This document shows, piece after piece, positions 1 through 64,000 of a DNA stretch of 64,000 bases. A program made the translations under genes and the position numbers. The notes beneath the pieces were generated by a model. That model did not search any database, was not told where the DNA came from, and saw nothing but the letters and a program-made list of their open reading frames with translations. Each line of letters begins with the position of its first letter. Position 1 is the first letter of the stretch. This DNA is from Candidatus Aenigmatarchaeota archaeon. GTDB taxonomy: Archaea > Aenigmatarchaeota > Aenigmatarchaeia > CG10238-14 > SpSt-28. The stretch lies in contig JAWBAK010000001.1 in the NCBI GenBank assembly GCA_038997165.1, positions 472,917 to 536,916 of the forward strand, given 5' to 3'.

Positions 1-2
1 AA

Positions 3-224
3 AAAATTATAAATTTACAAAATCTTTCAAATTTAATTGATAGATTAATTTTTAATGGAGAAATAAATGAAAATAATATAGAAATAGATTTAAATAAATT
101 TGGCTATGAAAAGTTAGTTTCAAAAGGTGAAATTAATAAAAGAATTATTGTAAAAGTAAAAAGTGCATCAAAAAAAGCTATTGAAAAAATAGAAAAAGTG
201 GGAGGTAAAGTTATTTTAACTTAA
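3..224 (+). CDS. rpl15: 50S ribosomal protein uL15, C-terminal part (5' truncated by window edge)
   Basis: Manual translation: ...IDLNKFGYEKLVSKG...IIVKVKSASKKAIEKIEKVGGKVILT*; lies immediately upstream of secY as in the canonical operon. Confidence 0.9.
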   Translation, partial: KIINLQNLSNLIDRLIFNGEINENNIEIDLNKFGYEKLVSKGEINKRIIVKVKSASKKAIEKIEKVGGKVILT

Positions 225-227
225 AGT

Positions 228-1661
228 ATGAATATAGATATAGAAAAAATAGTTTCATATTTTCCTTCTGTAGAAAAATTAAAAAGAGGTTTATCCTTTA
301 AAGAAAAATTGAAATGGATGTTAATTATTCTATTGGTTTATTTTTTTCTTTATCATATTCCATTAATTGGAATTCTCCCAATTTATCAAGCTCCTAATCC
401 TTTAGTTGCTTTATATTCTACATTAACAGGTGCAAGAATTGGAAGTATATTAACTTTAGGTATTGCCCCAATTTTAACTTCTTCTATTATAGTTCAAATT
501 TTAGTTGCTTCAAAAATTATAAGTTGGGATATAAGAGAACCCGAAGAAAGAAAAAAAATTAGAGCATTAGAAAAATTAATGGCTATTATTTTTATATTTG
601 TAGAAGGATTTGTTTTTACATTTTCTATAGGTAATTTTTTTCCTATAAAAAAAGGTTTTGAGTTTTTAATTTTTTTTCAAATTGTTTTGGGAGGATTTAT
701 ATCTTTTCTTTTAGCCGACGCTTTAGATAAAATCGATATTGGAGGAATAAATCTAATAATTTTAGCTGGAATAATTTCTTCATTTTTTATAAGTTTATTT
801 AGTCCGTTTTCTATTTCAAAAAACGGTAATTATATTCTATGGTTTCAAGAAAAAGATGCATATCCAATTGGAAAAGTAATTTCTTTATTTGTAGCAATGC
901 AAAGAAACAATTTTGAAATATTTGTTACAAGTTTTATTTCTTTATTTTCAACATTTTTATTAATTTTCTTTGTAATTTATATTTTAAGATCTATAATAGA
1001 AATTCCCATTCTTCATTTTCAAATTAGAGGTTTTGGAAGACCTTTAGAATTTAGTTTGTTTTATACTTCAGTATTACCAATTATTTTTGGTTCTGCACTG
1101 TTAGCAAATTTAAATTTAATGTTTTTGGCTTCTGCTTCAACTTATATAGATGAATATAGATGCGGAATTTTTGGATGTTTTGATGCTAATAATAATCCAA
1201 TAAGTGGAATTGCTTATTATTTATCTTCTCCTAGAAATTTAATTTTTGAATTTATTGGTTTTGGAAATAGAGAAAAATTGTTTAATGAAATTATAAGGTT
1301 AATAATATTCTTTTTATTTTTTACTTTTATTTTGGTTGTATTTTCTTGGATTTGGACATATACGGCAGGAATGGATCCAGAATCTATTGCAGAAAATTTA
1401 ACATATTATGGGTTTGGAATTAGTGGTTATAGAGTTGATGAAAGAATTGTAAAAGATGTTTTAAATAGATATATTCCTTATTTAACAATTTTAAGTGGAA
1501 TTTTTGGTGCCTTAATAGCTACCTTAGCTGATATTAGTGGAAGCGTTTTAGTTTCGACTTCTTTAATAATTTTAGTTTCTGCATCTTATAACTATTTATT
1601 AATGTTTAAAAGAGAAAGAAGTGAAGATATACCAACTATAATTAAAAAATTTTTAGAATGA
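228..1661 (+). CDS. secY: Preprotein translocase subunit SecY
   Basis: Multi-TM; FKEKLKW, GSILTLGIAPILTSSIIVQIL, FYTSVLPIIF, LNRYIP motifs; follows uL15. Confidence 0.95.
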   Translation: MNIDIEKIVSYFPSVEKLKRGLSFKEKLKWMLIILLVYFFLYHIPLIGILPIYQAPNPLVALYSTLTGARIGSILTLGIAPILTSSIIVQILVASKIISWDIREPEERKKIRALEKLMAIIFIFVEGFVFTFSIGNFFPIKKGFEFLIFFQIVLGGFISFLLADALDKIDIGGINLIILAGIISSFFISLFSPFSISKNGNYILWFQEKDAYPIGKVISLFVAMQRNNFEIFVTSFISLFSTFLLIFFVIYILRSIIEIPILHFQIRGFGRPLEFSLFYTSVLPIIFGSALLANLNLMFLASASTYIDEYRCGIFGCFDANNNPISGIAYYLSSPRNLIFEFIGFGNREKLFNEIIRLIIFFLFFTFILVVFSWIWTYTAGMDPESIAENLTYYGFGISGYRVDERIVKDVLNRYIPYLTILSGIFGALIATLADISGSVLVSTSLIILVSASYNYLLMFKRERSEDIPTIIKKFLE

Positions 1662-2029
1662 GTTTTTTAGTAATTTTAATATTTGCAATGTTTTATTCAA
1701 TTTTTTCTACTATTATAGATTTTTTTGTTGAAAGAGATAAAGAAATTCAAAAAATATCTAAAAAAATTGAAAGTTATTTAAAGAAAAACTTAAAAGAAAA
1801 GGCGTTCGAAAATTACCTCAAACTTTTTGAGAATATGAAAAAATATATTATTTTAAATATTTCTATAGGAGTTTTTATATTTATAATTCTTTTGCTTCTA
1901 TTAAATAATACTCAAATATTAATGCCAGTTTTAAATATATCAATTAGTTGGTTTTGGATTTATATAATTTTTTGCTTAATCTTTAAATATTTTTTTAAAC
2001 TAATTTTTAAAGCATGGGAAAAGAAGTAA
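1658..2029 (+). CDS. Small membrane protein, probable shortened DUF106/EMC3-like (Oxa1 superfamily)
   Basis: TM-coiled coil-TM-TM layout ending in W..WIYI..C; sits between secY and L34e where DUF106 normally lies. Confidence 0.6.
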   Translation: MSFLVILIFAMFYSIFSTIIDFFVERDKEIQKISKKIESYLKKNLKEKAFENYLKLFENMKKYIILNISIGVFIFIILLLLLNNTQILMPVLNISISWFWIYIIFCLIFKYFFKLIFKAWEKK

Positions 2030-2217
2030 AAGTATATGGATTTGTAAGATGTGCAAAATGTAGGGGAATAATACATGGAGTTCCTAAAGCTCATAAGTTA
2101 AAAAAATTATCATTATCTAAAAAAAGGGTTGAAAGAATATTTGGTGGTTATCTATGTTCAAAATGTGCTAGAGAAACTATTAAAGAAAAAATAAGAAAAA
2201 TATTTAGATTAGTATGA
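2014..2217 (+). CDS. rpl34e: 50S ribosomal protein eL34 (N-terminally shortened)
   Basis: CAKC...HGVP...[16 protein letters not shown] zinc motif. Confidence 0.92.
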
Positions 2218-2822
2218 ATAAGCTATTAATTCCTAGAAAAATTTATTTGAAATATTTTTTACCTCTAGGAAAGGGGAAAAATAATTTGATGAAGAAATTT
2301 ATTTATAAAGAATTGCCTAATGGAAATGTTATTTTAAATATTAGAGAAATAGATAGAAGAATAAGAATGTTAGCTAAATATTTAGTTAATAAGAATGTTA
2401 TGATAATAAATAGAAATAAAAAATATTTTTATGCTTTAAAAAAATTTGAAGAAATAACTGGAATAAAGGTTTATTTAGGAAGATTTTTACCAGGTACTTT
2501 TACTAATTATATGAGTGAAAATTTTAAAGAACCAGATGCAATTTTAGTTTTTGATTTAATAAATGATAATCAAGCAGTTAGAGAGGCTTACGATATGAAC
2601 ATTCCAATTTTTGCTTTATGTAATTCTGTTTCGAATCCTTCTAAAGTAGATTTTATAATTCCTATAAATAATAAAAGTAGAAAATCAATTGCATTATTTT
2701 TATATTTACTAGCTAGAGAAATTTGTTATACTAAAAAAATTATTAAGGATTATAAAGAATTTAAATATAATATTGAAGATTTCATAGAAAAGAGATCAGA
2801 AAAAGAAATTTCTATTAAATAG
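2214..2822 (+). CDS. rps2: 30S ribosomal protein uS2
   Basis: [33 protein letters not shown] motifs. Confidence 0.93.
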
Positions 2823-2969
2823 ATTATAAATGTTTATGTTTTTTGATAACTCTTAAACTAATTTTAATCTTTATCGAGATTTATTTAATAAATTTTTTCC
2901 AGTAGATAAATTTTCTTAGAGGAATTTCTAAAATATTTTTTAGGCTCAAAATTTTCAAAAAAATATTTT

Positions 2970-3070
2970 TGCCCCGGCCGGGATTTGAACCCGGGTCTGC
3001 GGCTTTCCTTTCATTAATCAATCCTTTCTGATCGAAAGGCCGCCATCCTTGGCCGCTAGACGACCGGGGC
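2970..3070 (-). tRNA. tRNA-Glu(TTC) with 28-nt intron at 37/38 (intron 3005-3032)
   Basis: Acceptor GCCCCGG/CCGGGGC, anticodon stem GCGGC/GCCGC, CT-TTC-G, TTCAAAT T-loop; BHB with CTTT/AAGG central helix and TCA/TGA outer helix; no encoded CCA. Confidence 0.9.
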
Positions 3071-3114
3071 AAATAATTAACATAAATATTTTTAAAACTT
3101 ATTTATATTTTCTT

Positions 3115-3501
3115 ATGCAACATAATTTACTAGCAGATGCATTATCAAAAATTAAGAATGCAGAAAGAATAGGTAAAAAAGAGGTAATTATAAAAAGAAG
3201 TAAATTAGTAGAAAATGTTTTGAAAGTTATGCAGGAAAATAAATATATTGGAAGATATGAAATAATTCCTGATAATAAACAAGGATTAATAAGAGTTGAA
3301 TTAAAAAACAAAATAGTTGATTGTAATGTGATTTCTCCAAGATTTTCAGTAAAGGTAAATGAAATTGAAAAGTATGAAAAAAGATTTTTACCAGCAAAAG
3401 GAGTTGGTATACTTATTCTAACAACTTCAAAAGGAGTTATTGATAATAAAAAAGCAAAAGAGTTACACATAGGCGGAAAATTATTGGCATATGTTTACTA
3501 A
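3115..3501 (+). CDS. rps8: 30S ribosomal protein uS8 (true start ATG 3115; the longer ORF-track start runs into the tRNA)
   Basis: LADALSKIKNAE...ISPRF...EKRFLPA...TTSKG...GGKLLAYVY. Confidence 0.95.
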   Translation: MQHNLLADALSKIKNAERIGKKEVIIKRSKLVENVLKVMQENKYIGRYEIIPDNKQGLIRVELKNKIVDCNVISPRFSVKVNEIEKYEKRFLPAKGVGILILTTSKGVIDNKKAKELHIGGKLLAYVY

Positions 3502-4066
3502 CACAAAAACAGAAAAAATATATAAGGAAGAAATTGAGATTCCAGAAGATGTAAAAATAGAAATTAAAGATAATAAAATATTTGTAGAAGGAAAGTTTGG
3601 AAAAACTTATAAAGAAATAAAACATATTTCGTTAAATAAAATAATATTTTTTAAAATAGAGAACAACAAGTTTATTGCATATACTTTGAAAACAAAAAAA
3701 GAATACATTGCTATGGTTAATACTATAATCGCGCATGTAAAAAATTTAATTGAGGGTGTAACAAAAGGATACGAATACGTTATGAAAATAGTTTATTCAC
3801 ACTTTCCAATAAAAGTTGAAATTAAAGAAGAAAAAGTATTTATATATAATTTTTTAGGAGAAAAAAGACCTAGAATTGCAAATATAGTTGGAAATACTAA
3901 AGTAGAACTAAAGGAAAGTTATTTAATTGTTAGTGGAAATAATATTGAAGAAGTTGGGCAAACATGTAATAATATCGAGCAAGCGACAAGAATTTCCAAG
4001 TGGGATAGAAGAGTTTTTCAAGATGGAATATTTTTGATCGAAAGAAGAAATATTATAAAAGAATGA
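3491..4066 (+). CDS. rpl6: 50S ribosomal protein uL6
   Basis: GVTKGYEY, YSHFPI, NFLGEKRPR, DRRVFQDGI. Confidence 0.95.
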   Translation: MFTNTKTEKIYKEEIEIPEDVKIEIKDNKIFVEGKFGKTYKEIKHISLNKIIFFKIENNKFIAYTLKTKKEYIAMVNTIIAHVKNLIEGVTKGYEYVMKIVYSHFPIKVEIKEEKVFIYNFLGEKRPRIANIVGNTKVELKESYLIVSGNNIEEVGQTCNNIEQATRISKWDRRVFQDGIFLIERRNIIKE

Positions 4067-4425
4067 ACCCAAGAAAATTACCAGAATTTAAAAGACAATT
4101 AAAAGATTCAGTAAAAAGATTAAAAGGGAAGTGGAGAAAGCCGAGGGGAAAACAAAGTAAGATGAGGCTTCATAAAAAAGGTAAGCCAAAAGTAGTAAGA
4201 ATCGGTTATGGAGCACCAAAAGATTTAAAGTATAAAAATAGGGCAGGTTTTTATGAAATTTTAATAGAAAGTATAAATGATTTAGAAAAAATCAAAAATT
4301 TAGATAGGAATTTATATGCAATAAGAATTTCTTCTAAAATAGGAAAGAAAAAAAGAATTGAAATAGAAAATAAAATAAAAGAACTTGGTTTTAAAATTTT
4401 AAATCCTAAGTATGTTGCTTCCTAA
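4063..4425 (+). CDS. rpl32e: 50S ribosomal protein eL32
   Basis: PEFKRQ...WRKPRGKQSKMR...IGYGAP. Confidence 0.93.
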   Translation: MNPRKLPEFKRQLKDSVKRLKGKWRKPRGKQSKMRLHKKGKPKVVRIGYGAPKDLKYKNRAGFYEILIESINDLEKIKNLDRNLYAIRISSKIGKKKRIEIENKIKELGFKILNPKYVAS

Positions 4426-5104
4426 TCACATTGGAATAATTCCAGATGGTAATAGAAGATGGGCAACAAAAAAAGGATTAGCTCCTTATATAGGTCATTG
4501 GTATGGCGCAAAAAAATTGGAAGAAATATGCAAATTTATCTTTGAATTAGGAATAAAAAAATTAAGCATATATACTTTATCTACTGAAAATTTAAAAAAT
4601 AGAAAAAAAGAAGAAATAAACGAATTATTTAAAATTTTTAAGACATATTTTAGAAAATGGTTAAAAGGAGAGTTCAAGGAAATTGATCTTTATGAAGTTA
4701 AAATAAACTTTTTTGGAAATTTTTTTATCTTACCAAAATCATTAGTAAAACTAATGAAAAAAATAATGCAAAAAACTTCAAAATATAACAAAAGAATTTT
4801 AAATATTCTTATTGCATATGGTGGAACTTATGAAATATTAAGAGCTGTTAAAGAAATGATAAAAAGAAAAGTAAAAATTGAAAAAATTGATGAGAAAGAA
4901 ATAAAGAAATATTTGTTTGTAAAAGATGATGTTGATTTAATAATAAGAACTGGCGGCTATTCAAGATTATCAAATTTTTTACCTTTACAATCTACATATG
5001 CCGAAATTTATGTAACAAAAAAACTTTGGCCTGATATTACTAAAAAAGATATTTTAGATGCAATTAAGTGGTATAGTAGAATTCAAAGAAAATTTGGTAA
5101 ATGA
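4412..5104 (+). CDS. uppS: cis-prenyltransferase (polyprenyl diphosphate synthase)
   Basis: HIGIIPDGNRRWA, STEN, YGG..EI, DLIIRTGG..RLSNFL. Confidence 0.95.
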   Translation: MLLPNHIGIIPDGNRRWATKKGLAPYIGHWYGAKKLEEICKFIFELGIKKLSIYTLSTENLKNRKKEEINELFKIFKTYFRKWLKGEFKEIDLYEVKINFFGNFFILPKSLVKLMKKIMQKTSKYNKRILNILIAYGGTYEILRAVKEMIKRKVKIEKIDEKEIKKYLFVKDDVDLIIRTGGYSRLSNFLPLQSTYAEIYVTKKLWPDITKKDILDAIKWYSRIQRKFGK

Positions 5105-6114
5105 TAATTATTATAGGTGCGGGAATTTCTGGTTTAAGTTTATCCTATTTTTTATCTTCTTTTGGAATAAAAAATTTAGTAATAGAAGTGAAAAAAGATG
5201 TTGGGATTAAGCATAGAAGCACTTGTTTAGTTTCTTCGAAAATTTTTAGATTACTAAAAGTTTTAAGTAAAAATATAATTTTGAAAAATTATAGAGTTGC
5301 AAACTTTTGGTATGAAAATAAAAAAATATTTAGTGTAAAGAGTAAAAAAGAAATGTTTTTATTAGATTATTTACAATTAGAAAAAGAAATATTCAATAAT
5401 ATCGATAAAACATTTTCTAATTTTTTATTCGAAGAAAAAGTTTTAGATGTTAATTTTGACAAAAACATTTTAATTACAAACAAAAGAAAAATAAAATTTG
5501 AATATATTATAGATGCTACAGGAACCTTTTCTTTTTTAGCAAATAAGTTTAATTTGTTTAAATTTAAGAAAATATTTAATTCTTTTGAGATTTTAGCTAT
5601 TCCAAAAAAGAAATTTGAGGATATTAATATATTTTTCGATAGAAAATTTTCAAAAACTAAATTTGGTTGGTATATAGATTTAAGCGGAAAATCACTCATT
5701 GGATTAATTGATCAGAAGTTGGATTTTCAAAAATTTTTGAATTTTATTAAAAAATTCGAAATTGTAAAAATATATTATTCATATTCTCATCCTATATTAT
5801 ATTGTGAATTAAAGAAATTACGATTAAAAAATAGTTTAATAATAGGAGAAGCTGCTGGTCTAATAAAACCATTTAGTTTAGGTGGAATAACTTATGGAAT
5901 AATTTCTTCATTCATTGCAGCTAAAACAATTAAAAATAATGAGATAGAAAAGTATGAAGATAAAATAAGAAAAATCTTTTTAAAGCCAATAATTTTTGGT
6001 AAATTCATAGATAAAATATTAAAATATAAAGTTTTTTTACAAACTATTTATTTTTTTAGATTAAACAATTTATTTAATTTTTTAGATCCTGACTTTATGA
6101 ATATAAACATTTAA
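5101..6114 (+). CDS. FAD-dependent oxidoreductase, geranylgeranyl reductase family
   Basis: GAGISG Rossmann motif, DATG, GEAAG..KPFSLGGI. Confidence 0.75.
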   Translation: MIIIIGAGISGLSLSYFLSSFGIKNLVIEVKKDVGIKHRSTCLVSSKIFRLLKVLSKNIILKNYRVANFWYENKKIFSVKSKKEMFLLDYLQLEKEIFNNIDKTFSNFLFEEKVLDVNFDKNILITNKRKIKFEYIIDATGTFSFLANKFNLFKFKKIFNSFEILAIPKKKFEDINIFFDRKFSKTKFGWYIDLSGKSLIGLIDQKLDFQKFLNFIKKFEIVKIYYSYSHPILYCELKKLRLKNSLIIGEAAGLIKPFSLGGITYGIISSFIAAKTIKNNEIEKYEDKIRKIFLKPIIFGKFIDKILKYKVFLQTIYFFRLNNLFNFLDPDFMNINI

Positions 6115-6520
6115 TTCCTCTACATTCGTAAAATATTTGTTTATCTTTAAAACCTTCGCAAATACCAGCTACTATTATTGTTATTTGTGTTTTATTGCAT
6201 TCGAACTCTATATTTTCAGTTATAATATTTCCAACGTCTAAAACATTTATCATTTTTGTAAGATTTTTTCCTTTATCTAAACAAATAAAATCTATAGTTA
6301 CATTCTCAGATTTTTTTCCAGCTTTGTGTTGTAGAACACAAGTATTTATATGAGTATTATTGTGACTACATTTTAGTTCAATTGTATTCATACAAATATC
6401 TGGAATATTTGATGTTTGAAAAGAAATATAGGAATTAAAAAAATGCCATAAAAAAACAGCAGCTCCAACAGTTATAATTGCTAATAAAACAGTAGCTATT
6501 AATGGACTAATTCCTTTCAT
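6095..6520 (-). CDS. Archaeal type IV pilin-like protein
   Basis: Canonical class III signal peptide MKG|ISPLIATVLLAII; six Cys and several N-x-S/T sequons. Confidence 0.85.
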   Translation of the reverse strand: MKGISPLIATVLLAIITVGAAVFLWHFFNSYISFQTSNIPDICMNTIELKCSHNNTHINTCVLQHKAGKKSENVTIDFICLDKGKNLTKMINVLDVGNIITENIEFECNKTQITIIVAGICEGFKDKQIFYECRGIKCLYS

Positions 6521-6591
6521 AAAAAATAACTTTTACTTAAAAAATTATATATAGTCAAATAAAGGTATAAATATATTTATATAAAATATAT

Positions 6592-6837
6592 ATGGAGGAA
6601 AACAAAAAAAATATAATTTTTAATCATTTTTTATCTCCAAAATATTCGATACTTTCTGAAAATGAAAAAGAAGAACTACTAAAAAAATATAATGTTAAAT
6701 TATCTCAACTACCAAAAATATTTATTGATGATCCTGTAGTTAAAGCTTTGGGAGCAAAAGTTGGTGATATAATAAAAATAGAAAGAAATATATTAGGAAT
6801 AAAATCAATATATTATAGAGTGGTTGTAGAAAGATGA
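6592..6837 (+). CDS. rpoH: RNA polymerase subunit H (Rpo5)
   Basis: QLPKI..DDPV...GDIIKIER...YYRVVV. Confidence 0.96.
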   Translation: MEENKKNIIFNHFLSPKYSILSENEKEELLKKYNVKLSQLPKIFIDDPVVKALGAKVGDIIKIERNILGIKSIYYRVVVER

Positions 6838-8350
6838 ACCAAAATCTATTAATTACATTACTTTTGAAATCGTATATAGAAGAAAATGGATTAGTTAAGT
6901 ATCAAATAGATTCATATAATGATTTTGTGACTAGAAGATTTCCAAAATTAGTTAGAAGTGTTGGAACAGTTAAGCCAGAAATTCCGGAATTAGGAGATAT
7001 AAAAATTCATTTTATAGATGCGAGAGTTAATAATTATCCAACATTTGTAGAAGCTGATGGAGTTGTAAGAGGAGAAAATAATCCATTATTACCATTTGAA
7101 GCAAGAATAAGAGGTTTAACTTATTCTACTCCAATGTATTTAAAAGTTATTACAGAGGTAGGTGGAATTAAAAGTGATCCAATTGAAGTTTATTTTGGTC
7201 AATTACCTGTAATGGTTAAATCGATTATATGTCCGTTATCTAGAATGAGTAGAGAAGAATTGATTAAAGTAAGAGAAGATCCAGATGATCCTGGGGGATA
7301 TTTTATAATTAATGGTGTAGAAAGAAATTTAATTTTGATTGAAGAACTTGCAAATAATAAGCCAATAGTTAGAAAAGTTGATCAAAATAATATAATTGTA
7401 AATTGTAGAGTAAATTCAGAAAGAGAAGGATATATTGTTAAACATCTTTTTGAATTAAAGAAAAACGGAATATTATTAGCTACATTTTCTGCTTTAAGAG
7501 ATTTTCCATTAGTAATTCTATTTAAGGCATTAGGAATAGAAAGTGATGAAACTTTATTAAATTTAATTTCAGAAGATAAAGACGTTCAAGAAGAATTTAT
7601 TATAAATTTATATGAATATCCTATAACTACTCAAGAAGAAGCTTTAGATAAAATTGGAGAATATTTAAAAATTCCTCAAAAAAGATTAAGGAAAGAAAGA
7701 GCTGAAATGATTATAGATAAATACTTTCTTCTTCATTTAGGTCAAACTAAAAAAGATAGAATAAATAAAGCAATATTTTTGGCAAAAATTGTCGAAAGAA
7801 TGTATAAGGTTGCTCTAGGAAAGGAAAAAGAAGATGATATTGATCATTATGCAAATAAAAGAGTAAGATTAGCTGGAGAATTATTTGAAATTTTATTTAG
7901 AACAATTTTAAAAGGAAAGCAAGGAGTAATAAATAGAATGATATTTAATTATCAAAAACTCGCAAAAAGAGGAGGTTTACCTCCAATTCATGCTGCAATA
8001 GATGCAAATTTTGTTACTAATATTGTTCAATCTGTTATGGCAGTAGGAACATGGATTGGAAATAGAACTGGTACATCTCAAAGATTAGAAAGAACTAATT
8101 TCAATAAAACATTAACACATTTAAGAGTTGTTAGCTCTCCACTAAAATCTACACAAGAACATTTTGAAGCTAGAGAGTTGCATCCAACACATTTTGGAAA
8201 ATTATGCCTAGTAGAAACACCAGAAGGACCAACTATAGGTTTGAGAAAACATTTAGCTATTTTTAGTGAAATAACTTTTGGAGTTAGTGATGAAGAAAGA
8301 GAAAAAATAAAAAAATTAATTGAAGAAGACATAGAATATAAAGTTGAATT

Positions 8351-8354
<4 letters not shown>
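6834..8354 (+). CDS. rpoB2: RNA polymerase subunit B'' (Rpo2N)
   Basis: PFEARIRGLTYS, DPGGYFIINGVE, DHYANKRVRLAGEL, ETPEGPTIGLRK. Confidence 0.96.
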
Positions 8355-12599
<4,245 letters not shown>

Positions 12600-12628
<29 letters not shown>

Positions 12629-13727
12629 AATATATGAAAGTTTACCGGAAAATTTGAAGAAAAAAATAGATGATGCTATAAAAAAATTTAATTTAAAAGA
12701 GGAAAAAAAAGAAAAATTAATTTTAAGAGTATATGAAGAATATTTAAAGAATTTAGTTGAACCAAATGAAAGTATTGGAATTTTAACAACTCAAAGTGTT
12801 AGCGAACCAGCAACTCAAGCAACAATGAGAGTATATCATCTTGCTGGTACTGTTGGTTTAAAAATTACACTAGGTTTGCCAAGATTAATAGAGTTATTTG
12901 ATGCAAGAAAGGAAATTTCTTCTCCAACAATGATAATATATTTGAAAGAAGAATATAATAATGAAGAAAAAGCATATGAACTTGCAAATAGTATAATAGA
13001 AAAAAAATTAGAAGATTTAGCTTCTCTAATAATAAATTTAAGTGATTTTACAATAGAAGTAATACCTAATAATAAGGAAGATTTTGAAGAAATATTTGAA
13101 AAATTAAAAGAAAAAACAAAGGTTTGTGAAATTGAAAAGCAAAAAAATAAAATAGTACTAATTCCCAAAAAAGAGTATGAATTTAAAGATTTAAGAATTT
13201 TAAGAGATAGAATTTCAAAAATTACTATTAAAGGGATTAAAGGAATAGAAGCTGCAATAGTTAGCAAAGAAGGAAATAAATGGATTATACAAACTCAAGG
13301 AAGCAATTTAAAGGAAATATTAAAGCATCCTTGGGTTGATGAAACACTAACATATTCAAATAATCCGCATGAAGTTAAAGAAGTATTGGGAATAGAAGCT
13401 GCAAGAAATTTATTATTATTAGAAATATATAAAACATTACAACAACAAGGTTTAGATGTTAATGTAAGATTTTTATCTTTAGTTGCTGATACAATGTGTT
13501 TTAGCGGCGATATAATGCCAATAGGTAGATATGGTGTTGCAGGAAGAAAAGCTAGTGTTTTAGCAAGAGCTGGTTTTGAAGAAACCACAAAACATTTAAT
13601 AGAAGCTGGTGTAAAAAACTTAAAAGATGAATTAAAAGGATCTTTTGAAAATATTATGATTGGAAATATAGCAAAAGTAGGAACAGGAAGAGTAGAAATA
13701 ACAATAAAATATGGAGATAATAAGTGA
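12600..13727 (+). CDS. rpoA2: RNA polymerase subunit A'' (Rpo1C)
   Basis: Trigger-loop region QSVSEPATQ, TLGLPRLIE, LGIEAARN, SVLARAGFE, GTG. Confidence 0.96.
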
Positions 13728-13971
13728 AATAAAAGAAGAAATAAAAAAAGGTAAGGCAATTTATGGATTTAGAAAGTGTTTAAAATATTTAAAGTTAAAT
13801 GATCCTAAATTAGTTATAATAGCAAAAAATATTCCAGAAAATATGAAAAACGACATATTTAGTGCTGTTGAAGATAAGAAAAAAATAGTTCAAGTAGATA
13901 TGAGTAGCATCGAGCTAGGAGTTAGCTTAGGAAAACCATTTCCGATAAGTGTAATAGTAGTTAAAAAATGA
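13711..13971 (+). CDS. rpl30e: 50S ribosomal protein eL30
   Basis: GKAIYG...LVIIAKN...ELGVSLGKPFPIS; canonical position after rpoA''. Confidence 0.9.
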   Translation: MEIISEIKEEIKKGKAIYGFRKCLKYLKLNDPKLVIIAKNIPENMKNDIFSAVEDKKKIVQVDMSSIELGVSLGKPFPISVIVVKK

Positions 13972-14369
13972 GAATTTTTGATAACGAAATAATAAGAATA
14001 ATTAATTTAGTTGAGAATTTATCAAATGTTAATGTAAAAGATGTTGTTATTTTTGATAATGTTATGTATATCGTTGTAGAGAAAAATCAAAGAGAAAAAT
14101 TAATTCATTTATTAGGTATTCTTAAAAAGATTTTAAACAAAGATATTAAAATATTGGAATACTCTTCAAATGTTTTTGAATTTTTAAAAGAATTAATTCC
14201 TTTTGTAAATTTTGTAAAAATAAAAAATTATAATGGAATTAAAGTAGCAGAAATAGGAATTAATAAGGTATATAAAGGAATAGTTTACGGAAGAAATAAA
14301 AGAAAACTTAAGTTATATAAAACTTTATTAGAAAGAATGTATAAAATTAACGAAATTAAAATTATTTAA
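13968..14369 (+). CDS. nusA: Archaeal NusA-like KH-domain protein (divergent)
   Basis: Position between L30e and S12; VKD, KILEYS, KGIVYGRN resemble archaeal NusA. Confidence 0.8.
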   Translation: MRIFDNEIIRIINLVENLSNVNVKDVVIFDNVMYIVVEKNQREKLIHLLGILKKILNKDIKILEYSSNVFEFLKELIPFVNFVKIKNYNGIKVAEIGINKVYKGIVYGRNKRKLKLYKTLLERMYKINEIKII

Positions 14370-14390
14370 ATTTTTATTAATAATTTAATA

Positions 14391-14813
14391 ATGCCAGGAG
14401 AATTTGCTGCAAGAAAATTGATAAAGAATAGAAAAAAATTTAGATGGAGTAAGTATGATTATAAATCTAGAGTTTTAGGTTTATGGAAAATGGATCCATT
14501 AGAAGGAGCACCACAAGCAAGAGGAATTGTAATTGAAAAGAGAGTTGTTGAACAAAAAAGACCCCATTCTGGATTAATAAAATGTGTAAGAGTTAAATTG
14601 ATAAAAAATGGAAGAGAATTGACAGCTTTTGTTCCAAAAAGTGGAAGTATTAATTTTATTAATGAGCATGATGAAGTAATTGTTGAACCATTAGGAGGAG
14701 CGCAAAAAGGTCCAATTGGAAGTATGTGGGGAATAAGATATAAAGTTATCGCAGTTAATGGTGTATCTTTGGATGCAATAAGAAAAGGTAAAAAGCAGAA
14801 GCCAGCAAGATGA
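14391..14813 (+). CDS. rps12: 30S ribosomal protein uS12
   Basis: [39 protein letters not shown]. Confidence 0.97.
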
Positions 14814-15406
14814 GCGAACTAAAATTATTCGGTAAATGGGATTGGAACGTTGAAGTAAAAGATATTGGATTAAAAAGATATATAAATCTAAAACCTTGTA
14901 TTATTCCTAGAACATATGGAAGATATAGTCAAATAAGATTTGGTAAAGCAAATATGAATATAGTAGAAAGATTAATTACTAAGATGATGGTACCTGGACA
15001 TAAGGGTAAAAAACATTTAGTTTCTTCAGCTAGATGTGTAGGAAAAACAGAAAAAATTATAAAAATAGTAAAAGAAGTTTTTGAAATAATTGAGAAAAAA
15101 ACTAAGAAAAATCCTATAGAAGTATTGGTAAGAGCTATAGAAAATGCTGCACCATTAGAAGAGCCAATATCTTATCAAGTTGGAGGAATTATTGCTAGAA
15201 CTGCTGTTATAGTTTCTCCGCAAAGAAGAGTTGATTTAGCGTTAAGAAATATTGTAAATTCTTGTTATAGAAGAAAAGTTGGTTTTACTAAAATGTCTGA
15301 ACTTTTAGCAGAAGAAATAATTGCTGCTGCTAATAACGATATTTCGAAAAGTTATGCATTAAAAGAGAAAGAAAGAATAGAAAAAGAAGCTGAAGGTGCT
15401 AAATAA
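14810..15406 (+). CDS. rps7: 30S ribosomal protein uS7
   Basis: [36 protein letters not shown]. Confidence 0.97.
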
Positions 15407-16196
15407 TTTTTTCTAATATTTCTCTTTGTTTTTCAGAAACTTTTTTAACAATATTTTCTAAATCTCTTGTATAGTGAATTATTAATTCTTTTCCTACTCT
15501 TCCCTGTAGCAAATCGATTTCATGCGATCTTAAATTATCAAAGAAACTTTCGAACGCCCTTCTAAAATCATATGGTTTAATATTATATTTTTTTAAATTT
15601 TTCCAATAACTTAGTTTTGATTTATATGCAATTTTTATATATTCAATGGCTTTTTCGTTTAAAATTGTTATAAAAACTTTTTTTGTCTTTCTTATTAATA
15701 ATAGTTCGAAAACATAGGCATCATATATTTTTTGTTTTTTAATTTTTTCAAAATTTTTTATAAAATAAATTAGTTCATGTGTTCTTAATCCTGTTAATAG
15801 ATGTAAAATTGTAGTTGCTTTTAATTTTTTTGGAAAATATTTAATTTTTTCAAGCAGTTCATCTTTATTAATTTTTTCTTCGAGTATTTTTGGAATTTTT
15901 GGTATATACCAGCTAATGTTTGCTTTTTTTCTTAGTTCATTAAATTTTTTATAATAAATATCTACATCATTTAATGCATCTAAGAATTTTGAATATGCTG
16001 CTAATGCCTGTAAAATATGTTTTTTTAAAGTTTTTTTATTTTCAGTAATTTTCTTAAATTCTATTGAAAAATCAACAGCATTTAAATTTAGTAAATATGA
16101 GTATTTTTTTGCATAGTTAACTAAATTGTTAATATGAGTTTTATTAGTGCATTTTAAACTTAGAAATTCTTTAAATTTGTTCCAATCTATTTGCAT
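15399..16196 (-). CDS. Tyrosine recombinase / SSV1-like archaeal integrase
   Basis: Catalytic-type motifs in order: TGLRTHE, RKTK, YDFRR, DLLQGR, IHY. Confidence 0.8.
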   Translation of the reverse strand: MQIDWNKFKEFLSLKCTNKTHINNLVNYAKKYSYLLNLNAVDFSIEFKKITENKKTLKKHILQALAAYSKFLDALNDVDIYYKKFNELRKKANISWYIPKIPKILEEKINKDELLEKIKYFPKKLKATTILHLLTGLRTHELIYFIKNFEKIKKQKIYDAYVFELLLIRKTKKVFITILNEKAIEYIKIAYKSKLSYWKNLKKYNIKPYDFRRAFESFFDNLRSHEIDLLQGRVGKELIIHYTRDLENIVKKVSEKQREILEKII

Positions 16197-16228
16197 AAAT
16201 TTTTAATTTTTATTTTCTAAAAAATATA

Positions 16229-16474
16229 ATGGAAGAGAGAATATTAAGAATAAACTTAAGAAAAGAATTGATTAAAAAACCAACATGGAATAGAAAAAAA
16301 TTATTAATGTTAAGATTAAAAGAAAAATTAAAAAGGATTTTAAAAGTTGATGAAATTAAAATAGGTAAAAATTTAAACGAATTTATTCAAAGACATAGCC
16401 CGAAAAAATTAACTTATAAATTTACTTTAAGAATTGAAAAAGAAGATAATATAGCAAAGGTTGATCTTGCATGA
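16229..16474 (+). CDS. rpl31e: 50S ribosomal protein eL31 (divergent)
   Basis: ERILRINLR...PTWNR...IKIGKNLNEFI; directly upstream of aIF6 as usual. Confidence 0.8.
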   Translation: MEERILRINLRKELIKKPTWNRKKLLMLRLKEKLKRILKVDEIKIGKNLNEFIQRHSPKKLTYKFTLRIEKEDNIAKVDLA

Positions 16475-17139
16475 AATACGAGCTTATAAATTATAATGGC
16501 GATTCAAATATTGGTATTTTTTTAAGAACATCCGAAGACATAACTTTAGTTCCTAAAAATATTGATAAAAAAATTACTGAAAAAATAGAAAAAATTCTTA
16601 AAACTGAAATTATTGAATGTAAAATTTGGGATTCATATTTACTTGGAATATTTTCGTGTTTAAATTCTAATGGATTAATTTTACCAAAAACAATTTTTGA
16701 TAATGAATTTAATTTTTTTAAATCGTTAGATTTAAATATTGGAATTATTGATTGCGATTATAATGCTATTGGAAACTTAATCCTTTGTAATGATTATTCT
16801 GCAATTGTAAGTCCATTAATTGATAAAGAAAGCTTAAAAATAATTAGAGATGTTTTAAATGTTGAGGTTATTGTTAGAAAAATAATGAAAAATAATTTGG
16901 TTGGTTCTATGGCTTATGTAACTAATAAGGGAATTTTATTTAATAGAAATATAAATGAGGATGAAGCAAAAGAAATTAGTGAAATATTTAAAGTGAAAAG
17001 ATATGGTGCAGGAAGTGTAAATATGGGAAATATTTATGTTTCTGTTGGTTTAATTGCAAATTCTAAAGGAATAATATTTGGAGAAAAAACTAGTCCTTAT
17101 GAAATTCAAATAGCATTAGAAGCTTTTGATTTTATTTAG
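16471..17139 (+). CDS. eif6: Translation initiation factor 6 (aIF6)
   Basis: GDSNIGIF, NSNG, GNLILCND, GSVNMG...ANSKG, TSPYEI. Confidence 0.95.
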   Translation: MKYELINYNGDSNIGIFLRTSEDITLVPKNIDKKITEKIEKILKTEIIECKIWDSYLLGIFSCLNSNGLILPKTIFDNEFNFFKSLDLNIGIIDCDYNAIGNLILCNDYSAIVSPLIDKESLKIIRDVLNVEVIVRKIMKNNLVGSMAYVTNKGILFNRNINEDEAKEISEIFKVKRYGAGSVNMGNIYVSVGLIANSKGIIFGEKTSPYEIQIALEAFDFI

Positions 17140-17152
17140 TATATGTATATTT

Positions 17153-17170
17153 GAGGAAAAAATATATATT
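17153..17170 (+). promoter_or_regulatory. Putative BRE-TATA promoter of the pre-16S transcript
   Basis: Purine-rich GAGGAAAA followed by TATATATT ~25 nt upstream of the structured leader at ~17190. Confidence 0.55.
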
Positions 17171-17187
17171 AGTGATTTAAAATATAT

Positions 17188-17267
17188 TATAGGGCTTGTT
17201 CCGTCATTGTTTCGAGAGAGCATTTGCTCTATGAAGATGAGAAACAATATCCTACAAGCCTATAGTA
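17188..17267 (+). ncRNA. Structured leader hairpin, candidate H/ACA-like sRNA
   Basis: Basal stem GGCTTGT/ACAAGCC, internal loop, stem ATTGTTTC/GAAACAAT, tandem GA and ATGAAGA (K-turn-like), ATA after the stem. Confidence 0.5.
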
Positions 17268-17280
17268 TCAGATGCCTTAA

Positions 17281-18835
<1,555 letters not shown>

Positions 18836-18902
18836 ATTTCAAAAATTCTCAAAATTAATAAAAAATTCGAATTCTAAAAATAAATTATAGGTTAGATTAT
18901 AA

Positions 18903-18988
18903 GCGGGGGTCGCCTAGCCTGGCCAAGGGCGCTGGGTTGAGGTCCCAGTGGCTTAGTGCCTTCGTGGGTTCAAATCCCACCCCCCGCA
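18903..18988 (+). tRNA. tRNA-Leu(GAG)
   Basis: GCGGGGG/CCCCCGC acceptor, CTGGG-TT-GAG-GT-CCCAG, long variable arm, discriminator A. Confidence 0.95.
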
Positions 18989-19021
18989 GTCGAATAATTG
19001 CTCTATACATTTTAATATTTT

Positions 19022-19741
19022 ATGGGCTATTTAGAAATAATTATATCATCAACAATATTTTTAATGTTATTGGTAACAGCTTTTCTTTTCTTGAATTATA
19101 GATTTCAAGAATATAAATATATAAATTCAGAAATTTTTTATAAAGAACTTTTGCTTTCATATTTTGATAGGCTAATATATTCTAATCCAAACGTTTATAA
19201 AGATTTGGTTATTAAAATTTTTGAAATTAATATTAGCGAAAGTGATAATCAAGTTATTTATATAAATTTCAATGTTAGTTGTGAAAAGAAAATAAATGTA
19301 ACATCTATAAGAATTTATAATTCTAATTTTTCTGAATTAGCATTTAAAATAAAAGATTATGATGTTTGTAGCGATAATAGTTTATATAGAGCTAATATAT
19401 CAATTTTTTTACAAAATTTTTCTAACAAAGAAATTTTATATGTTTTTATGTCATCTAGTTATGGAAATCCAATATTATATGATTTTGAAGAAAATTATAA
19501 AAATGCAAGTTATAAATATATAGGCACTATTACTTTAAAGGGTTTAGATCTTTTTACTTTTGAAAATATTGTAGAAGAATATTGTAAAAATAGAGGAGAA
19601 GTCGAGATAGAGGTTTTTGAAAATGAAAATATAATTATGAGTTGTAAAAAAAACAAAGCTGGAAATGTTTTTTCTTTTAATATGCCTATTTTATCGATTA
19701 ATGGAAAAAAACTAAATATAATTTTTAGAATTTTTGAATAA
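19022..19741 (+). CDS. Membrane-anchored pilin-like/accessory surface protein
   Basis: N-terminal MG|YLEIIIS hydrophobic helix with E near +3; Asn-rich ectodomain. Confidence 0.5.
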   Translation: MGYLEIIISSTIFLMLLVTAFLFLNYRFQEYKYINSEIFYKELLLSYFDRLIYSNPNVYKDLVIKIFEINISESDNQVIYINFNVSCEKKINVTSIRIYNSNFSELAFKIKDYDVCSDNSLYRANISIFLQNFSNKEILYVFMSSSYGNPILYDFEENYKNASYKYIGTITLKGLDLFTFENIVEEYCKNRGEVEIEVFENENIIMSCKKNKAGNVFSFNMPILSINGKKLNIIFRIFE

Positions 19742-19742
19742 A

Positions 19743-20129
19743 ATGGAAAAATTTTTAGAATTGGCAATTTCTTTTACTATTTTATTATCTTTTATTTTTG
19801 TTTTTCTTTTTTATTCTTCCAATTTATATTTAGAAGATGATGAAATAATAAAAGTTAAAATTTATAATGTTTTAAACTCTTATAATCTTGAAATAAGAAG
19901 CTATGCGTTTTTAGGAAAAACAACTGAAATAGAAAATATTTTAAAAAATGAACTTCCAAAAATTTATGATTTTAAAGTTTTGATTTGTTATGAAAAAAAT
20001 TATGATGAATGCTTTAAAAATATAAAGTTTAATGCAAATAACGTTTTTTCTGTAAGTTATTTTTTTTCATCTAACTTTACTAACTATGAAAATATTGAAT
20101 TAATAATATATGCTTGGAAAAAAATTTAA
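19743..20129 (+). CDS. Membrane-anchored pilin-like/accessory protein (ATG 19743)
   Basis: MEK|FLELAISFTILL N-terminal hydrophobic segment; co-operonic. Confidence 0.5.
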   Translation: MEKFLELAISFTILLSFIFVFLFYSSNLYLEDDEIIKVKIYNVLNSYNLEIRSYAFLGKTTEIENILKNELPKIYDFKVLICYEKNYDECFKNIKFNANNVFSVSYFFSSNFTNYENIELIIYAWKKI

Positions 20130-20670
20130 ATCACAATTTTTTATAATTGCAACAGGAATATTTATATTAATTTTTAGTGTTAACTTTTTTTATTTTGGAT
20201 ATTTAAGTAAAAAAACTAATTATCCAAGCAATTTAATAATTTTAAGAACTATCGATAATTATCTAACAGAAGCAAACCTTCTTTTGGAAAATGAAAAAAT
20301 TTCAGAATTTTTTAGTTTTTCAGAATTTTTTATTAATACTTCTAAAAAAAGAAATTTTATTATAGAAGTTTTGTTTTCAAATATTAGTTTAGATTCTTCT
20401 CAAAAAAAGATTAATTTTGAAATATATCTTTTTTCTGAAAGAGAATATTTTTTAAATATTTCTTCTGATATAGATTTCTTAGCTTTTAATTTAGAGCCAA
20501 GAATTTTAAAAAATATAAATATTAGTTTTGAAAATTCTCAATTAATTAATATAACTATTTTTAATTCATCTTTTTTTATAGTAAATTGTGAATCAAATTG
20601 CAAATTTTTAATTTCTATGGGTTATAAAGATGATATAAAAATAATTAAATCTTTGCTTTTGAAAAGCTAA
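20110..20670 (+). CDS. Pilin-like protein with class III-type signal peptide
   Basis: MLGKKFKS|QFFIIATGIFIL (K-S|Q-F pattern). Confidence 0.6.
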   Translation: MLGKKFKSQFFIIATGIFILIFSVNFFYFGYLSKKTNYPSNLIILRTIDNYLTEANLLLENEKISEFFSFSEFFINTSKKRNFIIEVLFSNISLDSSQKKINFEIYLFSEREYFLNISSDIDFLAFNLEPRILKNINISFENSQLINITIFNSSFFIVNCESNCKFLISMGYKDDIKIIKSLLLKS

Positions 20671-20687
20671 AGAGTAATTTTATATTT

Positions 20688-21152
20688 ATGAAATTATTAT
20701 CGGAATTTGTTTCGAAAGTTTTGATTTTTCTTATTTCTATTATAGCTATTTCTATAGCTTTACTTTTTTTAAATCCTATAATAGATAGGAATTTAAATTC
20801 TATTTCAATTCAAGAAGCCATTTCTAATATGAAAAAAATTGAAGCTATAAGTAAAGAAGTTTTAAGCGAAGCAATAGGATCTCAGAGAGTTTTAGAGATT
20901 AGAATTTATAGAGGTATTTTATATGTTAATAATAGTTCAATCGTTTATATTCTAGAATCAGATAATATTCCTTTAGAAGATTTTACTAAAAAAGATGGAA
21001 ATTTATTTATTAAAAAAATTGGTAATACTTTTTCTATAACTTTAAATTTTGAATATGCAAATATTGTTGGCAATGTTTATTTATCTAGTGGAAATCATAG
21101 AATATGTATTCTTAAAGATGCTGAGCTAACAATAAAAGTTTATGTTTGTTAA
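20688..21152 (+). CDS. Pilin-like protein
   Basis: MKL|LSEFVSKVLIFLISIIAI; GSQR...G.L.V and C-terminal G.H.I.I.K pattern shared with the next gene. Confidence 0.6.
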   Translation: MKLLSEFVSKVLIFLISIIAISIALLFLNPIIDRNLNSISIQEAISNMKKIEAISKEVLSEAIGSQRVLEIRIYRGILYVNNSSIVYILESDNIPLEDFTKKDGNLFIKKIGNTFSITLNFEYANIVGNVYLSSGNHRICILKDAELTIKVYVC

Positions 21153-21160
21153 AATTTTTT

Positions 21161-22027
21161 ATGAGATTAATATCTAATACAATATCTCTTTCTATTTATA
21201 TAATTTTATCACTTTTTTTAATATCTTTTTTTTTATCTATTACTTTTAAAGAATTAATTGAAAAATCTAGAATAAGTAGCACTTTTTTACAAGTAATAGA
21301 ACAATTAAGATTTTTAGATGCTACAATTTTATATTTAAACAGTTTAGATATAGGTTCAAAAACAAGTATAAAGATTTATATTCCAGAAGGAAGATTATTA
21401 GTTAAAGATGGTAAAATATTTTATGAATTAGAAACTGTTTCAACTTTTGAATTTCTTAAAAATATTGTAAGATCTTTTAAAAATTTGGCATTAATATTTA
21501 GAAATGTTAGTATAAAATGTGAAATTAGAGAAAATAATTGTTTAGAAAGCGAGGAATGCATTTTTTCTATGTATAAATTAAATAATTCTCATATAGCAGA
21601 TTGCAATTCTTTAAATTATCCTTATAAAATTTGTTGTAAAGATTTAGAAATTAGAAAAGCTGAGACTTGTTATGAAAAAGAGTCTGAAATTCTTAGAATT
21701 TTAAAAGATGAAAACTCTCATGCAGGTTTTAATAAATATTCCTTTAGAATTTGCTCATATCCAATAATTTTATGTTCTTTAAAGAATAAATGTAGCAATA
21801 ATGAAATTTGTGTAGCGTCTTTTTATAAAGATTTTAATTCTCATGCAGCTGTATGTAATTATTATCCAAATAATCTTTGTTGTTATTCTTCTATTTCAGA
21901 AATAGGTAAAATAATTCTAAGTTATTTAGATATAGAAATTATTGGTAATTTTGTAATTTCTAAAGGAGAATATACCTTAGTAATAGAAAAAATCGATTTT
22001 AATAAAATAAAAATTTATGTATTATGA
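21161..22027 (+). CDS. Pilin-like protein with three Cys/NSH repeats (ATG 21161)
   Basis: MRL|ISNTISLSIYII; three repeats C..xE...NSH...Y...(I/L)C. Confidence 0.6.
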   Translation: MRLISNTISLSIYIILSLFLISFFLSITFKELIEKSRISSTFLQVIEQLRFLDATILYLNSLDIGSKTSIKIYIPEGRLLVKDGKIFYELETVSTFEFLKNIVRSFKNLALIFRNVSIKCEIRENNCLESEECIFSMYKLNNSHIADCNSLNYPYKICCKDLEIRKAETCYEKESEILRILKDENSHAGFNKYSFRICSYPIILCSLKNKCSNNEICVASFYKDFNSHAAVCNYYPNNLCCYSSISEIGKIILSYLDIEIIGNFVISKGEYTLVIEKIDFNKIKIYVL

Positions 22028-22497
22028 AGTTAATATCTGCTTATATAGCAACAATTATAATAGTTTTAGTAACTCTTACTATTGGATTTTTTGTTTATAC
22101 TTGGTATTTTCAATTTTTTCAAAGAACTGGTGAAGAAATTGAAAGGATTGAAGAAAAACGAATTTCTTGCCAATTTGGTTCATTTATAGTTTTAACAGAA
22201 ACTCTAAATTGTACTTTTGAATTTTTAAATTTTTCTTTAAAAAACAATGGTTACATAGATTTATATAATTTGAAAGTTGTTGTTTTTGATGGAATAAAGA
22301 TGCATACATTAGATGTTTATGATGAAAATGGAAATATTGCTGATATTAATAATCCATTAAAGCCTAATACTGTTAACAATTATTATGTTAATATTTCTGG
22401 AATTTCTAAAATTTTAAGTTTAGAGTTTTTAACTCAATGTGCTAATGTAAATATAAAGATTAAAGACTTAAATATATCATGTACACAGAAAGAATAA
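22024..22497 (+). CDS. Archaeal type IV pilin-like protein
   Basis: MKL|ISAYIATIIIVLVTLTIG; KNNG..DL and L.P motifs typical of archaeal pilin heads. Confidence 0.7.
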   Translation: MKLISAYIATIIIVLVTLTIGFFVYTWYFQFFQRTGEEIERIEEKRISCQFGSFIVLTETLNCTFEFLNFSLKNNGYIDLYNLKVVVFDGIKMHTLDVYDENGNIADINNPLKPNTVNNYYVNISGISKILSLEFLTQCANVNIKIKDLNISCTQKE

Positions 22498-23093
22498 AAA
22501 CAATTAGTAGGGGAATAATATTAATAATTTTAGGTATTATAATAGGTATATATCCTTTTCAAATAGTTGGAAATTTTTTAGAGGTTGAAAGTATTAGGGC
22601 AAATACTAAAAAATTTTATGAGTTATTAATACCAAATTCTATTGTTAGTGTTGAAAGTGTAAAAAAGGAGGGAGAAATGTATAAAGTTTTAGTTAAGTTG
22701 ATTTTAAATAATAATGTTAATTATATTGAAGCGTGGGTATCTAAAGATTCAAATATTTTAGTTGAAGGTGTAATATACTTAAAAGATTCTATTAAAACTT
22801 TAGAAAAATATAAGAAATTTGTAGAATGTTTAAATAATAAAGGAGTAAAGATATATGGTTTATTAGATTCTCAAAATTATCCTGATGCTGCATTATTAAC
22901 TTCTAGACAACTAAATTTATTGGGAAGATATTCTTATTTAATTTTTGTTAGTTGCGATGGTGATATGATGCAAGCATGTATAAATTCTGGAATAACACAA
23001 TTTCCAGCAGTAGTTTATAATGATAAAGTTTATTTTGGAGTTGGAGATATTGATTGGTTTTCTAATTTAACTGGATGTAAATTTATTGATTAA
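22479..23093 (+). CDS. Membrane-anchored thioredoxin-fold-like protein lacking CxxC
   Basis: CLNNKGVKIYG...Q..LLG...VSC...C...I..FP...LTGC pattern; no CxxC at the expected site. Confidence 0.6.
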   Translation: MYTERIKTISRGIILIILGIIIGIYPFQIVGNFLEVESIRANTKKFYELLIPNSIVSVESVKKEGEMYKVLVKLILNNNVNYIEAWVSKDSNILVEGVIYLKDSIKTLEKYKKFVECLNNKGVKIYGLLDSQNYPDAALLTSRQLNLLGRYSYLIFVSCDGDMMQACINSGITQFPAVVYNDKVYFGVGDIDWFSNLTGCKFID

Positions 23094-23130
23094 AAATAAA
23101 TTTAATTTATTGTTTAATTAAATTTTATTT

Positions 23131-23901
23131 ATGTTAGAAAGAATATTATTAGTATTTTTAATTTTTATTTCAACTTTTTTTATTGCTATCTCTTATGATT
23201 GTCCATTACAATCCCATCCTTTATCCGAAATTTGTCCTATAGATGTTAATTTAAATATGAGAGGATTTAATATAACAAATGTTGGAGAAATTATTGTTAG
23301 TGGAAGAATTGTTGCATCGATTTTATGTATTGGTAATGATTGTAAATCTTCATGGCCTAGTATAGTTGAATCGGATCCATTTTGGTCTTTTAATATTAGT
23401 AGAATAAATATAGGATATTTAATTAAAAGAGGTGAATCTGGAATTTTTCAATCAATAATTTATGAAAAAAATGGTAAAATAGGTATTGGAACTGAAAATC
23501 CACAAGATACACTTGAAGTTATTGGTAATATAACTGCTAGTGGGATTATTAGAGCAAATAAAATATGTGTAGGAGAAAATTGTAGCGATATTCTTGGAAA
23601 CTTAAGTGGTCATGGTATAAAAAATACAATTGCTTATTGGTCTAGTGAAAATACTTTAGAATCAACTCCATTTTATGTTAATAGTAATTTTGACCTTAAT
23701 TTATCTTGGAAAAGTATTTTTAATGTTCTTTGGCTTAATTCAACTTATATATATTCTTCGGATTTGATTTATTCTTCTGGAAAAGTTGGAATATCTACAT
23801 ATCCGGAATATTCGTTAGATGTTATAGGTAATATTAGAGTTAGAATAGGATCAACTGTTTTTACTATTGAGAATACTGGAGATGTTTTAGTAGCACTATG
23901 A
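23131..23901 (+). CDS. Secreted fibre-like beta-repeat protein
   Basis: Signal peptide; GKIGIGT..P...LEV.G repeats; CIGNDC..WP motif. Confidence 0.7.
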   Translation: MLERILLVFLIFISTFFIAISYDCPLQSHPLSEICPIDVNLNMRGFNITNVGEIIVSGRIVASILCIGNDCKSSWPSIVESDPFWSFNISRINIGYLIKRGESGIFQSIIYEKNGKIGIGTENPQDTLEVIGNITASGIIRANKICVGENCSDILGNLSGHGIKNTIAYWSSENTLESTPFYVNSNFDLNLSWKSIFNVLWLNSTYIYSSDLIYSSGKVGISTYPEYSLDVIGNIRVRIGSTVFTIENTGDVLVAL

Positions 23902-25748
23902 ATAAAAAATATATATTTAATTTAAAGTATTATATTATGAAGATTAATATAGGTTTATCTCACATATTTTTAATCTTTTTAATGACTTTACTTTTTAACA
24001 CATCTTTTTCTCAAGGAAATTTTATAATAAGAAATAAAACAGATATAAACATAGTATATTTTATAGTTAACGGAACTACTGGTAGAGTTGGTATAGGATT
24101 AATAAATCCTCAATATAAATTAGATGTTAGCGGTGATGTTAGAGTTAGTGGTAACTTATTTGTAACTAGTGGAATTAATATTGGAGGTGATTTAAGTATA
24201 GGAGGAAATATAGTAATAACTTCAGGAAGAGTAGTACAAAATATAGCTAGTGTTGGAACTAATTTAATTCCTTCTAGTGATAATTCTTATGATTTAGGTA
24301 ATTCAACTCATAGATGGAGAGCTGTTTATGCAAGTGGATATTATATTGGCGCTACTCAAATAATTGATAGTTCAAGAAATATAATAAATGTTAATTGGGT
24401 TAATGCAACTAATATAAACGCAACTCAATCAATAAGAGCAAGTATTATTTATCAAGGAAACAATCAAGTTATAGATACGATAAGTGCAAATGCACCAATT
24501 ACTGTAAGTAGAAGTGGAAGTTCAGTAACTATTGGACTACAAGCAAGTGGAGTAACAGCAGGAACTTATGGATCTGCATCACAAGTACCTCAAATTCAAG
24601 TTGATGCATATGGAAGAATAACTTCTGCAAGCAATGTTAACATTGCTATTGATGCTAGCCAAATTGTTTCTGGAATAATTTCTTCTGCGAGATTAGATAG
24701 TAATATAGCTTGGTTAAATAGAACTCAAACATGGACAGCCCCTCAAACATTTAATGAAAACGTATGGTTTAATAAAAATGTTTTTATAGTCGGCAATATT
24801 TCTTATGTTAATGTTCAAAATTTAAACGTTAATGGAAGTTTCGTTCCAATAGCTACCGGAGTTTTTAGTTTAGGAAGTCCAGAATACAAGTGGAAAGATA
24901 TATATGGAATAAATATATATGGAGATAATGTTTATTCTGGAGGTAATTTGGTATTAACAAACGTAACCAATTTTGCTAATTCAGCAGATAGTGACATTAC
25001 AGTTAGTGGAACTTATAATAGCCTTAATTTACAAATAAGAGCTGGAGCTGTTGGAACAAATGAATTAGCTCAAATTTCTTGTCCTCCAAATCAGGTATTA
25101 GCTTCGATTGGTGGAGGTAGTTATACTTGTGTTGATGTAAATCCAGCAAATGTTATTAATGGTACTGGTCAGCCAGGACAAATAGCTTATTTTTCATCTA
25201 CTAATACATTAAGCGGAAGTAATCAGTTATTTTTGGATACTACGAATTGGAGAGTTGGTATAGGAACTACTTCACCAGTTAGAAAATTAGATGTGGTTGG
25301 AGATATTAATGCAACTCAAGCAATTTATTCAAGCCAAGGATATTATGTTGGCACAACTCAAATAATAACTTCTGGAAGAGTATTACAAAATATAGCTAAT
25401 GTTGGAACCCATTTAATTCCTTCTAGTGATAATGCTTTTGATTTAGGTAGTTTAACTAATAGATGGAGATGGGTTAATGCAACTAATATAAATGCAACTC
25501 AATCAATAAGAGCTTCTCAAATTTGTATAGGAAATGATTGTAGAAGTGCATGGCCAACTTTAGTAGAAACTGATCCATATTGGAATTCAAATATAACTGC
25601 TATTTCAGCTAATTATTTAATTAAAAGAAGTCCAACCGGTATAGCTCAATCGATAATTTACGATGATGGAGCTAAAGTAGGAATTGGAACAAATTCTCCA
25701 GCTGGTTTATTGCATATTAGAGGAGGAGATATAATAATAGAAGTGTAA
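23898..25748 (+). CDS. Secreted tail-fibre-like beta-repeat protein A (likely start ATG 23937)
   Basis: Signal peptide; VGIGT..P..KLDV.G, P..DN.YDLG....RW and GVTAGTYG...VDAYGRITSA motifs typical of phage-fibre-like proteins. Confidence 0.75.
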   Translation: MNKKYIFNLKYYIMKINIGLSHIFLIFLMTLLFNTSFSQGNFIIRNKTDINIVYFIVNGTTGRVGIGLINPQYKLDVSGDVRVSGNLFVTSGINIGGDLSIGGNIVITSGRVVQNIASVGTNLIPSSDNSYDLGNSTHRWRAVYASGYYIGATQIIDSSRNIINVNWVNATNINATQSIRASIIYQGNNQVIDTISANAPITVSRSGSSVTIGLQASGVTAGTYGSASQVPQIQVDAYGRITSASNVNIAIDASQIVSGIISSARLDSNIAWLNRTQTWTAPQTFNENVWFNKNVFIVGNISYVNVQNLNVNGSFVPIATGVFSLGSPEYKWKDIYGINIYGDNVYSGGNLVLTNVTNFANSADSDITVSGTYNSLNLQIRAGAVGTNELAQISCPPNQVLASIGGGSYTCVDVNPANVINGTGQPGQIAYFSSTNTLSGSNQLFLDTTNWRVGIGTTSPVRKLDVVGDINATQAIYSSQGYYVGTTQIITSGRVLQNIANVGTHLIPSSDNAFDLGSLTNRWRWVNATNINATQSIRASQICIGNDCRSAWPTLVETDPYWNSNITAISANYLIKRSPTGIAQSIIYDDGAKVGIGTNSPAGLLHIRGGDIIIEV

Positions 25749-26110
25749 ATAAATAAAATATAAGTTTAAAATTAAAAAATATTAAAAAGAAAAGATATTT
25801 TATGAAAACAAAAAATTTTTATATTGTTTTGTTTTTGATATTTATTTTTATTAATATTTATAAACTAGACTTGGTTAGTTCTCAAGTATATAAAGATTTT
25901 ATAATTAGAAATATTTCTAATACTTCTACTGTTTATTTTATAGTTAACGGAACTACTGGTAGAGTTGGTATAGGATTAATAAATCCTCAATATAAATTAG
26001 ATGTTAGCGGTGATGTTAGAGTTAGTGGTAACTTATTTGTAACTAGTGGAATTAATATTGGAGGTGATTTAAGTATAGGAGGAAATATAGTAATAACTTC
26101 AGGAAGAGTA
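24057..26110 (+). repeat. Module P: 177-bp identical direct repeat (24057-24233 = 25934-26110)
   Basis: Base-by-base comparison by eye, constant offset 1877. Confidence 0.9.
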
Positions 26111-27239
26111 TTGCAAAATATAGCTAGTGTTGGAACCCATTTAATTCCTTCTAGTGATAATGCTTTTGATTTAGGTAGTTTAACTAATAGATGGAGATGG
26201 GTTAATGCAACTAATATAAATGCAACTCAATCAATAAGAGCTTCTCAAATTTGTATAGGAAATGATTGTAGAAGTGCATGGCCAACTTTAGTAGAAACTG
26301 ATCCATATTGGAATTCAAATATAACTGCTATTTCAGCTAATTATTTAATTAAAAGAAGTCCAACCGGTATAGCTCAATCGATAATTTACGATACAGGAAC
26401 AAATGTTGGAATTGGAACAACTTCACCAAGCTATAAATTAGATGTAGTTGGAGATATAAGAAGTACAGGAAGTGTGATAACTTCAATTGTAAAAGCAGAG
26501 GCTCCTTATACTTACGTGGGACAGGCAGATAATCTATTAGGAGTGGCTAGACTTATGCCTAATGCTTTCGGTTTTAATCCACCTTATAAAGTTGAAGAAT
26601 ATAACCCAGGAAGTGGTACGTGGAACGACATAACCCAAAATTACACTTGGGGATATATCACAGATTTAAGGGGAACAGAAGTGGCAATTCCATTGGCAGC
26701 TAATGTAGATAAGACTATTAGATTTTACTTTAATATAGGAGGCTGGAGTGGGGGAGATCTAACTGCCATTGTATTATATGCAAGATGGATAAACAGCCTA
26801 AAACAAGTAAAGGTTGAATCTTCGACAACTTCAGATTTCTCAAGTGGAGTAACCACAAGATTAGATTGGAACGGAAATATAGGACATTGGGATGAGGTAA
26901 CTCTTTGGCGCTTGACAAGTAGAACTGGCGGTGATACTTATATTAGAGTCACTTTCACTTTTATGAGAACAAGTGATGGAGAAATAAGGATAAGGGAGCT
27001 AATGGGATTAAGTTATGCGGCTGTCGGTAGAATATTTGAAGGATATGTTCCATATAGTTGGGATCACAATAAAAATGTTTTCTTTTTGGGTAATGTTGGA
27101 ATAGGAACTACTTCACCAGTTAGAAAATTAGATGTAGTTGGAGATATTAATGCAACTCAAGCAATTTATTCAAGCCAAGGATATTATGTTGGCACCTATC
27201 AAATAATAACTTCTGGAAGAGTATTACAAAATATAGCTA
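25260..27239 (+). repeat. Module R: ~139-bp near-identical repeat (25260-25398 ~ 27101-27239, 4 mismatches seen)
   Basis: Constant offset 1841. Confidence 0.88.
25400..26392 (+). repeat. Module S: 265-bp identical direct repeat (25400-25664 = 26128-26392)
   Basis: Constant offset 728. Confidence 0.9.
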
Positions 27240-28453
27240 GTGTTGGAACTAATTTAATTCCTTCTAGTGATAATTCTTATGATTTAGGTAATTCAACTCA
27301 TAGATGGAGAGCTGTTTATGCAAGTGGATATTATATTGGCGCTACTCAAATAATTGATAGTAATAGAAATTTGGTTAATATTAATCAAATTATTGCTGAT
27401 GGTCCAATGAACATAGATAGTGGAACTTTATATGTAGATTCGGCTAATGATAGAGTTGGAATTGGAACGGCAAGTCCAACAGCAAAACTAGACGTAAGAG
27501 GAAATATTATTCTTATTTCTCCCGATAGTGGAATATATGCATATGAAATGAGAAGAACAGATGAGGATAATAATTTACATTGGTGGAGAATATGGCATAT
27601 GAACAATAATTATAGAAAGAATGCACTAGAAATTTGGGAGTATTTAGCTAATACCTCTTATGATTCAAACCCGTGTAATAATAATCCTGGAGATATATGC
27701 GCTCCTCGAATTATTATTACTAGTGGAGGTAACGTTGGAATAGGAGGTATAGTTCCAAGCTATAGATTAGATGTAGCAGGAGATATAAGAGGTCAAAATA
27801 ATTTGTATGTTTCTGGAAATGTTGGTATTGGAACAACAAATCCACAAGGAAAATTACATGTTTATGATGGAACAAAAGAGTTGATGAAAGTTGTTAATGA
27901 TGCTGATGTTAGTGGTATTGTTGTTGGTAGTGCTGAGGGGGGAAGACATTTAATAATTAATGATGTTCCTCAAGCACGATGGGCTTTAGCTACTGGTGAT
28001 TATGATTTGTCTTTTCAGAATGATTATGGTGGAATATGGAATACAAGAATGATAATTACTGAAAGTGGTAATGTTGGTATAGGAACTACAGCACCTAATA
28101 CGTTACTTCATCTTTACAAAACTGATGGAGTTGAATTAAGAACGGAGAGTGATTGGAATTATGCAATTTTTAGAGTAAAAGTTGGTAGTAATATGGGATG
28201 GTTTGGACGAGGTATTGGATGGAGTGGAATAGGATTATATAATGATCAAGGAGGAGGTATTTTATATCTTGCAGATATAACAGGCAATGTTGGTATTGGG
28301 ACTCTTTCTCCATCAGAAAAATTACATGTTATGGGAAATATAAGAACTTCTGGAAATATAACTATTGAAGGTAATTTTATAAAGGATTCTTCCAATATAA
28401 ACAGAATCCAGTTTGATGCTATAAATAGAAATGTAATAATTTGGGTTGGTTAA
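25802..28453 (+). CDS. Secreted tail-fibre-like beta-repeat protein B with inserted globular domains
   Basis: Signal peptide; eight G(N/R)VGIG-type repeats separated by unique Trp-rich inserts. Confidence 0.75.
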   Translation: MKTKNFYIVLFLIFIFINIYKLDLVSSQVYKDFIIRNISNTSTVYFIVNGTTGRVGIGLINPQYKLDVSGDVRVSGNLFVTSGINIGGDLSIGGNIVITSGRVLQNIASVGTHLIPSSDNAFDLGSLTNRWRWVNATNINATQSIRASQICIGNDCRSAWPTLVETDPYWNSNITAISANYLIKRSPTGIAQSIIYDTGTNVGIGTTSPSYKLDVVGDIRSTGSVITSIVKAEAPYTYVGQADNLLGVARLMPNAFGFNPPYKVEEYNPGSGTWNDITQNYTWGYITDLRGTEVAIPLAANVDKTIRFYFNIGGWSGGDLTAIVLYARWINSLKQVKVESSTTSDFSSGVTTRLDWNGNIGHWDEVTLWRLTSRTGGDTYIRVTFTFMRTSDGEIRIRELMGLSYAAVGRIFEGYVPYSWDHNKNVFFLGNVGIGTTSPVRKLDVVGDINATQAIYSSQGYYVGTYQIITSGRVLQNIASVGTNLIPSSDNSYDLGNSTHRWRAVYASGYYIGATQIIDSNRNLVNINQIIADGPMNIDSGTLYVDSANDRVGIGTASPTAKLDVRGNIILISPDSGIYAYEMRRTDEDNNLHWWRIWHMNNNYRKNALEIWEYLANTSYDSNPCNNNPGDICAPRIIITSGGNVGIGGIVPSYRLDVAGDIRGQNNLYVSGNVGIGTTNPQGKLHVYDGTKELMKVVNDADVSGIVVGSAEGGRHLIINDVPQARWALATGDYDLSFQNDYGGIWNTRMIITESGNVGIGTTAPNTLLHLYKTDGVELRTESDWNYAIFRVKVGSNMGWFGRGIGWSGIGLYNDQGGGILYLADITGNVGIGTLSPSEKLHVMGNIRTSGNITIEGNFIKDSSNINRIQFDAINRNVIIWVG

Positions 28454-29726
28454 AATGTTAGGTAAAAAATTTATTATTATAATAGTTATTTTTGCGACTT
28501 TTTCATTAGTATATTTAAATTTATTTACAACATCTATCGAATCTTTTTTACTAATAAAAAATGATAATAAAAAAATTTTAAATGAAAAAATAAATAGTAA
28601 TTTAAGTTATTTTCAGGATTTAAAAACTATTGTTTTTTCAGATTTAGATCCAATATTTTGTAATATTAATTTTAATCCTCCATGGTTTGTTGTATATAAT
28701 AATGATGGTGGCTACTTAATTATTATAAGTTCGGAAGGAAATTTATTCATTAATACAACTTCTAATCTTATTATAACATCTTCTGTTAGACAAACTGGAT
28801 GGCTAAATGCATTTATTTTAAGAAATTCTTCTCATATTCTTTTTGCAGCTAATAGAACTCACACTCAAATTTATGGTGGATTTGTAGAAAATGTAAATCC
28901 AATACCAACTACAAATAGTTTTGTAGTGAGAAATCTTTCTAATAATGTTGTTTTAGCTATTTTTAATTCTTCAGATGGAAAATTTTATTTAAGAGGAAAA
29001 GCAGTATATACTGGAAGTCAAGCTGGATGTCCCTCTGATGGTTGGTATTGTTCAGGAGATATTCGTGAATATAGAGATTATTATTGTTATGCTCCTTCTG
29101 GTTCTTGTAGATATACTGTAACTCAATCTGAAAATTGTAATAATTATGATGTTTGTCTTAATTATGGAAATAATGCGGGCTGTGGCTCAGATCCCACTGC
29201 AGAAAAAAGAGATTATTATTGTTCTAATGGTGCTTGTGTATATACTTATTCTAGTGTAAATTGTGATAGCTATGATATTTGTACAAATGTATGTGGTGGT
29301 GACAATAAGATATATTCTTATAAAGATTATTATGTCTCTTCTTCTTGTACTTGTACTTATTCTTTAGGATCCTTAGTAGAAGATTGTACAACAAAAGCAT
29401 CTACTGATACAGATGGAGGAGATGCTCCATTTACTCAAGGAACTGTAACAGATTATGTAGGTTGTAGTGGAACAAGCTCAACTTGTAATGTTTATAATAC
29501 TTATACGGATTATTGTTCTAGTAGTACAACTTTAGTAGAATATTATCCGAGCGGTAGTAGTTATGGAAGTAAAACGTATGATTGCTCTGTATTTTGGACT
29601 TGTGATATTTGTTATGGGCAACAAGGTTTGCGATATGCTTGTTATGCATGTATTACAGGAAAATGTGCTGGTGGATGTAGTAATTCACCAGTTTCTGGTT
29701 ATACGTGTATAAATTGTGTAATATAA
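28446..29726 (+). CDS. Membrane-anchored/secreted Cys-rich surface protein (likely ATG 28455)
   Basis: N-terminal TM; F(I/V)(L/V)RN beta repeats; C-terminal half with repeated RDYYC...C.Y and DTDGGD motif. Confidence 0.65.
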   Translation: MVKMLGKKFIIIIVIFATFSLVYLNLFTTSIESFLLIKNDNKKILNEKINSNLSYFQDLKTIVFSDLDPIFCNINFNPPWFVVYNNDGGYLIIISSEGNLFINTTSNLIITSSVRQTGWLNAFILRNSSHILFAANRTHTQIYGGFVENVNPIPTTNSFVVRNLSNNVVLAIFNSSDGKFYLRGKAVYTGSQAGCPSDGWYCSGDIREYRDYYCYAPSGSCRYTVTQSENCNNYDVCLNYGNNAGCGSDPTAEKRDYYCSNGACVYTYSSVNCDSYDICTNVCGGDNKIYSYKDYYVSSSCTCTYSLGSLVEDCTTKASTDTDGGDAPFTQGTVTDYVGCSGTSSTCNVYNTYTDYCSSSTTLVEYYPSGSSYGSKTYDCSVFWTCDICYGQQGLRYACYACITGKCAGGCSNSPVSGYTCINCVI

Positions 29727-29810
29727 ATTTGTTTAGATTATAATAAAATAAAATACTTTGTTTATTAATTTTGATAAAATTTTTAAAACAAATTTTTAAA
29801 ATTTAAATAT

Positions 29811-29984
29811 ATTTTACAAGCTAATATATAGTTACATTCTCGTTTTAAAGAAAAATCATTTATAATCACAACTAAATTTATTAATACAACTTTAATTTTT
29901 TATTGTAAATAACATTAATGAATTCTAAATTCTTTTTTCTTTAAAACTTTACTTTCTCTCATCAATTTTCTGCTTTAATTTTTT
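29811..29984 (-). pseudogene. Decayed duplicate of the SWIM zinc-finger gene at 33747-33998
   Basis: attttacaagctaatatatagttacattctcg..ttttaaagaaaaatcatttataatcacaactaaatt aligns to 33775-33845; contains indels and an internal deletion. Confidence 0.8.
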
Positions 29985-30289
29985 AGTTCAAAAGCAATCT
30001 ATGTAATCTAAATTGGTAGCAATTTTCTTTACTTAAACATTAGATTTTATTGCTACTATCTAACGTCTAAAGTTAAACAATTATTTCGAAACAAGTTCTC
30101 TAAATTGTACTTCAATAAATAATTAAAAAGATAAAAGGTATAGAAAAGGAAAAGTTAAGTAAACTTAACTTTATTTTTCTAAAAAGTTTCTATCCTTACA
30201 AAAAATCTAGAAAGATAATATTGCATATAATAATTTAATAATTTAGACTATTCAAAAATTAACATAATATTCATAAACTCAAAAAAGAG

Positions 30290-30686
30290 CAAGCCAAATA
30301 GAAGCAAACTTATCAGAAATGAAAAACTTAGATAATGATTTATCAAAAATTGCTTTATTGCTAGTAAAAACAAGTAAAGAAAATATCAAGCAATTCAAAA
30401 CTTTATGCTAATAAATGATAGCACAACAATGACATACGAAATATCAGTTTATTTATTAAACGATGATATTAAATATTTTAAAAAACAAAGAATTTACTTT
30501 TTTGAAAATTATAGAACACCGATTACTGGACACATAGATATTTTACAGATAAGAAATGGTTTAATTCACATTTTAGATTATAAGCCAAATGCTGAAAAAG
30601 TAAATGCAATTAATCAATTAACAATTTACGCTTTGGCCTTAGCAAGCAGAACAAAACTTGCCGTTAAAGATTTTAAATGTGCTTGA
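30290..30686 (+). pseudogene. PD-(D/E)XK nuclease family remnant
   Basis: TGHIDILQIRNGLIHILDYKP...QLTIYALAL motif; upstream coding signal in another frame; ends abruptly at CA-TGA. Confidence 0.65.
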
Positions 30687-30881
30687 GTTAATCCAATAGA
30701 AAATTTTCATCACAATTGAAAAAAGTATCTCAACAGAAGGTTAACTTGTTAAAAATAACAAAGCTAAAGAGACAATTGACTGATAAGCTTGCTGAAAATT
30801 TCAAAATGCTGGGTTTGATGATAAAATTTGTTTTGAATTTTTTTTCCTTTACATGCCGTTTTAACTTTATTTTGATAGCGT

Positions 30882-32159
30882 TTAATCTTGTTTTAACAAC
30901 CATTTCCATAAAGGTATGCATTTAATTTTTTTGTTTTCAAAATTTAACTCATCTTCATAATCCCAAGTAATTATTAATAAATCTTCGCATTTTAATAATT
31001 CACTTGCTTTAATTAATGCCCTTATTTCTCTTTTTTCTATTTCATCTTTATTAGATGCATATGTTACTTGAATTAATTGCTTAATCTTTAACCCTTCTTT
31101 AATTACAAAATCTACTTCATACTCATTAGTTTTAAAATAATATATTTTGCTTAGTGGTCTATAGTTCGTGCTTCTGAGTAATTCTAAGTAAACTGTATTT
31201 TCCATCTTTTTTCCAAAATCTTTTTCAAATCTAACTAAATTAGATAAACCTAAATCACAAATATAAATTTTGTTTGGCCAGCTTTTTCTTTCATATAAAC
31301 TTTTTCTAAATTTTTCTACACAAAAGCAAAAAAATATATCGGAAATTTTATCGAAATAATTATAAATAGTCGATTTTGTTTCAACTTTTAGGTTTGAAGT
31401 TACATAGTTAGCTATTTTCCTTATACTAATCTCTTTTGAAAAATTTTGAAGAATAAATTCAAAAATTAAAGATGCCACATTTATACTTTTTATACCAAAC
31501 CTTTCAACAAAATCTCTATAGAAAATTAAATCGAAATATTCTTTAAGAAGTTTTTCTTTTTTCTCAAAAAATAATACAACTTCTGGATATCCACCCCATT
31601 CTAAGAATTCTTCTAAAAGTTTCTTTATTTTTATTTCCTCATCTAGAGAAATAAATTGCTTTATTTGTATTTCTTTAAACTTTAAAAATTCTCTAAAGCT
31701 TAATGGTAATAAAATATAGCTTAGGCTTCTTCCTCTAAGTTGCGTTGCAATTTCCTTAGAAAGCAGTTTTGAAGAAGAACCTGAAATAAAAACATAATAT
31801 CCCATATCAAGTAGTGATCGAACTAAGGATTCCCAACTATTAATTACTTGAATTTCATCCAAAAAAATATTTTTAACCTTTTCATTAAAATAATTTTCAT
31901 AAATTCTCACTATTTTTAAAATTTCTTCTGGAGTAACATTTCTGAATGCAATATTTTCAAAATCGAAATAAATACTTTCACTTTCCTTAGAAAATAGTTT
32001 AAGTAAGAAATATGATTTTCCAGCTCTTCTTGGTCCAATTATGCTTATTACTTTATTTTTTATCTTTTCTACTTTTAACTCTCTTTCTATAATTTTTTCT
32101 TTTTCTATCCTTTCTTTAATAGATTTAAAGAATTCTATTACTAGTTTTTCATCAAACAT
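30882..32159 (-). CDS. AAA+ ATPase (AAA_14 + DUF4143 type)
   Basis: GPRRAGKS Walker A, FLDEIQ Walker B, SGSSS, LRGR, GGYPE, KIYICDLG, MENTV, EVDFV. Confidence 0.9.
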   Translation of the reverse strand: MFDEKLVIEFFKSIKERIEKEKIIERELKVEKIKNKVISIIGPRRAGKSYFLLKLFSKESESIYFDFENIAFRNVTPEEILKIVRIYENYFNEKVKNIFLDEIQVINSWESLVRSLLDMGYYVFISGSSSKLLSKEIATQLRGRSLSYILLPLSFREFLKFKEIQIKQFISLDEEIKIKKLLEEFLEWGGYPEVVLFFEKKEKLLKEYFDLIFYRDFVERFGIKSINVASLIFEFILQNFSKEISIRKIANYVTSNLKVETKSTIYNYFDKISDIFFCFCVEKFRKSLYERKSWPNKIYICDLGLSNLVRFEKDFGKKMENTVYLELLRSTNYRPLSKIYYFKTNEYEVDFVIKEGLKIKQLIQVTYASNKDEIEKREIRALIKASELLKCEDLLIITWDYEDELNFENKKIKCIPLWKWLLKQD

Positions 32160-32396
32160 AATAATTATTATGACATTTTAATTTAAATTTGTCATAGTGA
32201 TTATGACATTTTACATATAATTGCTTTTTGCTTCTAATACTAACCATTTCCATAAAGGTATGCATTTAATTTTTTTGTTTTCAAAATTTAACTCATCTTC
32301 ATAATCCCAAGTAATTATTAATAAATCTTCGCATTTTAATAATTCACTTGCTTTAATTAATGCCCTTATTTCTCTTTTTTCTATTTCATCTTTATT
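30898..32396. repeat. 155-bp identical repeat shared by the 3' ends of the two ATPase paralogues (30898-31052 = 32242-32396)
   Basis: Constant offset 1344; identical encoded peptide NKDEIEKREIRAL...CIPLWKW. Confidence 0.88.
32167..32213. promoter_or_regulatory. Operator-like repeats around the ATPase promoter
   Basis: ATTATGACATTTTA twice (32167-32180, 32200-32213) and palindrome TGTCATA-N5-TATGACA (32190-32208) flanking TTTAAA. Confidence 0.6.
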
Positions 32397-33477
32397 TGAA
32401 GCATAAGTTACTTGAATTAGCTGTTTAATTTCTAAGCCTTCTTTAATTACAAAATCTACTTCGTTTTGCTGATAATCTTTAAAGTAAAAAATTTCAATTA
32501 GTGGATAAATATTTGTTTTTCTAAGTAATTCTAAAAATACACAATTTTCCATTAATTTTCCTATATCTTGTGAAAACCTTACTAAAACTGAAATTCCTGT
32601 ATCAACAATATATACTTTTTTTGGCCAGCTCCTTCTAATATAAACACTTTTTGAAAATTTCTCAACAAAAAAATATCTTGTAATTTATCAATATAATCGT
32701 AAAGAGTCCTATTAGTAAAACTGACCCTTTCTTTTATATTTTTTCCTATTTTATTTATACTAATTTCTTTTCCAAAATTTTGAAAAATAAATTCAAATAA
32801 AAATCTTCCTAGCTCAAAACTTTTAATTTTATGTCTTTCAACAAAATCAGAAAGAAATATTTCATCAAAATATCTTTTTAACAATTTTTCTTTTTCATCA
32901 CTAAAAACAACTTCTGGATATCCACCTTCTTTTAAATACCTATCTAAAAGCCTTAATAACTTACCTCTTTCTTCAAAAATATAATATTCTTTAATTTCAA
33001 ATTTATTGGCAATTAAAAATTCTCTAAAGCTAAATGGTAATAATAGATAACTTATTGTTCTTCCTCTTAATTGGGTTGCTATTTCTTTTGGTAATAATTT
33101 AGACGAAGAGCCAGTAATAAAAATTCTATAATCTCTATCAATTAAAGTTCTTACTAAGCTTTCCCAATCCTCAACAAGTTGGATTTCATCAAGTAGAAGA
33201 GTTTTTGGAGAAAATCCCTTAACTTCAACAAAAATCTTTAAAATTTCGAAAAAATCTCCCACTTTAATATTTCTAAAAGCTAAATCTTCAAAATTTACAT
33301 AAAGAGAATCCTGGTAGAATTATTTAAAAGATAAAGCATATACCATGTTTTTCCACCTCTTCTTGGTCCTAAAATAGAAATTGCTTTATCTTTAACATCC
33401 TTTACTTCTAACTCTCTTTTAATTCCTCTAAATTTTCTTTCCCTTAGGAAATAATCCTTTATTAATTCTTTGTTTAT
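32211..33477 (-). pseudogene. Frameshifted AAA+ ATPase (AAA_14 + DUF4143) paralogue
   Basis: Three frames join to one protein: GPRRGGKT (~33350), LLDEIQ/GGYPE (32582-33262 ORF), KVYIVDTG...MENCV; frameshifts near 33320 and 32670; no ATG at the expected start. Confidence 0.85.
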
Positions 33478-33746
33478 AATAATATAAATTTTTAATAAAA
33501 TTTATATCTTAGAAATATATAACTAAATTTTTGCATTATTAAGTTTATTACTAGCTTTATTAATGTTTTCCCTATTTTTAAATGTTTATACTAATAGTTT
33601 AAAGATTTAAATAATAATTATACTAGAAGTAAAAACAGCCAGTTATCATAGGAAAATTATCAAAATTATATTTTTATCAATTATTTCACAAAGTATACGT
33701 TAAATCTTTATTATTTAGAGCGGAAGTTACTTTAGTTATTTTTTAT

Positions 33747-33998
33747 TTATTGGTAAAAATTATTTTTCATAAAAATTTTGCAAGCTAATATATGGCTACA
33801 TTCTTGTTTTTTAAGGGAAAACCATTTACAATCACAACTAAATTCATTTTTAATTTTATCATAAATAACGTAATGAATATCTTTATCTCCTTTAACAGTA
33901 AAGTGAATTCTAAATTCATTTTCAAAATCTTTTAAAACTCTACCTTCTCTTACTAATCTTCTTGCTTTAATTTTTTTCCATATTGCTTTAACACTCAT
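33747..33998 (-). CDS. SWIM zinc-finger protein (probable start MSVKAIW)
   Basis: FSCDC...ECSHILA (CxC-n-CxH). Confidence 0.8.
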   Translation of the reverse strand: MSVKAIWKKIKARRLVREGRVLKDFENEFRIHFTVKGDKDIHYVIYDKIKNEFSCDCKWFSLKKQECSHILACKIFMKNNFYQ

Positions 33999-34005
33999 AA
34001 TTTTT

Positions 34006-34689
34006 TTAAATTTTATGTAAATAAGAAATGCCCAAAATTCCAAAAAAATTACAAAAATATGAAATAAGAATAAAAGATTTAGTTTCTTGGTTTGTTAATC
34101 CAAGAAGAGCAACTCCAAATTCATCTGGCAGAGGCGATGCTATAATTATTATTGCCAAAATTTTTATTAAAAAATTATAAATTTTTGATGAATAAACTTT
34201 ATTCATCATTAATTTAAATCTGAAAGAAAAAATTAAATTAGAAAATGGAAATATTCTATAGAAAATTGAATCTTTAAAATAAAATTTGTTATTTATATCT
34301 TCCCAAATCAATTTTATTTCTTCTTTTAAATTAACTTTTACAAATCTAAAAATCAAATAATCTCCAATAACACTTCCTAAAGCTCCTATACTTGCTATGA
34401 TAAATGGATTTAGCACTTTTCCAAAAGAGTAAAAAATGGCAATTGATGGAGCTACAGATAAACTAAATGCATAAAAAATTCCACAAATAAAAATTCCTAA
34501 ATAACTTAAATTTCCTACTTCTTTTGCAAAATTATCAATTACTTTGCTTTTGATCAAAAAGATTCCAAAAATTATGCTTATTAATAAAAGGGTTAGATTT
34601 TTATATCTCCACTCTAGTTTTTTAAGTTTTCTAATAACTTTTTCAATAGATTTCTCTCTTTTTCTATCAATAAAAGAATATTTTTTCAT
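34006..34689 (-). CDS. Membrane protein, DedA/VTT-like
   Basis: Multi-TM; GALGSVIGDYLIFRF, ASPLPDE. Confidence 0.55.
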   Translation of the reverse strand: MKKYSFIDRKREKSIEKVIRKLKKLEWRYKNLTLLLISIIFGIFLIKSKVIDNFAKEVGNLSYLGIFICGIFYAFSLSVAPSIAIFYSFGKVLNPFIIASIGALGSVIGDYLIFRFVKVNLKEEIKLIWEDINNKFYFKDSIFYRIFPFSNLIFSFRFKLMMNKVYSSKIYNFLIKILAIIIIASPLPDEFGVALLGLTNQETKSFILISYFCNFFGILGISYLHKI

Positions 34690-34697
34690 GAAATTTA

Positions 34698-35417
34698 TTA
34701 ATCTTTTACAGTATAATATAATCTTTTTCTATCTTTTCCTCTATTTTCAATTTTTAGAATTTCTATTCTTCCAATTTCTTTAGTATTTTTTACATGTGGT
34801 CCACCATCTGCTTGTATATCTATATTTGGGATTTCAACAATTCTTATTTTTTCAATATTTGGTAAACTTCTATTAGCTAGTTTAACAATTCCAGGAATTT
34901 TTAATGCCTCTTCTCTAGGTAACCAATAAATTTTTATTTCAATTCCTTTTTTAATTATTTCATTAGCTTCATTTATAATTTCTTCAAAAATTTTTTTAAC
35001 TTTATTCATGTCTCCTTCTATTGAATAATCATCTTTTGCATATTCATAATTAATATCACCACCAGTAACTAAAGCTTTATATTTTTCATATAATAATGCA
35101 GAAATTATATGAGCTGAAGTATGTAATTTCATTTTTCTATATCTTTTTTCCCAATCAATTTCACCTTTTATTATATCGTTAACTTTAAAACTTGGAATTC
35201 TATTCAAAATATGAATTGTTTCATTATCTTTTTTAGAAGCAGTTACTTCATATTTTTCATTATTAAAATAAATAAATCCGCTATCAGCTTGTATTCCACC
35301 ACTTCCATTATGAAAAGCGGTTTGATCCAAAATTATTTCATTATTATTTATTTCTAAAACTTTTGCTTCAAATTCTTTAATATAGCTATCTTCTTGATAT
35401 AAAAGTTTTGTTCTCAT
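34698..35417 (-). CDS. alaXM: Alanyl-tRNA editing protein AlaX-M
   Basis: LYQEDSY, LDQTAF..GGI, HTSAH, DGGPHV. Confidence 0.9.
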   Translation of the reverse strand: MRTKLLYQEDSYIKEFEAKVLEINNNEIILDQTAFHNGSGGIQADSGFIYFNNEKYEVTASKKDNETIHILNRIPSFKVNDIIKGEIDWEKRYRKMKLHTSAHIISALLYEKYKALVTGGDINYEYAKDDYSIEGDMNKVKKIFEEIINEANEIIKKGIEIKIYWLPREEALKIPGIVKLANRSLPNIEKIRIVEIPNIDIQADGGPHVKNTKEIGRIEILKIENRGKDRKRLYYTVKD

Positions 35418-35469
35418 AAATAATTGGATATGATATATATTTTTAAGTTAAGATAAAAAATAATATTAA

Positions 35470-36378
35470 ATGTTTATGGATAAAATAAGTATTAATTATC
35501 GATATTTTGCATTTTTTTTCCTTTTTTTAGTTGCTTATTTAGTTTTTTTCCATTTTTTAAAAATTGTTTTAGAAGAATTTTTTCCAAATTTAAAAACAAA
35601 CATTTTAGATATAATAAATTTAATTTTCATTATAATAATTGCTTATTCTATTCCAAATATTATAACTATAAAAAATGGAGAAGTTAAAATTAAAAGTGAA
35701 GTTAATAAGCTAAGAAATTTAATAAGAATTTTATTTTTTATTCTTGTAGCAATTTATTTAGTAACTTTAATAATAAGAGATCCTGTATTTGGAGTTGCAA
35801 GCGGAACTATAATTGGTTTAGTTTTTGGTTTGGCTTTGCAACCAATTTTATCAAATTTATTTAGCGGCTTAATAATTCTTTCAACAGGTTTTATAAGAGT
35901 TGGAAATAAAATAAGAATAATGTCACCTCAAATTCCATATGCAGCTGCAGTAGCTACATATAAATTTTTTTCAGATGATGCAATACCAATAGGATATAAA
36001 GGAATTGTTGAAGAAATTAGTATCTTTTATACTTCAATAAGATTAGAAAGTGGAGTAAGATTAAAAGTTCCGAATTCTGTTGTTTTATCAAGCGGTATTA
36101 TAGAAAAATTAGAAGAAGAAGAAGTTAGACTAATAAAAGTTAGGTTTGAATTTCCAATAAGAAAAATAAATGAAGATGAAATTTTAGAAACAATAAAAGA
36201 AAGGATTGAAAAAATTGAAGGTGTTAAAAGAGTTGCTGTTATGTTTTCAGAGCAATCGGATAAAGAGCATGTAATCATAGAATTAAAAATTGATATAAAA
36301 CATAGAGAACATAAAGTAGTTAAATCTCAAATAATTAAAGAACTAATTAAGATTTGGAAAGAAGTTCAAAAAAACTAA
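35470..36378 (+). CDS. mscS: Small-conductance mechanosensitive channel
   Basis: GLVFGLALQPILSNLFSG, G.VEEISIFYT, VPNS. Confidence 0.9.
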   Translation: MFMDKISINYRYFAFFFLFLVAYLVFFHFLKIVLEEFFPNLKTNILDIINLIFIIIIAYSIPNIITIKNGEVKIKSEVNKLRNLIRILFFILVAIYLVTLIIRDPVFGVASGTIIGLVFGLALQPILSNLFSGLIILSTGFIRVGNKIRIMSPQIPYAAAVATYKFFSDDAIPIGYKGIVEEISIFYTSIRLESGVRLKVPNSVVLSSGIIEKLEEEEVRLIKVRFEFPIRKINEDEILETIKERIEKIEGVKRVAVMFSEQSDKEHVIIELKIDIKHREHKVVKSQIIKELIKIWKEVQKN

Positions 36379-36461
36379 TAATGCCTAATATTTTAATTTT
36401 TTTAATCTAAATCTTAAAGTAAAGATTAAAGATGTATGTATGGGCTTTATAAAAACTAGAA

Positions 36462-36554
36462 AGCCCCGGGAGGGATTTGAACCCTCGACCTCCTGCTTTC
36501 TTTAGCAGGTAGCGCCATACAAGGCAGGCGCTCTACCTGCTGAGCTACCGGGGC
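36462..36554 (-). tRNA. tRNA-Thr(TGT) with 20-nt intron at 37/38 (intron 36498-36517)
   Basis: GCCCCGG/CCGGGGC acceptor, discriminator T, CCTGC/GCAGG anticodon stem, relaxed BHB. Confidence 0.9.
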
Positions 36555-36564
36555 TTAAACCTTT

Positions 36565-36647
36565 CGCCGGGGGTGGGATTTGAACCCACGCGGGCACAAG
36601 CCCACCGACTTAGCAGGTCGGCGCCTTAGCCACTTGGCTACCCCGGC
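36565..36647 (-). tRNA. tRNA-Ser(GCT)
   Basis: GCCGGGG/CCCCGGC, CCGAC-CT-GCT-AA-GTCGG, long variable arm, discriminator G. Confidence 0.95.
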
Positions 36648-36686
36648 ATAAGTTAAAATATAATTATTATTAATTAAAATAAAAAA

Positions 36687-37229
36687 TTATTCTATACAAC
36701 AATCGACAAATTTTTTAACTAGGTTTTTAAATTTATCAAAAAATTTTTCTTTTGATTTTATTTCTTCTTTTATTTCTTTATCTTTTTCTATTTCCTCTTT
36801 TACTTTATCTAAATTGTACATTCCCAAATTTAATGCCCAAAACATAGTATAAGTTTTATAAGCTTTTCCAAAATATTCATGAGCTTTTTCTTTATTATTG
36901 CCTAATAATTTTGTAGCAACTTCATTTAATCGCATCGTAGCAGCTAACAAATGTTTAGAAATACACCAAACTTCGGCACCTTCTTCAACATTTTTAACTA
37001 TTTCTTTCATTAATTCTTTTCTTAATTCTCTTACTTCATTTAATATTTCAAAATATTTTTTATTTCCAGTTTTTACTCCAGACATAAACAAATGCTCTTC
37101 TATAGAAATTAAATTCATTATTGCAAAAGATAAATCTTCATCTTTCGAAATATCTAACTTAACATTTTCATCTTTTAGTTTTTCTAGAATTTCATTATAT
37201 TTTTTTTGTAGTTCTTCTCTTTTTTTCAT
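36687..37229 (-). CDS. Conserved hypothetical helical protein
   Basis: NLISIEEH, WCISKHLL, C-terminal DCCIE; charged alpha-helical. Confidence 0.6.
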   Translation of the reverse strand: MKKREELQKKYNEILEKLKDENVKLDISKDEDLSFAIMNLISIEEHLFMSGVKTGNKKYFEILNEVRELRKELMKEIVKNVEEGAEVWCISKHLLAATMRLNEVATKLLGNNKEKAHEYFGKAYKTYTMFWALNLGMYNLDKVKEEIEKDKEIKEEIKSKEKFFDKFKNLVKKFVDCCIE

Positions 37230-37675
37230 ATTAATATTTTTTGTGGCATATAAATTAATAAACTTATTATTAGTAAAAAGGCTATTGGAATTATAACTTT
37301 TTGAAATTTAAAATAAACTTTACCATTATTTTTCCTTAGCAAATAATTATTGAAAAGTTCAGAAGAAATAATAGTAATCATTCCAAAAAAACTTCCTAAT
37401 AAAAATTCGTCAAAAATCCAAAATTTCGGATAATAAATAATATAATTAAAATAATATAAGGGAAAATAGCTTAAAAAGAAAAACAAAAATAAAAATAAGG
37501 GTTTTCTGAATAAAAATTTTATTCTTTTATTATCTAACCATTTAATAAAGATTAAAAATAAAATAAAAATAAACGCTCCACTCCATAAACCTACTATTAA
37601 ATCACTTACTCCCAAATATCTAGATAGAATACTTCCACCCAACATAATTGGTGGACAAATTACTGGACAAACCAT
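37226..37675 (-). CDS. Hypothetical membrane protein with N-terminal Cys pair
   Basis: MVCPVIC, SRYLGVSD..VGLWSG, YFKFQKVIIP; ~5 TM. Confidence 0.6.
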   Translation of the reverse strand: MVCPVICPPIMLGGSILSRYLGVSDLIVGLWSGAFIFILFLIFIKWLDNKRIKFLFRKPLFLFLFFFLSYFPLYYFNYIIYYPKFWIFDEFLLGSFFGMITIISSELFNNYLLRKNNGKVYFKFQKVIIPIAFLLIISLLIYMPQKILI

Positions 37676-37708
37676 TATTAATAAATTTTTTAATTTTTAA
37701 AAAAGATT

Positions 37709-37779
37709 TGCGCCGGCCGGGATTCGAACCCGGGCTACCGGCTTGGCAAGCCGGTGTCCTACCTCTAGACTACCGGCGC
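37709..37779 (-). tRNA. tRNA-Gly(GCC)
   Basis: GCGCCGG/CCGGCGC, CCGGC-TT-GCC-AA-GCCGG. Confidence 0.95.
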
Positions 37780-37803
37780 ATAAAAAATTAAAAAAAATAA
37801 ATT

Positions 37804-40002
37804 TTAAGCTTCGATTTCTGGCTTTGGAATTTCCTCTTTTAAACCTTTTCTTTTTCTAATTGATAAAACTGTTTTTTCAAATAATTCTTGAGGCAATTCT
37901 TCATATGTAACTTCTAATATACTATAAAATGCTCTTCCACTTGTCACACTCTTTAATGCAGCATCCAATCCAAACGATTCACTAACAGGTATTTTTGCGA
38001 TTATTATACCAGCACCGCTTTCTTCTTTTATATCTAAAATTTGAGATCTTCTCTTCTGTAATTCATTTATAACATCGCCAACTAATTCATAGGGAACATC
38101 TATTCTAATTATTTGCTTGGGTTCATAAAGAGTTGTATTAGCTAATAACATAGCTTGTCTTATTCCCCATTTAAATGCTGGAATTATTTGTGCAGGACCT
38201 CTATGAACAGGATCTTCATGTAATTCAGCATCAACTATTTTAACTTTTAATTTCATGCATGGTTCTCTAGCTAGTGGTCCATCTTCCATAGCTTCTTCAA
38301 AAGCTCTTATTACCATTTCAATAACTTCATTCATAAATTGTACACCTTTTGTCAAATCAATCAATACATTTCTATTATGTATTGCAACAACGTTTTTTGC
38401 ATCTTCTCTATCCATTCCTAATTTAATCAATTTTTCGATTAATTTTGGATCTTTTTTAGTTTTCAAATATGCATGTTCAGGTAATTCTCCACTAATAAAT
38501 GCTTGATATACACTTTCTTCTAAAGGTTCTACTATTATATAAAATCTATTATGTTTATTTGGACTTTTTGCTTCTATAGGATTTGAATTTTTACCTTTAA
38601 CAACCTCTTTATAAACAACGATTGGATTTGAAACTACTATATCAAAACCAAGTTCTTTCAATTTTCTTTCTACCTTTGCTTCAATATGTAACTCTCCTAA
38701 ACCACTAACTAAGTATTCTCCTGTTTCTGTATTAATTTTTACTCTTAGTACGCTATCTTCTTTTGCAATTTTTTGTAATGCTTCAACTAACTTAGTTAAA
38801 TCTTGTGGATTTTTAGGTTCAATTGCTTTTGTAACAACAGGTTCAAAAATATGTTTTATTTCTACAAAAGGAGTAATAATATCATCTGGCTCACAAATAG
38901 TTTCTCCAGTAAATGCTTCTGGAATTCCTACTATCGCTACAATATTTCCAGCTAGTACTTCATCTACAGGAATTCTTTGAATTCCTTTATAAATTGCGAC
39001 TTGTTGGACTTTAGAAACTTTTTGATTGGAAACTAAGTAAATATCTTTTCCTTTGTAAATTTTTCCGCTAAAAATTCTTGCTGTTGCTACGAAACCAACA
39101 TGTGGATCTGGAATAACTTTTGTAACAATAGCCGCTAGTTTTCCATTAGAATTTACTTCTAACATATCTTTTCCATATTGACTATTCAAATCTCCTGGCC
39201 AAATTTTTTCTAATCTATATTTTATTGCTTCTTTTGGGCTAGGTAAATGTTTAATTATCATATCTAGAACAACTCTATGTAAAGGTGCTTTTTTAGCTAA
39301 TTCTTCTTGCTCATCGTTTAATACCATGTTAATTATATCTTTGAATGTTATTCCTGTTTCTTGCATATATGGTAATGAAATTGCCCATCTTTGTTTTGCA
39401 GAACCAAAAGCTACACTACCATTTTGAACATTTACGTACCAAGAATTTCTAAATTGTTCTTCTGCATATTTTTGTATTAATAAATTAACTTCTTTTATTA
39501 ATCTTTCAAACCTCTCTAACATTTGTTGAGAAGTTAGTTTAACTTCCTTTATTAATCTATCAACTTTATTAATAAATAATACAGGTTTAACTCTTTCTCT
39601 TAATGCTTGTCTAAATACTGTTTCTGTTTGAGGCATTATACCTTCTACAGCACAAATTAACACTATTGTACCATCTACAGCTCTCATAGCTCTAGTAACG
39701 TCGCCACCAAAATCAACATGACCAGGAGTATCTACTAAGTTAATTAAATAATCTTTTCCTTTATAGTTGTGAATCATAGAAACGTTTGCACCATAGATTG
39801 TTAGTTGTCTTTCTCTTTCTTGTTCATCAAACCAAGTATACATTATTTTACCCGCTAACTCCTCAGCTAGCATTCCTGCACCAGCCATTAAGTTATCAGT
39901 TAAAGTTGTTTTTCCATGGTGAACATGTGAAGAAGTAGCAACATTTCTAATTCTATCTGGATCTTTCATAACCTCTTTAATTCTTTCTATCATTTCAGCC
40001 AT
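37804..40002 (-). CDS. fusA: Elongation factor aEF-2
   Basis: HGKTT, DTPGHVDFGG, NKVD, SPNKHNRF, diphthamide loop LHEDPVHRGPAQ. Confidence 0.97.
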   Translation of the reverse strand: MAEMIERIKEVMKDPDRIRNVATSSHVHHGKTTLTDNLMAGAGMLAEELAGKIMYTWFDEQERERQLTIYGANVSMIHNYKGKDYLINLVDTPGHVDFGGDVTRAMRAVDGTIVLICAVEGIMPQTETVFRQALRERVKPVLFINKVDRLIKEVKLTSQQMLERFERLIKEVNLLIQKYAEEQFRNSWYVNVQNGSVAFGSAKQRWAISLPYMQETGITFKDIINMVLNDEQEELAKKAPLHRVVLDMIIKHLPSPKEAIKYRLEKIWPGDLNSQYGKDMLEVNSNGKLAAIVTKVIPDPHVGFVATARIFSGKIYKGKDIYLVSNQKVSKVQQVAIYKGIQRIPVDEVLAGNIVAIVGIPEAFTGETICEPDDIITPFVEIKHIFEPVVTKAIEPKNPQDLTKLVEALQKIAKEDSVLRVKINTETGEYLVSGLGELHIEAKVERKLKELGFDIVVSNPIVVYKEVVKGKNSNPIEAKSPNKHNRFYIIVEPLEESVYQAFISGELPEHAYLKTKKDPKLIEKLIKLGMDREDAKNVVAIHNRNVLIDLTKGVQFMNEVIEMVIRAFEEAMEDGPLAREPCMKLKVKIVDAELHEDPVHRGPAQIIPAFKWGIRQAMLLANTTLYEPKQIIRIDVPYELVGDVINELQKRRSQILDIKEESGAGIIIAKIPVSESFGLDAALKSVTSGRAFYSILEVTYEELPQELFEKTVLSIRKRKGLKEEIPKPEIEA

Positions 40003-40025
40003 AGTAATAAATTATTTAAAAAATA

Positions 40026-40217
40026 CTAATAAGATCTTTTTCTTTTTTTGTTTCCTATTTTTGTTTGCCAGCTATATTTTCTCCATTTAGAATCGGGATA
40101 TCCACAAAAAGCACACCTTTTTTTTCTTATATGATAAGAAAAATGGCCACATCTTCTACATCTTATATGCAAATCTTTTTTGGCTTTTAAACCTAGAGAG
40201 GGAGTACCTTTTGTCAT
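40026..40217 (-). CDS. rpl37e: 50S ribosomal protein eL37
   Basis: [25 protein letters not shown]. Confidence 0.96.
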
Positions 40218-40226
40218 ATTAAATTA

Positions 40227-40448
40227 CTATGCTGTTATTATATAGCTGATAGAATCACCTCTTATTAATATCTCTTCAACTTTTTTTCTTTCGTTTTGAT
40301 TAGATATTTCTACATCATAAAGCCAAAGATTTAGATGTAAGTCAGCTGCTTTTAAGTTTCCTATTATCTCTTCTCCACTTTTAAGTTTTACTATTATTTT
40401 TTTTTCTTTTGCTTTCTCTAAAGCATCTAAAGGTCTATTATCTGCCAT
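40227..40448 (-). CDS. Sm/LSm archaeal protein (SmAP)
   Basis: RPLDAL, G.L.A.DLHLNL.L, IRGD; upstream of L37e as usual. Confidence 0.92.
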   Translation of the reverse strand: MADNRPLDALEKAKEKKIIVKLKSGEEIIGNLKAADLHLNLWLYDVEISNQNERKKVEEILIRGDSISYIITA

Positions 40449-40516
40449 GTTTCAATAAATAAAAATTAAATTTAAATATTTAAATTTAAAATAAAGATAG
40501 AAAAACTCAAAATAAT

Positions 40517-41719
40517 ATGGAAGAAGAGAAAAAAATACAATTAAAAAAATTAATAAAAGAATTAGAAAGCTATAGAGGTAGAAAGACAGAATTAATAAGT
40601 TATTATTTACCTCCTAATTATGATATAAATTCTGCAATAGCGCAAATTTCCGCTGAAATAGCTACGGCAAGAAATATTAAAAGTGATATAACTAGAAATA
40701 ATGTAATAGATGCATTAGAAAGAGTAGCAAATGCTTTGAGAAATATAGGTAAAATTGGAAAAAACGGTTTAGTAGTTTTTAGTGGAAATGTTGGAAAAGG
40801 AAAAGATGAATTTAAAGTTTGGGTAATAGAACCACCAGAACCTTTAAATTTAAAAATATATAGATGTGATAATCAATTTTTAGTTGAACCTTTAAAAGAA
40901 TTATTAAAAGAAAAAGAAATTTTTGGATTAATTGTTTTAGATTCTAAAGAAGCTACTATCGGAATTCTTAGAGGTAAAAATATTGAAGTTATTTATAATG
41001 ATGAGTCAAATGTACCATCTAAAACAGTTAAAGGTGGATGGAGTCAACAAAGATATAAAAGAATAAGGGAGCAGGCATTAGAGGAATGGCTTAAAAAAAT
41101 TGGAGAAAAAGCTTCTCAAATATTTTTACAAAATGACGTAAAAGGTATTTTAGTTGGTGGTCCAGGACCGATAAAAGAGGAATTTGTAAAAAACGAATAT
41201 TTAGATTATAGATTAAGAGATAAAATAATTGCAATAAAAGATGTTGGATATACAAATGAATATGGATTACAAGAATTAGTTAATAGAAGTGAAGAAGAGC
41301 TAAGTAAAACTGAAGTAATTAGAGAAAAAACTATTTTGAAAAAATTTTTTGAATCGATAAGTAAATTGCAAAATAATGTTGTTTATAATATTAAAGAGGT
41401 TTTAAAATATTTAGAAATTGGGGCTTTAGAGGAATTAATAATTTCTGAAGATTTTAATTTTGGAAAAATAAAATTATTTTGTAAAAATTGTGGAAATATA
41501 AGAGAAGAAGAAAATTTTTTAGATAAAATAGATAAAAAATGTAATGTTTGTGGAAGAGAAATGGAAATAGAAGAATTTAATAATTATTTTGATAAAATTT
41601 TAGAAATAGCAAAAAATTATAATACAAAAGTTTATATTGTATCTTCTCAAACTTCTGAGGGTCAACAATTTTTATCTTTTGGTGGAATAGGTGGATTTTC
41701 AAGATTTAAATTAGAGTAA
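40517..41719 (+). CDS. prf1: Peptide chain release factor aRF1 (GGQ replaced by GGW)
   Basis: GRKTELIS, NIKS, YRCDNQF, VGGPGPIK, GLQELV, zinc mini-domain, EGQQF..FGGIGG. Confidence 0.92.
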   Translation: MEEEKKIQLKKLIKELESYRGRKTELISYYLPPNYDINSAIAQISAEIATARNIKSDITRNNVIDALERVANALRNIGKIGKNGLVVFSGNVGKGKDEFKVWVIEPPEPLNLKIYRCDNQFLVEPLKELLKEKEIFGLIVLDSKEATIGILRGKNIEVIYNDESNVPSKTVKGGWSQQRYKRIREQALEEWLKKIGEKASQIFLQNDVKGILVGGPGPIKEEFVKNEYLDYRLRDKIIAIKDVGYTNEYGLQELVNRSEEELSKTEVIREKTILKKFFESISKLQNNVVYNIKEVLKYLEIGALEELIISEDFNFGKIKLFCKNCGNIREEENFLDKIDKKCNVCGREMEIEEFNNYFDKILEIAKNYNTKVYIVSSQTSEGQQFLSFGGIGGFSRFKLE

Positions 41720-41767
41720 ATAGTTCGGAAGAAATAAAATATTAAAATCAATATTTATTAAATATTT

Positions 41768-43525
41768 ATGATAATAAATTATAAAATAGAGCTTTTTTTG
41801 ATTTTTTTAACTATTTTATTTTTTTCTTTAATTTCTTTTAGTGGAACTCAAGATAATTGGAAATCTTGTTGTGAAAATAAAAATATTTGCGATTATATAC
41901 CAGAAGAAAGTATTACATTTGAAGGAAAAACATATTATTGTTGTAATATATCAAATACTTATGAATGGAAAGAAGAAGGATGTGAAAAAGAAGAACCACA
42001 ACCGCAACCAGACGATTTATGTTTAGTTGCTCAAAACATTTTTTCTTCAAGATGTCCTTCTTCTTCAGTAAGTATTAGTTTATCTTGTGAAAGTGGAAAA
42101 GTATGTATTTATAAAATAGAAAATGCTTATGTTTGTGATAACACTAATAAATCAAGTAATGTTATTAATAGTGGATATTATTGCATTGATAAAAAAAATC
42201 CTTACTTTGTTGAAATTTCTCATATTCCACAATTAATTGCAACTGCAGATAATACTTATGATCCATATCCAAATTATTTTGTAAATATGCAAGGAAATAG
42301 TGTTTCTTTAACTCCCGAAAAAATTGTTATAGACAAAGAAAATATCATTTTTAATTCAAAAAGTAGAGATGAATATAATGGTCAAGAAATAAGTGGTGTA
42401 AAGTCATCTTCACTAAGATTTACTAAATCTTCTGAAGCTATGAAATCAACTAGTTTTTCAGTATCTTCTTGTCCTAATGGTGCATCATATTCAATACCAG
42501 CAACTCATACAGCGAGTTTCGGAGGATTGAATATTGGATGGGGAAGATTAGAAGCTTATATAGTTGATCAAGCTGGAAATTCTGCTTCTAATTCAAATTA
42601 TCAAGTTTATATATTTTTAGGTGCAAGAGGAGATCAACAAAATCAAAGTGGAACTGATAAAATAGTTTTTCTTAAAACTTATTGGGATTCTAGCAATGAG
42701 ATAAAGATAAGAACAAATAGTTTAGGTGGAAATTATGTTAAAAAAATAAATTGTTTTGGATATAATGATAAATGTATACAAGCAAGAGATATTGTAGGAA
42801 AAACTGACGAGTTTACAGATTGTTTATGGGTGGGTCCTTCAAACGATCCAAAAAATGTTAGAATTTATAGTCTTAAAGAAATAGTAGATTTGGAATCAAA
42901 TGTTAAGGTTAATCCACCATATTTCAAAGATTATGGAAATACAATTATAATTGCTTGGGAAGATATAAAATTAAATGATTTAAGAAAATTGGCAGTTTGC
43001 TCAAAAAACGATACAGGTATTTTAGTTGATTTACCATTTTTAGTTTCTAAAAATATAAAGGATGGATTCCAATTTTTGCCTTCTACTGAAAAAAGATTTA
43101 GTGTAATATGGGAAGTGGAATATGCTAGAGAGCAAAGAGATGTAAATATTGAATGTTATCTAAATCCTACTATAGATGGAAGAAGTGCTTGTACTATAAA
43201 TGACATATTGTTTGGAAATTGTAATTTGGAGTATGGACAAAAATGTAAGTGTGGAAATTCTTTTCCATGTACTCAAAATACTGCAAAAGAAACAATAAAT
43301 AGTTGCTCTGTAGAAAATCCAAGATATTTTAGCGGAATAAATAGAATAATTTGTAAAATGTATGATCCAAGAGATAAAGGTATAAGAGTTGAAATTTGGT
43401 TTAATCATGAATTTTATTTTATGAATGGAAAAATAATAAATAAAAAATCTTTAATATTTGAAGTTGTATATGATACAATAATTCAAAACTTAATAAAAAG
43501 TTTAAAATTATTTAGTTTAATATGA
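41768..43525 (+). CDS. Secreted Cys-rich protein with Ig-like-type segment
   Basis: Signal peptide, many Cys, D..SGV...DQAGN pattern. Confidence 0.55.
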   Translation: MIINYKIELFLIFLTILFFSLISFSGTQDNWKSCCENKNICDYIPEESITFEGKTYYCCNISNTYEWKEEGCEKEEPQPQPDDLCLVAQNIFSSRCPSSSVSISLSCESGKVCIYKIENAYVCDNTNKSSNVINSGYYCIDKKNPYFVEISHIPQLIATADNTYDPYPNYFVNMQGNSVSLTPEKIVIDKENIIFNSKSRDEYNGQEISGVKSSSLRFTKSSEAMKSTSFSVSSCPNGASYSIPATHTASFGGLNIGWGRLEAYIVDQAGNSASNSNYQVYIFLGARGDQQNQSGTDKIVFLKTYWDSSNEIKIRTNSLGGNYVKKINCFGYNDKCIQARDIVGKTDEFTDCLWVGPSNDPKNVRIYSLKEIVDLESNVKVNPPYFKDYGNTIIIAWEDIKLNDLRKLAVCSKNDTGILVDLPFLVSKNIKDGFQFLPSTEKRFSVIWEVEYAREQRDVNIECYLNPTIDGRSACTINDILFGNCNLEYGQKCKCGNSFPCTQNTAKETINSCSVENPRYFSGINRIICKMYDPRDKGIRVEIWFNHEFYFMNGKIINKKSLIFEVVYDTIIQNLIKSLKLFSLI

Positions 43526-44235
43526 GGAAAATCACCTTTAATAATAAGAACATATTAATAATATTTCTTTTTTTTAGTAGTATTTTTTTATTTATATCAT
43601 TTTTTTATTCATTTTCTTCTTCTACAGATTGTTTAGCTTGCTATTGTGAAGGAGATGGATATTATGAAGAATATTGTGTGGATTATGATCCTCAAATAGG
43701 TGAATGTTTAGATTGTAGAACTAGATATGTTTCGTGCATAGATGAAAATACTTGTGGTTGTGGTCAAAGAGAAGATAAATATAAATGTTATATTGAAAGA
43801 ACATGTGAAAGCAATAGTGTAACTTGTTGGTGTTCAGAAAATCGTATTACAACATATTGTGGAGAGTCTACAGATAGTGATAATGGAGATAATCCAAATA
43901 TAAAAGGAACAGCGATAGATAGGTATTGTAGCAATGGAGCTTGTAAAGAAGATAGATACGAAGATTATTGTACTGGAATATGTAATAGGGAGAAATTAAT
44001 AGAATATTATGTTGAAAATGATAGAGTTAAGTATAAAGAATATTCAAATCTTTTTTCGCAAAACAAATATTGTAAAGATGGTAGTTTGCATAATGATAAT
44101 AGGAAACCTTCTGTAAGTCTTAGTTTAGGTTCTCGTAACTGGGGAAATACTGATATTACTGAAACTCTTAATTGTAATGATCATGATGAAAGTGGTTGCT
44201 GGAAATATAATTATAAAATTATAAAAGTAGTTTAG
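43522..44235 (+). CDS. Secreted Cys-rich protein
   Basis: Signal peptide; DSDNGD.P.IKG...DYC...LIEYY motif like that in 28446-29726. Confidence 0.55.
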   Translation: MRKITFNNKNILIIFLFFSSIFLFISFFYSFSSSTDCLACYCEGDGYYEEYCVDYDPQIGECLDCRTRYVSCIDENTCGCGQREDKYKCYIERTCESNSVTCWCSENRITTYCGESTDSDNGDNPNIKGTAIDRYCSNGACKEDRYEDYCTGICNREKLIEYYVENDRVKYKEYSNLFSQNKYCKDGSLHNDNRKPSVSLSLGSRNWGNTDITETLNCNDHDESGCWKYNYKIIKVV

Positions 44236-44239
44236 AATT

Positions 44240-44515
44240 TTATTTTATTATTTTTTGTGTTTCTTCTTTAAGTTTTTCAAATTTTTCTATTAAGTTATTA
44301 ATCGCACTTTTTAATGCTTCTTTAGCTTTTATATTTTCTGTTTTTATCCATAATTTTGGATTAGAAAGTTCAGGATGTTCTTTTATATAAGCAGCTTCTA
44401 TTACTCCTTTAATGTTCCATAACTCTTCTCTTAAAAGATTTAGAAATGTCTCACTTTCATTAATAAATTCTATTAACAAAACATTTTCTTCTTCTCTTAA
44501 AATCTTAAATTCCAT
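44240..44515 (-). CDS. rpoL: RNA polymerase subunit L (Rpo11)
   Basis: ESETFLNLLREEL...AAY..EHP...PKL.I.T. Confidence 0.9.
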   Translation of the reverse strand: MEFKILREEENVLLIEFINESETFLNLLREELWNIKGVIEAAYIKEHPELSNPKLWIKTENIKAKEALKSAINNLIEKFEKLKEETQKIIK

Positions 44516-44539
44516 TAATTAATTAATGATAAAATATAT

Positions 44540-46585
44540 TTAAATTTTTCCAACAAATCCGGGTTTATGGGAAATTAATTCTCCACCTAACTTCATTTTA
44601 TTTAGAATTTCTTCAACATCTTCAACCCCTTGTTCTTTTGCTCTTTTTATTATTTCTTCTTCAGGTATTAAATTTCCGAAAACTTTTGATAGTTCATCGA
44701 TGATTTGTCTAACAGTTCTTATTTTACCTCTTTGAGATGTTGTAGTAACTCCTTCATATCTATCAATATCAATTGTTCCTAGATCTGGATCAAAACCAAA
44801 TTGTTTTAATGAATATTTCATTAATTTTATTGCTCTTTCTGCATCTTCAGCAATAACTTCATTACTTAATCTAACTTTTGCAGATGCTTGAGATAATCTT
44901 ATTAATGCTTCAAATTGTCTTAAAGTTATTGGGATTGCAGATGTTTCGCTATATTTTAATCTGCTTTCTAAAAAGAATTGTTTTATTTTATCTAATGCTT
45001 CTTTTGTCATTTTTGGAAAAATGTTTTTTCTTGCATAAGCAATGTATTTTTTTAATAGTGTTGGAGGAATAACTTCTTTAAATTTTTCTTCTTTTTTAAA
45101 AAATCTAGTTTCCTCTATGTACTCTAAAATTTTCTCATCTCTTTCTTTATTTGGAATATCTTTTAATGCAAATTTTAAATCAAATCTACTTAATAGAGTT
45201 TCTGGTATTTCAATTTGTTCTCTTAAAGGAATATAAGGATCAAATCTTCCATATTTTGGATTTCCAGCAGCTAATATACTTGTTTTAGCTGGTAATGTAG
45301 CAACAATACTTGCTTTTGCAATAGAAGAAGATCCTTGTTCCATAGCTTCATGTAAAGCAATTAAATCATCTTTTCTTACTTTTTCAAATTCATCAATACA
45401 TACAATACTTTTGTTTGCCATTACTACTGCTCCGGCTTCTAATACCCATCCACCTAAAAATTCTTCATCTCTAGTTACAGTAGCTATTAATCCAGCTGCA
45501 GTAGCTCCACTACCGCTAACATATTTAGCTCTTGGCATTATATTTGCTACATATTTTAATAATTGAGATTTAGCTGTGGAAGGTTCTCCGATTAATAATA
45601 TATGAATTTCTCCTCTTATTCTTGTTCCATCTGGCATTATTTCTTCGTTTCCTCCGAACATTTGTAATAAAATTGCCTCTTTTATCTCTTCTAATCCGTA
45701 TATTGTTGGAGCAATCGAATTAATTAATTTTTGATACAAATTTGGATCTCTTGATAATTCAATAATTTTTTTTTCATCTTCTTCGCTTATTTCTATATCT
45801 TCCCATTCAGTTTCTAAAGTTTCAAAATTTAGTGCATCTATAAAAATTTCCATAGTTCTTCCATAGTTTTTTCTTAATTTTCTTTGAATGCTTTTTAAAA
45901 TTCCAACAACTCTTATTCTATTTCCTGGATCTGTTTTTATTCTTAATTTTGGTTCTACTAAATCTTCTTTTAAATAAACCATTATATTGCTAGGTCTTTC
46001 TCCGCTAAGAATTTCATATGGTTCTTCTATTACAATCCATCTAGCATCGTATAATTTTTCTCCGATTATATCAAAAGTTCTAGAATTACAATATGGACAT
46101 TTTATTGGTTTTTTTAAACTTCTTTCTGTTTGAATTTGCGTAATTAATCTTTTGCATTCTATACAAACAAAGATTGCTTCATATATTTCTGGTCTAACTT
46201 CACTAGCTCTTTTTACAATTCCATCAACAACTACTAATTTTCCTAAATGTTCACTCCTTAAATTTCCTATTCTTTTTTCTAAATATTTTGGAAAATTAAA
46301 AAACCTAATCCTAACTTTATCTTTAAGACTTGGCTCTAAATCATATAATGTTTCTTCAAAAATTTTTAAAATTTCTTCTGGATTTTCAATAAATTTTTCA
46401 GCTAATGAAATATCGAATTGCTCTAATAAAGAAAAGTCAATTAATAACCTTCTTTCATCATTTAATAAAATTCTTCCAATTTCTTTTAAATAGTATTCTT
46501 CCAAAAAATTTGAAAAAAGATTTTTTATTTCTAATTTTTCTTCCTCTTCAATTTTAACTATTTGTCTTGTTTGTAAAACTAACAT
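44540..46585 (-). CDS. mcm: MCM replicative helicase
   Basis: C4 zinc finger, GEPSTAKSQ, LEAGA, CIDEF, AMEQ, LLSRFD; no intein. Confidence 0.96.
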   Translation of the reverse strand: MLVLQTRQIVKIEEEEKLEIKNLFSNFLEEYYLKEIGRILLNDERRLLIDFSLLEQFDISLAEKFIENPEEILKIFEETLYDLEPSLKDKVRIRFFNFPKYLEKRIGNLRSEHLGKLVVVDGIVKRASEVRPEIYEAIFVCIECKRLITQIQTERSLKKPIKCPYCNSRTFDIIGEKLYDARWIVIEEPYEILSGERPSNIMVYLKEDLVEPKLRIKTDPGNRIRVVGILKSIQRKLRKNYGRTMEIFIDALNFETLETEWEDIEISEEDEKKIIELSRDPNLYQKLINSIAPTIYGLEEIKEAILLQMFGGNEEIMPDGTRIRGEIHILLIGEPSTAKSQLLKYVANIMPRAKYVSGSGATAAGLIATVTRDEEFLGGWVLEAGAVVMANKSIVCIDEFEKVRKDDLIALHEAMEQGSSSIAKASIVATLPAKTSILAAGNPKYGRFDPYIPLREQIEIPETLLSRFDLKFALKDIPNKERDEKILEYIEETRFFKKEEKFKEVIPPTLLKKYIAYARKNIFPKMTKEALDKIKQFFLESRLKYSETSAIPITLRQFEALIRLSQASAKVRLSNEVIAEDAERAIKLMKYSLKQFGFDPDLGTIDIDRYEGVTTTSQRGKIRTVRQIIDELSKVFGNLIPEEEIIKRAKEQGVEDVEEILNKMKLGGELISHKPGFVGKI

Positions 46586-46627
46586 TAAATAATTAGGAAA
46601 GAGATATTATAAAGATTTATATTATTT

Positions 46628-47173
46628 TTAATATGGTTCAAAACATTTCGAACTTTTTATTTTTTTAATCAAGTTTTCTAATTCTTTTTTTACCTCTTCA
46701 ACTTTTTTTCCACCTGTGCAAATTATTTTTCCACTTTTAAATATTAAGAATACTAATTTTGGTTCAGTTTTTCTATAAACTAATCCAGGAAATTGTTCTG
46801 GCTCAAATTCTGCTTCTTCTAATTCATATGCTAAACAATTTAAATCTATTTCCCCTTCTAATTTTACCGAAGCAACAATATTTTCAACACTTTTCTCTGC
46901 CTTAGAAACATCTACTCCAACATTTTTTAATCTTTCTAACATAATTTTTAATGCTTTTTCAACATCTTCCATTCTTCTGTTTCCAGTACAAATTATTTTT
47001 CCACTTTCAAAAATTAAAAATGAACATTTTGGATCTTGTAATTTATAAACTAATCCAGGAAATTGTTCCGGCTCGAATTCTATATCTAAGTATTTCTTTA
47101 ATAATTTATCAATTGGAAGTTTTTGATCAAATGTTAGTGAAACAACAATATTTTCAATAGTTATCTCTTCCAT
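46628..47173 (-). CDS. tbp: TATA-box binding protein
   Basis: Two ENIV.S...FEPEQFPGLVY...LIF.SGKIICTG repeats. Confidence 0.97.
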   Translation of the reverse strand: MEEITIENIVVSLTFDQKLPIDKLLKKYLDIEFEPEQFPGLVYKLQDPKCSFLIFESGKIICTGNRRMEDVEKALKIMLERLKNVGVDVSKAEKSVENIVASVKLEGEIDLNCLAYELEEAEFEPEQFPGLVYRKTEPKLVFLIFKSGKIICTGGKKVEEVKKELENLIKKIKSSKCFEPY

Positions 47174-47188
47174 TTAATATATAAAATA

Positions 47189-47596
47189 TTAAAAATATAA
47201 ATTTTCAAATTCATTCAAAAATGTATTTAAATAATCAATTGATAAAACAAAAATATCCTCTTCCTTTATTGGTTGAAACGTAGCATTTAAAAAAATCATT
47301 AATCCAAATATTTTTTTATTTACTTGATATTTTTTATATTCTCTAAACTTTTCTTTAAATTTTTCAATTTCTTTTTTCACATTTTTAAAATTTGAATATT
47401 CTTTCTTCCATTTTTTACATTCTATTAATAGTATTTTATTTTGCTTTTTTGCAATTAGATCAAATTCTTTATAATTTAGAAATTTTATTCTTACATTTTT
47501 ACTAATTTTATAATTAAATTTTTCAAAAACTTCTGCAATAAAATTTTCAAAATATTTCCAATCTCTTTCTTCTAAAAATTTCTTTAAACTTTCCAT
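47189..47596 (-). CDS. Mrr-like PD-(D/E)XK restriction endonuclease domain protein
   Basis: W..FE.FIAE.F, EFDLIA, IECKKW. Confidence 0.8.
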   Translation of the reverse strand: MESLKKFLEERDWKYFENFIAEVFEKFNYKISKNVRIKFLNYKEFDLIAKKQNKILLIECKKWKKEYSNFKNVKKEIEKFKEKFREYKKYQVNKKIFGLMIFLNATFQPIKEEDIFVLSIDYLNTFLNEFENLYF

Positions 47597-47605
47597 AATA
47601 TAATA

Positions 47606-48259
47606 ATGATAATTGCTGGAATAGATGAGAATGGTAGAGGTTGTATTATTGGACCGTTAGTAATTACTGCTTATTTTATTGATGAAGAAAAAATTAATGA
47701 GTTAGAAAAAATTGGCGTTAAGGATTCAAAAAAGTTAAGTGAATATAAAAGAGAAAAAATATTTGAAAAATTAATTGAAATAGGAAGTTATATTCAAGAG
47801 ATAATTTCTGCAAAAGATTTAAATTATCTTATGTTAAAAAAGAAGATGAATTTAAATGAAATAGAGTTATTAGGAATTTCAAAGTTGATAAATAAATCTA
47901 ATGCAAAAATTTACTTTATTGATGCACCATTCAATCCCAAAAAGTTTAAAGAAAAATTAATGTTACTTTTAAAAAAAGATGTTGAAATAGTTGCTGATCA
48001 TAAAATGGATGAAAAAAATTTAGTAGTAGCCGCTGCAAGTATAATTGGAAAAGTTGTTAGAGATAGGGAAATCGAAAAAATAAAAAGAGAAATAAATTTT
48101 GATTTTGGGAGCGGATATGTAAGTGATGAAAAAACAAGAAATTTTCTCGAGAAAGTTTTTAGAGAAAGAAAAGATTATGATTTTATAAGAAAAGCTTGGA
48201 TAACTTATGAAGAAGAAAGTAAAAAAATAAAATTAAAAAAGATTATAGATTTTATATGA
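47606..48259 (+). CDS. rnhB: Ribonuclease HII
   Basis: GIDENGRGCIIGPL, VKDSKKL, AAASIIGKV.RD, GSGY.SD. Confidence 0.95.
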   Translation: MIIAGIDENGRGCIIGPLVITAYFIDEEKINELEKIGVKDSKKLSEYKREKIFEKLIEIGSYIQEIISAKDLNYLMLKKKMNLNEIELLGISKLINKSNAKIYFIDAPFNPKKFKEKLMLLLKKDVEIVADHKMDEKNLVVAAASIIGKVVRDREIEKIKREINFDFGSGYVSDEKTRNFLEKVFRERKDYDFIRKAWITYEEESKKIKLKKIIDFI

Positions 48260-48516
48260 AAAAAATCAAAAGTTTGTATATTTTTGAGAAAAATAAGGAA
48301 AAAATCTTATTTATAATTTTAGGTATATTAAATTCTTTTATAACTTTTAAGTTTTATTATTTTGATTTAATTGGTTTGTCAATTCCAATATTAATTTTTT
48401 TAATTTTTTCTTATTTTCTAGGCAAAGAAAAAAACTTTTTTAAAATTATTGAAAGATATGCTTTGATATATTTTTTTTCCTGGATTTTAGCTCTTACAAT
48501 TTTAATTAATATATAA
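48256..48516 (+). CDS. Small 3-TM membrane protein, possible EMC6-like
   Basis: Size, topology and position directly after rnhB. Confidence 0.45.
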   Translation: MKKIKSLYIFEKNKEKILFIILGILNSFITFKFYYFDLIGLSIPILIFLIFSYFLGKEKNFFKIIERYALIYFFSWILALTILINI

Positions 48517-48523
48517 TTTTATT

Positions 48524-49069
48524 TTAAAGCAGTACATTTCCTACAATTAATTTATATTCATCTTTATCATCTAATTCTTCTTTTATTCTTTCTTTAATCA
48601 TTTTTTCTGGACTCATTAAAAATTTAATTCTATTTTTTAAATCTTCAAAACTTTCAAATGGCTTAATTTTTCTTTCTCTTAAAATATCTTCTAAATGTTT
48701 CTTTCCTATTCCTCTGAATAATTCAAGTGCATGCATTTTTGGAGTTAATGGACCCGCTATATTAAAAATTTTTATTAATCTTTTTTCATTTTGTTTTATT
48801 AAATTATCTAATACTTCATCTAAAACTGATTGGGCAATTGGCGATAATTCACTTAACTTTATTTTTCTTATAATTCTTTGTGCTTTATCTCTCAATCCAC
48901 TTCCAATATAAATTTTTTCATTTACTTCTACTTTTACATTTGGTTTTAAACTTACTTCTAATAAATTAAAATATTTATCGCCAATACCATGTACAATAGG
49001 AATCTTTAAAGCGCTTCCTGGTTTTCCTGTTGGAAAATAATCTAATACAATAATGTATTCGTCTTTCAT
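48524..49069 (-). CDS. DUF655 family nucleic-acid-binding protein
   Basis: VLDY, G..YF.LLE, HALEL..GIGKK, PFESFEDL; in L21e-rpoF-DUF655 cluster. Confidence 0.9.
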   Translation of the reverse strand: MKDEYIIVLDYFPTGKPGSALKIPIVHGIGDKYFNLLEVSLKPNVKVEVNEKIYIGSGLRDKAQRIIRKIKLSELSPIAQSVLDEVLDNLIKQNEKRLIKIFNIAGPLTPKMHALELFRGIGKKHLEDILRERKIKPFESFEDLKNRIKFLMSPEKMIKERIKEELDDKDEYKLIVGNVLL

Positions 49070-49081
49070 TATTTAAAAATT

Positions 49082-49396
49082 TTATATTTTATTTACAATT
49101 TCTATTATTTTTTTCTGTTTTTCTTCATCAAAAAACTTTATGCTTTTTCCAAAAAGTATATTTAAATCTTCAATACTTTCTGGTAAATAGTCCAATATCA
49201 TTACTATTTCATTCTCTTTTAATCCCAAGTTTTTCAGTTCTTTTTTTATTTTTTCAATCTCTTCTATTTTTATTTCTTTCTTTATAGAATTTTTTATATT
49301 TTCAACTATAGAATTAATTGAACTATTTGTAGTTTCTCCTCTAATAATTTCTAATGCTTCATACTTTGTAATATATTTTTCTTCTAAAATTTCCAT
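49082..49396 (-). CDS. rpoF: RNA polymerase subunit F (Rpo4)
   Basis: EEKYIT..EA, ILD.LP...EDL; position between L21e and DUF655. Confidence 0.8.
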   Translation of the reverse strand: MEILEEKYITKYEALEIIRGETTNSSINSIVENIKNSIKKEIKIEEIEKIKKELKNLGLKENEIVMILDYLPESIEDLNILFGKSIKFFDEEKQKKIIEIVNKI

Positions 49397-49407
49397 AAAA
49401 ATTATTT

Positions 49408-49677
49408 TTAAGTTAATCTTCTTAAATGTTGTGGTAATGCAATTATTATTTTTTCCTTAAATTTATCTTTTACTTTAACTAAATAGGCATTTCCTCTTTT
49501 TTCTATAATACTTCCTATTTTTCCTTGAAATCTATGATGTGGCATTCCATTTTGAGATGATGGATCAATATCAATAATAACCTTTTCGCCTATTTTAAAC
49601 TCTTGAAAAAATCTAGATATACCTTTTCTATGATGTCCAATTTTTAATTTTTTTCTAGATTTACCTCCCTTTGCCAT
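49408..49677 (-). CDS. rpl21e: 50S ribosomal protein eL21
   Basis: IDPS.Q.GMPHHRFQGK.G...RG.AY...PQHL. Confidence 0.95.
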   Translation of the reverse strand: MAKGGKSRKKLKIGHHRKGISRFFQEFKIGEKVIIDIDPSSQNGMPHHRFQGKIGSIIEKRGNAYLVKVKDKFKEKIIIALPQHLRRLT

Positions 49678-49704
49678 ATAATTTATTTTAAAAAATTTAA
49701 ATTT

Positions 49705-50199
49705 ATGAATGAAAAATTAAAGGCAAAAATAGAAGCAATACTGTTTGCTGCATCTAAACCTATTTCAATTCTTCAACTTTCAAAATTAATAAACGAAAGT
49801 GAAGAAAATGTGAAGAAATGTTTAGAAGAATTAATAAAAGAATATGAAAATTCGAATAGAGCAATAGAAATTGTTGAAACACCAGAAGGATTCGAGATGA
49901 GAATAAAAGCTGAATATAGAAGCGAAGCTTCTAAGGTTGCTGCATTTAGTGATTTGGGTTTAGGAACGCTAAAAACATTAGCATTAATAATTTATAAATA
50001 TCCAATAAAACAAAGCGATATTGTAAAAATTCAAGGAAATAGAGCATATGATTATATTCGAATTTTAGAGAAAAAAGGTCTAATAGTTTCTAGAAAAGTA
50101 GGAAATACAAAAATTTTAATACCAAGTCAAAATATTGAAAAATATTTTGGTATGAAGATAGAAGACATAAAAAAACAAATTGAAAAATATATTCAATGA
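49705..50199 (+). CDS. scpB: SMC-Scp complex subunit ScpB
   Basis: IEAILFA, LKTLALI.YK.PI.QS...G..AY..I..L...GL. Confidence 0.9.
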   Translation: MNEKLKAKIEAILFAASKPISILQLSKLINESEENVKKCLEELIKEYENSNRAIEIVETPEGFEMRIKAEYRSEASKVAAFSDLGLGTLKTLALIIYKYPIKQSDIVKIQGNRAYDYIRILEKKGLIVSRKVGNTKILIPSQNIEKYFGMKIEDIKKQIEKYIQ

Positions 50200-50915
50200 G
50201 AATTTTTTTAACTTTAAATCCATCAAAAGATGTTTATTCTCAAATTGAGTTAGCTAAAAAATTAGGATTTGATGGAGTTGAAATTGTATTAGAAGATGAT
50301 ATGAGAGAAGTTGTTGAAAAAGAAAAAGAAAAAATTAAAAATAAGTTAGAAAATTTAGGAATCTATGCTTCTTTTCATCTTCCGAATTGGCTTAATATTC
50401 TTAATAGAGATGATTTAAAAGAAATTTTTCATTTATATAAAATTGTTGAATATTTTAATTCTTTTGGTGTTTTACATATTTTTTCTGATGATGAAAAAAG
50501 TATTAAAAAATATAAAATAATTGAAAAAGAAATAAAAGATAAAAATCTATATTTTGAGAATTTATTTCAAAGAACTGAAATATTAGAAAATATTTTTGTT
50601 TTTAATTTAAAGTTTGTTATTGATATTTCTCATTTTTTAACTGCTAATCCTTTTCCTAAATTTAAAGAATTTTTACTAAAAAATAAAAATAAGATATTTC
50701 ATTTTCATTTTTCTGATATTAATGGAATTACTCATTCTCATTTACCTTTAGGAAAGGGCATTTTACCAATTAAAAAAATAATAGAAATTTTAGTAGAATA
50801 TTTTAATGATAGGTCAATTTCTTTTGAAATTTTTGAAACAGATATTCCTGAATTAGACTTTGAAATTTCTATTAAGATTTTTAAAAATATAATAGATAAA
50901 TATGGAAAAAAATGA
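50196..50915 (+). CDS. Sugar phosphate isomerase/epimerase family TIM-barrel protein
   Basis: LGFDGVEI, HLP, FEN, DISH, H.SD, HLPLG.G, E. Confidence 0.8.
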   Translation: MRIFLTLNPSKDVYSQIELAKKLGFDGVEIVLEDDMREVVEKEKEKIKNKLENLGIYASFHLPNWLNILNRDDLKEIFHLYKIVEYFNSFGVLHIFSDDEKSIKKYKIIEKEIKDKNLYFENLFQRTEILENIFVFNLKFVIDISHFLTANPFPKFKEFLLKNKNKIFHFHFSDINGITHSHLPLGKGILPIKKIIEILVEYFNDRSISFEIFETDIPELDFEISIKIFKNIIDKYGKK

Positions 50916-51609
50916 AATTGTAAAGTTTTTAGAAAGAGAATATAGCTTTGAAGTTTTTAAATCGATATATTCAAAATGTTTTGACTTTTTTATTAAAAAA
51001 GGAGAAACTTGTTTCTTTATAAAAATATATGAAAATTTAAACTCTTTGAATAAAAAAATTAATGAAGATTTAATAAATCTAGAAAGATTTTTAGATGCCA
51101 ATTCAATAATTATAAGTAATAGAACCTCTAGAGAATATTTAAAAGATTATATTTATATTAGGAAAAATATTAAAGTTTTTAATTTTAAAACCTTTATAAA
51201 TTATCTTAGAAACGATGAAATACCAATTTATAGATATGGAAAATTAGTAGCAAATATAGATTTTGAAAAAATGAAAGAAAAAAGAATAAAATTAGGTTAT
51301 TCTCTGTCAACTTTAGCTAAAAAATTAAGAGTTTCAAAAAAACATTTATTTGAAATAGAAATTGGAAGAACAAAACCATCTTATTTTTTAGCAAAAAAAA
51401 TTGAAAAAATATTAGAGGAGAAATTAATTATTAATTCTAATAAAAAACGATATAGTTGCGATGATAAAAAAGTTTTTAATTTTTCAAATTTTTGTTCTAT
51501 TAAAGGTATACGAGATGAAAACAAAAAATATGTTATTCCAAAAAATAATCCCAAAGCTTTAGAAGAAACTGAACAAATTGCAGAAATATTTAATTTGAAA
51601 ATAATATGA
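50902..51609 (+). CDS. HTH (Cro/C1) transcriptional regulator, COG1395-like
   Basis: CFDF...FIKI..N N-terminal domain plus R..LGYSL..LA..L.VS HTH. Confidence 0.75.
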   Translation: MEKNEIVKFLEREYSFEVFKSIYSKCFDFFIKKGETCFFIKIYENLNSLNKKINEDLINLERFLDANSIIISNRTSREYLKDYIYIRKNIKVFNFKTFINYLRNDEIPIYRYGKLVANIDFEKMKEKRIKLGYSLSTLAKKLRVSKKHLFEIEIGRTKPSYFLAKKIEKILEEKLIINSNKKRYSCDDKKVFNFSNFCSIKGIRDENKKYVIPKNNPKALEETEQIAEIFNLKII

Positions 51610-52826
51610 TTTTTAGAGGTTGGGTAGAGGATATAAAAGATGTCGGAAAAGTTAAGTTTATAATACTTCATACATCTAAGGAGGATTATCAAGTTACATG
51701 TAGAAAAGATTTGATGGAAAATTTTGAAGAAGTAGAAAAATTAACATTACAAAGTGCAATAGAAGTTGAAGGAGAGTTATTAGAAAAGGGCATATCGAAA
51801 AAATACAAAGAGATATTAGCAAAGAGAATTAAAATAGTTAGTTTAGCTCCAAATATTTTACCAATAGATCCAAGTGGAAAGGTTAATTATTCTCTAGACA
51901 AAAAACTTGATTGGAGATTTTTAGATTTTAGAAATCATAAAACTCTCTCAATAATTAAAATCCAAAATACAATTTTAAGATCCTTTAGAGATTTTTTTAG
52001 TAAAGAAGGATTTATTGAAATTCAACCACCAATAATTATTTCTTCTGCTAGCGAAGGTGGTGCAGATCTATTTAAAATTAATTATTTTGAAAAAGAAGCT
52101 TATCTAGCACAAAGTCCTCAATTATATAAGCAAATGGCAGCAATAAGTTTAGAAAAGGTTTTTTGTGTTGTACCAATTTTTAGAGCAGAGAAACATAATA
52201 CTTTATACCATCTAAACGAGGTTAGAAGTTTAGATATAGAGGTTGCATTTGCTAATCACGAAGATGTTATGAAATATTTAGAGAGATTTTTTGTTTATAC
52301 ATTAGAAAGAATTCAAAACGAAAATGAAAATGAATTAAAAGAATTAAATGTTAAGTTAAATATACCTCAATTACCATTAGATAGAATTAAATATGAAGAA
52401 GCGATACAAATTTTGAATTTAAATTTTGGAGACGAAATAAAAAGAGAACATGAAAAAATGCTATGCGAAAAAATTTCTGAAGCATTATTTATAACACATT
52501 TTCCAAAAGAGCACAGACCTTTTTATACTATGTTAAACGATGAAAACAAAAATATTACAAATTCCTTCGATTTTCTATATAAAGGTTTAGAATTAGCAAG
52601 TGGAGCACAAAGAATTCATATCCCAGAATTATTGGAAATGAGGTTAATTGAAAATAATTTAAATCCAAATAATTTTAAAGAATATATAGAAGCATTTAAA
52701 TATGGAGCTCCACCACATGCTGGATGGGCAATAGGATTAGAAAGATTTACAATGAAAGTTTGTAATTTAGAAAATATTAGAGAAGCTACGATGTGGCCAA
52801 GAGATAGATTTAGATTAAATCCTTAG
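51606..52826 (+). CDS. aspS: Aspartate--tRNA ligase (archaeal type)
   Basis: LDWRFLDFR, SEGGA, LAQSPQLYKQ, FRAE.H.T..HLNE, SGAQRIH, GLER, PRD. Confidence 0.93.
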   Translation: MIFRGWVEDIKDVGKVKFIILHTSKEDYQVTCRKDLMENFEEVEKLTLQSAIEVEGELLEKGISKKYKEILAKRIKIVSLAPNILPIDPSGKVNYSLDKKLDWRFLDFRNHKTLSIIKIQNTILRSFRDFFSKEGFIEIQPPIIISSASEGGADLFKINYFEKEAYLAQSPQLYKQMAAISLEKVFCVVPIFRAEKHNTLYHLNEVRSLDIEVAFANHEDVMKYLERFFVYTLERIQNENENELKELNVKLNIPQLPLDRIKYEEAIQILNLNFGDEIKREHEKMLCEKISEALFITHFPKEHRPFYTMLNDENKNITNSFDFLYKGLELASGAQRIHIPELLEMRLIENNLNPNNFKEYIEAFKYGAPPHAGWAIGLERFTMKVCNLENIREATMWPRDRFRLNP

Positions 52827-52844
52827 CTTTTTATTTTTTAAAAG

Positions 52845-53240
52845 CTAAATTATATTTATTACTTTTATATTATGTTTTTTAAGTTCATTTATTATAAATT
52901 TCCTATGACATTTCCAATAAAATTTTTCAGCACACATTATACAAATATTTTTATCTTTAGAAAATTCTAAAAGTTTTTTAAATCCATCTTTAAATTCATA
53001 AGTTTTAATATATTTTTCATAACCTTCTTTTCTAAAACCACCAAGATTTTCTAAATGAACATATTTAATATTATTTTTGTTTAAAACATCTTCTAAAACT
53101 TCCTTATTAAACCAAGGAAACTTTTTACTTTTTGGAAATCTTCTAACATCTATCAATATTTCAATGTTATATTTTTTAAGTAAATTTAAAAAATCTTCCA
53201 ATTTTCTATTGCTATGACCTATTGTATAAATTTTTTTCAT
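52845..53240 (-). CDS. DUF488 family protein
   Basis: IYTIGHSNR, DVRRFP.S, LGG.R, MCAE....CHR. Confidence 0.9.
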   Translation of the reverse strand: MKKIYTIGHSNRKLEDFLNLLKKYNIEILIDVRRFPKSKKFPWFNKEVLEDVLNKNNIKYVHLENLGGFRKEGYEKYIKTYEFKDGFKKLLEFSKDKNICIMCAEKFYWKCHRKFIINELKKHNIKVINII

Positions 53241-53265
53241 AAATAAATTCTTTTTACTAAGTATT

Positions 53266-53592
53266 ATGGAAATAAGCTTTGAAGAGTTTAAAAAAATAGA
53301 AATGAAAATAGGAAAAGTAATAGATGTACAAGATATACCAAATTCTAGGAACTTAATAAAGCTTATAGTAGATTTTGGTAATGAAAAAAGACAAGCAATA
53401 GCTGGATTAAAGAATTATTTCAAAAAAGAAGATTTAGTAGGAAAAAAATTTGTTTTTGTAACTAATTTGGAAAAAAAGAAATTTATGGGGGAAATTAGTG
53501 AATGTATGATTTTAGCTGCCGAAGATGAAAATAAAAATCTTTCTCTAATAATTCCTGAAAAAGATATAAAGGAGGGAAGTATAGTAAGATAG
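53266..53592 (+). CDS. tRNA-binding OB-fold protein (Trbp111/CsaA/MetRS C-terminal like)
   Basis: ISFEEF, VDFG.E.RQ..AGL, NL...FMG..SE.MILAA. Confidence 0.9.
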   Translation: MEISFEEFKKIEMKIGKVIDVQDIPNSRNLIKLIVDFGNEKRQAIAGLKNYFKKEDLVGKKFVFVTNLEKKKFMGEISECMILAAEDENKNLSLIIPEKDIKEGSIVR

Positions 53593-53593
53593 A

Positions 53594-53884
53594 ATGAAAG
53601 TTTTAATATTAGAAAAAATTAAGTTAGAGAAAGTCGAAGAAATTTTAAAGAAAAACGAAAAATTATCTATACTTTCAATTTACTTTAGAGAACTAAAAGA
53701 CATAGAGCTTAAAGATAAATTTGCTTTAATTTTGGACGGTCCAGAAGAATATATAAAAATTGCAACAGAATTAATTCGAGAATTTACAGAAATTCCTAAT
53801 GAAGAATTGGAAGAAAAAATAATCAAAAAATTTAAAGAAGAAAACTTAAAAGCTAGTGAAGGTTTAGGATTTTTATTTTCATAG
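53594..53884 (+). CDS. Hypothetical protein
   Basis: Intact ORF with genome-like codon use; ends KASEGLGFLFS. Confidence 0.6.
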   Translation: MKVLILEKIKLEKVEEILKKNEKLSILSIYFRELKDIELKDKFALILDGPEEYIKIATELIREFTEIPNEELEEKIIKKFKEENLKASEGLGFLFS

Positions 53885-54053
53885 AGCAATTTTTGTTTGA
53901 AAAACTTTTCCTCACATTTTTTATCTCATTATGATTATTTTTTTCAAAATAATAATTAGAAATGTTTTGTACGTTTATATTCTTGTTTAAAATTTTCGTT
54001 TCTGTTTTTATTTCTCTTTTAAGAATTAAATATTAAAACAATAATATTAGTAT

Positions 54054-54128
54054 GCCCCGGTAGCTCAGCAAGGATAGAGCGGCGGCCTTCTAAGCCGTAG
54101 GTCGCGGGTTCAAATCCCGCCCGGGGCA
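54054..54128 (+). tRNA. tRNA-Arg(TCT)
   Basis: GCCCCGG/CCGGGGC, GCGGC-CT-TCT-AA-GCCGT, TTCAAAT. Confidence 0.95.
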
Positions 54129-54501
54129 TCCTAATTTCTTCAAAGCCCATCTATGGAGTATGAAAAAATTAAAGAGAAAAATAATAGAAATTTAGTTTAC
54201 TAAGTTTTTTATGCTTTATCTTTGAATAGTTTTTGAATAATAAGACACCTTCTAATATCACACTATCATAAACTTCTTTTTTGGTTTTTTAGGCACTAAC
54301 TCAACTTTTATTATATATCCATATATCTATCTTCTATTCAGAACTTTGTTCTTTTACCAATATAAATATCTCTTATACGCATCGTACCTCTTATTTTCTA
54401 TACTTTTTAGCAAATAAAAAATAACAATTAAAATAACTATAAATAAACTAGCATAAAAGGACTCAATAGAGATTAGATGTTTTATTCCCCATATTTTGTT
54501 T

Positions 54502-55368
54502 TTAATAAATCAACTTTAATTTGCAAAATCCGCAAATTTTTTGACTTGTTGGTTCTCCACAAATTTCACATTCTATATACTTTTCTTTTTTAGTTTCTAT
54601 AATTTTCTCGATTTTTTTATTAAACCTTATAATTCCTCTTATAAGTTCTAAATTAAAATTATTAAAATTCTTATCTGAAAACTCTAAAATTTGAAAGATT
54701 TTATAATCTTCTTTTCTATTTAAATAACAACAAAAATTTGGAGAGTATGGACAGCTAATTTTCGTTATTGGTATACTTTTATATTCACAATACATTTTGT
54801 TTTCGTGTGGGTAAGCAAATATTAATGGTCTAATTTTTATTAGCTGTTTAGGATGTTCACTTTTTAACTTTGGTAAAATTTTTAGATTCCAATCAAAATT
54901 TCCATGCATTAAATTCTTATAATAATTTATTAGCATGTCATACATATGATGCCCTGTAGCTATTTTTGTAGCTCCTAATTCTCTAGGAATTTTATTCATT
55001 AAGTATCTTTTTATTAATCCGCAAATAGAACAAATTGGTCTTTTTAGTATTTTTGAAATTTCCAAAATATCTAAATTAAATTCTTTTTTTACATTAGTTA
55101 TGTAAAGTTCTACACCTAAAAAATTACATATTTTTTCTACTTCTTCTTCCAATCTATCTGAATATCCAAAACCTAAATTAATATGGTAAGCAAAAACTTT
55201 AGCATTTAAATTCTTTTCTTCAATATACTCTTTTATTAAAGATAGAGCAGCTGAGCTATCTTTTCCTCCACTTATAGCAACAAATATTCTATCTTTATTT
55301 TCTACAAGTTTATATTTTTCAATAGTTTTAAAAACTTTTTTTCTATATTTTTCAATTTCCTTATTCAT
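54502..55368 (-). CDS. PP-loop tRNA 2-thiolation protein, TtuA/NcsA/TtcA family
   Basis: SGGKDS, CSICG..KR, ATGH, IRPL, CPY, C-terminal CEICG...C.FC. Confidence 0.85.
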   Translation of the reverse strand: MNKEIEKYRKKVFKTIEKYKLVENKDRIFVAISGGKDSSAALSLIKEYIEEKNLNAKVFAYHINLGFGYSDRLEEEVEKICNFLGVELYITNVKKEFNLDILEISKILKRPICSICGLIKRYLMNKIPRELGATKIATGHHMYDMLINYYKNLMHGNFDWNLKILPKLKSEHPKQLIKIRPLIFAYPHENKMYCEYKSIPITKISCPYSPNFCCYLNRKEDYKIFQILEFSDKNFNNFNLELIRGIIRFNKKIEKIIETKKEKYIECEICGEPTSQKICGFCKLKLIY

Positions 55369-55397
55369 AATTTATCAAATTTAAATATATAGTTTTT

Positions 55398-56138
55398 ATG
55401 AGTATTCGAAGAATTTCAACTGGAATTAAAGGCTTGGATGAAAAAATTGGTGGTGGTTTTCCAAAAAATTCTATTATATTAATTACTGGAAATCCTGGAA
55501 CAGGTAAAACAATATTTTGTATTAATTTTTTGTTAGAAGGTTTAAAAAATAATGAAAGTGGTGTTTTAGTTTTAACTGAGCAAAAAATTGAAGATTTAAA
55601 AACAGATGTTTTAGAAAGTATGAATATAAATTTAGAAGAATTTGAGCAAAAAAGATTGCTTAAAATATTGGAATTAGAACCAGAATTATCATTTTCTCCA
55701 AAAGTTTTTGAATCAGAAAAAGAAATAGGAAAAATTATTAAATTTTATATATTTAATTTAGTTGAAAAAATAGAAAAAGCTGTGAAAGAAGTTAATGCAA
55801 AAAGATTAGTAATAGATTCTATTTCAATATTAGAAAGTTTTATTAAAGACGAATATTTAAGAAGGACTGCACTAACATTTTTTATAAAAAGATTAAAAAA
55901 TTTAGATGTTGTAACTTTAATAACTTCATCGCCTTCAGAAAAATTTAAAAGATTAACAATTTCAGGTATTTTAGAATTTCTCGTCGATGGTATAATAAAA
56001 TTGGAATATAATCCAAAATCAAAAGAATTTAAAAGAACCTTAACAATTTTAAAGATGAGAAGAAGTAAACATGTAGAATTTATTTTACCATTTCATATAA
56101 CTAATGAAGGAATTAAGCTAATAGAAACCTCTTTTTAA
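55398..56138 (+). CDS. KaiC-like/RAD55 RecA-superfamily ATPase
   Basis: STGIKGLD..GGF, GNPGTGKT, RLVIDS, DGII.L, KMR. Confidence 0.9.
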   Translation: MSIRRISTGIKGLDEKIGGGFPKNSIILITGNPGTGKTIFCINFLLEGLKNNESGVLVLTEQKIEDLKTDVLESMNINLEEFEQKRLLKILELEPELSFSPKVFESEKEIGKIIKFYIFNLVEKIEKAVKEVNAKRLVIDSISILESFIKDEYLRRTALTFFIKRLKNLDVVTLITSSPSEKFKRLTISGILEFLVDGIIKLEYNPKSKEFKRTLTILKMRRSKHVEFILPFHITNEGIKLIETSF

Positions 56139-56167
56139 TTTCCTAATTAAATAGAATCAATTTATTT

Positions 56168-56779
56168 ATGGATGAAAAGGCAGATATTAAAAATATTATT
56201 GAAAAGTTTGAAAAATCAAGAGTAATATTATTAAATTTTAAAGATTGGAGCGGTTTAAATCTTGATCAACAAATAGCCAAAATAATTAAGCATTTAGTTA
56301 ACAATAAAAAAATGAAATGTGTTTATATTTCTATAAGAAATCCTTCAAATTATTTAATTGAAATATTTAAAAGTTTTGGAATAAATCTTTCAAATATTTT
56401 ATTTATAGATGTTATATCTCAATACGTTTATGTTTCATCTCCAGAAATTTTAGTTTCATCTAAAGTTAAAATGGAAGAAAAATTAGAAAATGTAATAATG
56501 TTAAATTCACCTTTTAATTTAACAGAATTAGGAATATTATTTCTTGAAATTTCTTCTTCTTTTAAAGAAACTAGAGATGTTTTTATAGTTTTTGATTCTT
56601 TAGATTCAATACTTCTTTATGTTGATAGAGAAAAATTTCTTAAGTTTTTTCATTTTTTTGTATCAAAATTGAAAATGTTTAAAACTTTAGGAATTTTTAT
56701 TTTTTCAAAAGAAAAGGAATCGATTATTGAAGATATAAAATATTTGGTTGACGAAATTTACGTTTTGATTGAAAAATGA
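56168..56779 (+). CDS. Inactive KaiC-like ATPase-fold protein (DUF835-like)
   Basis: VYIS..P, FID, P..LTEL, FDSL..L; no Walker A. Confidence 0.65.
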   Translation: MDEKADIKNIIEKFEKSRVILLNFKDWSGLNLDQQIAKIIKHLVNNKKMKCVYISIRNPSNYLIEIFKSFGINLSNILFIDVISQYVYVSSPEILVSSKVKMEEKLENVIMLNSPFNLTELGILFLEISSSFKETRDVFIVFDSLDSILLYVDREKFLKFFHFFVSKLKMFKTLGIFIFSKEKESIIEDIKYLVDEIYVLIEK

Positions 56780-56806
56780 TTAGATTAATATTTTTATTAT
56801 TATTTT

Positions 56807-57178
56807 ATGGCTAATGCAATAATAACATATCTAATATTATTAAGTATTTTAAGTTTAATAATTGGAGCTTTAGAATCTTTAATTTTGTTTTTTTTCTCTT
56901 CAAATTTTTTTATTTCGAAAGAAATGAGAAAAATTTTAAAAAATTTGTTTCTTTCAATCTTTTTCATTTTACTCTATTTTATTTCAAATATTTTATCTTT
57001 ATTTTTTTATGAAGTTCAAATAAGTTTATATATTGCTCTTTTTCAAACAATTTTTGCAATTATAGGAATTTCTTTTTTAATTTATACATCTATTTTAATT
57101 TATAATTTAGCTTTAGAACTTGGTTTTCAAAGCCCAAAAAATAAAAGAAAAATAGAAAGATTTCTTAAAAAGGAGTAG
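56807..57178 (+). CDS. Small 3-TM membrane protein
   Basis: Hydrophobic segments; same orientation as the KaiC-like pair. Confidence 0.6.
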   Translation: MANAIITYLILLSILSLIIGALESLILFFFSSNFFISKEMRKILKNLFLSIFFILLYFISNILSLFFYEVQISLYIALFQTIFAIIGISFLIYTSILIYNLALELGFQSPKNKRKIERFLKKE

Positions 57179-58130
57179 ATAAAAATTTTATCAAACTATA
57201 GTTGTTATTCAATCGAAAAGCTCTTTTTATTCCAAATTTTTCAAATTTGAGTAGATCGTTAAAATTATATTTTTCTTTTATTTCTGGCTTCAAAGATTTT
57301 TTTGGATCGCTATACATTAAATTTCCGTTTTCGTCATATTCAAAATCTTTATAGCTAAGTTTATAATCTCTTATAAGAAAACTTGCTCTATAAAGTCTTT
57401 TTTCTCTTTCCTTACTTTCTGGTTTTTTATTTTCTAGTGGAGTATTTTCTATTGGTTCAAAAGCTGAATAATAAACTCTTTTTAGATTTAATTTTCTATA
57501 TAAGTATTCTGTAGTTTCCAATATTTCTTTATCGCTTTCTTCTTTTACTCCTACTATAAATTGTGTTACTAAATCAATTTTTTTACCTCTTTTTCTATAA
57601 TATTCAACAATTCTGCTTAATAATTTTAATCTTTTCAATACATCTTGCTTAAAAGATAAGTATAATTTAACTTCATCATAATATTGTTGTGAAGGAAATT
57701 CAATATTTATTCCTACTCTATTAGCTAATTCTACAGCTCTTTTCATCAATTCTATATCGATTCCTGGCATTAATGTTAGATGAATATAGTTATTGTAATT
57801 TAATTTTCTTAGCTCTTCTACTATTTCTATTTGTTTTTCTGAAGTTAAAATTGGATCTTTAATTATTCCACTAGATAGAAACAATCCATTAATTTTCTTA
57901 GCCCTAGTTAATTTTATTGTTAAATTTACTAATTCTTCTTTTTTCCAAATAGTTCGTGTAATTCTTCTTTCGTTTCTATATGGACAAAATAAACAGTTAT
58001 TTATACAAGAATTAGAAAGTAGTGTTTTTAATAATGGAATTTTTTTGCCATTAGAAGAAGCTAAAAAAATTGGACATTTTTCTAAATTTGTTCCATAAGT
58101 TAAAAATTTCCATTTTTCAGTAAAACTCAT
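57165..58130 (-). CDS. Radical SAM protein, putative DNA modification/repair family (COG4277-like)
   Basis: LLKTLLSN.CINNCLFC, GLFLSSG, YIH, TQFIVG, RVYYSAF.P, RE.RLY.A.FL. Confidence 0.85.
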   Translation of the reverse strand: MSFTEKWKFLTYGTNLEKCPIFLASSNGKKIPLLKTLLSNSCINNCLFCPYRNERRITRTIWKKEELVNLTIKLTRAKKINGLFLSSGIIKDPILTSEKQIEIVEELRKLNYNNYIHLTLMPGIDIELMKRAVELANRVGINIEFPSQQYYDEVKLYLSFKQDVLKRLKLLSRIVEYYRKRGKKIDLVTQFIVGVKEESDKEILETTEYLYRKLNLKRVYYSAFEPIENTPLENKKPESKEREKRLYRASFLIRDYKLSYKDFEYDENGNLMYSDPKKSLKPEIKEKYNFNDLLKFEKFGIKRAFRLNNNYSLIKFLSTPF

Positions 58131-58215
58131 ATACTAATTTTATATAAATTTAGAAAAAATTCTATCACAATCTTTATTGCACGCAATAATACTAACTTAA
58201 AATTTTTAAGTTTAA

Positions 58216-59442
58216 TTAATAGTTATTTTCTATTTTTTTGAGAATATCAAAAAAATAAGATATCTCTTCTTTTGTATTATATAAATATAAACTTGCTCTT
58301 ACAGTTCCGCCACTTTCAAAGAGATTAAGATATTTCATTAGTGGATGTGCACAATGATATCCACTTCTTACTGCTATACCTTCTAAATCTAATAACTTTG
58401 CTATTTCATGTGGCTTCAAATAATCATGTATAAAAGAAAATATTGGAGCTCTATTTTTGTAATTCTTACTGCCAACTAATTTAAATTTTCTAAGTTCGCT
58501 AAATCTATCTAAGAAATATCTAGTTAATTCACTTAAATATTTTTCGATATTTTCCATTCCAATGTTTTCTAAAAATTTAACTGCTTCAGCAAAAGCTATA
58601 GCATCTACTATATTAGGTGTGCCTGCTTCAAATTTCCATGGTAAATCATTCCATATTGCCGAATAAAAATCAACATCCTTAATCATATCCCCACCAAACA
58701 AAAATGGTTCCATTTCTTCTAAAATATCTTTTTTTCCATATAAAATACCTATACCTGTAGGACCGAGCATTTTATGAGAACTAAATACTAAGAAATCTGC
58801 ATCTAATTTCTTAACATCTATTTTAGTATGAGGAGCACTTTGCGCAGCATCTATTATAACTATTGCTTCATTTTCATGAGAAATCTTAATAATTTCTTCT
58901 ATATCGTTAATACTTCCTAAAACATTTGAAATATGAGTTATAGAAACAATTTTAGTATTTCTGTTTATTTTTTCCTTAAACTCTTCTACATTTATTTTAT
59001 AATCTTTATTCAGACCAACATAAGTAAGCTTACAACCAATTTTTTTAGATACAAACTGCCATGGTAAAATATTTGAATGATGTTCCATCACACTTATTAT
59101 TATTTCGTCATTTTTGTTTAAATTTTTTAATGCATAAGAATATGCGATTAAATTTATAGATTCAGTAGTATTTCTTGTAAAAATTATTTCTTCAAAAATT
59201 GAATTTACAAAATTTGCAACTATTTCACGAGCATTTTCATATTCATCACTTAACTCTTGACTTAGAGTATAAATTCCTCTATGTATATTTGCATAATAAT
59301 TTTCATATATTTCTTTTATTTTTTCTATTACAGCTTTTGGTTTTTGAGTAGAAGCAGCGTTATCAAAGTAAATTAGCTTTTTATTATTAATTTTTCTTTT
59401 CAATATTGGAAATTCTTCTCTTATTTTTTCTACATCAAACAT
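58216..59442 (-). CDS. sufS: Cysteine desulfurase SufS
   Basis: YFDNAASTQKP, EHHSN, DAAQ, SSHKMLGPTG, FEAGTP, RSGYHCA. Confidence 0.95.
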   Translation of the reverse strand: MFDVEKIREEFPILKRKINNKKLIYFDNAASTQKPKAVIEKIKEIYENYYANIHRGIYTLSQELSDEYENAREIVANFVNSIFEEIIFTRNTTESINLIAYSYALKNLNKNDEIIISVMEHHSNILPWQFVSKKIGCKLTYVGLNKDYKINVEEFKEKINRNTKIVSITHISNVLGSINDIEEIIKISHENEAIVIIDAAQSAPHTKIDVKKLDADFLVFSSHKMLGPTGIGILYGKKDILEEMEPFLFGGDMIKDVDFYSAIWNDLPWKFEAGTPNIVDAIAFAEAVKFLENIGMENIEKYLSELTRYFLDRFSELRKFKLVGSKNYKNRAPIFSFIHDYLKPHEIAKLLDLEGIAVRSGYHCAHPLMKYLNLFESGGTVRASLYLYNTKEEISYFFDILKKIENNY

Positions 59443-59671
59443 TTTTTATAATTTCTAAGATTTCAAAAATCTCATCTTTTTTAAAATTATAAAAAAGTAT
59501 TTCCCCATATTTAAAAATTAAAATTTCTTTTTCTTTTTTACTCAATTTTATTGAGTCCTCATTTTTAATAACAACTTTATAATCTTTGAAAAGATTAGCT
59601 ATTTTTTCAATTTCAATCTCTTTATCAAATTTTAATGAAAAAGCACCCCCACAAATTTCTCTAAGTTTCAT
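59435..59671 (-). CDS. Small protein with a single Cys, resembling the MoeB/ThiF C-terminal extension domain
   Basis: ICGG near N-terminus and IF..G.IL motif; overlaps sufS start. Confidence 0.4.
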   Translation of the reverse strand: MKLREICGGAFSLKFDKEIEIEKIANLFKDYKVVIKNEDSIKLSKKEKEILIFKYGEILFYNFKKDEIFEILEIIKNV

Positions 59672-59716
59672 AAAATAATAAAATATATAAATATTTTATT
59701 ATAACAGTGTTATATT

Positions 59717-60409
59717 ATGAAGATGCTTAGAGTTAAAAATTTAAGCGCAAAAATAGAAAATAAAGTTATTCTAAAAGATATTTCTTTCGAAATAGATAAA
59801 AATAGTATATCTGCAATTATAGGCCCAAATGGAAGCGGAAAAACAATTTTAGCTAGATGTATATTAAACGATAAGCTAATCGAAAAAAGTGGTAAAATTT
59901 TTTTTGAAGATATAGATATTACAAATTTAGAAACAGACAAAATAGCTAAATTAGGTATTTATCTTTCGATGCAACAACAACCAGAAATAGAATATATAAA
60001 AACATTTCAATTTTTAAAATATTTAGGATTTAAAGAATTAGAGGAAATTAAAAAAATAGGAGAAGAATTATCCTTACCAAAAGATTTCCTAGAAAGAGGA
60101 ATCAATGAAAGATTTTCTGGTGGAGAAAAAAAGAAATTTGAATTATTGCTAATTAAACTATTAAATCCAAAACTAATAATTTTTGATGAAATAGATTCTG
60201 GATTAGACATTCAGTCTATAGATTATTTAATAAATTTTATAGAAAATGAACTAAGAAATGGAAAAACTTTTTTAATTATTTCTCATAATGTAAACTTTCT
60301 AGAAAGAATGAACATAAAGAAATTCTTTGTTTTAGTGAATGGGGAAATAAAAAAAGAAGGTAATAAAGAAATTTTAGAAATAATTAAGAAAAATGGTTTC
60401 AATATTTAA
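59717..60409 (+). CDS. sufC: Fe-S assembly ABC ATPase SufC
   Basis: GPNGSGKT, Q.P.EI, NE.FSGGEKK, DEIDSGLD, ISH. Confidence 0.93.
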   Translation: MKMLRVKNLSAKIENKVILKDISFEIDKNSISAIIGPNGSGKTILARCILNDKLIEKSGKIFFEDIDITNLETDKIAKLGIYLSMQQQPEIEYIKTFQFLKYLGFKELEEIKKIGEELSLPKDFLERGINERFSGGEKKKFELLLIKLLNPKLIIFDEIDSGLDIQSIDYLINFIENELRNGKTFLIISHNVNFLERMNIKKFFVLVNGEIKKEGNKEILEIIKKNGFNI

Positions 60410-61796
60410 AGATATAGAAAAATTAAAAGAGAAAGATTGGTTTAGCTCAAATTATATTCCAGAAAAAATAATTAAAGGTCCTTTAAATGAAGAAAAAATT
60501 AAAGAAATTTCAGAAATAAAAAATGAACCAAAATGGATGCTTAAGAAAAGATTAGAAGGTTTTAGAGCATTTAAGAAGTTACCTATGCCTAATTTTGGAC
60601 CCAAAATAGAAATAAATTTCGATGAAATAAACTACTTTTCTTCTCCACTATATCCAAAACCAAGAAGTTGGGATGAACTACCAAGCTTTATAAAAGAAAC
60701 TTTTATTAAATTGGGTTTATCAAAAAAAGAAATTGAAATTTTAGCTGGAATCGAATTTCAATTCGATTCAATCCCTATATTTAAAAAAATAAGAGAAAAA
60801 TTAGAAGAACTTGGAATTATATTTACTAGCTTAGATGAAGCAATAATTAATTATCCGAAACTTGTTAAAAAATATTTTGGCAAAATTGTAAGTCCTTATG
60901 AAAACAAGTTTGCCGCATTGAATACTGCAGTATGGAGTGGAGGAGTATTTATCTATATACCAAAAGATGTAAAATTAGAATTTCCTCTTCACGCATATTT
61001 TAGAGTTAATTTAGAAAAAATGGGTCAATTCGAAAGAACATTAATTATTGCAGATGAAAATAGCGAAGTAAACTATGTAGAAGGTTGTAGTGCTTCTATA
61101 TATTCGATAGCATCTTTACATGCTGCAGTAGTTGAAGTTATTGCAAAGAAAAGATCTAAAGTAAAGTATTATACAATACAAAACTGGTCTAAAAATGTAT
61201 ATAATTTAGTTACTAAAAGAGCATATTTAGAAGATTATTCAAAAGTTCAATGGACTTCTATAGAGTTAGGAAGCAAAGTCACAATGCTTTATCCTTCTTT
61301 AATTTTGAACAATAATTGTTTAGGTGAAATATATAATCTTTCTATAGCTCATAATAATCAACATATTGATAGTGGAGGAAAATTAATTTTTAATGGAAAA
61401 AATTCAAAAGGATTAATAATTTCCAAGGGTATTGCTATTGGAGAAAATGCTAAATCAACAAGCAGATTTGATATATTTATCAACAAGAACTCTGAAAATT
61501 CTATTGTAATTTCTAAGTGCGACTCTCTTTCTATAGATAATGGTAAAGTAGAAACAATACCAAGAATAGTAGTTAACGAAAATAAATGTTATTTTAATCA
61601 TGAAGGTAAAAACGAAATTATAGATAATGAAAAAATTTTCTTTTTAACTTCTAAAGGTATTAATGAAAATAAGGCAAAAGAATTAATATTTTTTGGTTTT
61701 ATAGACGATATCATTAATAACTTACCTGATTTTTTTAAGTTAGAATCGAAAAAGATACTTTCTATTAATTTAGAGGAGTATGGAGGTTTTGGCTAA
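60393..61796 (+). CDS. sufB: Fe-S assembly scaffold SufB
   Basis: EPKWM..RL, FAALNTAVWSGG, GQFERTLII, EGCSA, LHAAVVE, NLVTKRA, CDSL, HEG. Confidence 0.95.
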   Translation: MVSIFKDIEKLKEKDWFSSNYIPEKIIKGPLNEEKIKEISEIKNEPKWMLKKRLEGFRAFKKLPMPNFGPKIEINFDEINYFSSPLYPKPRSWDELPSFIKETFIKLGLSKKEIEILAGIEFQFDSIPIFKKIREKLEELGIIFTSLDEAIINYPKLVKKYFGKIVSPYENKFAALNTAVWSGGVFIYIPKDVKLEFPLHAYFRVNLEKMGQFERTLIIADENSEVNYVEGCSASIYSIASLHAAVVEVIAKKRSKVKYYTIQNWSKNVYNLVTKRAYLEDYSKVQWTSIELGSKVTMLYPSLILNNNCLGEIYNLSIAHNNQHIDSGGKLIFNGKNSKGLIISKGIAIGENAKSTSRFDIFINKNSENSIVISKCDSLSIDNGKVETIPRIVVNENKCYFNHEGKNEIIDNEKIFFLTSKGINENKAKELIFFGFIDDIINNLPDFFKLESKKILSINLEEYGGFG

Positions 61797-62430
61797 TAAA
61801 TTTGGAAAATATTTAGATGTAAATAAAATTAAATATAGAGAAAAAATAAGCAGAGAATTAAAAGTTAATAGTGATAAAACTTATCTATACACTAAAAACA
61901 ATTTATATGAAGAAAAACTGGAAATAGAAAGTTGTAATTTTTATTCTAATATAAGAAATAGTATAGTTATTAGAAAAATTTTTGCTACAAATTCGAATAT
62001 TTATATAAAAATCAAATCAAATTCATTTATTTTAATTGATGAAATACTTTCAACAGGAAATATAAAATATTTTCTTTATGGAAAAGCAAAAGAAGGATAT
62101 GTTTATCTTAAATTAAGTCCAAATTCAAATAGTTATATTAATTCTAATATGAAACTTTTTGTTACTAAAAAATTAGTTTCAATAGGTAGTATAGAAATAA
62201 AAGAAGAATCAATAAATTCTATAGCTAACTTACACAAAGTTTTTTATTTAAAAAACAATTCGATATTAGTTTCTATTCCTATAATAAACGTTGAAAATGA
62301 TAGTTCAAAGGCTTTTCATTCTTCTAAAATAATTAGACTAGATTATGATCAAAAGTTTTTCTTAATGAGTAAAGGACTAAATGAGAAGAATATCGAAAAT
62401 TTAATATTAAGATATTTCGAATCAATTTAA
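61780..62430 (+). CDS. sufD: SufD-like protein (short, divergent)
   Basis: SIP.I.V.ND...AFHS...QKFFLMSKGL C-terminal signature. Confidence 0.75.
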   Translation: MEVLANKFGKYLDVNKIKYREKISRELKVNSDKTYLYTKNNLYEEKLEIESCNFYSNIRNSIVIRKIFATNSNIYIKIKSNSFILIDEILSTGNIKYFLYGKAKEGYVYLKLSPNSNSYINSNMKLFVTKKLVSIGSIEIKEESINSIANLHKVFYLKNNSILVSIPIINVENDSSKAFHSSKIIRLDYDQKFFLMSKGLNEKNIENLILRYFESI

Positions 62431-62530
62431 AAAATAAAAAAAGAAAGAACAAATTGAAATATATAGACTACTAAAATTTTTTTTATGATTTCTTTTTTGA
62501 TTTACAACCTCTTGGCATAATATTTTATTT

Positions 62531-63199
62531 TTATTCTTTTATACTTTTATATACAAACCACCAATCATAACCTTCTAATTCTTTTTTAGCTAATTTTTCA
62601 CTGTACTCTTTAGCTTCACTAAGATTTCTTCTTGGAGGTATTATAACTTTATCTCCTATTAATTCGTTATTTGGCCAATTTGCAGGTATAGCAACTTTAT
62701 GCTTATCACTAGTTTGTAAAGCCTTAATAATTCTCAATATTTCATCAATATTTCTACCTATTTCTTGTGGATAGAACAACATTACTCTTACAATACCTTC
62801 TGGATCTATTATATATACACCTCTTACTGTATTTGTTCCTTTAGTAGGATGAATTAATCCTAATTTTTTAGAAATTTCTCCTAAATCATCTGCTATAATT
62901 GGAAATTTTATTTCTACCCCTAATTTTTCTTTTATCCATTCTATCCATTTTATATGACTAAAGACTTGATCAATGCTTAAACCTAAAAGTTCTGTATTTA
63001 ATTTTTTAAATTCTTCGTATCTTCTTTGAAATGCTACAAATTCTGTTGTACAAACTGGTGTAAAGTCTGCTGGATGAGCAAATAGTACTAGCCACTTTCC
63101 TTTATAGTCTCTAGGTATTACTTTTATACCATCCGTTGTTACTACTTGCATTTCTGGAAACTTGTCTCCTAAGCGTATTATGTTAGTTTCACTATTCAT
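62531..63199 (-). CDS. Peroxiredoxin (archaeal Prx6 type)
   Basis: [34 protein letters not shown]. Confidence 0.95.
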
Positions 63200-63304
63200 A
63201 CTAATATTTTATCAAAAAAGTATAAATATTTTTCTTTTTAATAAAAAAATTTATCAAAGCGATACAAAGTTGTTATTTAAATAATTTAATATTCTAAAAT
63301 TTTT

Positions 63305-63712
63305 ATGGAAAAAGAAATTTTATTAAAAATGCTTTTAAAAGGTTATTCAAAAAAAGAAATAGCAAAAAAATTAAATAAATCTGAAGTTGCCATAAGAAAG
63401 AAAATACAAAAATTAAGGAAAGAAAAAATATTATTAGGATTTAAACCAATAATAAATTTCAAGCGCGTAAATCTTTTTTATTCAATAACAGGAATAGATG
63501 TAGAGCCTGAAAAGTTAATCGACATAATAGAAAAATTAAAATCGTATAATGAAGTCTTTTCAATATATCTTACTAGTGGTGATCATACTATAATTGTTGA
63601 AATTATAGTAGATGATATTAAAGAATTAGAAGATTTACATAAAAAAATTTCTTCTATTGATGGAGTCAAGAGAGTTTGTCCATCTATATTATTAGACATT
63701 ATAAAAGTTTAG
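63305..63712 (+). CDS. Lrp/AsnC family transcriptional regulator
   Basis: HTH EIAKKL..SE.AIRKKI..L; TSGDH; GVKRVCPS. Confidence 0.9.
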   Translation: MEKEILLKMLLKGYSKKEIAKKLNKSEVAIRKKIQKLRKEKILLGFKPIINFKRVNLFYSITGIDVEPEKLIDIIEKLKSYNEVFSIYLTSGDHTIIVEIIVDDIKELEDLHKKISSIDGVKRVCPSILLDIIKV

Positions 63713-63761
63713 CAAAATTACTTTTTATATTGATTTGTATATAAGAGAAATATTTGAAGAT

Positions 63762-64000
63762 TTATAGATTCAATTTCTTAATAAATTCGTATGCAAGTCT
63801 TAAATTTTCTTTATCTTCTTCAAAATTTAACAAATTAATCGCTTCTTCAAAATTTAACCATTTAAAATCTTCATGCTCCCAAGATATTTTTACATCTTTT
63901 GATTTAGCTCTTGCTAGAAAAAATATAGCTTTTTTTCTTATTAACTTTCTATGAAGCCAATAAGAATATTCATATTCCCTTCTAAAACCAGGAATAAATT
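63762..64000 (-). CDS. NUDIX hydrolase (Ap4A hydrolase-like), C-terminal part; runs off the window
   Basis: Manual translation FIPGFRREYEYSY...KKAIFFLA...VKISWEHEDFKWL.FEEA..LL.F*. Confidence 0.75.
   Translation of the reverse strand, partial: FIPGFRREYEYSYWLHRKLIRKKAIFFLARAKSKDVKISWEHEDFKWLNFEEAINLLNFEEDKENLRLAYEFIKKLNL

What the first reader, a model, noticed from the sequence alone, without database searches (positions are those of the whole stretch)
19022..29726. Candidate undescribed appendage locus: minor-pilin-like cluster + redox-inactive thioredoxin fold + phage-fibre-like secreted proteins
Seen: 11 co-directional, mostly overlapping or closely spaced genes right after tRNA-Leu, all with N-terminal export or anchor signals and many N-x-S/T sequons. 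There are six pilin-like genes, one thioredoxin-like gene, three fibre-like genes and one Cys-rich gene. No capsid, terminase or portal genes are present, so this is not a provirus. Known: type IV pili carry tip adhesins, as with PilV of the R64 shufflon. Inference: a type IV pilus tip or baseplate complex displaying variable fibre adhesins. The assembly ATPase, TadC and peptidase are not in this window.
Basis: inference. Interest (0 to 1): 0.75.

Follow-up and report, generated by a model that had tools for sequence, protein, structure and literature searches.

The report
Pilin, fibre and thioredoxin-like adhesion island
A tiny hot-spring archaeon that probably lives attached to other cells keeps genes for pilus-type proteins, phage-tail-fibre-like surface fibres and an inactive thioredoxin-like membrane protein side by side, as do many of its relatives, so this is probably its kit for gripping a host cell.

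Summary
After 16S rRNA and tRNA-Leu lie 11 co-directional, tightly packed genes (19022-29726), each with an N-terminal hydrophobic segment.

- g2, g3, g4 and g6, and the N-terminus of g5, are type IV pilin-like. Orthologues in relatives carry canonical class III signal peptides, and in five relatives the cluster lies within a few kb of one particular ATPase plus two-platform-gene machine.
- g7 has a thioredoxin fold without CxxC in all 16 sequences examined.
- g8-g10 resemble phage tail fibres and the Bdellovibrio MAT surface fibres.
- g11 is Cys-rich and has only hypothetical relatives.
- There are no virus genes, and the flanks are housekeeping genes.

New here: fibres of this lineage share an invariant mature N-terminal motif (QSHPLS.I.PID..L.M...N.TN). 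Only g8 carries it in this window. g9 and g10 are mosaic paralogues.

Not shown: that the fibres sit on a pilus tip. The co-folding tool never ran, and no pilin-fibre fusion was found. My best reading is a co-inherited host-adhesion island.

I rate it a new variant of known kinds, of moderate to high interest. The scan had already noted the g9/g10 module shuffling.

The parts
18903..18988 (+). tRNA-Leu(GAG), the left border of the locus. It follows the 16S rRNA gene at 17316-18794.
   Evidence: ARAGORN and Rfam. The same eIF6 - 16S - tRNA-Leu - g1 context occurs in two same-genus genomes. No repeat of the tRNA of 12 nt or more lies downstream of g11.
19022..19741 (+). g1, 239 aa. An N-terminally anchored protein and first gene of the conserved g1-g2-g3-g4 block. 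Orthologues in other families are 350-433 aa and two of them carry a Laminin_G_3 lectin domain.
   Evidence: 81-97% identical in two same-genus genomes and 29% over 126 aa to L047 (E 1e-4). Laminin_G_3 in L047 and L048 orthologues. No class III motif.
19734..20129 (+). g2, 131 aa, a small pilin-like protein. Orthologues begin MKG-x-YYTIEA.
   Evidence: blastp to orthologues in L041, L045, L047, L048 (E 3e-7 to 1e-5) and L068 (E 2e-7). N-termini read. No family model hit.
20110..20670 (+). g3, 186 aa, pilin-like. Its N-terminus reads ..KFKS|QFFIIATGIF. The gene in the same position in relatives begins MKGQ(V/I/M)F.
   Evidence: Profile-profile comparison with the positional orthologues is weak: probability 29%, E 5.9e-4, aligned in register from the N-terminus.
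20688..21152 (+). g4, 154 aa, pilin-like (MKL|LSEFVS..). It corresponds to the N-terminal pilin domain of 490-611 aa orthologues (MKG|LSPLVS..) that add a Laminin_G_3 lectin domain.
   Evidence: Alignment A4. 6 of 11 A4 members hit Pfam DUF7289, best E 1.7e-7. Laminin_G_3 in orthologues. NCBIfam ComGD E 0.026, far below cut-off. The AF2 model has helix 2-59 then beta strands, pLDDT 62.
21146..22027 (+). g5, 293 aa. A pilin-like N-terminus (MR|LISNTIS..) fused to a Cys-rich domain with three NSH repeats (14 Cys). In other families the Cys-rich domain sits behind a Sec-type signal peptide and is joined to CARDB or Ig domains.
   Evidence: The Atlas structure match of residues 117-255 to a Minisyncoccota hypothetical-protein cluster has TM 0.80 by query. 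Sequence relatives are hypothetical proteins only.
22024..22497 (+). g6, 157 aa, a UpsA-like type IV pilin (MKL|ISAYIATIIIVLV). It is a paralogue of the pilin beside machinery locus B.
   Evidence: NCBIfam UpsA E 6.3e-6, 26.4 bits, cut-off 130. The family is multi-copy in 36 of 41 genomes, including G000 C1:163310 next to ATPase/TadC.
22479..23093 (+). g7, 204 aa. A membrane-anchored protein: TM helix, three-stranded beta sheet, linker helix, then a thioredoxin-like domain with four conserved Cys but no CxxC.
   Evidence: Alignment of 16 sequences with invariant C117, C159, C167, C200 and no CxxC. Profile against PDB: 3kp8 E 7.3e-5. AF2 pLDDT 87.6, pTM 0.75. Foldseek 3kp8 E 2.6e-4, TM by target 0.78.
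23131..23901 (+). g8, 256 aa, a short fibre-like protein. It is the only one in this window that carries the lineage-wide N-terminal module (signal peptide, then ..QSHPLSEICPIDVNLNM..NITN).
   Evidence: PHROG tail protein E 1.6e-4. The A5 profile finds 206 representative clusters.
23898..25748 (+). g9, 616 aa, a Sec-signal fibre-like protein and mosaic paralogue of g10.
   Evidence: PHROG tail fibre family 5.5e-7. Module map against g10. DNA repeats.
25802..28453 (+). g10, 883 aa, a Sec-signal fibre-like protein with six VGIGT..P...L.V units and a non-repetitive insert at about residues 225-420.
   Evidence: PHROG tail fibre 6.2e-29. tblastn to phage tail fibre genes at 24-35% identity. PDB 8ond Bd2133 E 3.5e-6. 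Motif count.
28446..29726 (+). g11, 426 aa, a Cys-rich (28 Cys) secreted or anchored protein that overlaps the end of g10 by 8 nt.
   Evidence: Relatives lie near fibre genes in L046 and L066. In another MAG the locus tags of the g11 homologue P0002 and the fibre P0047 are consecutive. No family found.
25363..25662 (+). 300-nt direct repeat in g9, 99% identical to 26091-26390 in g10. Further shared blocks: 24054-24333 / 25931-26210 (95%) and 25254-25482 / 27095-27323 (93%).
   Evidence: the repeat finder. Contigs of other hot-spring metagenomes join 24395 to 26198 and 25364 to 26198, at these repeat borders.

Best explanation
This is a native chromosomal host-adhesion island of a small Aenigmatarchaeota (DPANN) archaeon. 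It has two cooperating halves.

**Half 1, g1-g6.** This is the accessory ('minor') pilin set plus one UpsA-like pilin of a type IV filament. The filament is built by the B-type machine (ATPase plus two platform genes and one pilin), which lies 330 kb away on the same contig. The pilin-like proteins enter the membrane by their N-terminal helices and prime or cap the filament. In other families the g4 and g1 orthologues carry lectin (LamG) domains, so there the cap itself would be the adhesin. In this genus those domains are missing.

**Half 2, g7-g11.** g8, g9 and g10 are Sec-exported surface fibres. They are related to phage tail fibres and to the Bdellovibrio MAT fibres, and they probably bind host surface structures with variable distal parts that are reshuffled by recombination between repeats. 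The fibres are held at the cell by the invariant N-terminal module, carried here by g8. The best candidate holder or assembly helper is g7, the redox-inactive thioredoxin-fold membrane protein that is the fibre gene's most constant neighbour.

**Shown:** the gene classes, native origin, conserved linkage, N-terminal motif and mosaicism.

**Inferred:** which machine serves the pilins, the adhesion function, the docking of fibres to g7, trimer formation, and any contact between filament and fibres.
For: **Pilin half.**
- g6 matches UpsA (E 6e-6, below cut-off).
- g4-family members hit DUF7289 in 6 of 11.
- Orthologues of g2, g3 and g4 begin with canonical class III signals: MKG.YYTIEA, MKGQ.F, MKGLSPLV.
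- The genome has 5 T2SSE ATPases and 7 T2SSF matches, forming three ATPase + 2xTadC loci. Loci A and C have their own pilin-like genes; locus B has a single pilin.
- The B-type ATPase lies 2.3 kb from g7 in G009 and G011 and about 4 kb from g7 in L068. In L081 a B-like ATPase with two likely platform genes lies about 3 kb from g7. In G023 the B-type machine is contiguous with the pilin block: ATPase-TadC-TadC, then pilin, pilin, g4, g3, g2, g1, X, g5, then g7 and a fibre.

**Fibre half.**
- PHROG tail fibre families, g10 at 6e-29.
- Phage tail fibre genes by tblastn.
- PDB Bd2133, a MAT fibre, E 3.5e-6.
- The MAT paper describes surface fibres with a conserved domain right after the signal peptide, variable tips, and an unidentified surface anchor.

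**N-terminal module.**
- 13-14 invariant residues in 10-11 fibres that are otherwise 26-68% identical.
- 206 representative clusters, nearly all matching at the protein N-terminus, with lengths 64-4412 aa.

**Linkage.**
- Of 23 non-self genomes with the module in a phylum sample of 150, 12 have it within 3.2 kb of g7.
- Of 15 order-level g7 loci, 10 have fibre genes, 11 have g5-like genes and 10 have pilin-like genes.
- Of 13 distant-family loci, 10 have fibre-like genes.

**Native origin.** GC3 equals background, the flanks are the same in same-genus genomes, and there is no att-like repeat.

**Mosaicism.**. The distal cassette differs within the genus: G005 and L056 carry another large secreted protein instead of g9-g11.
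Against: - In this genome the locus is 330 kb from machine B. The link to B rests on five relatives.
- The signal peptides of g4, g5 and g6 read K/R-L|(L/I)S, not K-G|. g2 and g1 are more degenerate. Non-Gly residues at that place are, however, common in this genus's other pilin-like genes.
- The only prepilin-peptidase match is below Pfam's cut-off (23.6 against 26.5 bits).
- No pilin family model reaches its curated cut-off for any of g1-g6.
- The g4 model is low confidence and found no pilin in the PDB.
- g3 orthology is weak.
- g7 also occurs without the QSHPLS module: 23 of 38 non-self g7-positive genomes had no module hit at E<=1e-6, although 10 of 13 such distant loci still hold fibre-like genes. 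Eight genomes have the module but no g7 hit.
- g9 and g10 lack the module, so how they would be anchored is open.
- No expression data exist.
- Kin are not independent, so the linkage counts overstate the support.
Confidence: 0.55

Rival explanations
1. There is one physical appendage: the pilin-like proteins form the tip or base complex of a type IV filament, and the fibres g8-g10 are mounted on it, so the pilus presents exchangeable fibre adhesins.
For: - Pilin-like and fibre genes are co-inherited from genus to class level.
- In this genus the lectin domains of the g4 and g1 orthologues are missing while fibres are present, as if the fibres took over the adhesin role.
- The fibres have no C-terminal anchor and an invariant N-terminal docking-type module.
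- The MAT paper itself raises a possible interplay of such fibres with type IV pili (passage seen).
Against: - The fibres use Sec-type signal peptides, not class III ones.
- No pilin-fibre fusion was found in five large pilin-N-terminus proteins examined, and no longer fused form of g7 was found (weak evidence).
- The fibre gene's nearest constant neighbour is g7, not a pilin gene.
- Some loci have g7 with fibre genes but no pilin-like genes within the stretch (L044, L046, L050, L056, L066, L069, L075, L079, L080).
- No contact was tested.
Confidence: 0.2
2. The genes are neighbours without a common task. An accessory pilin operon and a set of independent surface or secreted fibre proteins happen to share a variable chromosomal spot next to a tRNA gene, and g7 serves only one of them or neither.
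For: - In G012, G080 and G028 the fibre gene with the module lies on another contig or far from g7.
- L040, L070 and L071 show g7 alone.
- Surface-protein genes often gather in variable regions (general knowledge).
- The distal cassette differs even within the genus.
Against: - The linkage of g7 with fibre, g5-like and pilin-like genes persists across families f1, f2, f3, f5, f6, f9, f14 and f16, in genomes of 0.5-1.2 Mb, and in different gene orders and orientations.
- The module lies within 3.2 kb of g7 in 12 of 15 genomes that have both, where the chance expectation is about 1% per gene pair.
- The gene junctions overlap across the g6/g7 border.
Confidence: 0.15
3. This is a secretion device. 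The pilin-like proteins form a short pseudopilus, as in bacterial type II secretion, that pushes the folded fibres and Cys-rich proteins through the S-layer. g7 acts as a substrate holder.
For: - The set consists of several small pilin-like proteins in fixed order plus secreted cargo genes next to them.
- The fibres lack any anchor of their own.
- PMC13705601 remarks that accessory proteins may prime the cell wall for passage of filaments (passage).
Against: - No archaeal type II-like secretion is known to me (recalled, not searched).
- The cargo already has Sec signal peptides, and there is a single membrane to cross.
- In relatives the pilin-like proteins carry lectin domains. That fits adhesion, not a piston.
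- Ordinary pilins with TIGR02537 N-termini end the operon in G023.
Confidence: 0.07
4. This is a decayed provirus or tailocin remnant integrated at tRNA-Leu, of which only the tail fibre genes survive.
For: The position is next to a tRNA gene. g8-g10 hit phage tail fibre families.
Against: - There are no other virus families in the 11 genes or the flanks.
- No repeat of the tRNA lies at the far end.
- GC3 is native.
- The context is the same in same-genus genomes.
- The fibre family has 206 representative clusters, and all the named ones are from Aenigmatarchaeota chromosomal contigs.
- No relatives were found in viral contigs for g7 or g8.
Confidence: 0.03

Closest known systems
Archaeal type IV filament 'system 1' (Epd-like pili of Methanococcus maripaludis and relatives) with accessory or minor pilins encoded partly in separate loci. 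Source: PMC13705601, passages and section 11 read. For PMC3875500 I saw the abstract start only.
   Same: - An ATPase with two platform genes (three such loci in this genome).
- Several small class III-type proteins in an operon.
- Pilins away from the machine. The paper says this scattering is typical of DPANN (Nanobdellati).
- Lectin or adhesin domains on some pilin-like proteins in relatives.
   Different: - I did not run the paper's MacSyFinder/arCOG models, so assignment to system 1 rests on the two-platform-gene criterion alone.
- None of g1-g6 reaches a curated family cut-off.
- The constant company of a thioredoxin-like protein, a Cys-rich NSH-repeat protein and tail-fibre-like genes is not mentioned in that paper: 0 occurrences of 'thioredoxin', 'tail fib', 'LamG' and 'Aenigm' in the main text. 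I did not open its supplementary tables S4 and S5 or Fig S10.
MAT (mosaic adhesive trimer) fibres of the predatory bacterium Bdellovibrio bacteriovorus. Source: PMC10769870, abstract and passages read. PDB 8ond (Bd2133) and 8ojn.
   Same: - They are cellular, not viral, surface fibres related to phage tail fibres.
- They have a signal peptide followed directly by a conserved N-terminal domain thought to bind an unidentified surface element.
- They have variable, swappable distal parts.
- They are used by a cell that must recognise another cell.
- g10 matches Bd2133 (E 3.5e-6) through the G-N-V-G-I-G-T..P...L.V beta-helix units.
- g8-g10 showed no S74 chaperone domain (Pfam, E up to 1), like the 'NS74' subgroup.
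   Different: - This is the archaeal domain, with one membrane.
- The N-terminal module here is a short invariant motif, and I did not compare it with the ~130-aa MAT domain.
- Trimer formation, surface location and ligand are untested here.
- Here the fibre genes are tied to pilin-like genes and to g7. The passages I read report no such linkage for MAT genes.
Phage tail fibres and tailspikes (PHROG 9942, 3269, 18345, 7121; fibres with the endosialidase-type S74 chaperone)
   Same: Repeat units and stretches of g8-g10 match these families.
   Different: There is no phage context, no S74 domain over threshold and no relatives in the viral contig collection for g8.
Bacterial type IV pilus minor-pilin priming or tip complex with the PilY1 adhesin, and type II secretion pseudopilins (recalled knowledge; cited as references 45, 46 and 60 inside PMC13705601, seen)
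   Same: An operon of several distinct small pilin-like proteins in fixed order next to a large adhesin. The proposed role is priming assembly and presenting an adhesin.
   Different: No sequence relation was shown apart from a chance-level ComGD score for g4 (E 0.026). The large partner here is a Sec-exported fibre, not a PilY1-type beta-propeller.
Thioredoxin-like domain fused to bacterial VKOR (Synechococcus, PDB 3kp8/3kp9), and the DsbC/DsbG architecture
   Same: - Fold match: Foldseek E 2.6e-4, TM by target 0.78; profile E 7.3e-5.
- A Cys pair of g7 (C159, C167) aligns with a Cys pair of 3kp8.
- The overall order beta domain - linker helix - thioredoxin domain weakly resembles DsbC/DsbG (probability 0.35-0.51).
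   Different: There is no CxxC in 16 of 16 family members. No VKOR gene was found in this genome (completeness 94.5%). g7 therefore cannot work as a classical thiol-disulfide oxidoreductase.
R64 shufflon PilV tip adhesin
   Same: The idea of a type IV pilus with exchangeable adhesin ends.
   Different: There are no invertible segments and no Pfam family reached its cut-off in the 11 locus proteins, so no recombinase was detected. The variable parts are whole separate Sec-exported fibre genes that recombine through direct repeats.
Type IV pili of Saccharibacteria (CPR) that drive episymbiosis (PMC9894109, PMC11623550; search listing and abstract starts only)
   Same: An ultrasmall episymbiont that uses type IV pili and their minor pilins to find and bind its host.
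   Different: Bacterial machinery. No fibre or thioredoxin-like partners appear in what I saw.

Membership tests
Archaeal type IV pilin-like proteins (class III signal peptide proteins) | A short charged leader, a cleavage site [KR]-[GAS] and about 20 hydrophobic residues at the N-terminus. | tested here: inconclusive
   g3 reads K-S|QFFIIATGIF. g4, g5 and g6 read K/R-L|(L/I)S. g2 reads MNKMEK-FLELAIS and g1 reads MG-YLEIII. Orthologues in other families are canonical: MKG|LSPLV, MKG|Q.F, MKG|.YYTIEA. Leu, Ile, Phe, Asn or Ala at position -1 is common in this genus's other pilin-like genes.
Archaeal type IV pilin-like proteins (class III signal peptide proteins) | A match to a curated pilin family model. 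| tested here: not met
   g6 UpsA scores 26.4 bits against a cut-off of 130. g4 ComGD scores 14.9 against 70. No Pfam family is over cut-off for g1-g6. Indirect support: 6 of 11 g4-family members hit DUF7289 (best E 1.7e-7), and the pilins ending the orthologous operon in G023 pass TIGR02537 (32.6 and 30.1 bits, cut-off 20).
Archaeal type IV pilin-like proteins (class III signal peptide proteins) | The pilin fold: a long N-terminal helix packed on a beta sheet. | tested here: inconclusive
   The g4 AF2 model has helix 2-59 followed by eight beta strands, but mean pLDDT is 62 and pTM 0.51. Foldseek found no match at E<=0.001.
Archaeal type IV filament system (machine present) | [quoted passage not shown] | tested here: met
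   T2SSE: 5 matches over cut-off. T2SSF: 7 over cut-off, in three ATPase + 2xTadC loci. The peptidase is the weak point: one A24 match of 23.6 bits against a cut-off of 26.5. Its open frame contains a G-L-G-D motif (reading this as the catalytic motif is recalled knowledge).
Archaeal type IV filament system (machine present) | Genetic linkage of the pilin-like genes with the machine. | tested here: inconclusive
   Not met in this genome: 330 kb lie between locus B and g1. Met in five relatives for the B-type machine: G009 and G011 at 2.3 kb, L068 at about 4 kb, L081 at about 3 kb, and G023, where the machine is contiguous with the pilin block.
Thioredoxin superfamily | The thioredoxin fold. 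| tested here: met
   g7 residues 124-198 of the AF2 model (pLDDT 87.6). Foldseek 3kp8 E 2.6e-4, probability 1.00, TM by target 0.78. Profile hit to 3kp8 at E 7.3e-5.
Thioredoxin superfamily | The CxxC (or CxxS) redox motif at the start of helix 1. | tested here: not met
   Absent in 16 of 16 aligned family members. The four conserved Cys lie elsewhere.
MAT / phage tail-fibre-like fibres | Sequence relation to fibre beta-helix repeats. | tested here: met
   g10 hits phrog_9942 at 6.2e-29 and g9 hits phrog_7121 at 5.5e-7 (tail fibre families). g8 hits phrog_3269 (tail protein) at 1.6e-4. PDB Bd2133 at 3.5e-6. Phage tail fibre genes match by tblastn.
MAT / phage tail-fibre-like fibres | A signal peptide followed directly by a conserved N-terminal domain, with variable distal parts. 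| tested here: met
   for g8 and the relatives' fibres. g9 and g10 have signal peptides but lack the module. Homology of this module to the MAT N-terminal domain was not tested.
MAT / phage tail-fibre-like fibres | An intertwined homotrimer. | not tested
MAT / phage tail-fibre-like fibres | A C-terminal S74 chaperone-protease (S74 subgroup only). | tested here: not met
   No Peptidase_S74 match up to E 1 for g8-g10. The tblastn overlap with genes annotated 'chaperone of endosialidase' lies in the repeat region.
Provirus or tailocin | Capsid, portal, terminase, sheath or baseplate genes, plus att repeats. | tested here: not met
Shufflon-type variable pilus adhesin | Invertible segments bounded by inverted repeats, plus a site-specific recombinase. 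| tested here: not met
   Inverted pairs are only 20-37 nt at 70-85% in AT-rich DNA. No Pfam family reached its cut-off in the 11 locus proteins, so no recombinase was detected.

The most novel reading that the evidence does not exclude
A hybrid appendage. A type IV filament of a DPANN archaeon has a cap of g1-g5-type pilin-like proteins that carries phage-tail-fibre-like (MAT-like) trimers. The fibres dock through their invariant QSHPLS...PID...NITN N-terminus, with the redox-dead thioredoxin-fold protein g7 as loader or adaptor. The symbiont would then fish for its host with exchangeable fibre heads on a retractable line. This would also name, for the first time, the kind of surface element that MAT-type fibres attach to.
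Probability: 0.2. Interest if true: 0.85.

Novelty: new variant of a known kind. Interest (0 to 1): 0.6.

Why it matters
How DPANN archaea recognise and hold their hosts is largely unknown, and Aenigmatarchaeota have no cultured member that I know of (recalled).

This locus gives a concrete, lineage-wide candidate kit:
- an accessory pilin set tied to one of three type IV machines;
- a family of at least 206 sequence clusters of fibre proteins with a diagnostic N-terminal motif and freely varying lengths (64-4412 aa);
- a new redox-inactive thioredoxin-fold membrane protein that travels with them.

The parallel with the Bdellovibrio MAT fibres suggests that cells from both domains that live on other cells recruited phage-type fibres for prey or host recognition.

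The motif and the g7 family are simple markers for finding such loci in metagenomes. The fibre repertoire could serve to predict host range. The g7-fibre pair gives a testable answer to the open question of what anchors such fibres.

Tried and rejected
Nothing was folded, so fibre-g7 contact is untested.
- **Pfam, NCBIfam and PHROGs on the 11 proteins:** nothing over a curated cut-off. PHROGs hit only g7 (one unknown-function family, E 0.0065) and g8-g10.
- **g4:** Foldseek against the PDB gave no match at E<=0.001. The A4 profile against PDB sequences gave only chance-level rows.
- **g3 against its positional orthologues:** hhalign probability 29%.
- **Viral-contig scans** with g7 (A1) and g8 found no relatives.
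I repeated it with the 8-row A2.
- **Homologue searches:** g11 and the g5 Cys domain found only hypothetical proteins. A search for longer, fused forms of g7 found none (weak evidence).
- **Rosetta-stone look** at three large pilin-N-terminus proteins of relatives and two of this genome: no fibre repeats. One carries a LamG domain instead.
- **No RNA holder listed** among public runs, so nothing can be said on expression.
- **Read laying** used only contigs of four hot-spring metagenomes. I use only two joints at repeat borders and draw nothing from depth or uncovered parts.
- **No att-like repeat** of the tRNA.
- **No VKOR gene**.
- **Rejected readings:** provirus or tailocin remnant, shufflon, and classical Dsb-type oxidoreductase for g7. 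Reasons are given in the rival explanations and membership tests.
- **Literature:** searches found no description of this gene combination. PMC11329633 mentions tail-fibre-like 'antennae' on the host cell, not on the DPANN cell.

Full report
**1. What is there**

The window belongs to a 652-kb, 4-contig genome (94.5% complete, about 24% GC). Its relatives and nearest protein clusters are all Candidatus Aenigmatarchaeota, a DPANN lineage. Public runs that hold the stretch are hot-spring metagenomes.

A 16S rRNA gene (17316-18794) and tRNA-Leu(GAG) (18903-18988) precede the locus. Seven junctions overlap by 4-20 nt and three have gaps of 17-53 nt. Every product has a hydrophobic segment at its N-terminus and none further on.

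The flanks are housekeeping genes: ribosomal proteins, RNA polymerase and eIF6 upstream; AAA_14/DUF4143 ATPases, an AlaX-like protein and EF-2 downstream. Third-position GC of the 11 genes equals that of their neighbours. Two same-genus genomes have the same eIF6 - 16S - tRNA-Leu - g1 context, and there is no att-like repeat. The locus is therefore native, not an integrated element.

Sequons are twice the genome average. They are close to what the N/S/T-rich composition predicts: 62 observed against about 51 expected. An AglB gene exists.

**2. The pilin-like half (g1-g6)**

No curated model passes its cut-off. The best scores are g6 against the UpsA pilin (E 6.3e-6) and g4 against ComGD (E 0.026). 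The case rests on relatives.

g1-g7 are colinear and 66-97% identical in two same-genus genomes. In other genera and families the same families appear in a fixed order:
- a g5-like gene (Sec signal, Cys-rich NSH repeats, plus CARDB or Ig domains);
- X, a 590-830 aa Ig-domain protein that is absent here;
- g1-like (N-terminal anchor, with Laminin_G_3 in two of four);
- g2-like (about 130 aa, beginning MKG.YYTIEA);
- g3-like (about 200 aa, beginning MKGQ.F);
- g4-like (490-611 aa, beginning MKGLSPLV, with DUF7289 and Laminin_G_3).

Alignment A4 shows that g4 is the pilin domain of these longer proteins. Six of its 11 members hit DUF7289. The link of g3 to its positional orthologues is weak (hhalign probability 29%).

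In this genus the residue before the hydrophobic helix is Leu in g4, g5 and g6, rather than Gly. The genus's other pilin-like genes show G, A, L, I, F or N at that place. I read this as a lineage habit rather than decay, but cleavage is unproven. The only prepilin-peptidase match is below cut-off.

The g4 model has the expected topology of a long helix followed by beta strands, at low confidence. It found no structural neighbour.

**3. Which machine**

The genome has three loci of one T2SSE ATPase plus two T2SSF platform genes. PMC13705601 gives this arrangement as the mark of archaeal 'system 1' (Epd-like) filaments. It says the arrangement occurs in DPANN, where pilins are typically scattered.

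Loci A and C bring their own pilin-like genes. Locus B has a single pilin (MKGISPLIATI..), of which g6 is a paralogue.

The B-type ATPase is 53% identical between genera, against 40% and 37% for the other two types. It lies 2.3 kb from g7 in G009 and G011 and about 4 kb from g7 in L068. In L081 a B-like ATPase (47% identical) lies about 3 kb from g7, followed by two likely platform genes.

In G023 the B-type machine is contiguous with the pilin block: ATPase-TadC-TadC, then on the other strand two TIGR02537-type pilins, g4, g3, g2, g1, X and g5, then g7 and a fibre gene. That is the basis for assigning g1-g6 to machine B. In this genome the two are 330 kb apart.

**4. g7**

Sixteen family members share four Cys and no CxxC. 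The profile hits the thioredoxin-like domain of the Synechococcus VKOR homologue (E 7.3e-5), with one Cys pair aligned.

The AF2 model is confident (pLDDT 87.6). It shows a TM helix, a three-stranded sheet, a linker helix and a thioredoxin-like domain. Foldseek puts 3kp8 first (TM by target 0.78) and gives DsbG and DsbC as weak whole-length matches.

The family was found only in Aenigmatarchaeota: 39 of 151 genomes of a phylum sample, and all 17 genome-contig loci.

**5. The fibres**

g8-g10 hit phage tail and tail-fibre families, g10 at 6.2e-29. They also match phage tail fibre genes by tblastn at 24-35% identity.

Against solved structures, g10 matches Bd2133 of Bdellovibrio (8ond, E 3.5e-6). 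Bd2133 is a member of the MAT superfamily. According to PMC10769870, MAT proteins are surface-displayed trimeric fibres of a predatory bacterium. They have a conserved domain right after the signal peptide, swappable tips, and an unidentified anchor on the cell.

The archaeal fibres repeat that plan. Relatives' fibres have a Sec-type signal peptide and then an invariant motif, QSHPLS.I.PID..L.M...N(I/L)TN: 14 invariant residues in 10 sequences, and 13 in 11. A profile of the N-terminus finds 206 representative clusters, of which 83 score E<=1e-10. Almost all match at the protein N-terminus, in proteins of 64 to 4412 aa. The named ones are all from Aenigmatarchaeota, and one is already labelled 'tail fiber domain-containing protein'.

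In this window only g8 (256 aa) carries the module. g9 and g10 have their own signal peptides but not the module.

g9 and g10 share blocks of 300 nt (99%), 280 nt (95%) and 229 nt (93%) in a different order. Contigs from other hot-spring metagenomes join g9 to g10 at these repeat borders (contig evidence, to be read with care).

Within the genus the distal cassette differs. G005 and L056 have one fibre followed by a different large secreted protein in place of g9-g11.

g11 (28 Cys) has only hypothetical relatives. Its relatives lie beside fibre genes in L046 and L066, and in one MAG where the locus tags are consecutive.

**6. Linkage**

*Order level.* I fetched 15 loci around full-length g7 homologues. 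I left out 3 genomes with only partial, C-terminal-half matches. Pilin-like genes occur in 10 of the 15, g5-like in 11, fibre genes in 10, and both pilin-like and fibre genes in 7. Two loci show nothing more; one of these is a 5.9-kb contig.

*genome contigs.* This added 8 new loci, two of them near-duplicates of each other. Four have fibre genes, three have g5-like or X genes, one has g1-g4 plus machine B, and two have nothing.

*Phylum sample of 150 genomes.* The fibre N-module is found in 23 non-self genomes. In 12 of them it lies within 3.2 kb of g7, in 3 g7 is elsewhere, and in 8 no g7 was found.

*Distant families.* In 13 g7 loci from families f5, f9, f14, f16 and f20, fibre-like genes occur in 10, pilins or pilin-like genes in 7-8, g5-like genes in 6, and both fibre and pilin-like genes in 6.

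Gene order and orientation differ between families while the company stays the same. That is what one expects of a selected functional unit. Relatives are not independent samples, so I give no statistics.

**7. Reading**

The composition and the conserved company are shown. The function is inferred from several things: the lectin and Ig domains in relatives, the relation to phage and MAT fibres, the episymbiotic lifestyle assumed for DPANN, and the parallel with type IV pili in Saccharibacteria (abstract starts only). I read it as attachment to a host cell.

I favour the second for three reasons. The fibres are Sec substrates, g7 is their closest constant neighbour, and no pilin-fibre fusion was found. 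The margin is modest, and the co-folding test could not be run.

**8. Novelty**

In the main-text passages I read of PMC13705601 and in four searches I found no description of this combination, of the g7 family, or of the fibre N-terminal motif. The one Aenigmarchaeota genomics paper I checked mentions type IV pili in a single general sentence (PMC8407114).

Each component belongs to a known kind. What is new is the archaeal MAT-like fibre family with its motif, the inactive thioredoxin-fold partner, and their class-wide linkage to an accessory pilin operon. I did not open the supplements of PMC13705601 (tables S4 and S5, Fig S10). They may already list some of these pilin genes.

Noticed in passing
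window 8351-12628 (+): A single 1425-aa ORF carries RNA polymerase Rpb2 domains 4-7 followed by Rpb1 domains 1-5, which is a B'-A' fusion.
   Followed up: partly
window 17316-18988: The 16S rRNA gene is followed by tRNA-Leu and then protein genes. There is no 23S gene in the window, so the rRNA genes appear to be unlinked.
   Followed up: no
window 2970-3070 (-) and 36461-36555 (-): Rfam finds a 101-nt tRNA at 2970-3070 that ARAGORN does not report. ARAGORN calls the 95-nt tRNA at 36461-36555 with an undetermined anticodon. Both may contain introns.
   Followed up: no
G000 C1:48.7-57.1 kb and C1:429.7-435.7 kb (outside the window): Two further ATPase + 2xTadC loci have their own pilin-like genes. 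Their N-termini read K-[I/L/F/N]|Q...(E/D), so the position before the presumed cleavage site is not Gly. The only A24 peptidase match is below cut-off. Together this hints at a peptidase with unusual specificity.
   Followed up: partly
L053 5706-8825 (G023 contig C7): The B-type ATPase ORF is 1039 aa, about twice the usual length. It aligns to the G000 ATPase in two pieces (59% over 347 aa and 50% over 149 aa). This suggests an insertion, possibly an intein.
   Followed up: no
window 24395/26198 and 25364/26198: Contigs of other hot-spring metagenomes (runs X6 and X2) join g9 directly to g10 at the borders of shared repeats. These are hybrid fibre genes in other populations. The evidence is from contigs only.
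   Followed up: partly
L038 5040-9173 and L056 2492-4078: Same-genus relatives carry a different large secreted protein (1377 aa with 19 Cys, and 528 aa) with the same N-terminus, in the place of g9-g11. The cassette distal to the first fibre gene is replaceable.
   Followed up: partly
window 30405-30686 (+), 30882-32159 (-), 32582-33262 (-): Downstream of the locus lie a conserved 93-aa ORF of unknown function (also present in G005 and L056) and two AAA_14/DUF4143 ATPase paralogues, one of them truncated.
   Followed up: no
G000 C1:151968-152924 and L088 911-2380: Elsewhere in this genome and in a same-genus relative there are pilin-N-terminus proteins joined to, or next to, a LamG-type lectin domain. 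Lectin pilins therefore persist in the genus outside this locus.
   Followed up: partly
window 21146-22027, residues 117-255 of g5: The Cys-rich NSH-repeat domain has its best structural match (TM 0.80 by query) in a cluster of hypothetical proteins from Minisyncoccota (CPR bacteria), another group of episymbionts.
   Followed up: no

What the first reader, a model, noticed from the sequence alone, without database searches (positions are those of the whole stretch)
41033..41047. aRF1 with GGW instead of the universal GGQ motif
Seen: GGT GGA TGG AGT CAA CAA AGA = GGWSQQR in an otherwise complete aRF1 (NIKS and YxCxxxF intact). Q->W from CAA/CAG needs at least two substitutions, so a single sequencing error is unlikely. 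Known: the GGQ Gln is the conserved catalytic, methylated residue of class I release factors, while a GGxSQ-type loop characterises Vms1-like/baeRF1 relatives. Inference: the catalytic Gln may be shifted by two residues, giving a canonical stop-codon reader with a non-canonical hydrolysis loop. TAA, TAG and TGA all end genes here, so there is no sign of code reassignment.
Basis: partly seen in the sequence, partly recalled or inferred. Interest (0 to 1): 0.8.

Follow-up and report, generated by a model that had tools for sequence, protein, structure and literature searches.

The report
Release factor lacking its universal catalytic glutamine
The only stop-codon release factor of this tiny archaeon has tryptophan where all textbooks place an invariant catalytic glutamine, and the same rebuilt loop, with loss of the enzyme that methylates that glutamine, recurs in many archaeal lineages.

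Summary
Window 40517..41719 (+) encodes a complete three-domain aRF1 (TIGR03676 445.6 bits, cut-off 234.7) with NIKS and YxCxxxF intact, but GGW-SQ where GGQ-SA is expected.

- **Sole copy:** it is the only eRF1-family gene in a 652-kb genome that is about 94.5% complete. I found no Pelota, VLRF1 or bacterial RF domain.
- **Not an error:** of 126 Aenigmatarchaeota genomes whose motif I read, 75 have GG[W/M/F/Y/A], and 70 of those 75 have Ser-Gln next.
- **Recurrent:** the same loop sits in the sole aRF1 of Desulfurococcales-, Nitrososphaerota-, Micrarchaeota/Iainarchaeota- and other MAGs. On an aRF1 tree the change needs at least 9 events, and a single origin is rejected (AU p = 0.011).
- **Methyltransferase lost:** the GGQ methyltransferase Mtq2 is found in 44 of 51 GGQ genomes. 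In the 75 GGx genomes only two borderline, atypical hits turned up.
- **Known elsewhere:** GGWSQ is the loop of bacterial baeRF family 10 ("Vms1-like") hydrolases and fits the GGxSQ motif of aVLRF-1/acVLRF-1.

Most likely the catalytic amide moved two residues, through GGQ-SQ intermediates that still exist. This is inferred, not shown, and a few variants have no Gln in the loop at all.

I found no paper reporting it. Earlier notes of this scan saw the intein at this site on other DNA, but not the glutamine loss.

The parts
40517..41719 (+). aRF1 gene (400 aa plus stop), the only eRF1-family gene found in the genome
   Evidence: ORF. TIGR03676 aRF1 equivalog 445.6 bits against cut-off 234.7. 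Pfam eRF1_1/2/3. Sole copy. AF2 model pLDDT 86.2 matches aRF1 4af1 at E 1e-40 and eRF1 5lzt at TM 0.80.
40544..40906 (+). N domain (eRF1_1, residues 10-130), stop-codon recognition
   Evidence: PF03463 57 bits, residues 10-130.
40673..40684 (+). NIKS motif (residues 53-56), intact
   Evidence: Read. N53 and K55 are invariant in alignment A1.
40859..40879 (+). YxCxxxF motif (YRCDNQF, residues 115-121), intact
   Evidence: Read. Y115, C117 and F121 are invariant in A1.
40922..41305 (+). M domain (eRF1_2, residues 136-263), which carries the catalytic loop
   Evidence: PF03464 135 bits. It also scores 50-52 bits on acVLRF1 and baeRF_family10.
41033..41041 (+). GGW (G173 G174 W175): Trp codon TGG at the position of the GGQ glutamine
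   Evidence: Gap-free alignment to GGQ of 4af1 and human eRF1. Same residue in 43 of the 126 phylum genomes read.
41042..41047 (+). [quoted passage not shown]
   Evidence: Ser-Gln follows GGx in 70 of 75 GGx genomes but in only 3 of 51 GGQ genomes. The helix starts at residue 176 in the model. Role inferred, not shown.
41315..41713 (+). C domain (eRF1_3, residues 267-399), with a CxxC...CxxC insert at residues 322-345 (41480-41551)
   Evidence: PF03465 81 bits. C322, C342 and C345 are nearly invariant in A1. The presence of this domain excludes the aVLRF-1 architecture.
37804..40448 (-). Neighbouring translation genes, for context only: EF-2 (37804-40002), ribosomal protein L37e (40026-40217), LSm protein (40227-40448)
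   Evidence: Pfam hits.

Best explanation
This is the organism's one working class-I release factor: a classical aRF1 that still reads stop codons through NIKS and YxCxxxF. Its peptide-release loop has been rebuilt from GGQ-SA to GGW-SQ. I infer that the catalytic amide now comes from Gln177, two residues downstream, as in the GGxSQ/GGWSQ loops of Vms1-like (VLRF, baeRF family 10) hydrolases. The two glycines and the backbone NH at position 175 would keep their usual roles. The bulky hydrophobic residue at 175 (W here; M, F or Y in relatives) would take over the packing role of the N5-methyl-glutamine, so methylation is no longer needed and Mtq2 has been lost. The likely route is GGQ-SA to GGQ-SQ (both Gln present) to GGW-SQ. 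Shown: the sequence, the sole copy, lineage-wide conservation, recurrence, the co-absence of Mtq2, and identity of the loop with the VLRF/baeRF loops. Inferred: that Gln177 is catalytic, what W175 does, and the order of events.
For: The protein is real, conserved and the sole copy.
- aRF1 equivalog score 445.6 bits, three domains, aRF1/eRF1 fold.
- No other eRF1-family, Pelota, VLRF1 or bacterial RF-1 domain in the 94.5%-complete genome.

The change is lineage-wide.
- All 50 aRF1 genes read in the query's order are GGx.
- Of 126 phylum genomes read: Q 51, W 43, M 28, Y 2, F 1, A 1.

Ser-Gln is coupled to the change.
- Ser-Gln follows in 70 of 75 GGx genomes and in 3 of 51 GGQ genomes.
- Among 146 diverse representatives it follows in 24 of 26 GGx and 18 of 120 GGQ.
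- GGQ-SQ forms exist and sit next to GGx lineages on the tree: Nitrososphaerota L300 lies among five GGQSQ neighbours, and P0229 is sister to P0204.

The change recurs.
- The GGWSQ gene is the top and only aRF1 (435-487 bits, three domains) in 5 of 5 non-Aenigmatarchaeota archaeal genomes tested.
- GGx needs 11 changes on a 135-row tree, at least 9 of them forced by well-supported branches.
- One clade is rejected: lnL -291, p-AU 0.0107.

Mtq2 is absent alongside it.
- TIGR00537 is over its cut-off in 44 of 51 GGQ genomes.
- Among 75 GGx genomes there are 2 hits, both borderline 380-aa atypical proteins.
- Inside family f38, the four genomes with a real Mtq2 are exactly the four with GGQ.
- 0 of 5 outside GGW genomes have it, and the own genome's best hit is 26 bits.
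- HEMK2 prefers G-Q-X3-R (abstract), a context that S-Q177 lacks.

The same loop is known elsewhere.
- aVLRF-1 and acVLRF-1 carry GGxSQ (passage).
- Bacterial baeRF family 10 proteins, named Vms1/Ankzf1 family peptidyl-tRNA hydrolase by NCBI, carry V-P-x-K-x3-GGWSQ-x-R-[FY], in 118 of 120 close homologues.

Backbone-amide catalysis by the residue at the Gln position is the accepted view for bacterial RFs (passage in PMC6742477).
Against: - No biochemistry exists for any of these proteins. All genomes are MAGs, none complete, so absence of Mtq2 or of a second aRF1 is not proven in any single genome.
- Gln at +2 is not universal. GGWSA[N/S] occurs in 5 of 75 genomes (G264, G290, G316, G324, G347). 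GGMSAA, GGMSAG and GGMSSG occur in 4 of 120 clusters (P0039, P0041, P0045, P0036). P0124 has GGWSA and P0243 has GGS|intein|SA. So some release factors apparently work with no Gln in the loop at all.
- The residue at 175 is labile (W, M, F, Y, A, S; at least 4-6 changes within one order), which argues against a single precise role.
- Within the phylum only 3 phylogenetically independent contrasts link the motif with Mtq2. All 3 agree, but the sign test gives p = 0.25. The 5 outside lineages have no matched GGQ controls.
- 7 of 51 GGQ genomes also lack a detectable Mtq2.
- Published mutagenesis says GGQ mutations inactivate RF1/RF2 (passage), and yeast Q182E could not be propagated (passage).
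Confidence: 0.6

Rival explanations
1. The glutamine side chain is simply dispensable in these lineages. Release is catalysed by the GG-positioned backbone amide of residue 175 alone, and Gln177 has no catalytic role. The Ser-Gln preference would reflect helix capping or rRNA contact.
For: Variants with no Gln in the loop exist. The accepted bacterial mechanism uses the Gln backbone amide (passage). [quoted passage not shown] The residue at 175 is labile.
Against: Ser-Gln accompanies the loss in 70 of 75 genomes and 24 of 26 representatives, against 3 of 51 and 18 of 120 with GGQ. It reappears in independent origins. The same GGWSQ is conserved in distant hydrolase families. Four of the five GGWSA forms carry Asn at the next position, another amide.
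Confidence: 0.25
2. The protein no longer hydrolyses peptidyl-tRNA. It only recognises stop codons and triggers ribosome splitting, in the manner of Pelota, and the peptide is released afterwards by another hydrolase such as Pth2.
For: Pelota/Dom34, the eRF1 paralogue without the Gln, is regarded as catalytically inactive (passage). Pth2 is present. Pelota is missing from this genome, so the aRF1 might be covering for it.
Against: The two Gly, the flanking V-P-x-K and the R-[YF] are invariant. In Dom34 and inactive baeRF families this loop decays (passages). Pth2 is found in the archaeal controls generally. Pelota is present in many GGx families (f5 19 of 23; most of f35-f39) and missing from many GGQ families (f21 8 of 44; f22 0 of 6), so its loss is unrelated.
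Confidence: 0.08
3. Artefact, pseudogene or recoding: a sequencing error, a decaying gene, or TGG being read as Gln.
For: None beyond the oddity itself.
Against: The residue is conserved in 75 genomes and in dozens of independent metagenome clusters from NCBI, JGI, ENA and Logan. The position carries W, M, F, Y or A, which are encoded by unrelated codons. TGG is used at 0.86% of codons, like an ordinary Trp codon, and all three stops are in use. The frame is intact and the family score is high.
Confidence: 0.01
4. A rescue paralogue (aVLRF-1 or baeRF-type), with a canonical aRF1 hidden in the unassembled part of the genome.
For: The loop is of VLRF/baeRF type. The genome is 94.5% complete, not closed. 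One other archaeon (G375) does have an extra NIKS-less GGWSQ paralogue.
Against: aVLRF-1 lacks the C domain and has a long N-terminal coiled coil (passage), whereas this protein has eRF1_3 and starts at the N domain. Its acVLRF1 NCBIfam score is 41 against a cut-off of 125. It groups with the GGQ aRF1s of its own phylum. A hidden GGQ copy would have to be missing from all 75 GGx genomes.
Confidence: 0.02

Closest known systems
Classical aRF1/eRF1 (TIGR03676; solved examples 4af1, 3agk, human eRF1 1dt9)
   Same: Orthologous by score, three-domain architecture, NIKS, YxCxxxF, fold and phylogenetic position. It is presumably the stop-codon reader delivered by aEF1-alpha.
   Different: Trp replaces the Gln of GGQ, which reviews call universally conserved (passages). 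Gln replaces the Ala/Ser two residues on. The cognate Mtq2 methyltransferase is absent.
Bacterial baeRF family 10 (PF18854; NCBI name 'Vms1/Ankzf1 family peptidyl-tRNA hydrolase')
   Same: Identical catalytic-loop sequence V-P-x-K-x3-G-G-W-S-Q-x-R-[FY]. Burroughs & Aravind single out family 10 as keeping a conserved Gln and being potentially active (passage).
   Different: These proteins have no NIKS-type stop-codon domain, sit in bacteria next to ordinary RF1/RF2, and have a predicted rescue or quality-control role, not general termination. The window protein scores 52 bits on this family and 135 on eRF1_2.
aVLRF-1 and acVLRF-1 (Burroughs & Aravind 2019, PMC6514570)
   Same: GGxSQ motif, in which the downstream Gln is taken to be catalytic (passage).
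   Different: aVLRF-1 lacks the C-terminal domain and has a long N-terminal coiled coil. acVLRF-1 has lost the stop-codon domain (passage). The window protein has neither of these architectures.
Eukaryotic Vms1/ANKZF1 (eVLRF-1)
   Same: An eRF1-superfamily peptidyl-tRNA hydrolase whose Gln is not in a GGQ context. The paper describes a GxuQ motif (passage).
   Different: It acts on split 60S subunits in ribosome quality control without reading a codon (my recall). Its loop length and domains are different.
Pelota/Dom34
   Same: An eRF1 paralogue that lacks the catalytic Gln.
   Different: It lacks NIKS, YxCxxxF and the whole loop tip (passages). The window protein scores 71 bits on TIGR00111 against a cut-off of 177.65.

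Membership tests
Classical aRF1/eRF1 | Whole-protein match to the aRF1 equivalog model above its curated cut-off | tested here: met
   TIGR03676 445.6 bits against 234.7, covering residues 6-398.
Classical aRF1/eRF1 | Three domains: N (eRF1_1), M (eRF1_2), C (eRF1_3) | tested here: met
   PF03463 57 bits, PF03464 135 bits, PF03465 81 bits. Fold match to 4af1 at E 1e-40.
Classical aRF1/eRF1 | NIKS and YxCxxxF stop-codon recognition motifs | tested here: met
   NIKS at residues 53-56 and YRCDNQF at 115-121.
Classical aRF1/eRF1 | GGQ motif with the catalytic, methylated glutamine | tested here: not met
   G173 G174 W175, aligned without gaps to GGQ. By descent it is an aRF1 orthologue, but it fails this defining motif, so I file it as a variant and not as a standard member.
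Classical aRF1/eRF1 | Stop-codon-dependent peptidyl-tRNA hydrolysis on the ribosome | not testable with these tools
   Needs a reconstituted release assay.
Mtq2-Trm112 substrate | Mtq2 (HemK2-type) methyltransferase encoded in the genome | tested here: not met
   TIGR00537 best 26.4 bits against cut-off 87, whereas all 4 archaeal controls pass. Trm112 is present at 43 bits.
Mtq2-Trm112 substrate | Target Gln in a G-Q-X3-R context | tested here: not met
   The context of Q177 is S-Q-Q-R-Y-K. The preference is taken from the abstract of PMC10804810, which concerns the human enzyme.
aVLRF-1 | GGxSQ loop | tested here: met
   GGWSQ. Motif from the passage.
aVLRF-1 | No C-terminal Pelota-type domain, and a long N-terminal coiled coil | tested here: not met
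   eRF1_3 is present at residues 267-399 and the N domain starts at residue 10. Definition from the passage.
acVLRF-1 / baeRF family 10 | Loss of the stop-codon-binding N domain; family-model score | tested here: not met
   The N domain with NIKS is present. NF041024 scores 41 bits against cut-off 125. The Pfam acVLRF1 and baeRF_family10 hits of 50-52 bits are weaker than eRF1_2 at 135 bits.
Pelota/Dom34 | Pelota equivalog score; absence of NIKS and the loop tip | tested here: not met
   TIGR00111 71 bits against 177.65. NIKS and the loop are present.

The most novel reading that the evidence does not exclude
The 'universal' GGQ glutamine has been displaced from the sole, stop-codon-reading release factor many times independently in archaea. 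Each time the result is the same Vms1-like GG[W/hydrophobic]-SQ loop, and each time the Mtq2 methyltransferase is lost. That would make it a second, methylation-independent chemical solution to peptide release, operating in ordinary translation termination and not only in ribosome rescue.
Probability: 0.5. Interest if true: 0.9.

Novelty: new variant of a known kind. Interest (0 to 1): 0.8.

Why it matters
GGQ is the textbook invariant of class-I release factors in all three domains of life, and the role of its glutamine and of the methylation has been argued over for decades. Here nature has run the mutagenesis. Whole lineages live with W, M, F, Y or A at that position in their only release factor, without the methyltransferase.

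If Gln177 is the new catalytic residue, canonical termination and Vms1-type rescue would share an interchangeable loop design, and the existing GGQ-SQ forms mark a viable path between the two. If no Gln is needed at all, as in the GGM-SA forms, the side chain is dispensable in vivo.

Either answer can be tested directly with a handful of point mutants. It also matters for annotation, because pipelines and reviewers that use GGQ as a criterion for an active release factor would misjudge these proteins.

Tried and rejected
- **Hidden back-up factors in the genome.** I searched for a second eRF1_2 domain (the only extra hit is a membrane protein), Pelota, the bacterial RF-1/ArfB domain and acVLRF1. 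None was found.
- **Codon reassignment.** Rejected.
- **Pelota loss as a correlate.** Rejected. Pelota is patchy in both motif classes.
- **Compensating change in the peptidyl-transferase centre.** In a query-anchored alignment of the last 1035 nt of 23S rRNA from 28 relatives, only 2 columns separate the groups, and neither is at a core position. The helix-closing pair association is weak (see Noticed in passing).
- **Single origin with transfer.** Rejected by the tree and the AU test.
- **Papers I wanted but that are not held.** Shaw & Green 2007 and Seit-Nebi 2001. What I say about Gln mutants keeping partial activity rests on a reference title and on recall.
- **Literature searches for a prior report.** Searches found no paper linking GGQ loss to aRF1, DPANN or Aenigmatarchaeota. 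The one supplement of PMC6514570 held as text contains none of the motif strings. Its figures and any other supplements were not seen.
- **Idea left untested.** Homing of the intein at this site might spread the loop variant by co-conversion of the flanks.
Full report
**Observation.** The window reads GGT GGA TGG AGT CAA CAA AGA at 41033-41053, inside a 400-aa ORF at 40517..41719 on the + strand. The protein matches the aRF1 equivalog model TIGR03676 at 445.6 bits (cut-off 234.7) over residues 6-398. It has the three Pfam domains eRF1_1, eRF1_2 and eRF1_3. NIKS (residues 53-56) and YRCDNQF (115-121) are intact. HMMER alignments to solved aRF1 4af1 and to human eRF1 place W175 opposite the Gln of GGQ, and Q177 opposite the Ala, with no gap. 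An AlphaFold model built on a 34-sequence alignment (mean pLDDT 86.2) finds aRF1 4af1 (E 1e-40) and ribosome-bound eRF1 (5lzt, TM 0.80) as best structural matches. The loop spans residues 164-175 and the following helix starts at residue 176. The gene lies next to EF-2, ribosomal protein L37e and an LSm gene.

**Is it the only release factor?** The window belongs to a 651,930-bp assembly in 4 contigs, estimated 94.5% complete.
- PF03464 at E<=10 finds this gene and one chance hit in a membrane protein.
- The Pelota model finds only this gene, below its cut-off.
- The bacterial RF-1/ArfB domain finds nothing.
- The acVLRF1 model finds only this gene.
- Pth2 and Trm112 are present.
- All three stop codons end long ORFs in the window (TAA 24, TGA 11, TAG 6 of 41), and TGG makes up 0.86% of codons.

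**Not an error but a lineage trait.** Source names of near-identical proteins point to Candidatus Aenigmatarchaeota. In the query's order I read 50 aRF1 genes, and all 50 lack the Gln: W 18, M 28, F 1, Y 2, A 1. Across the phylum sample (371 genomes, of which 344 have an aRF1 match) I read 126 genomes from 39 of the tool's 40 family codes: Q 51, W 43, M 28, Y 2, F 1, A 1.
- GGx families: f1-f7, f18, f27, f34-f37 and f39.
- GGQ families: the remaining sampled ones.
- Mixed: f38.

After GGx the next two residues are Ser-Gln in 70 of 75 genomes and Ser-Ala in 5. After GGQ they are SS 25, SA 23 and SQ 3 of 51, counting the residues behind the two inteins.

**Coupling to the methyltransferase.** The archaeal Mtq2 model (TIGR00537, cut-off 87 bits) is passed in 127 of 371 phylum genomes.
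- Among genomes whose motif I read, it is passed in 44 of 51 GGQ genomes.
- Among the 75 GGx genomes there are 2 hits, in G267 and G034.
- Those two are 379- and 384-aa HemK-like proteins with long extra N- and C-terminal regions, scoring 88.8 and 85.7 bits. They are unlike the roughly 200-aa Mtq2 of the GGQ genomes.
- Inside family f38, the four genomes with a clear Mtq2 (G291, G292, G297, G298; 92.6-132.7 bits) are exactly the four whose aRF1 reads GGQ.
- By family tallies at E<=1e-15, the figures are 126 of 153 genomes in GGQ families and 24 of 218 in GGx families. This is my sum of the tallies, with families classed from sampled members, f38 counted as GGx and the unread f30 counted as GGQ. 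Most of the 24 are a paralogous methyltransferase scoring 70-85 bits, which also occurs beside Mtq2 in GGQ genomes.
- Relatives are not independent. On the gene tree there are only 3 independent contrasts. All 3 go the same way, and the sign test gives p = 0.25.
- 7 of 51 GGQ genomes lack a detectable Mtq2.
- Pelota does not follow the motif.

**Beyond the phylum.** Of 150 representatives of 50%-identity clusters from an exhaustive HMMER search, 120 read GGQ and 26 read GGx (W 14, M 7, F 3, A 1, S 1). In 3 no motif was found, and 1 is a C-terminal fragment. Ser-Gln follows in 24 of the 26 GGx and in 18 of the 120 GGQ.

By their titles and flanking sequence:
- about 83 are Aenigmatarchaeota or unnamed archaeal MAGs with Aenigmatarchaeota-like flanks;
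- 11 form a group named Desulfurococcales, Desulfurococcaceae, Thermoprotei or Sulfolobales;
- 3 are Nitrososphaerota or Thermoproteota;
- 6 are of Iainarchaeum/Micrarchaeota type;
- 2 are Woesearchaeota or Nanoarchaeia;
- 1 is 'Euryarchaeota UBA186';
- 13 are bacterial.

In all 5 non-Aenigmatarchaeota archaeal genomes I examined, the GGWSQ gene is the top and only aRF1-like gene. It has NIK[S/L/D], and 4 of 5 have YxCxxxF. It has all three domains and scores 435-487 bits on TIGR03676. None of the five has Mtq2 over the cut-off; the best is 54 bits. All of these are MAGs of unknown completeness.

**One origin or many?**
- On a 107-row tree of the phylum's aRF1s (17 intein-bearing and 3 short rows left out; 4 Thermococcales as outgroup), GGx needs at least 3 changes. 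GGQ-bearing G297/G298 nest in a GGW clade, and GGW-bearing G162 lies beside GGQ-bearing G104.
- On a 135-row tree that adds the five outside proteins and 81 representatives (intein-bearing rows and rows outside 330-450 aa left out), GGx needs 11 changes. At least 9 are forced by branches with SH-aLRT >= 95. The mean for shuffled labels is 33, and 0 of 500 shuffles were as low.
- The best tree holding all 38 GGx rows together is 291 log-likelihood units worse, p-AU 0.0107.
- These are quick LG+G4 trees, and the motif columns were not removed, which can only favour grouping.
- GGQ-SQ proteins are the nearest neighbours of several GGx lineages: Nitrososphaerota L300 lies among five GGQSQ proteins, and P0229 is sister to P0204.

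**What the loop resembles.** Burroughs & Aravind (PMC6514570; I read passages only) state the following.
- Classical aeRF-1 carries GGQ, while aVLRF-1 and acVLRF-1 carry GGxSQ.
- aVLRF-1 lacks the C-terminal domain and has a long N-terminal coiled coil.
- acVLRF-1 has lost the stop-codon domain.
- baeRF family 10 keeps a conserved Gln and may be active.

The 13 bacterial pattern hits carry V-P-G-K-H-x-Q-GGWSQ-x-R-[FY]-Q-R-H. Five that I read in full lack NIK and score best on baeRF_family10, at 77-155 bits. NCBI names them Vms1/Ankzf1 family peptidyl-tRNA hydrolase. 118 of 120 close homologues of one of them (72-100% identical, so a narrow sample) have GGWSQ. The window protein therefore combines a classical aRF1 body with the loop of the Vms1-like hydrolases. 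Its flanks match those of GGQ relatives in its own phylum, so the loop was remodelled in place and the domain was not swapped.

**Mechanism.**
- Shown: the sequence facts above.
- From the literature: the RF loop is placed beside the ester bond and the Gln backbone amide is held to catalyse hydrolysis (passage in PMC6742477). GGQ is called universally conserved, and its mutation inactivates RF1/RF2 (passages). The human Mtq2 orthologue prefers G-Q-X3-R (abstract).
- Inferred: Gln177 now supplies the side-chain amide. The hydrophobic residue at 175 replaces the packing role of the methylated Gln, so Mtq2 lost its substrate. The path ran through GGQ-SQ.
- Against: forms with no Gln in the loop exist. 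These are GGWSA[N/S] in 5 of 75 genomes; GGMSAA, GGMSAG and GGMSSG in 4 of 120 clusters; P0124; and P0243. Residue 175 is also labile. These keep the rival 'side chain dispensable' reading alive.

**Prior knowledge.** Six full-text searches found no paper reporting an aRF1/eRF1 without the GGQ Gln, or linking this to DPANN or to Mtq2 loss. The only paper mentioning GGxSQ or aVLRF is PMC6514570, and the one supplement of it that is held as text contains none of the motif strings. Its figures were not seen. Earlier notes of this scan describe the intein at this site in at least 8 other genomes, but nothing on the Gln loss.

**Verdict.** This is a real, conserved and apparently unreported natural exception to the GGQ rule in the sole release factor, recurrent across archaea and coupled to loss of Mtq2. 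I classify it as a new variant of a known kind. The mechanism is plausible but untested.

Noticed in passing
Relatives' aRF1 genes: L033-L049, L142-L145; representatives P0122-P0243. Not in the window.: A class-1 intein (Cys1 ... His-Asn | Ser+1) sits exactly between GGx and S. It is in 17 of 50 aRF1 genes of the query's order, always after GGM, as mini forms (133-146 aa) or large forms (303-448 aa). It is in 56 of 146 diverse representatives: 41 after GGQ and 15 after GGW/M/F/S. The window's own gene has none. Whether homing spreads the loop variant by co-conversion of the flanks is untested.
   Followed up: partly
Own genome G000 and phylum: Pelota/Dom34 was not found in this genome or its genus (0 of 7). 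It is rare in families f1-f4, f6 and f27, and also in GGQ families f21, f22, f25 and f40, yet present in f5 and f35-f39. So some of these archaea appear to have no eRF1-family rescue factor at all.
   Followed up: partly
Own 23S rRNA, G000:C1:322485-325518 (L146:1501-4534); outside the window: In the last 1035 nt of 23S, only 2 columns separate 15 GGx from 13 GGQ relatives. One is the closing pair of the helix with the bulged A next to the peptidyl-transferase centre (E. coli helix 93 by my recalled numbering). It is Watson-Crick in 14 of 14 readable GGx genomes, and G.U in 9 of 12 GGQ genomes, including G298, which differs from its GGW family-mates. E. coli has G-C together with GGQ factors, so this is no necessary link, and the independent contrasts are few.
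   Followed up: partly
23S rRNA of relatives (L147-L176): The block homologous to E. coli GAUGUCGG, which carries drug-site nucleotides by my recall, varies at its 2nd and 3rd positions across this phylum in both motif classes (GCUG, GUUG, GCCG, GAUG). Many 23S matches are broken into pieces, which suggests rRNA introns.
   Followed up: no
L303 (G375:C26:50112-53441): One archaeal MAG ('Euryarchaeota UBA186') has, besides its GGWSQ aRF1, a second 379-aa eRF1-like protein. It has GGWSQ but no NIKS, and scores best on baeRF_family10 (72.8 bits). This is an archaeal member of a family described as bacterial.
   Followed up: partly
L306 (G267:C5:413-1552), L307 (G034:C23, locus 452-1606): These are roughly 380-aa HemK/Mtq2-like methyltransferases with about 110 extra N-terminal and 130 extra C-terminal residues, found in two GGW genomes. 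They score at the Mtq2 threshold (88.8 and 85.7 bits). Their substrate is unknown.
   Followed up: partly
window 41480-41551 (aRF1 residues 322-345): The C domain carries a CxxC...CxxC insert (a probable zinc ribbon). It is conserved in most relatives (C322, C342 and C345 nearly invariant) but absent from the roughly 350-375-aa forms in other lineages.
   Followed up: no
window 41768-43525 (+): A 585-aa Cys-rich protein with a hydrophobic N-terminus lies directly downstream of aRF1. It has no Pfam match at E<=0.001.
   Followed up: no
Relatives' aRF1 N domains: The NIKS motif varies among relatives that keep the rest of the protein: NIKL (G008, P0007-P0012, Desulfurococcaceae L298), NVKS (family f5), NVKD (G053, G047) and NIKD (Nitrososphaerota L300). 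L298 also lacks a recognisable YxCxxxF.
   Followed up: no
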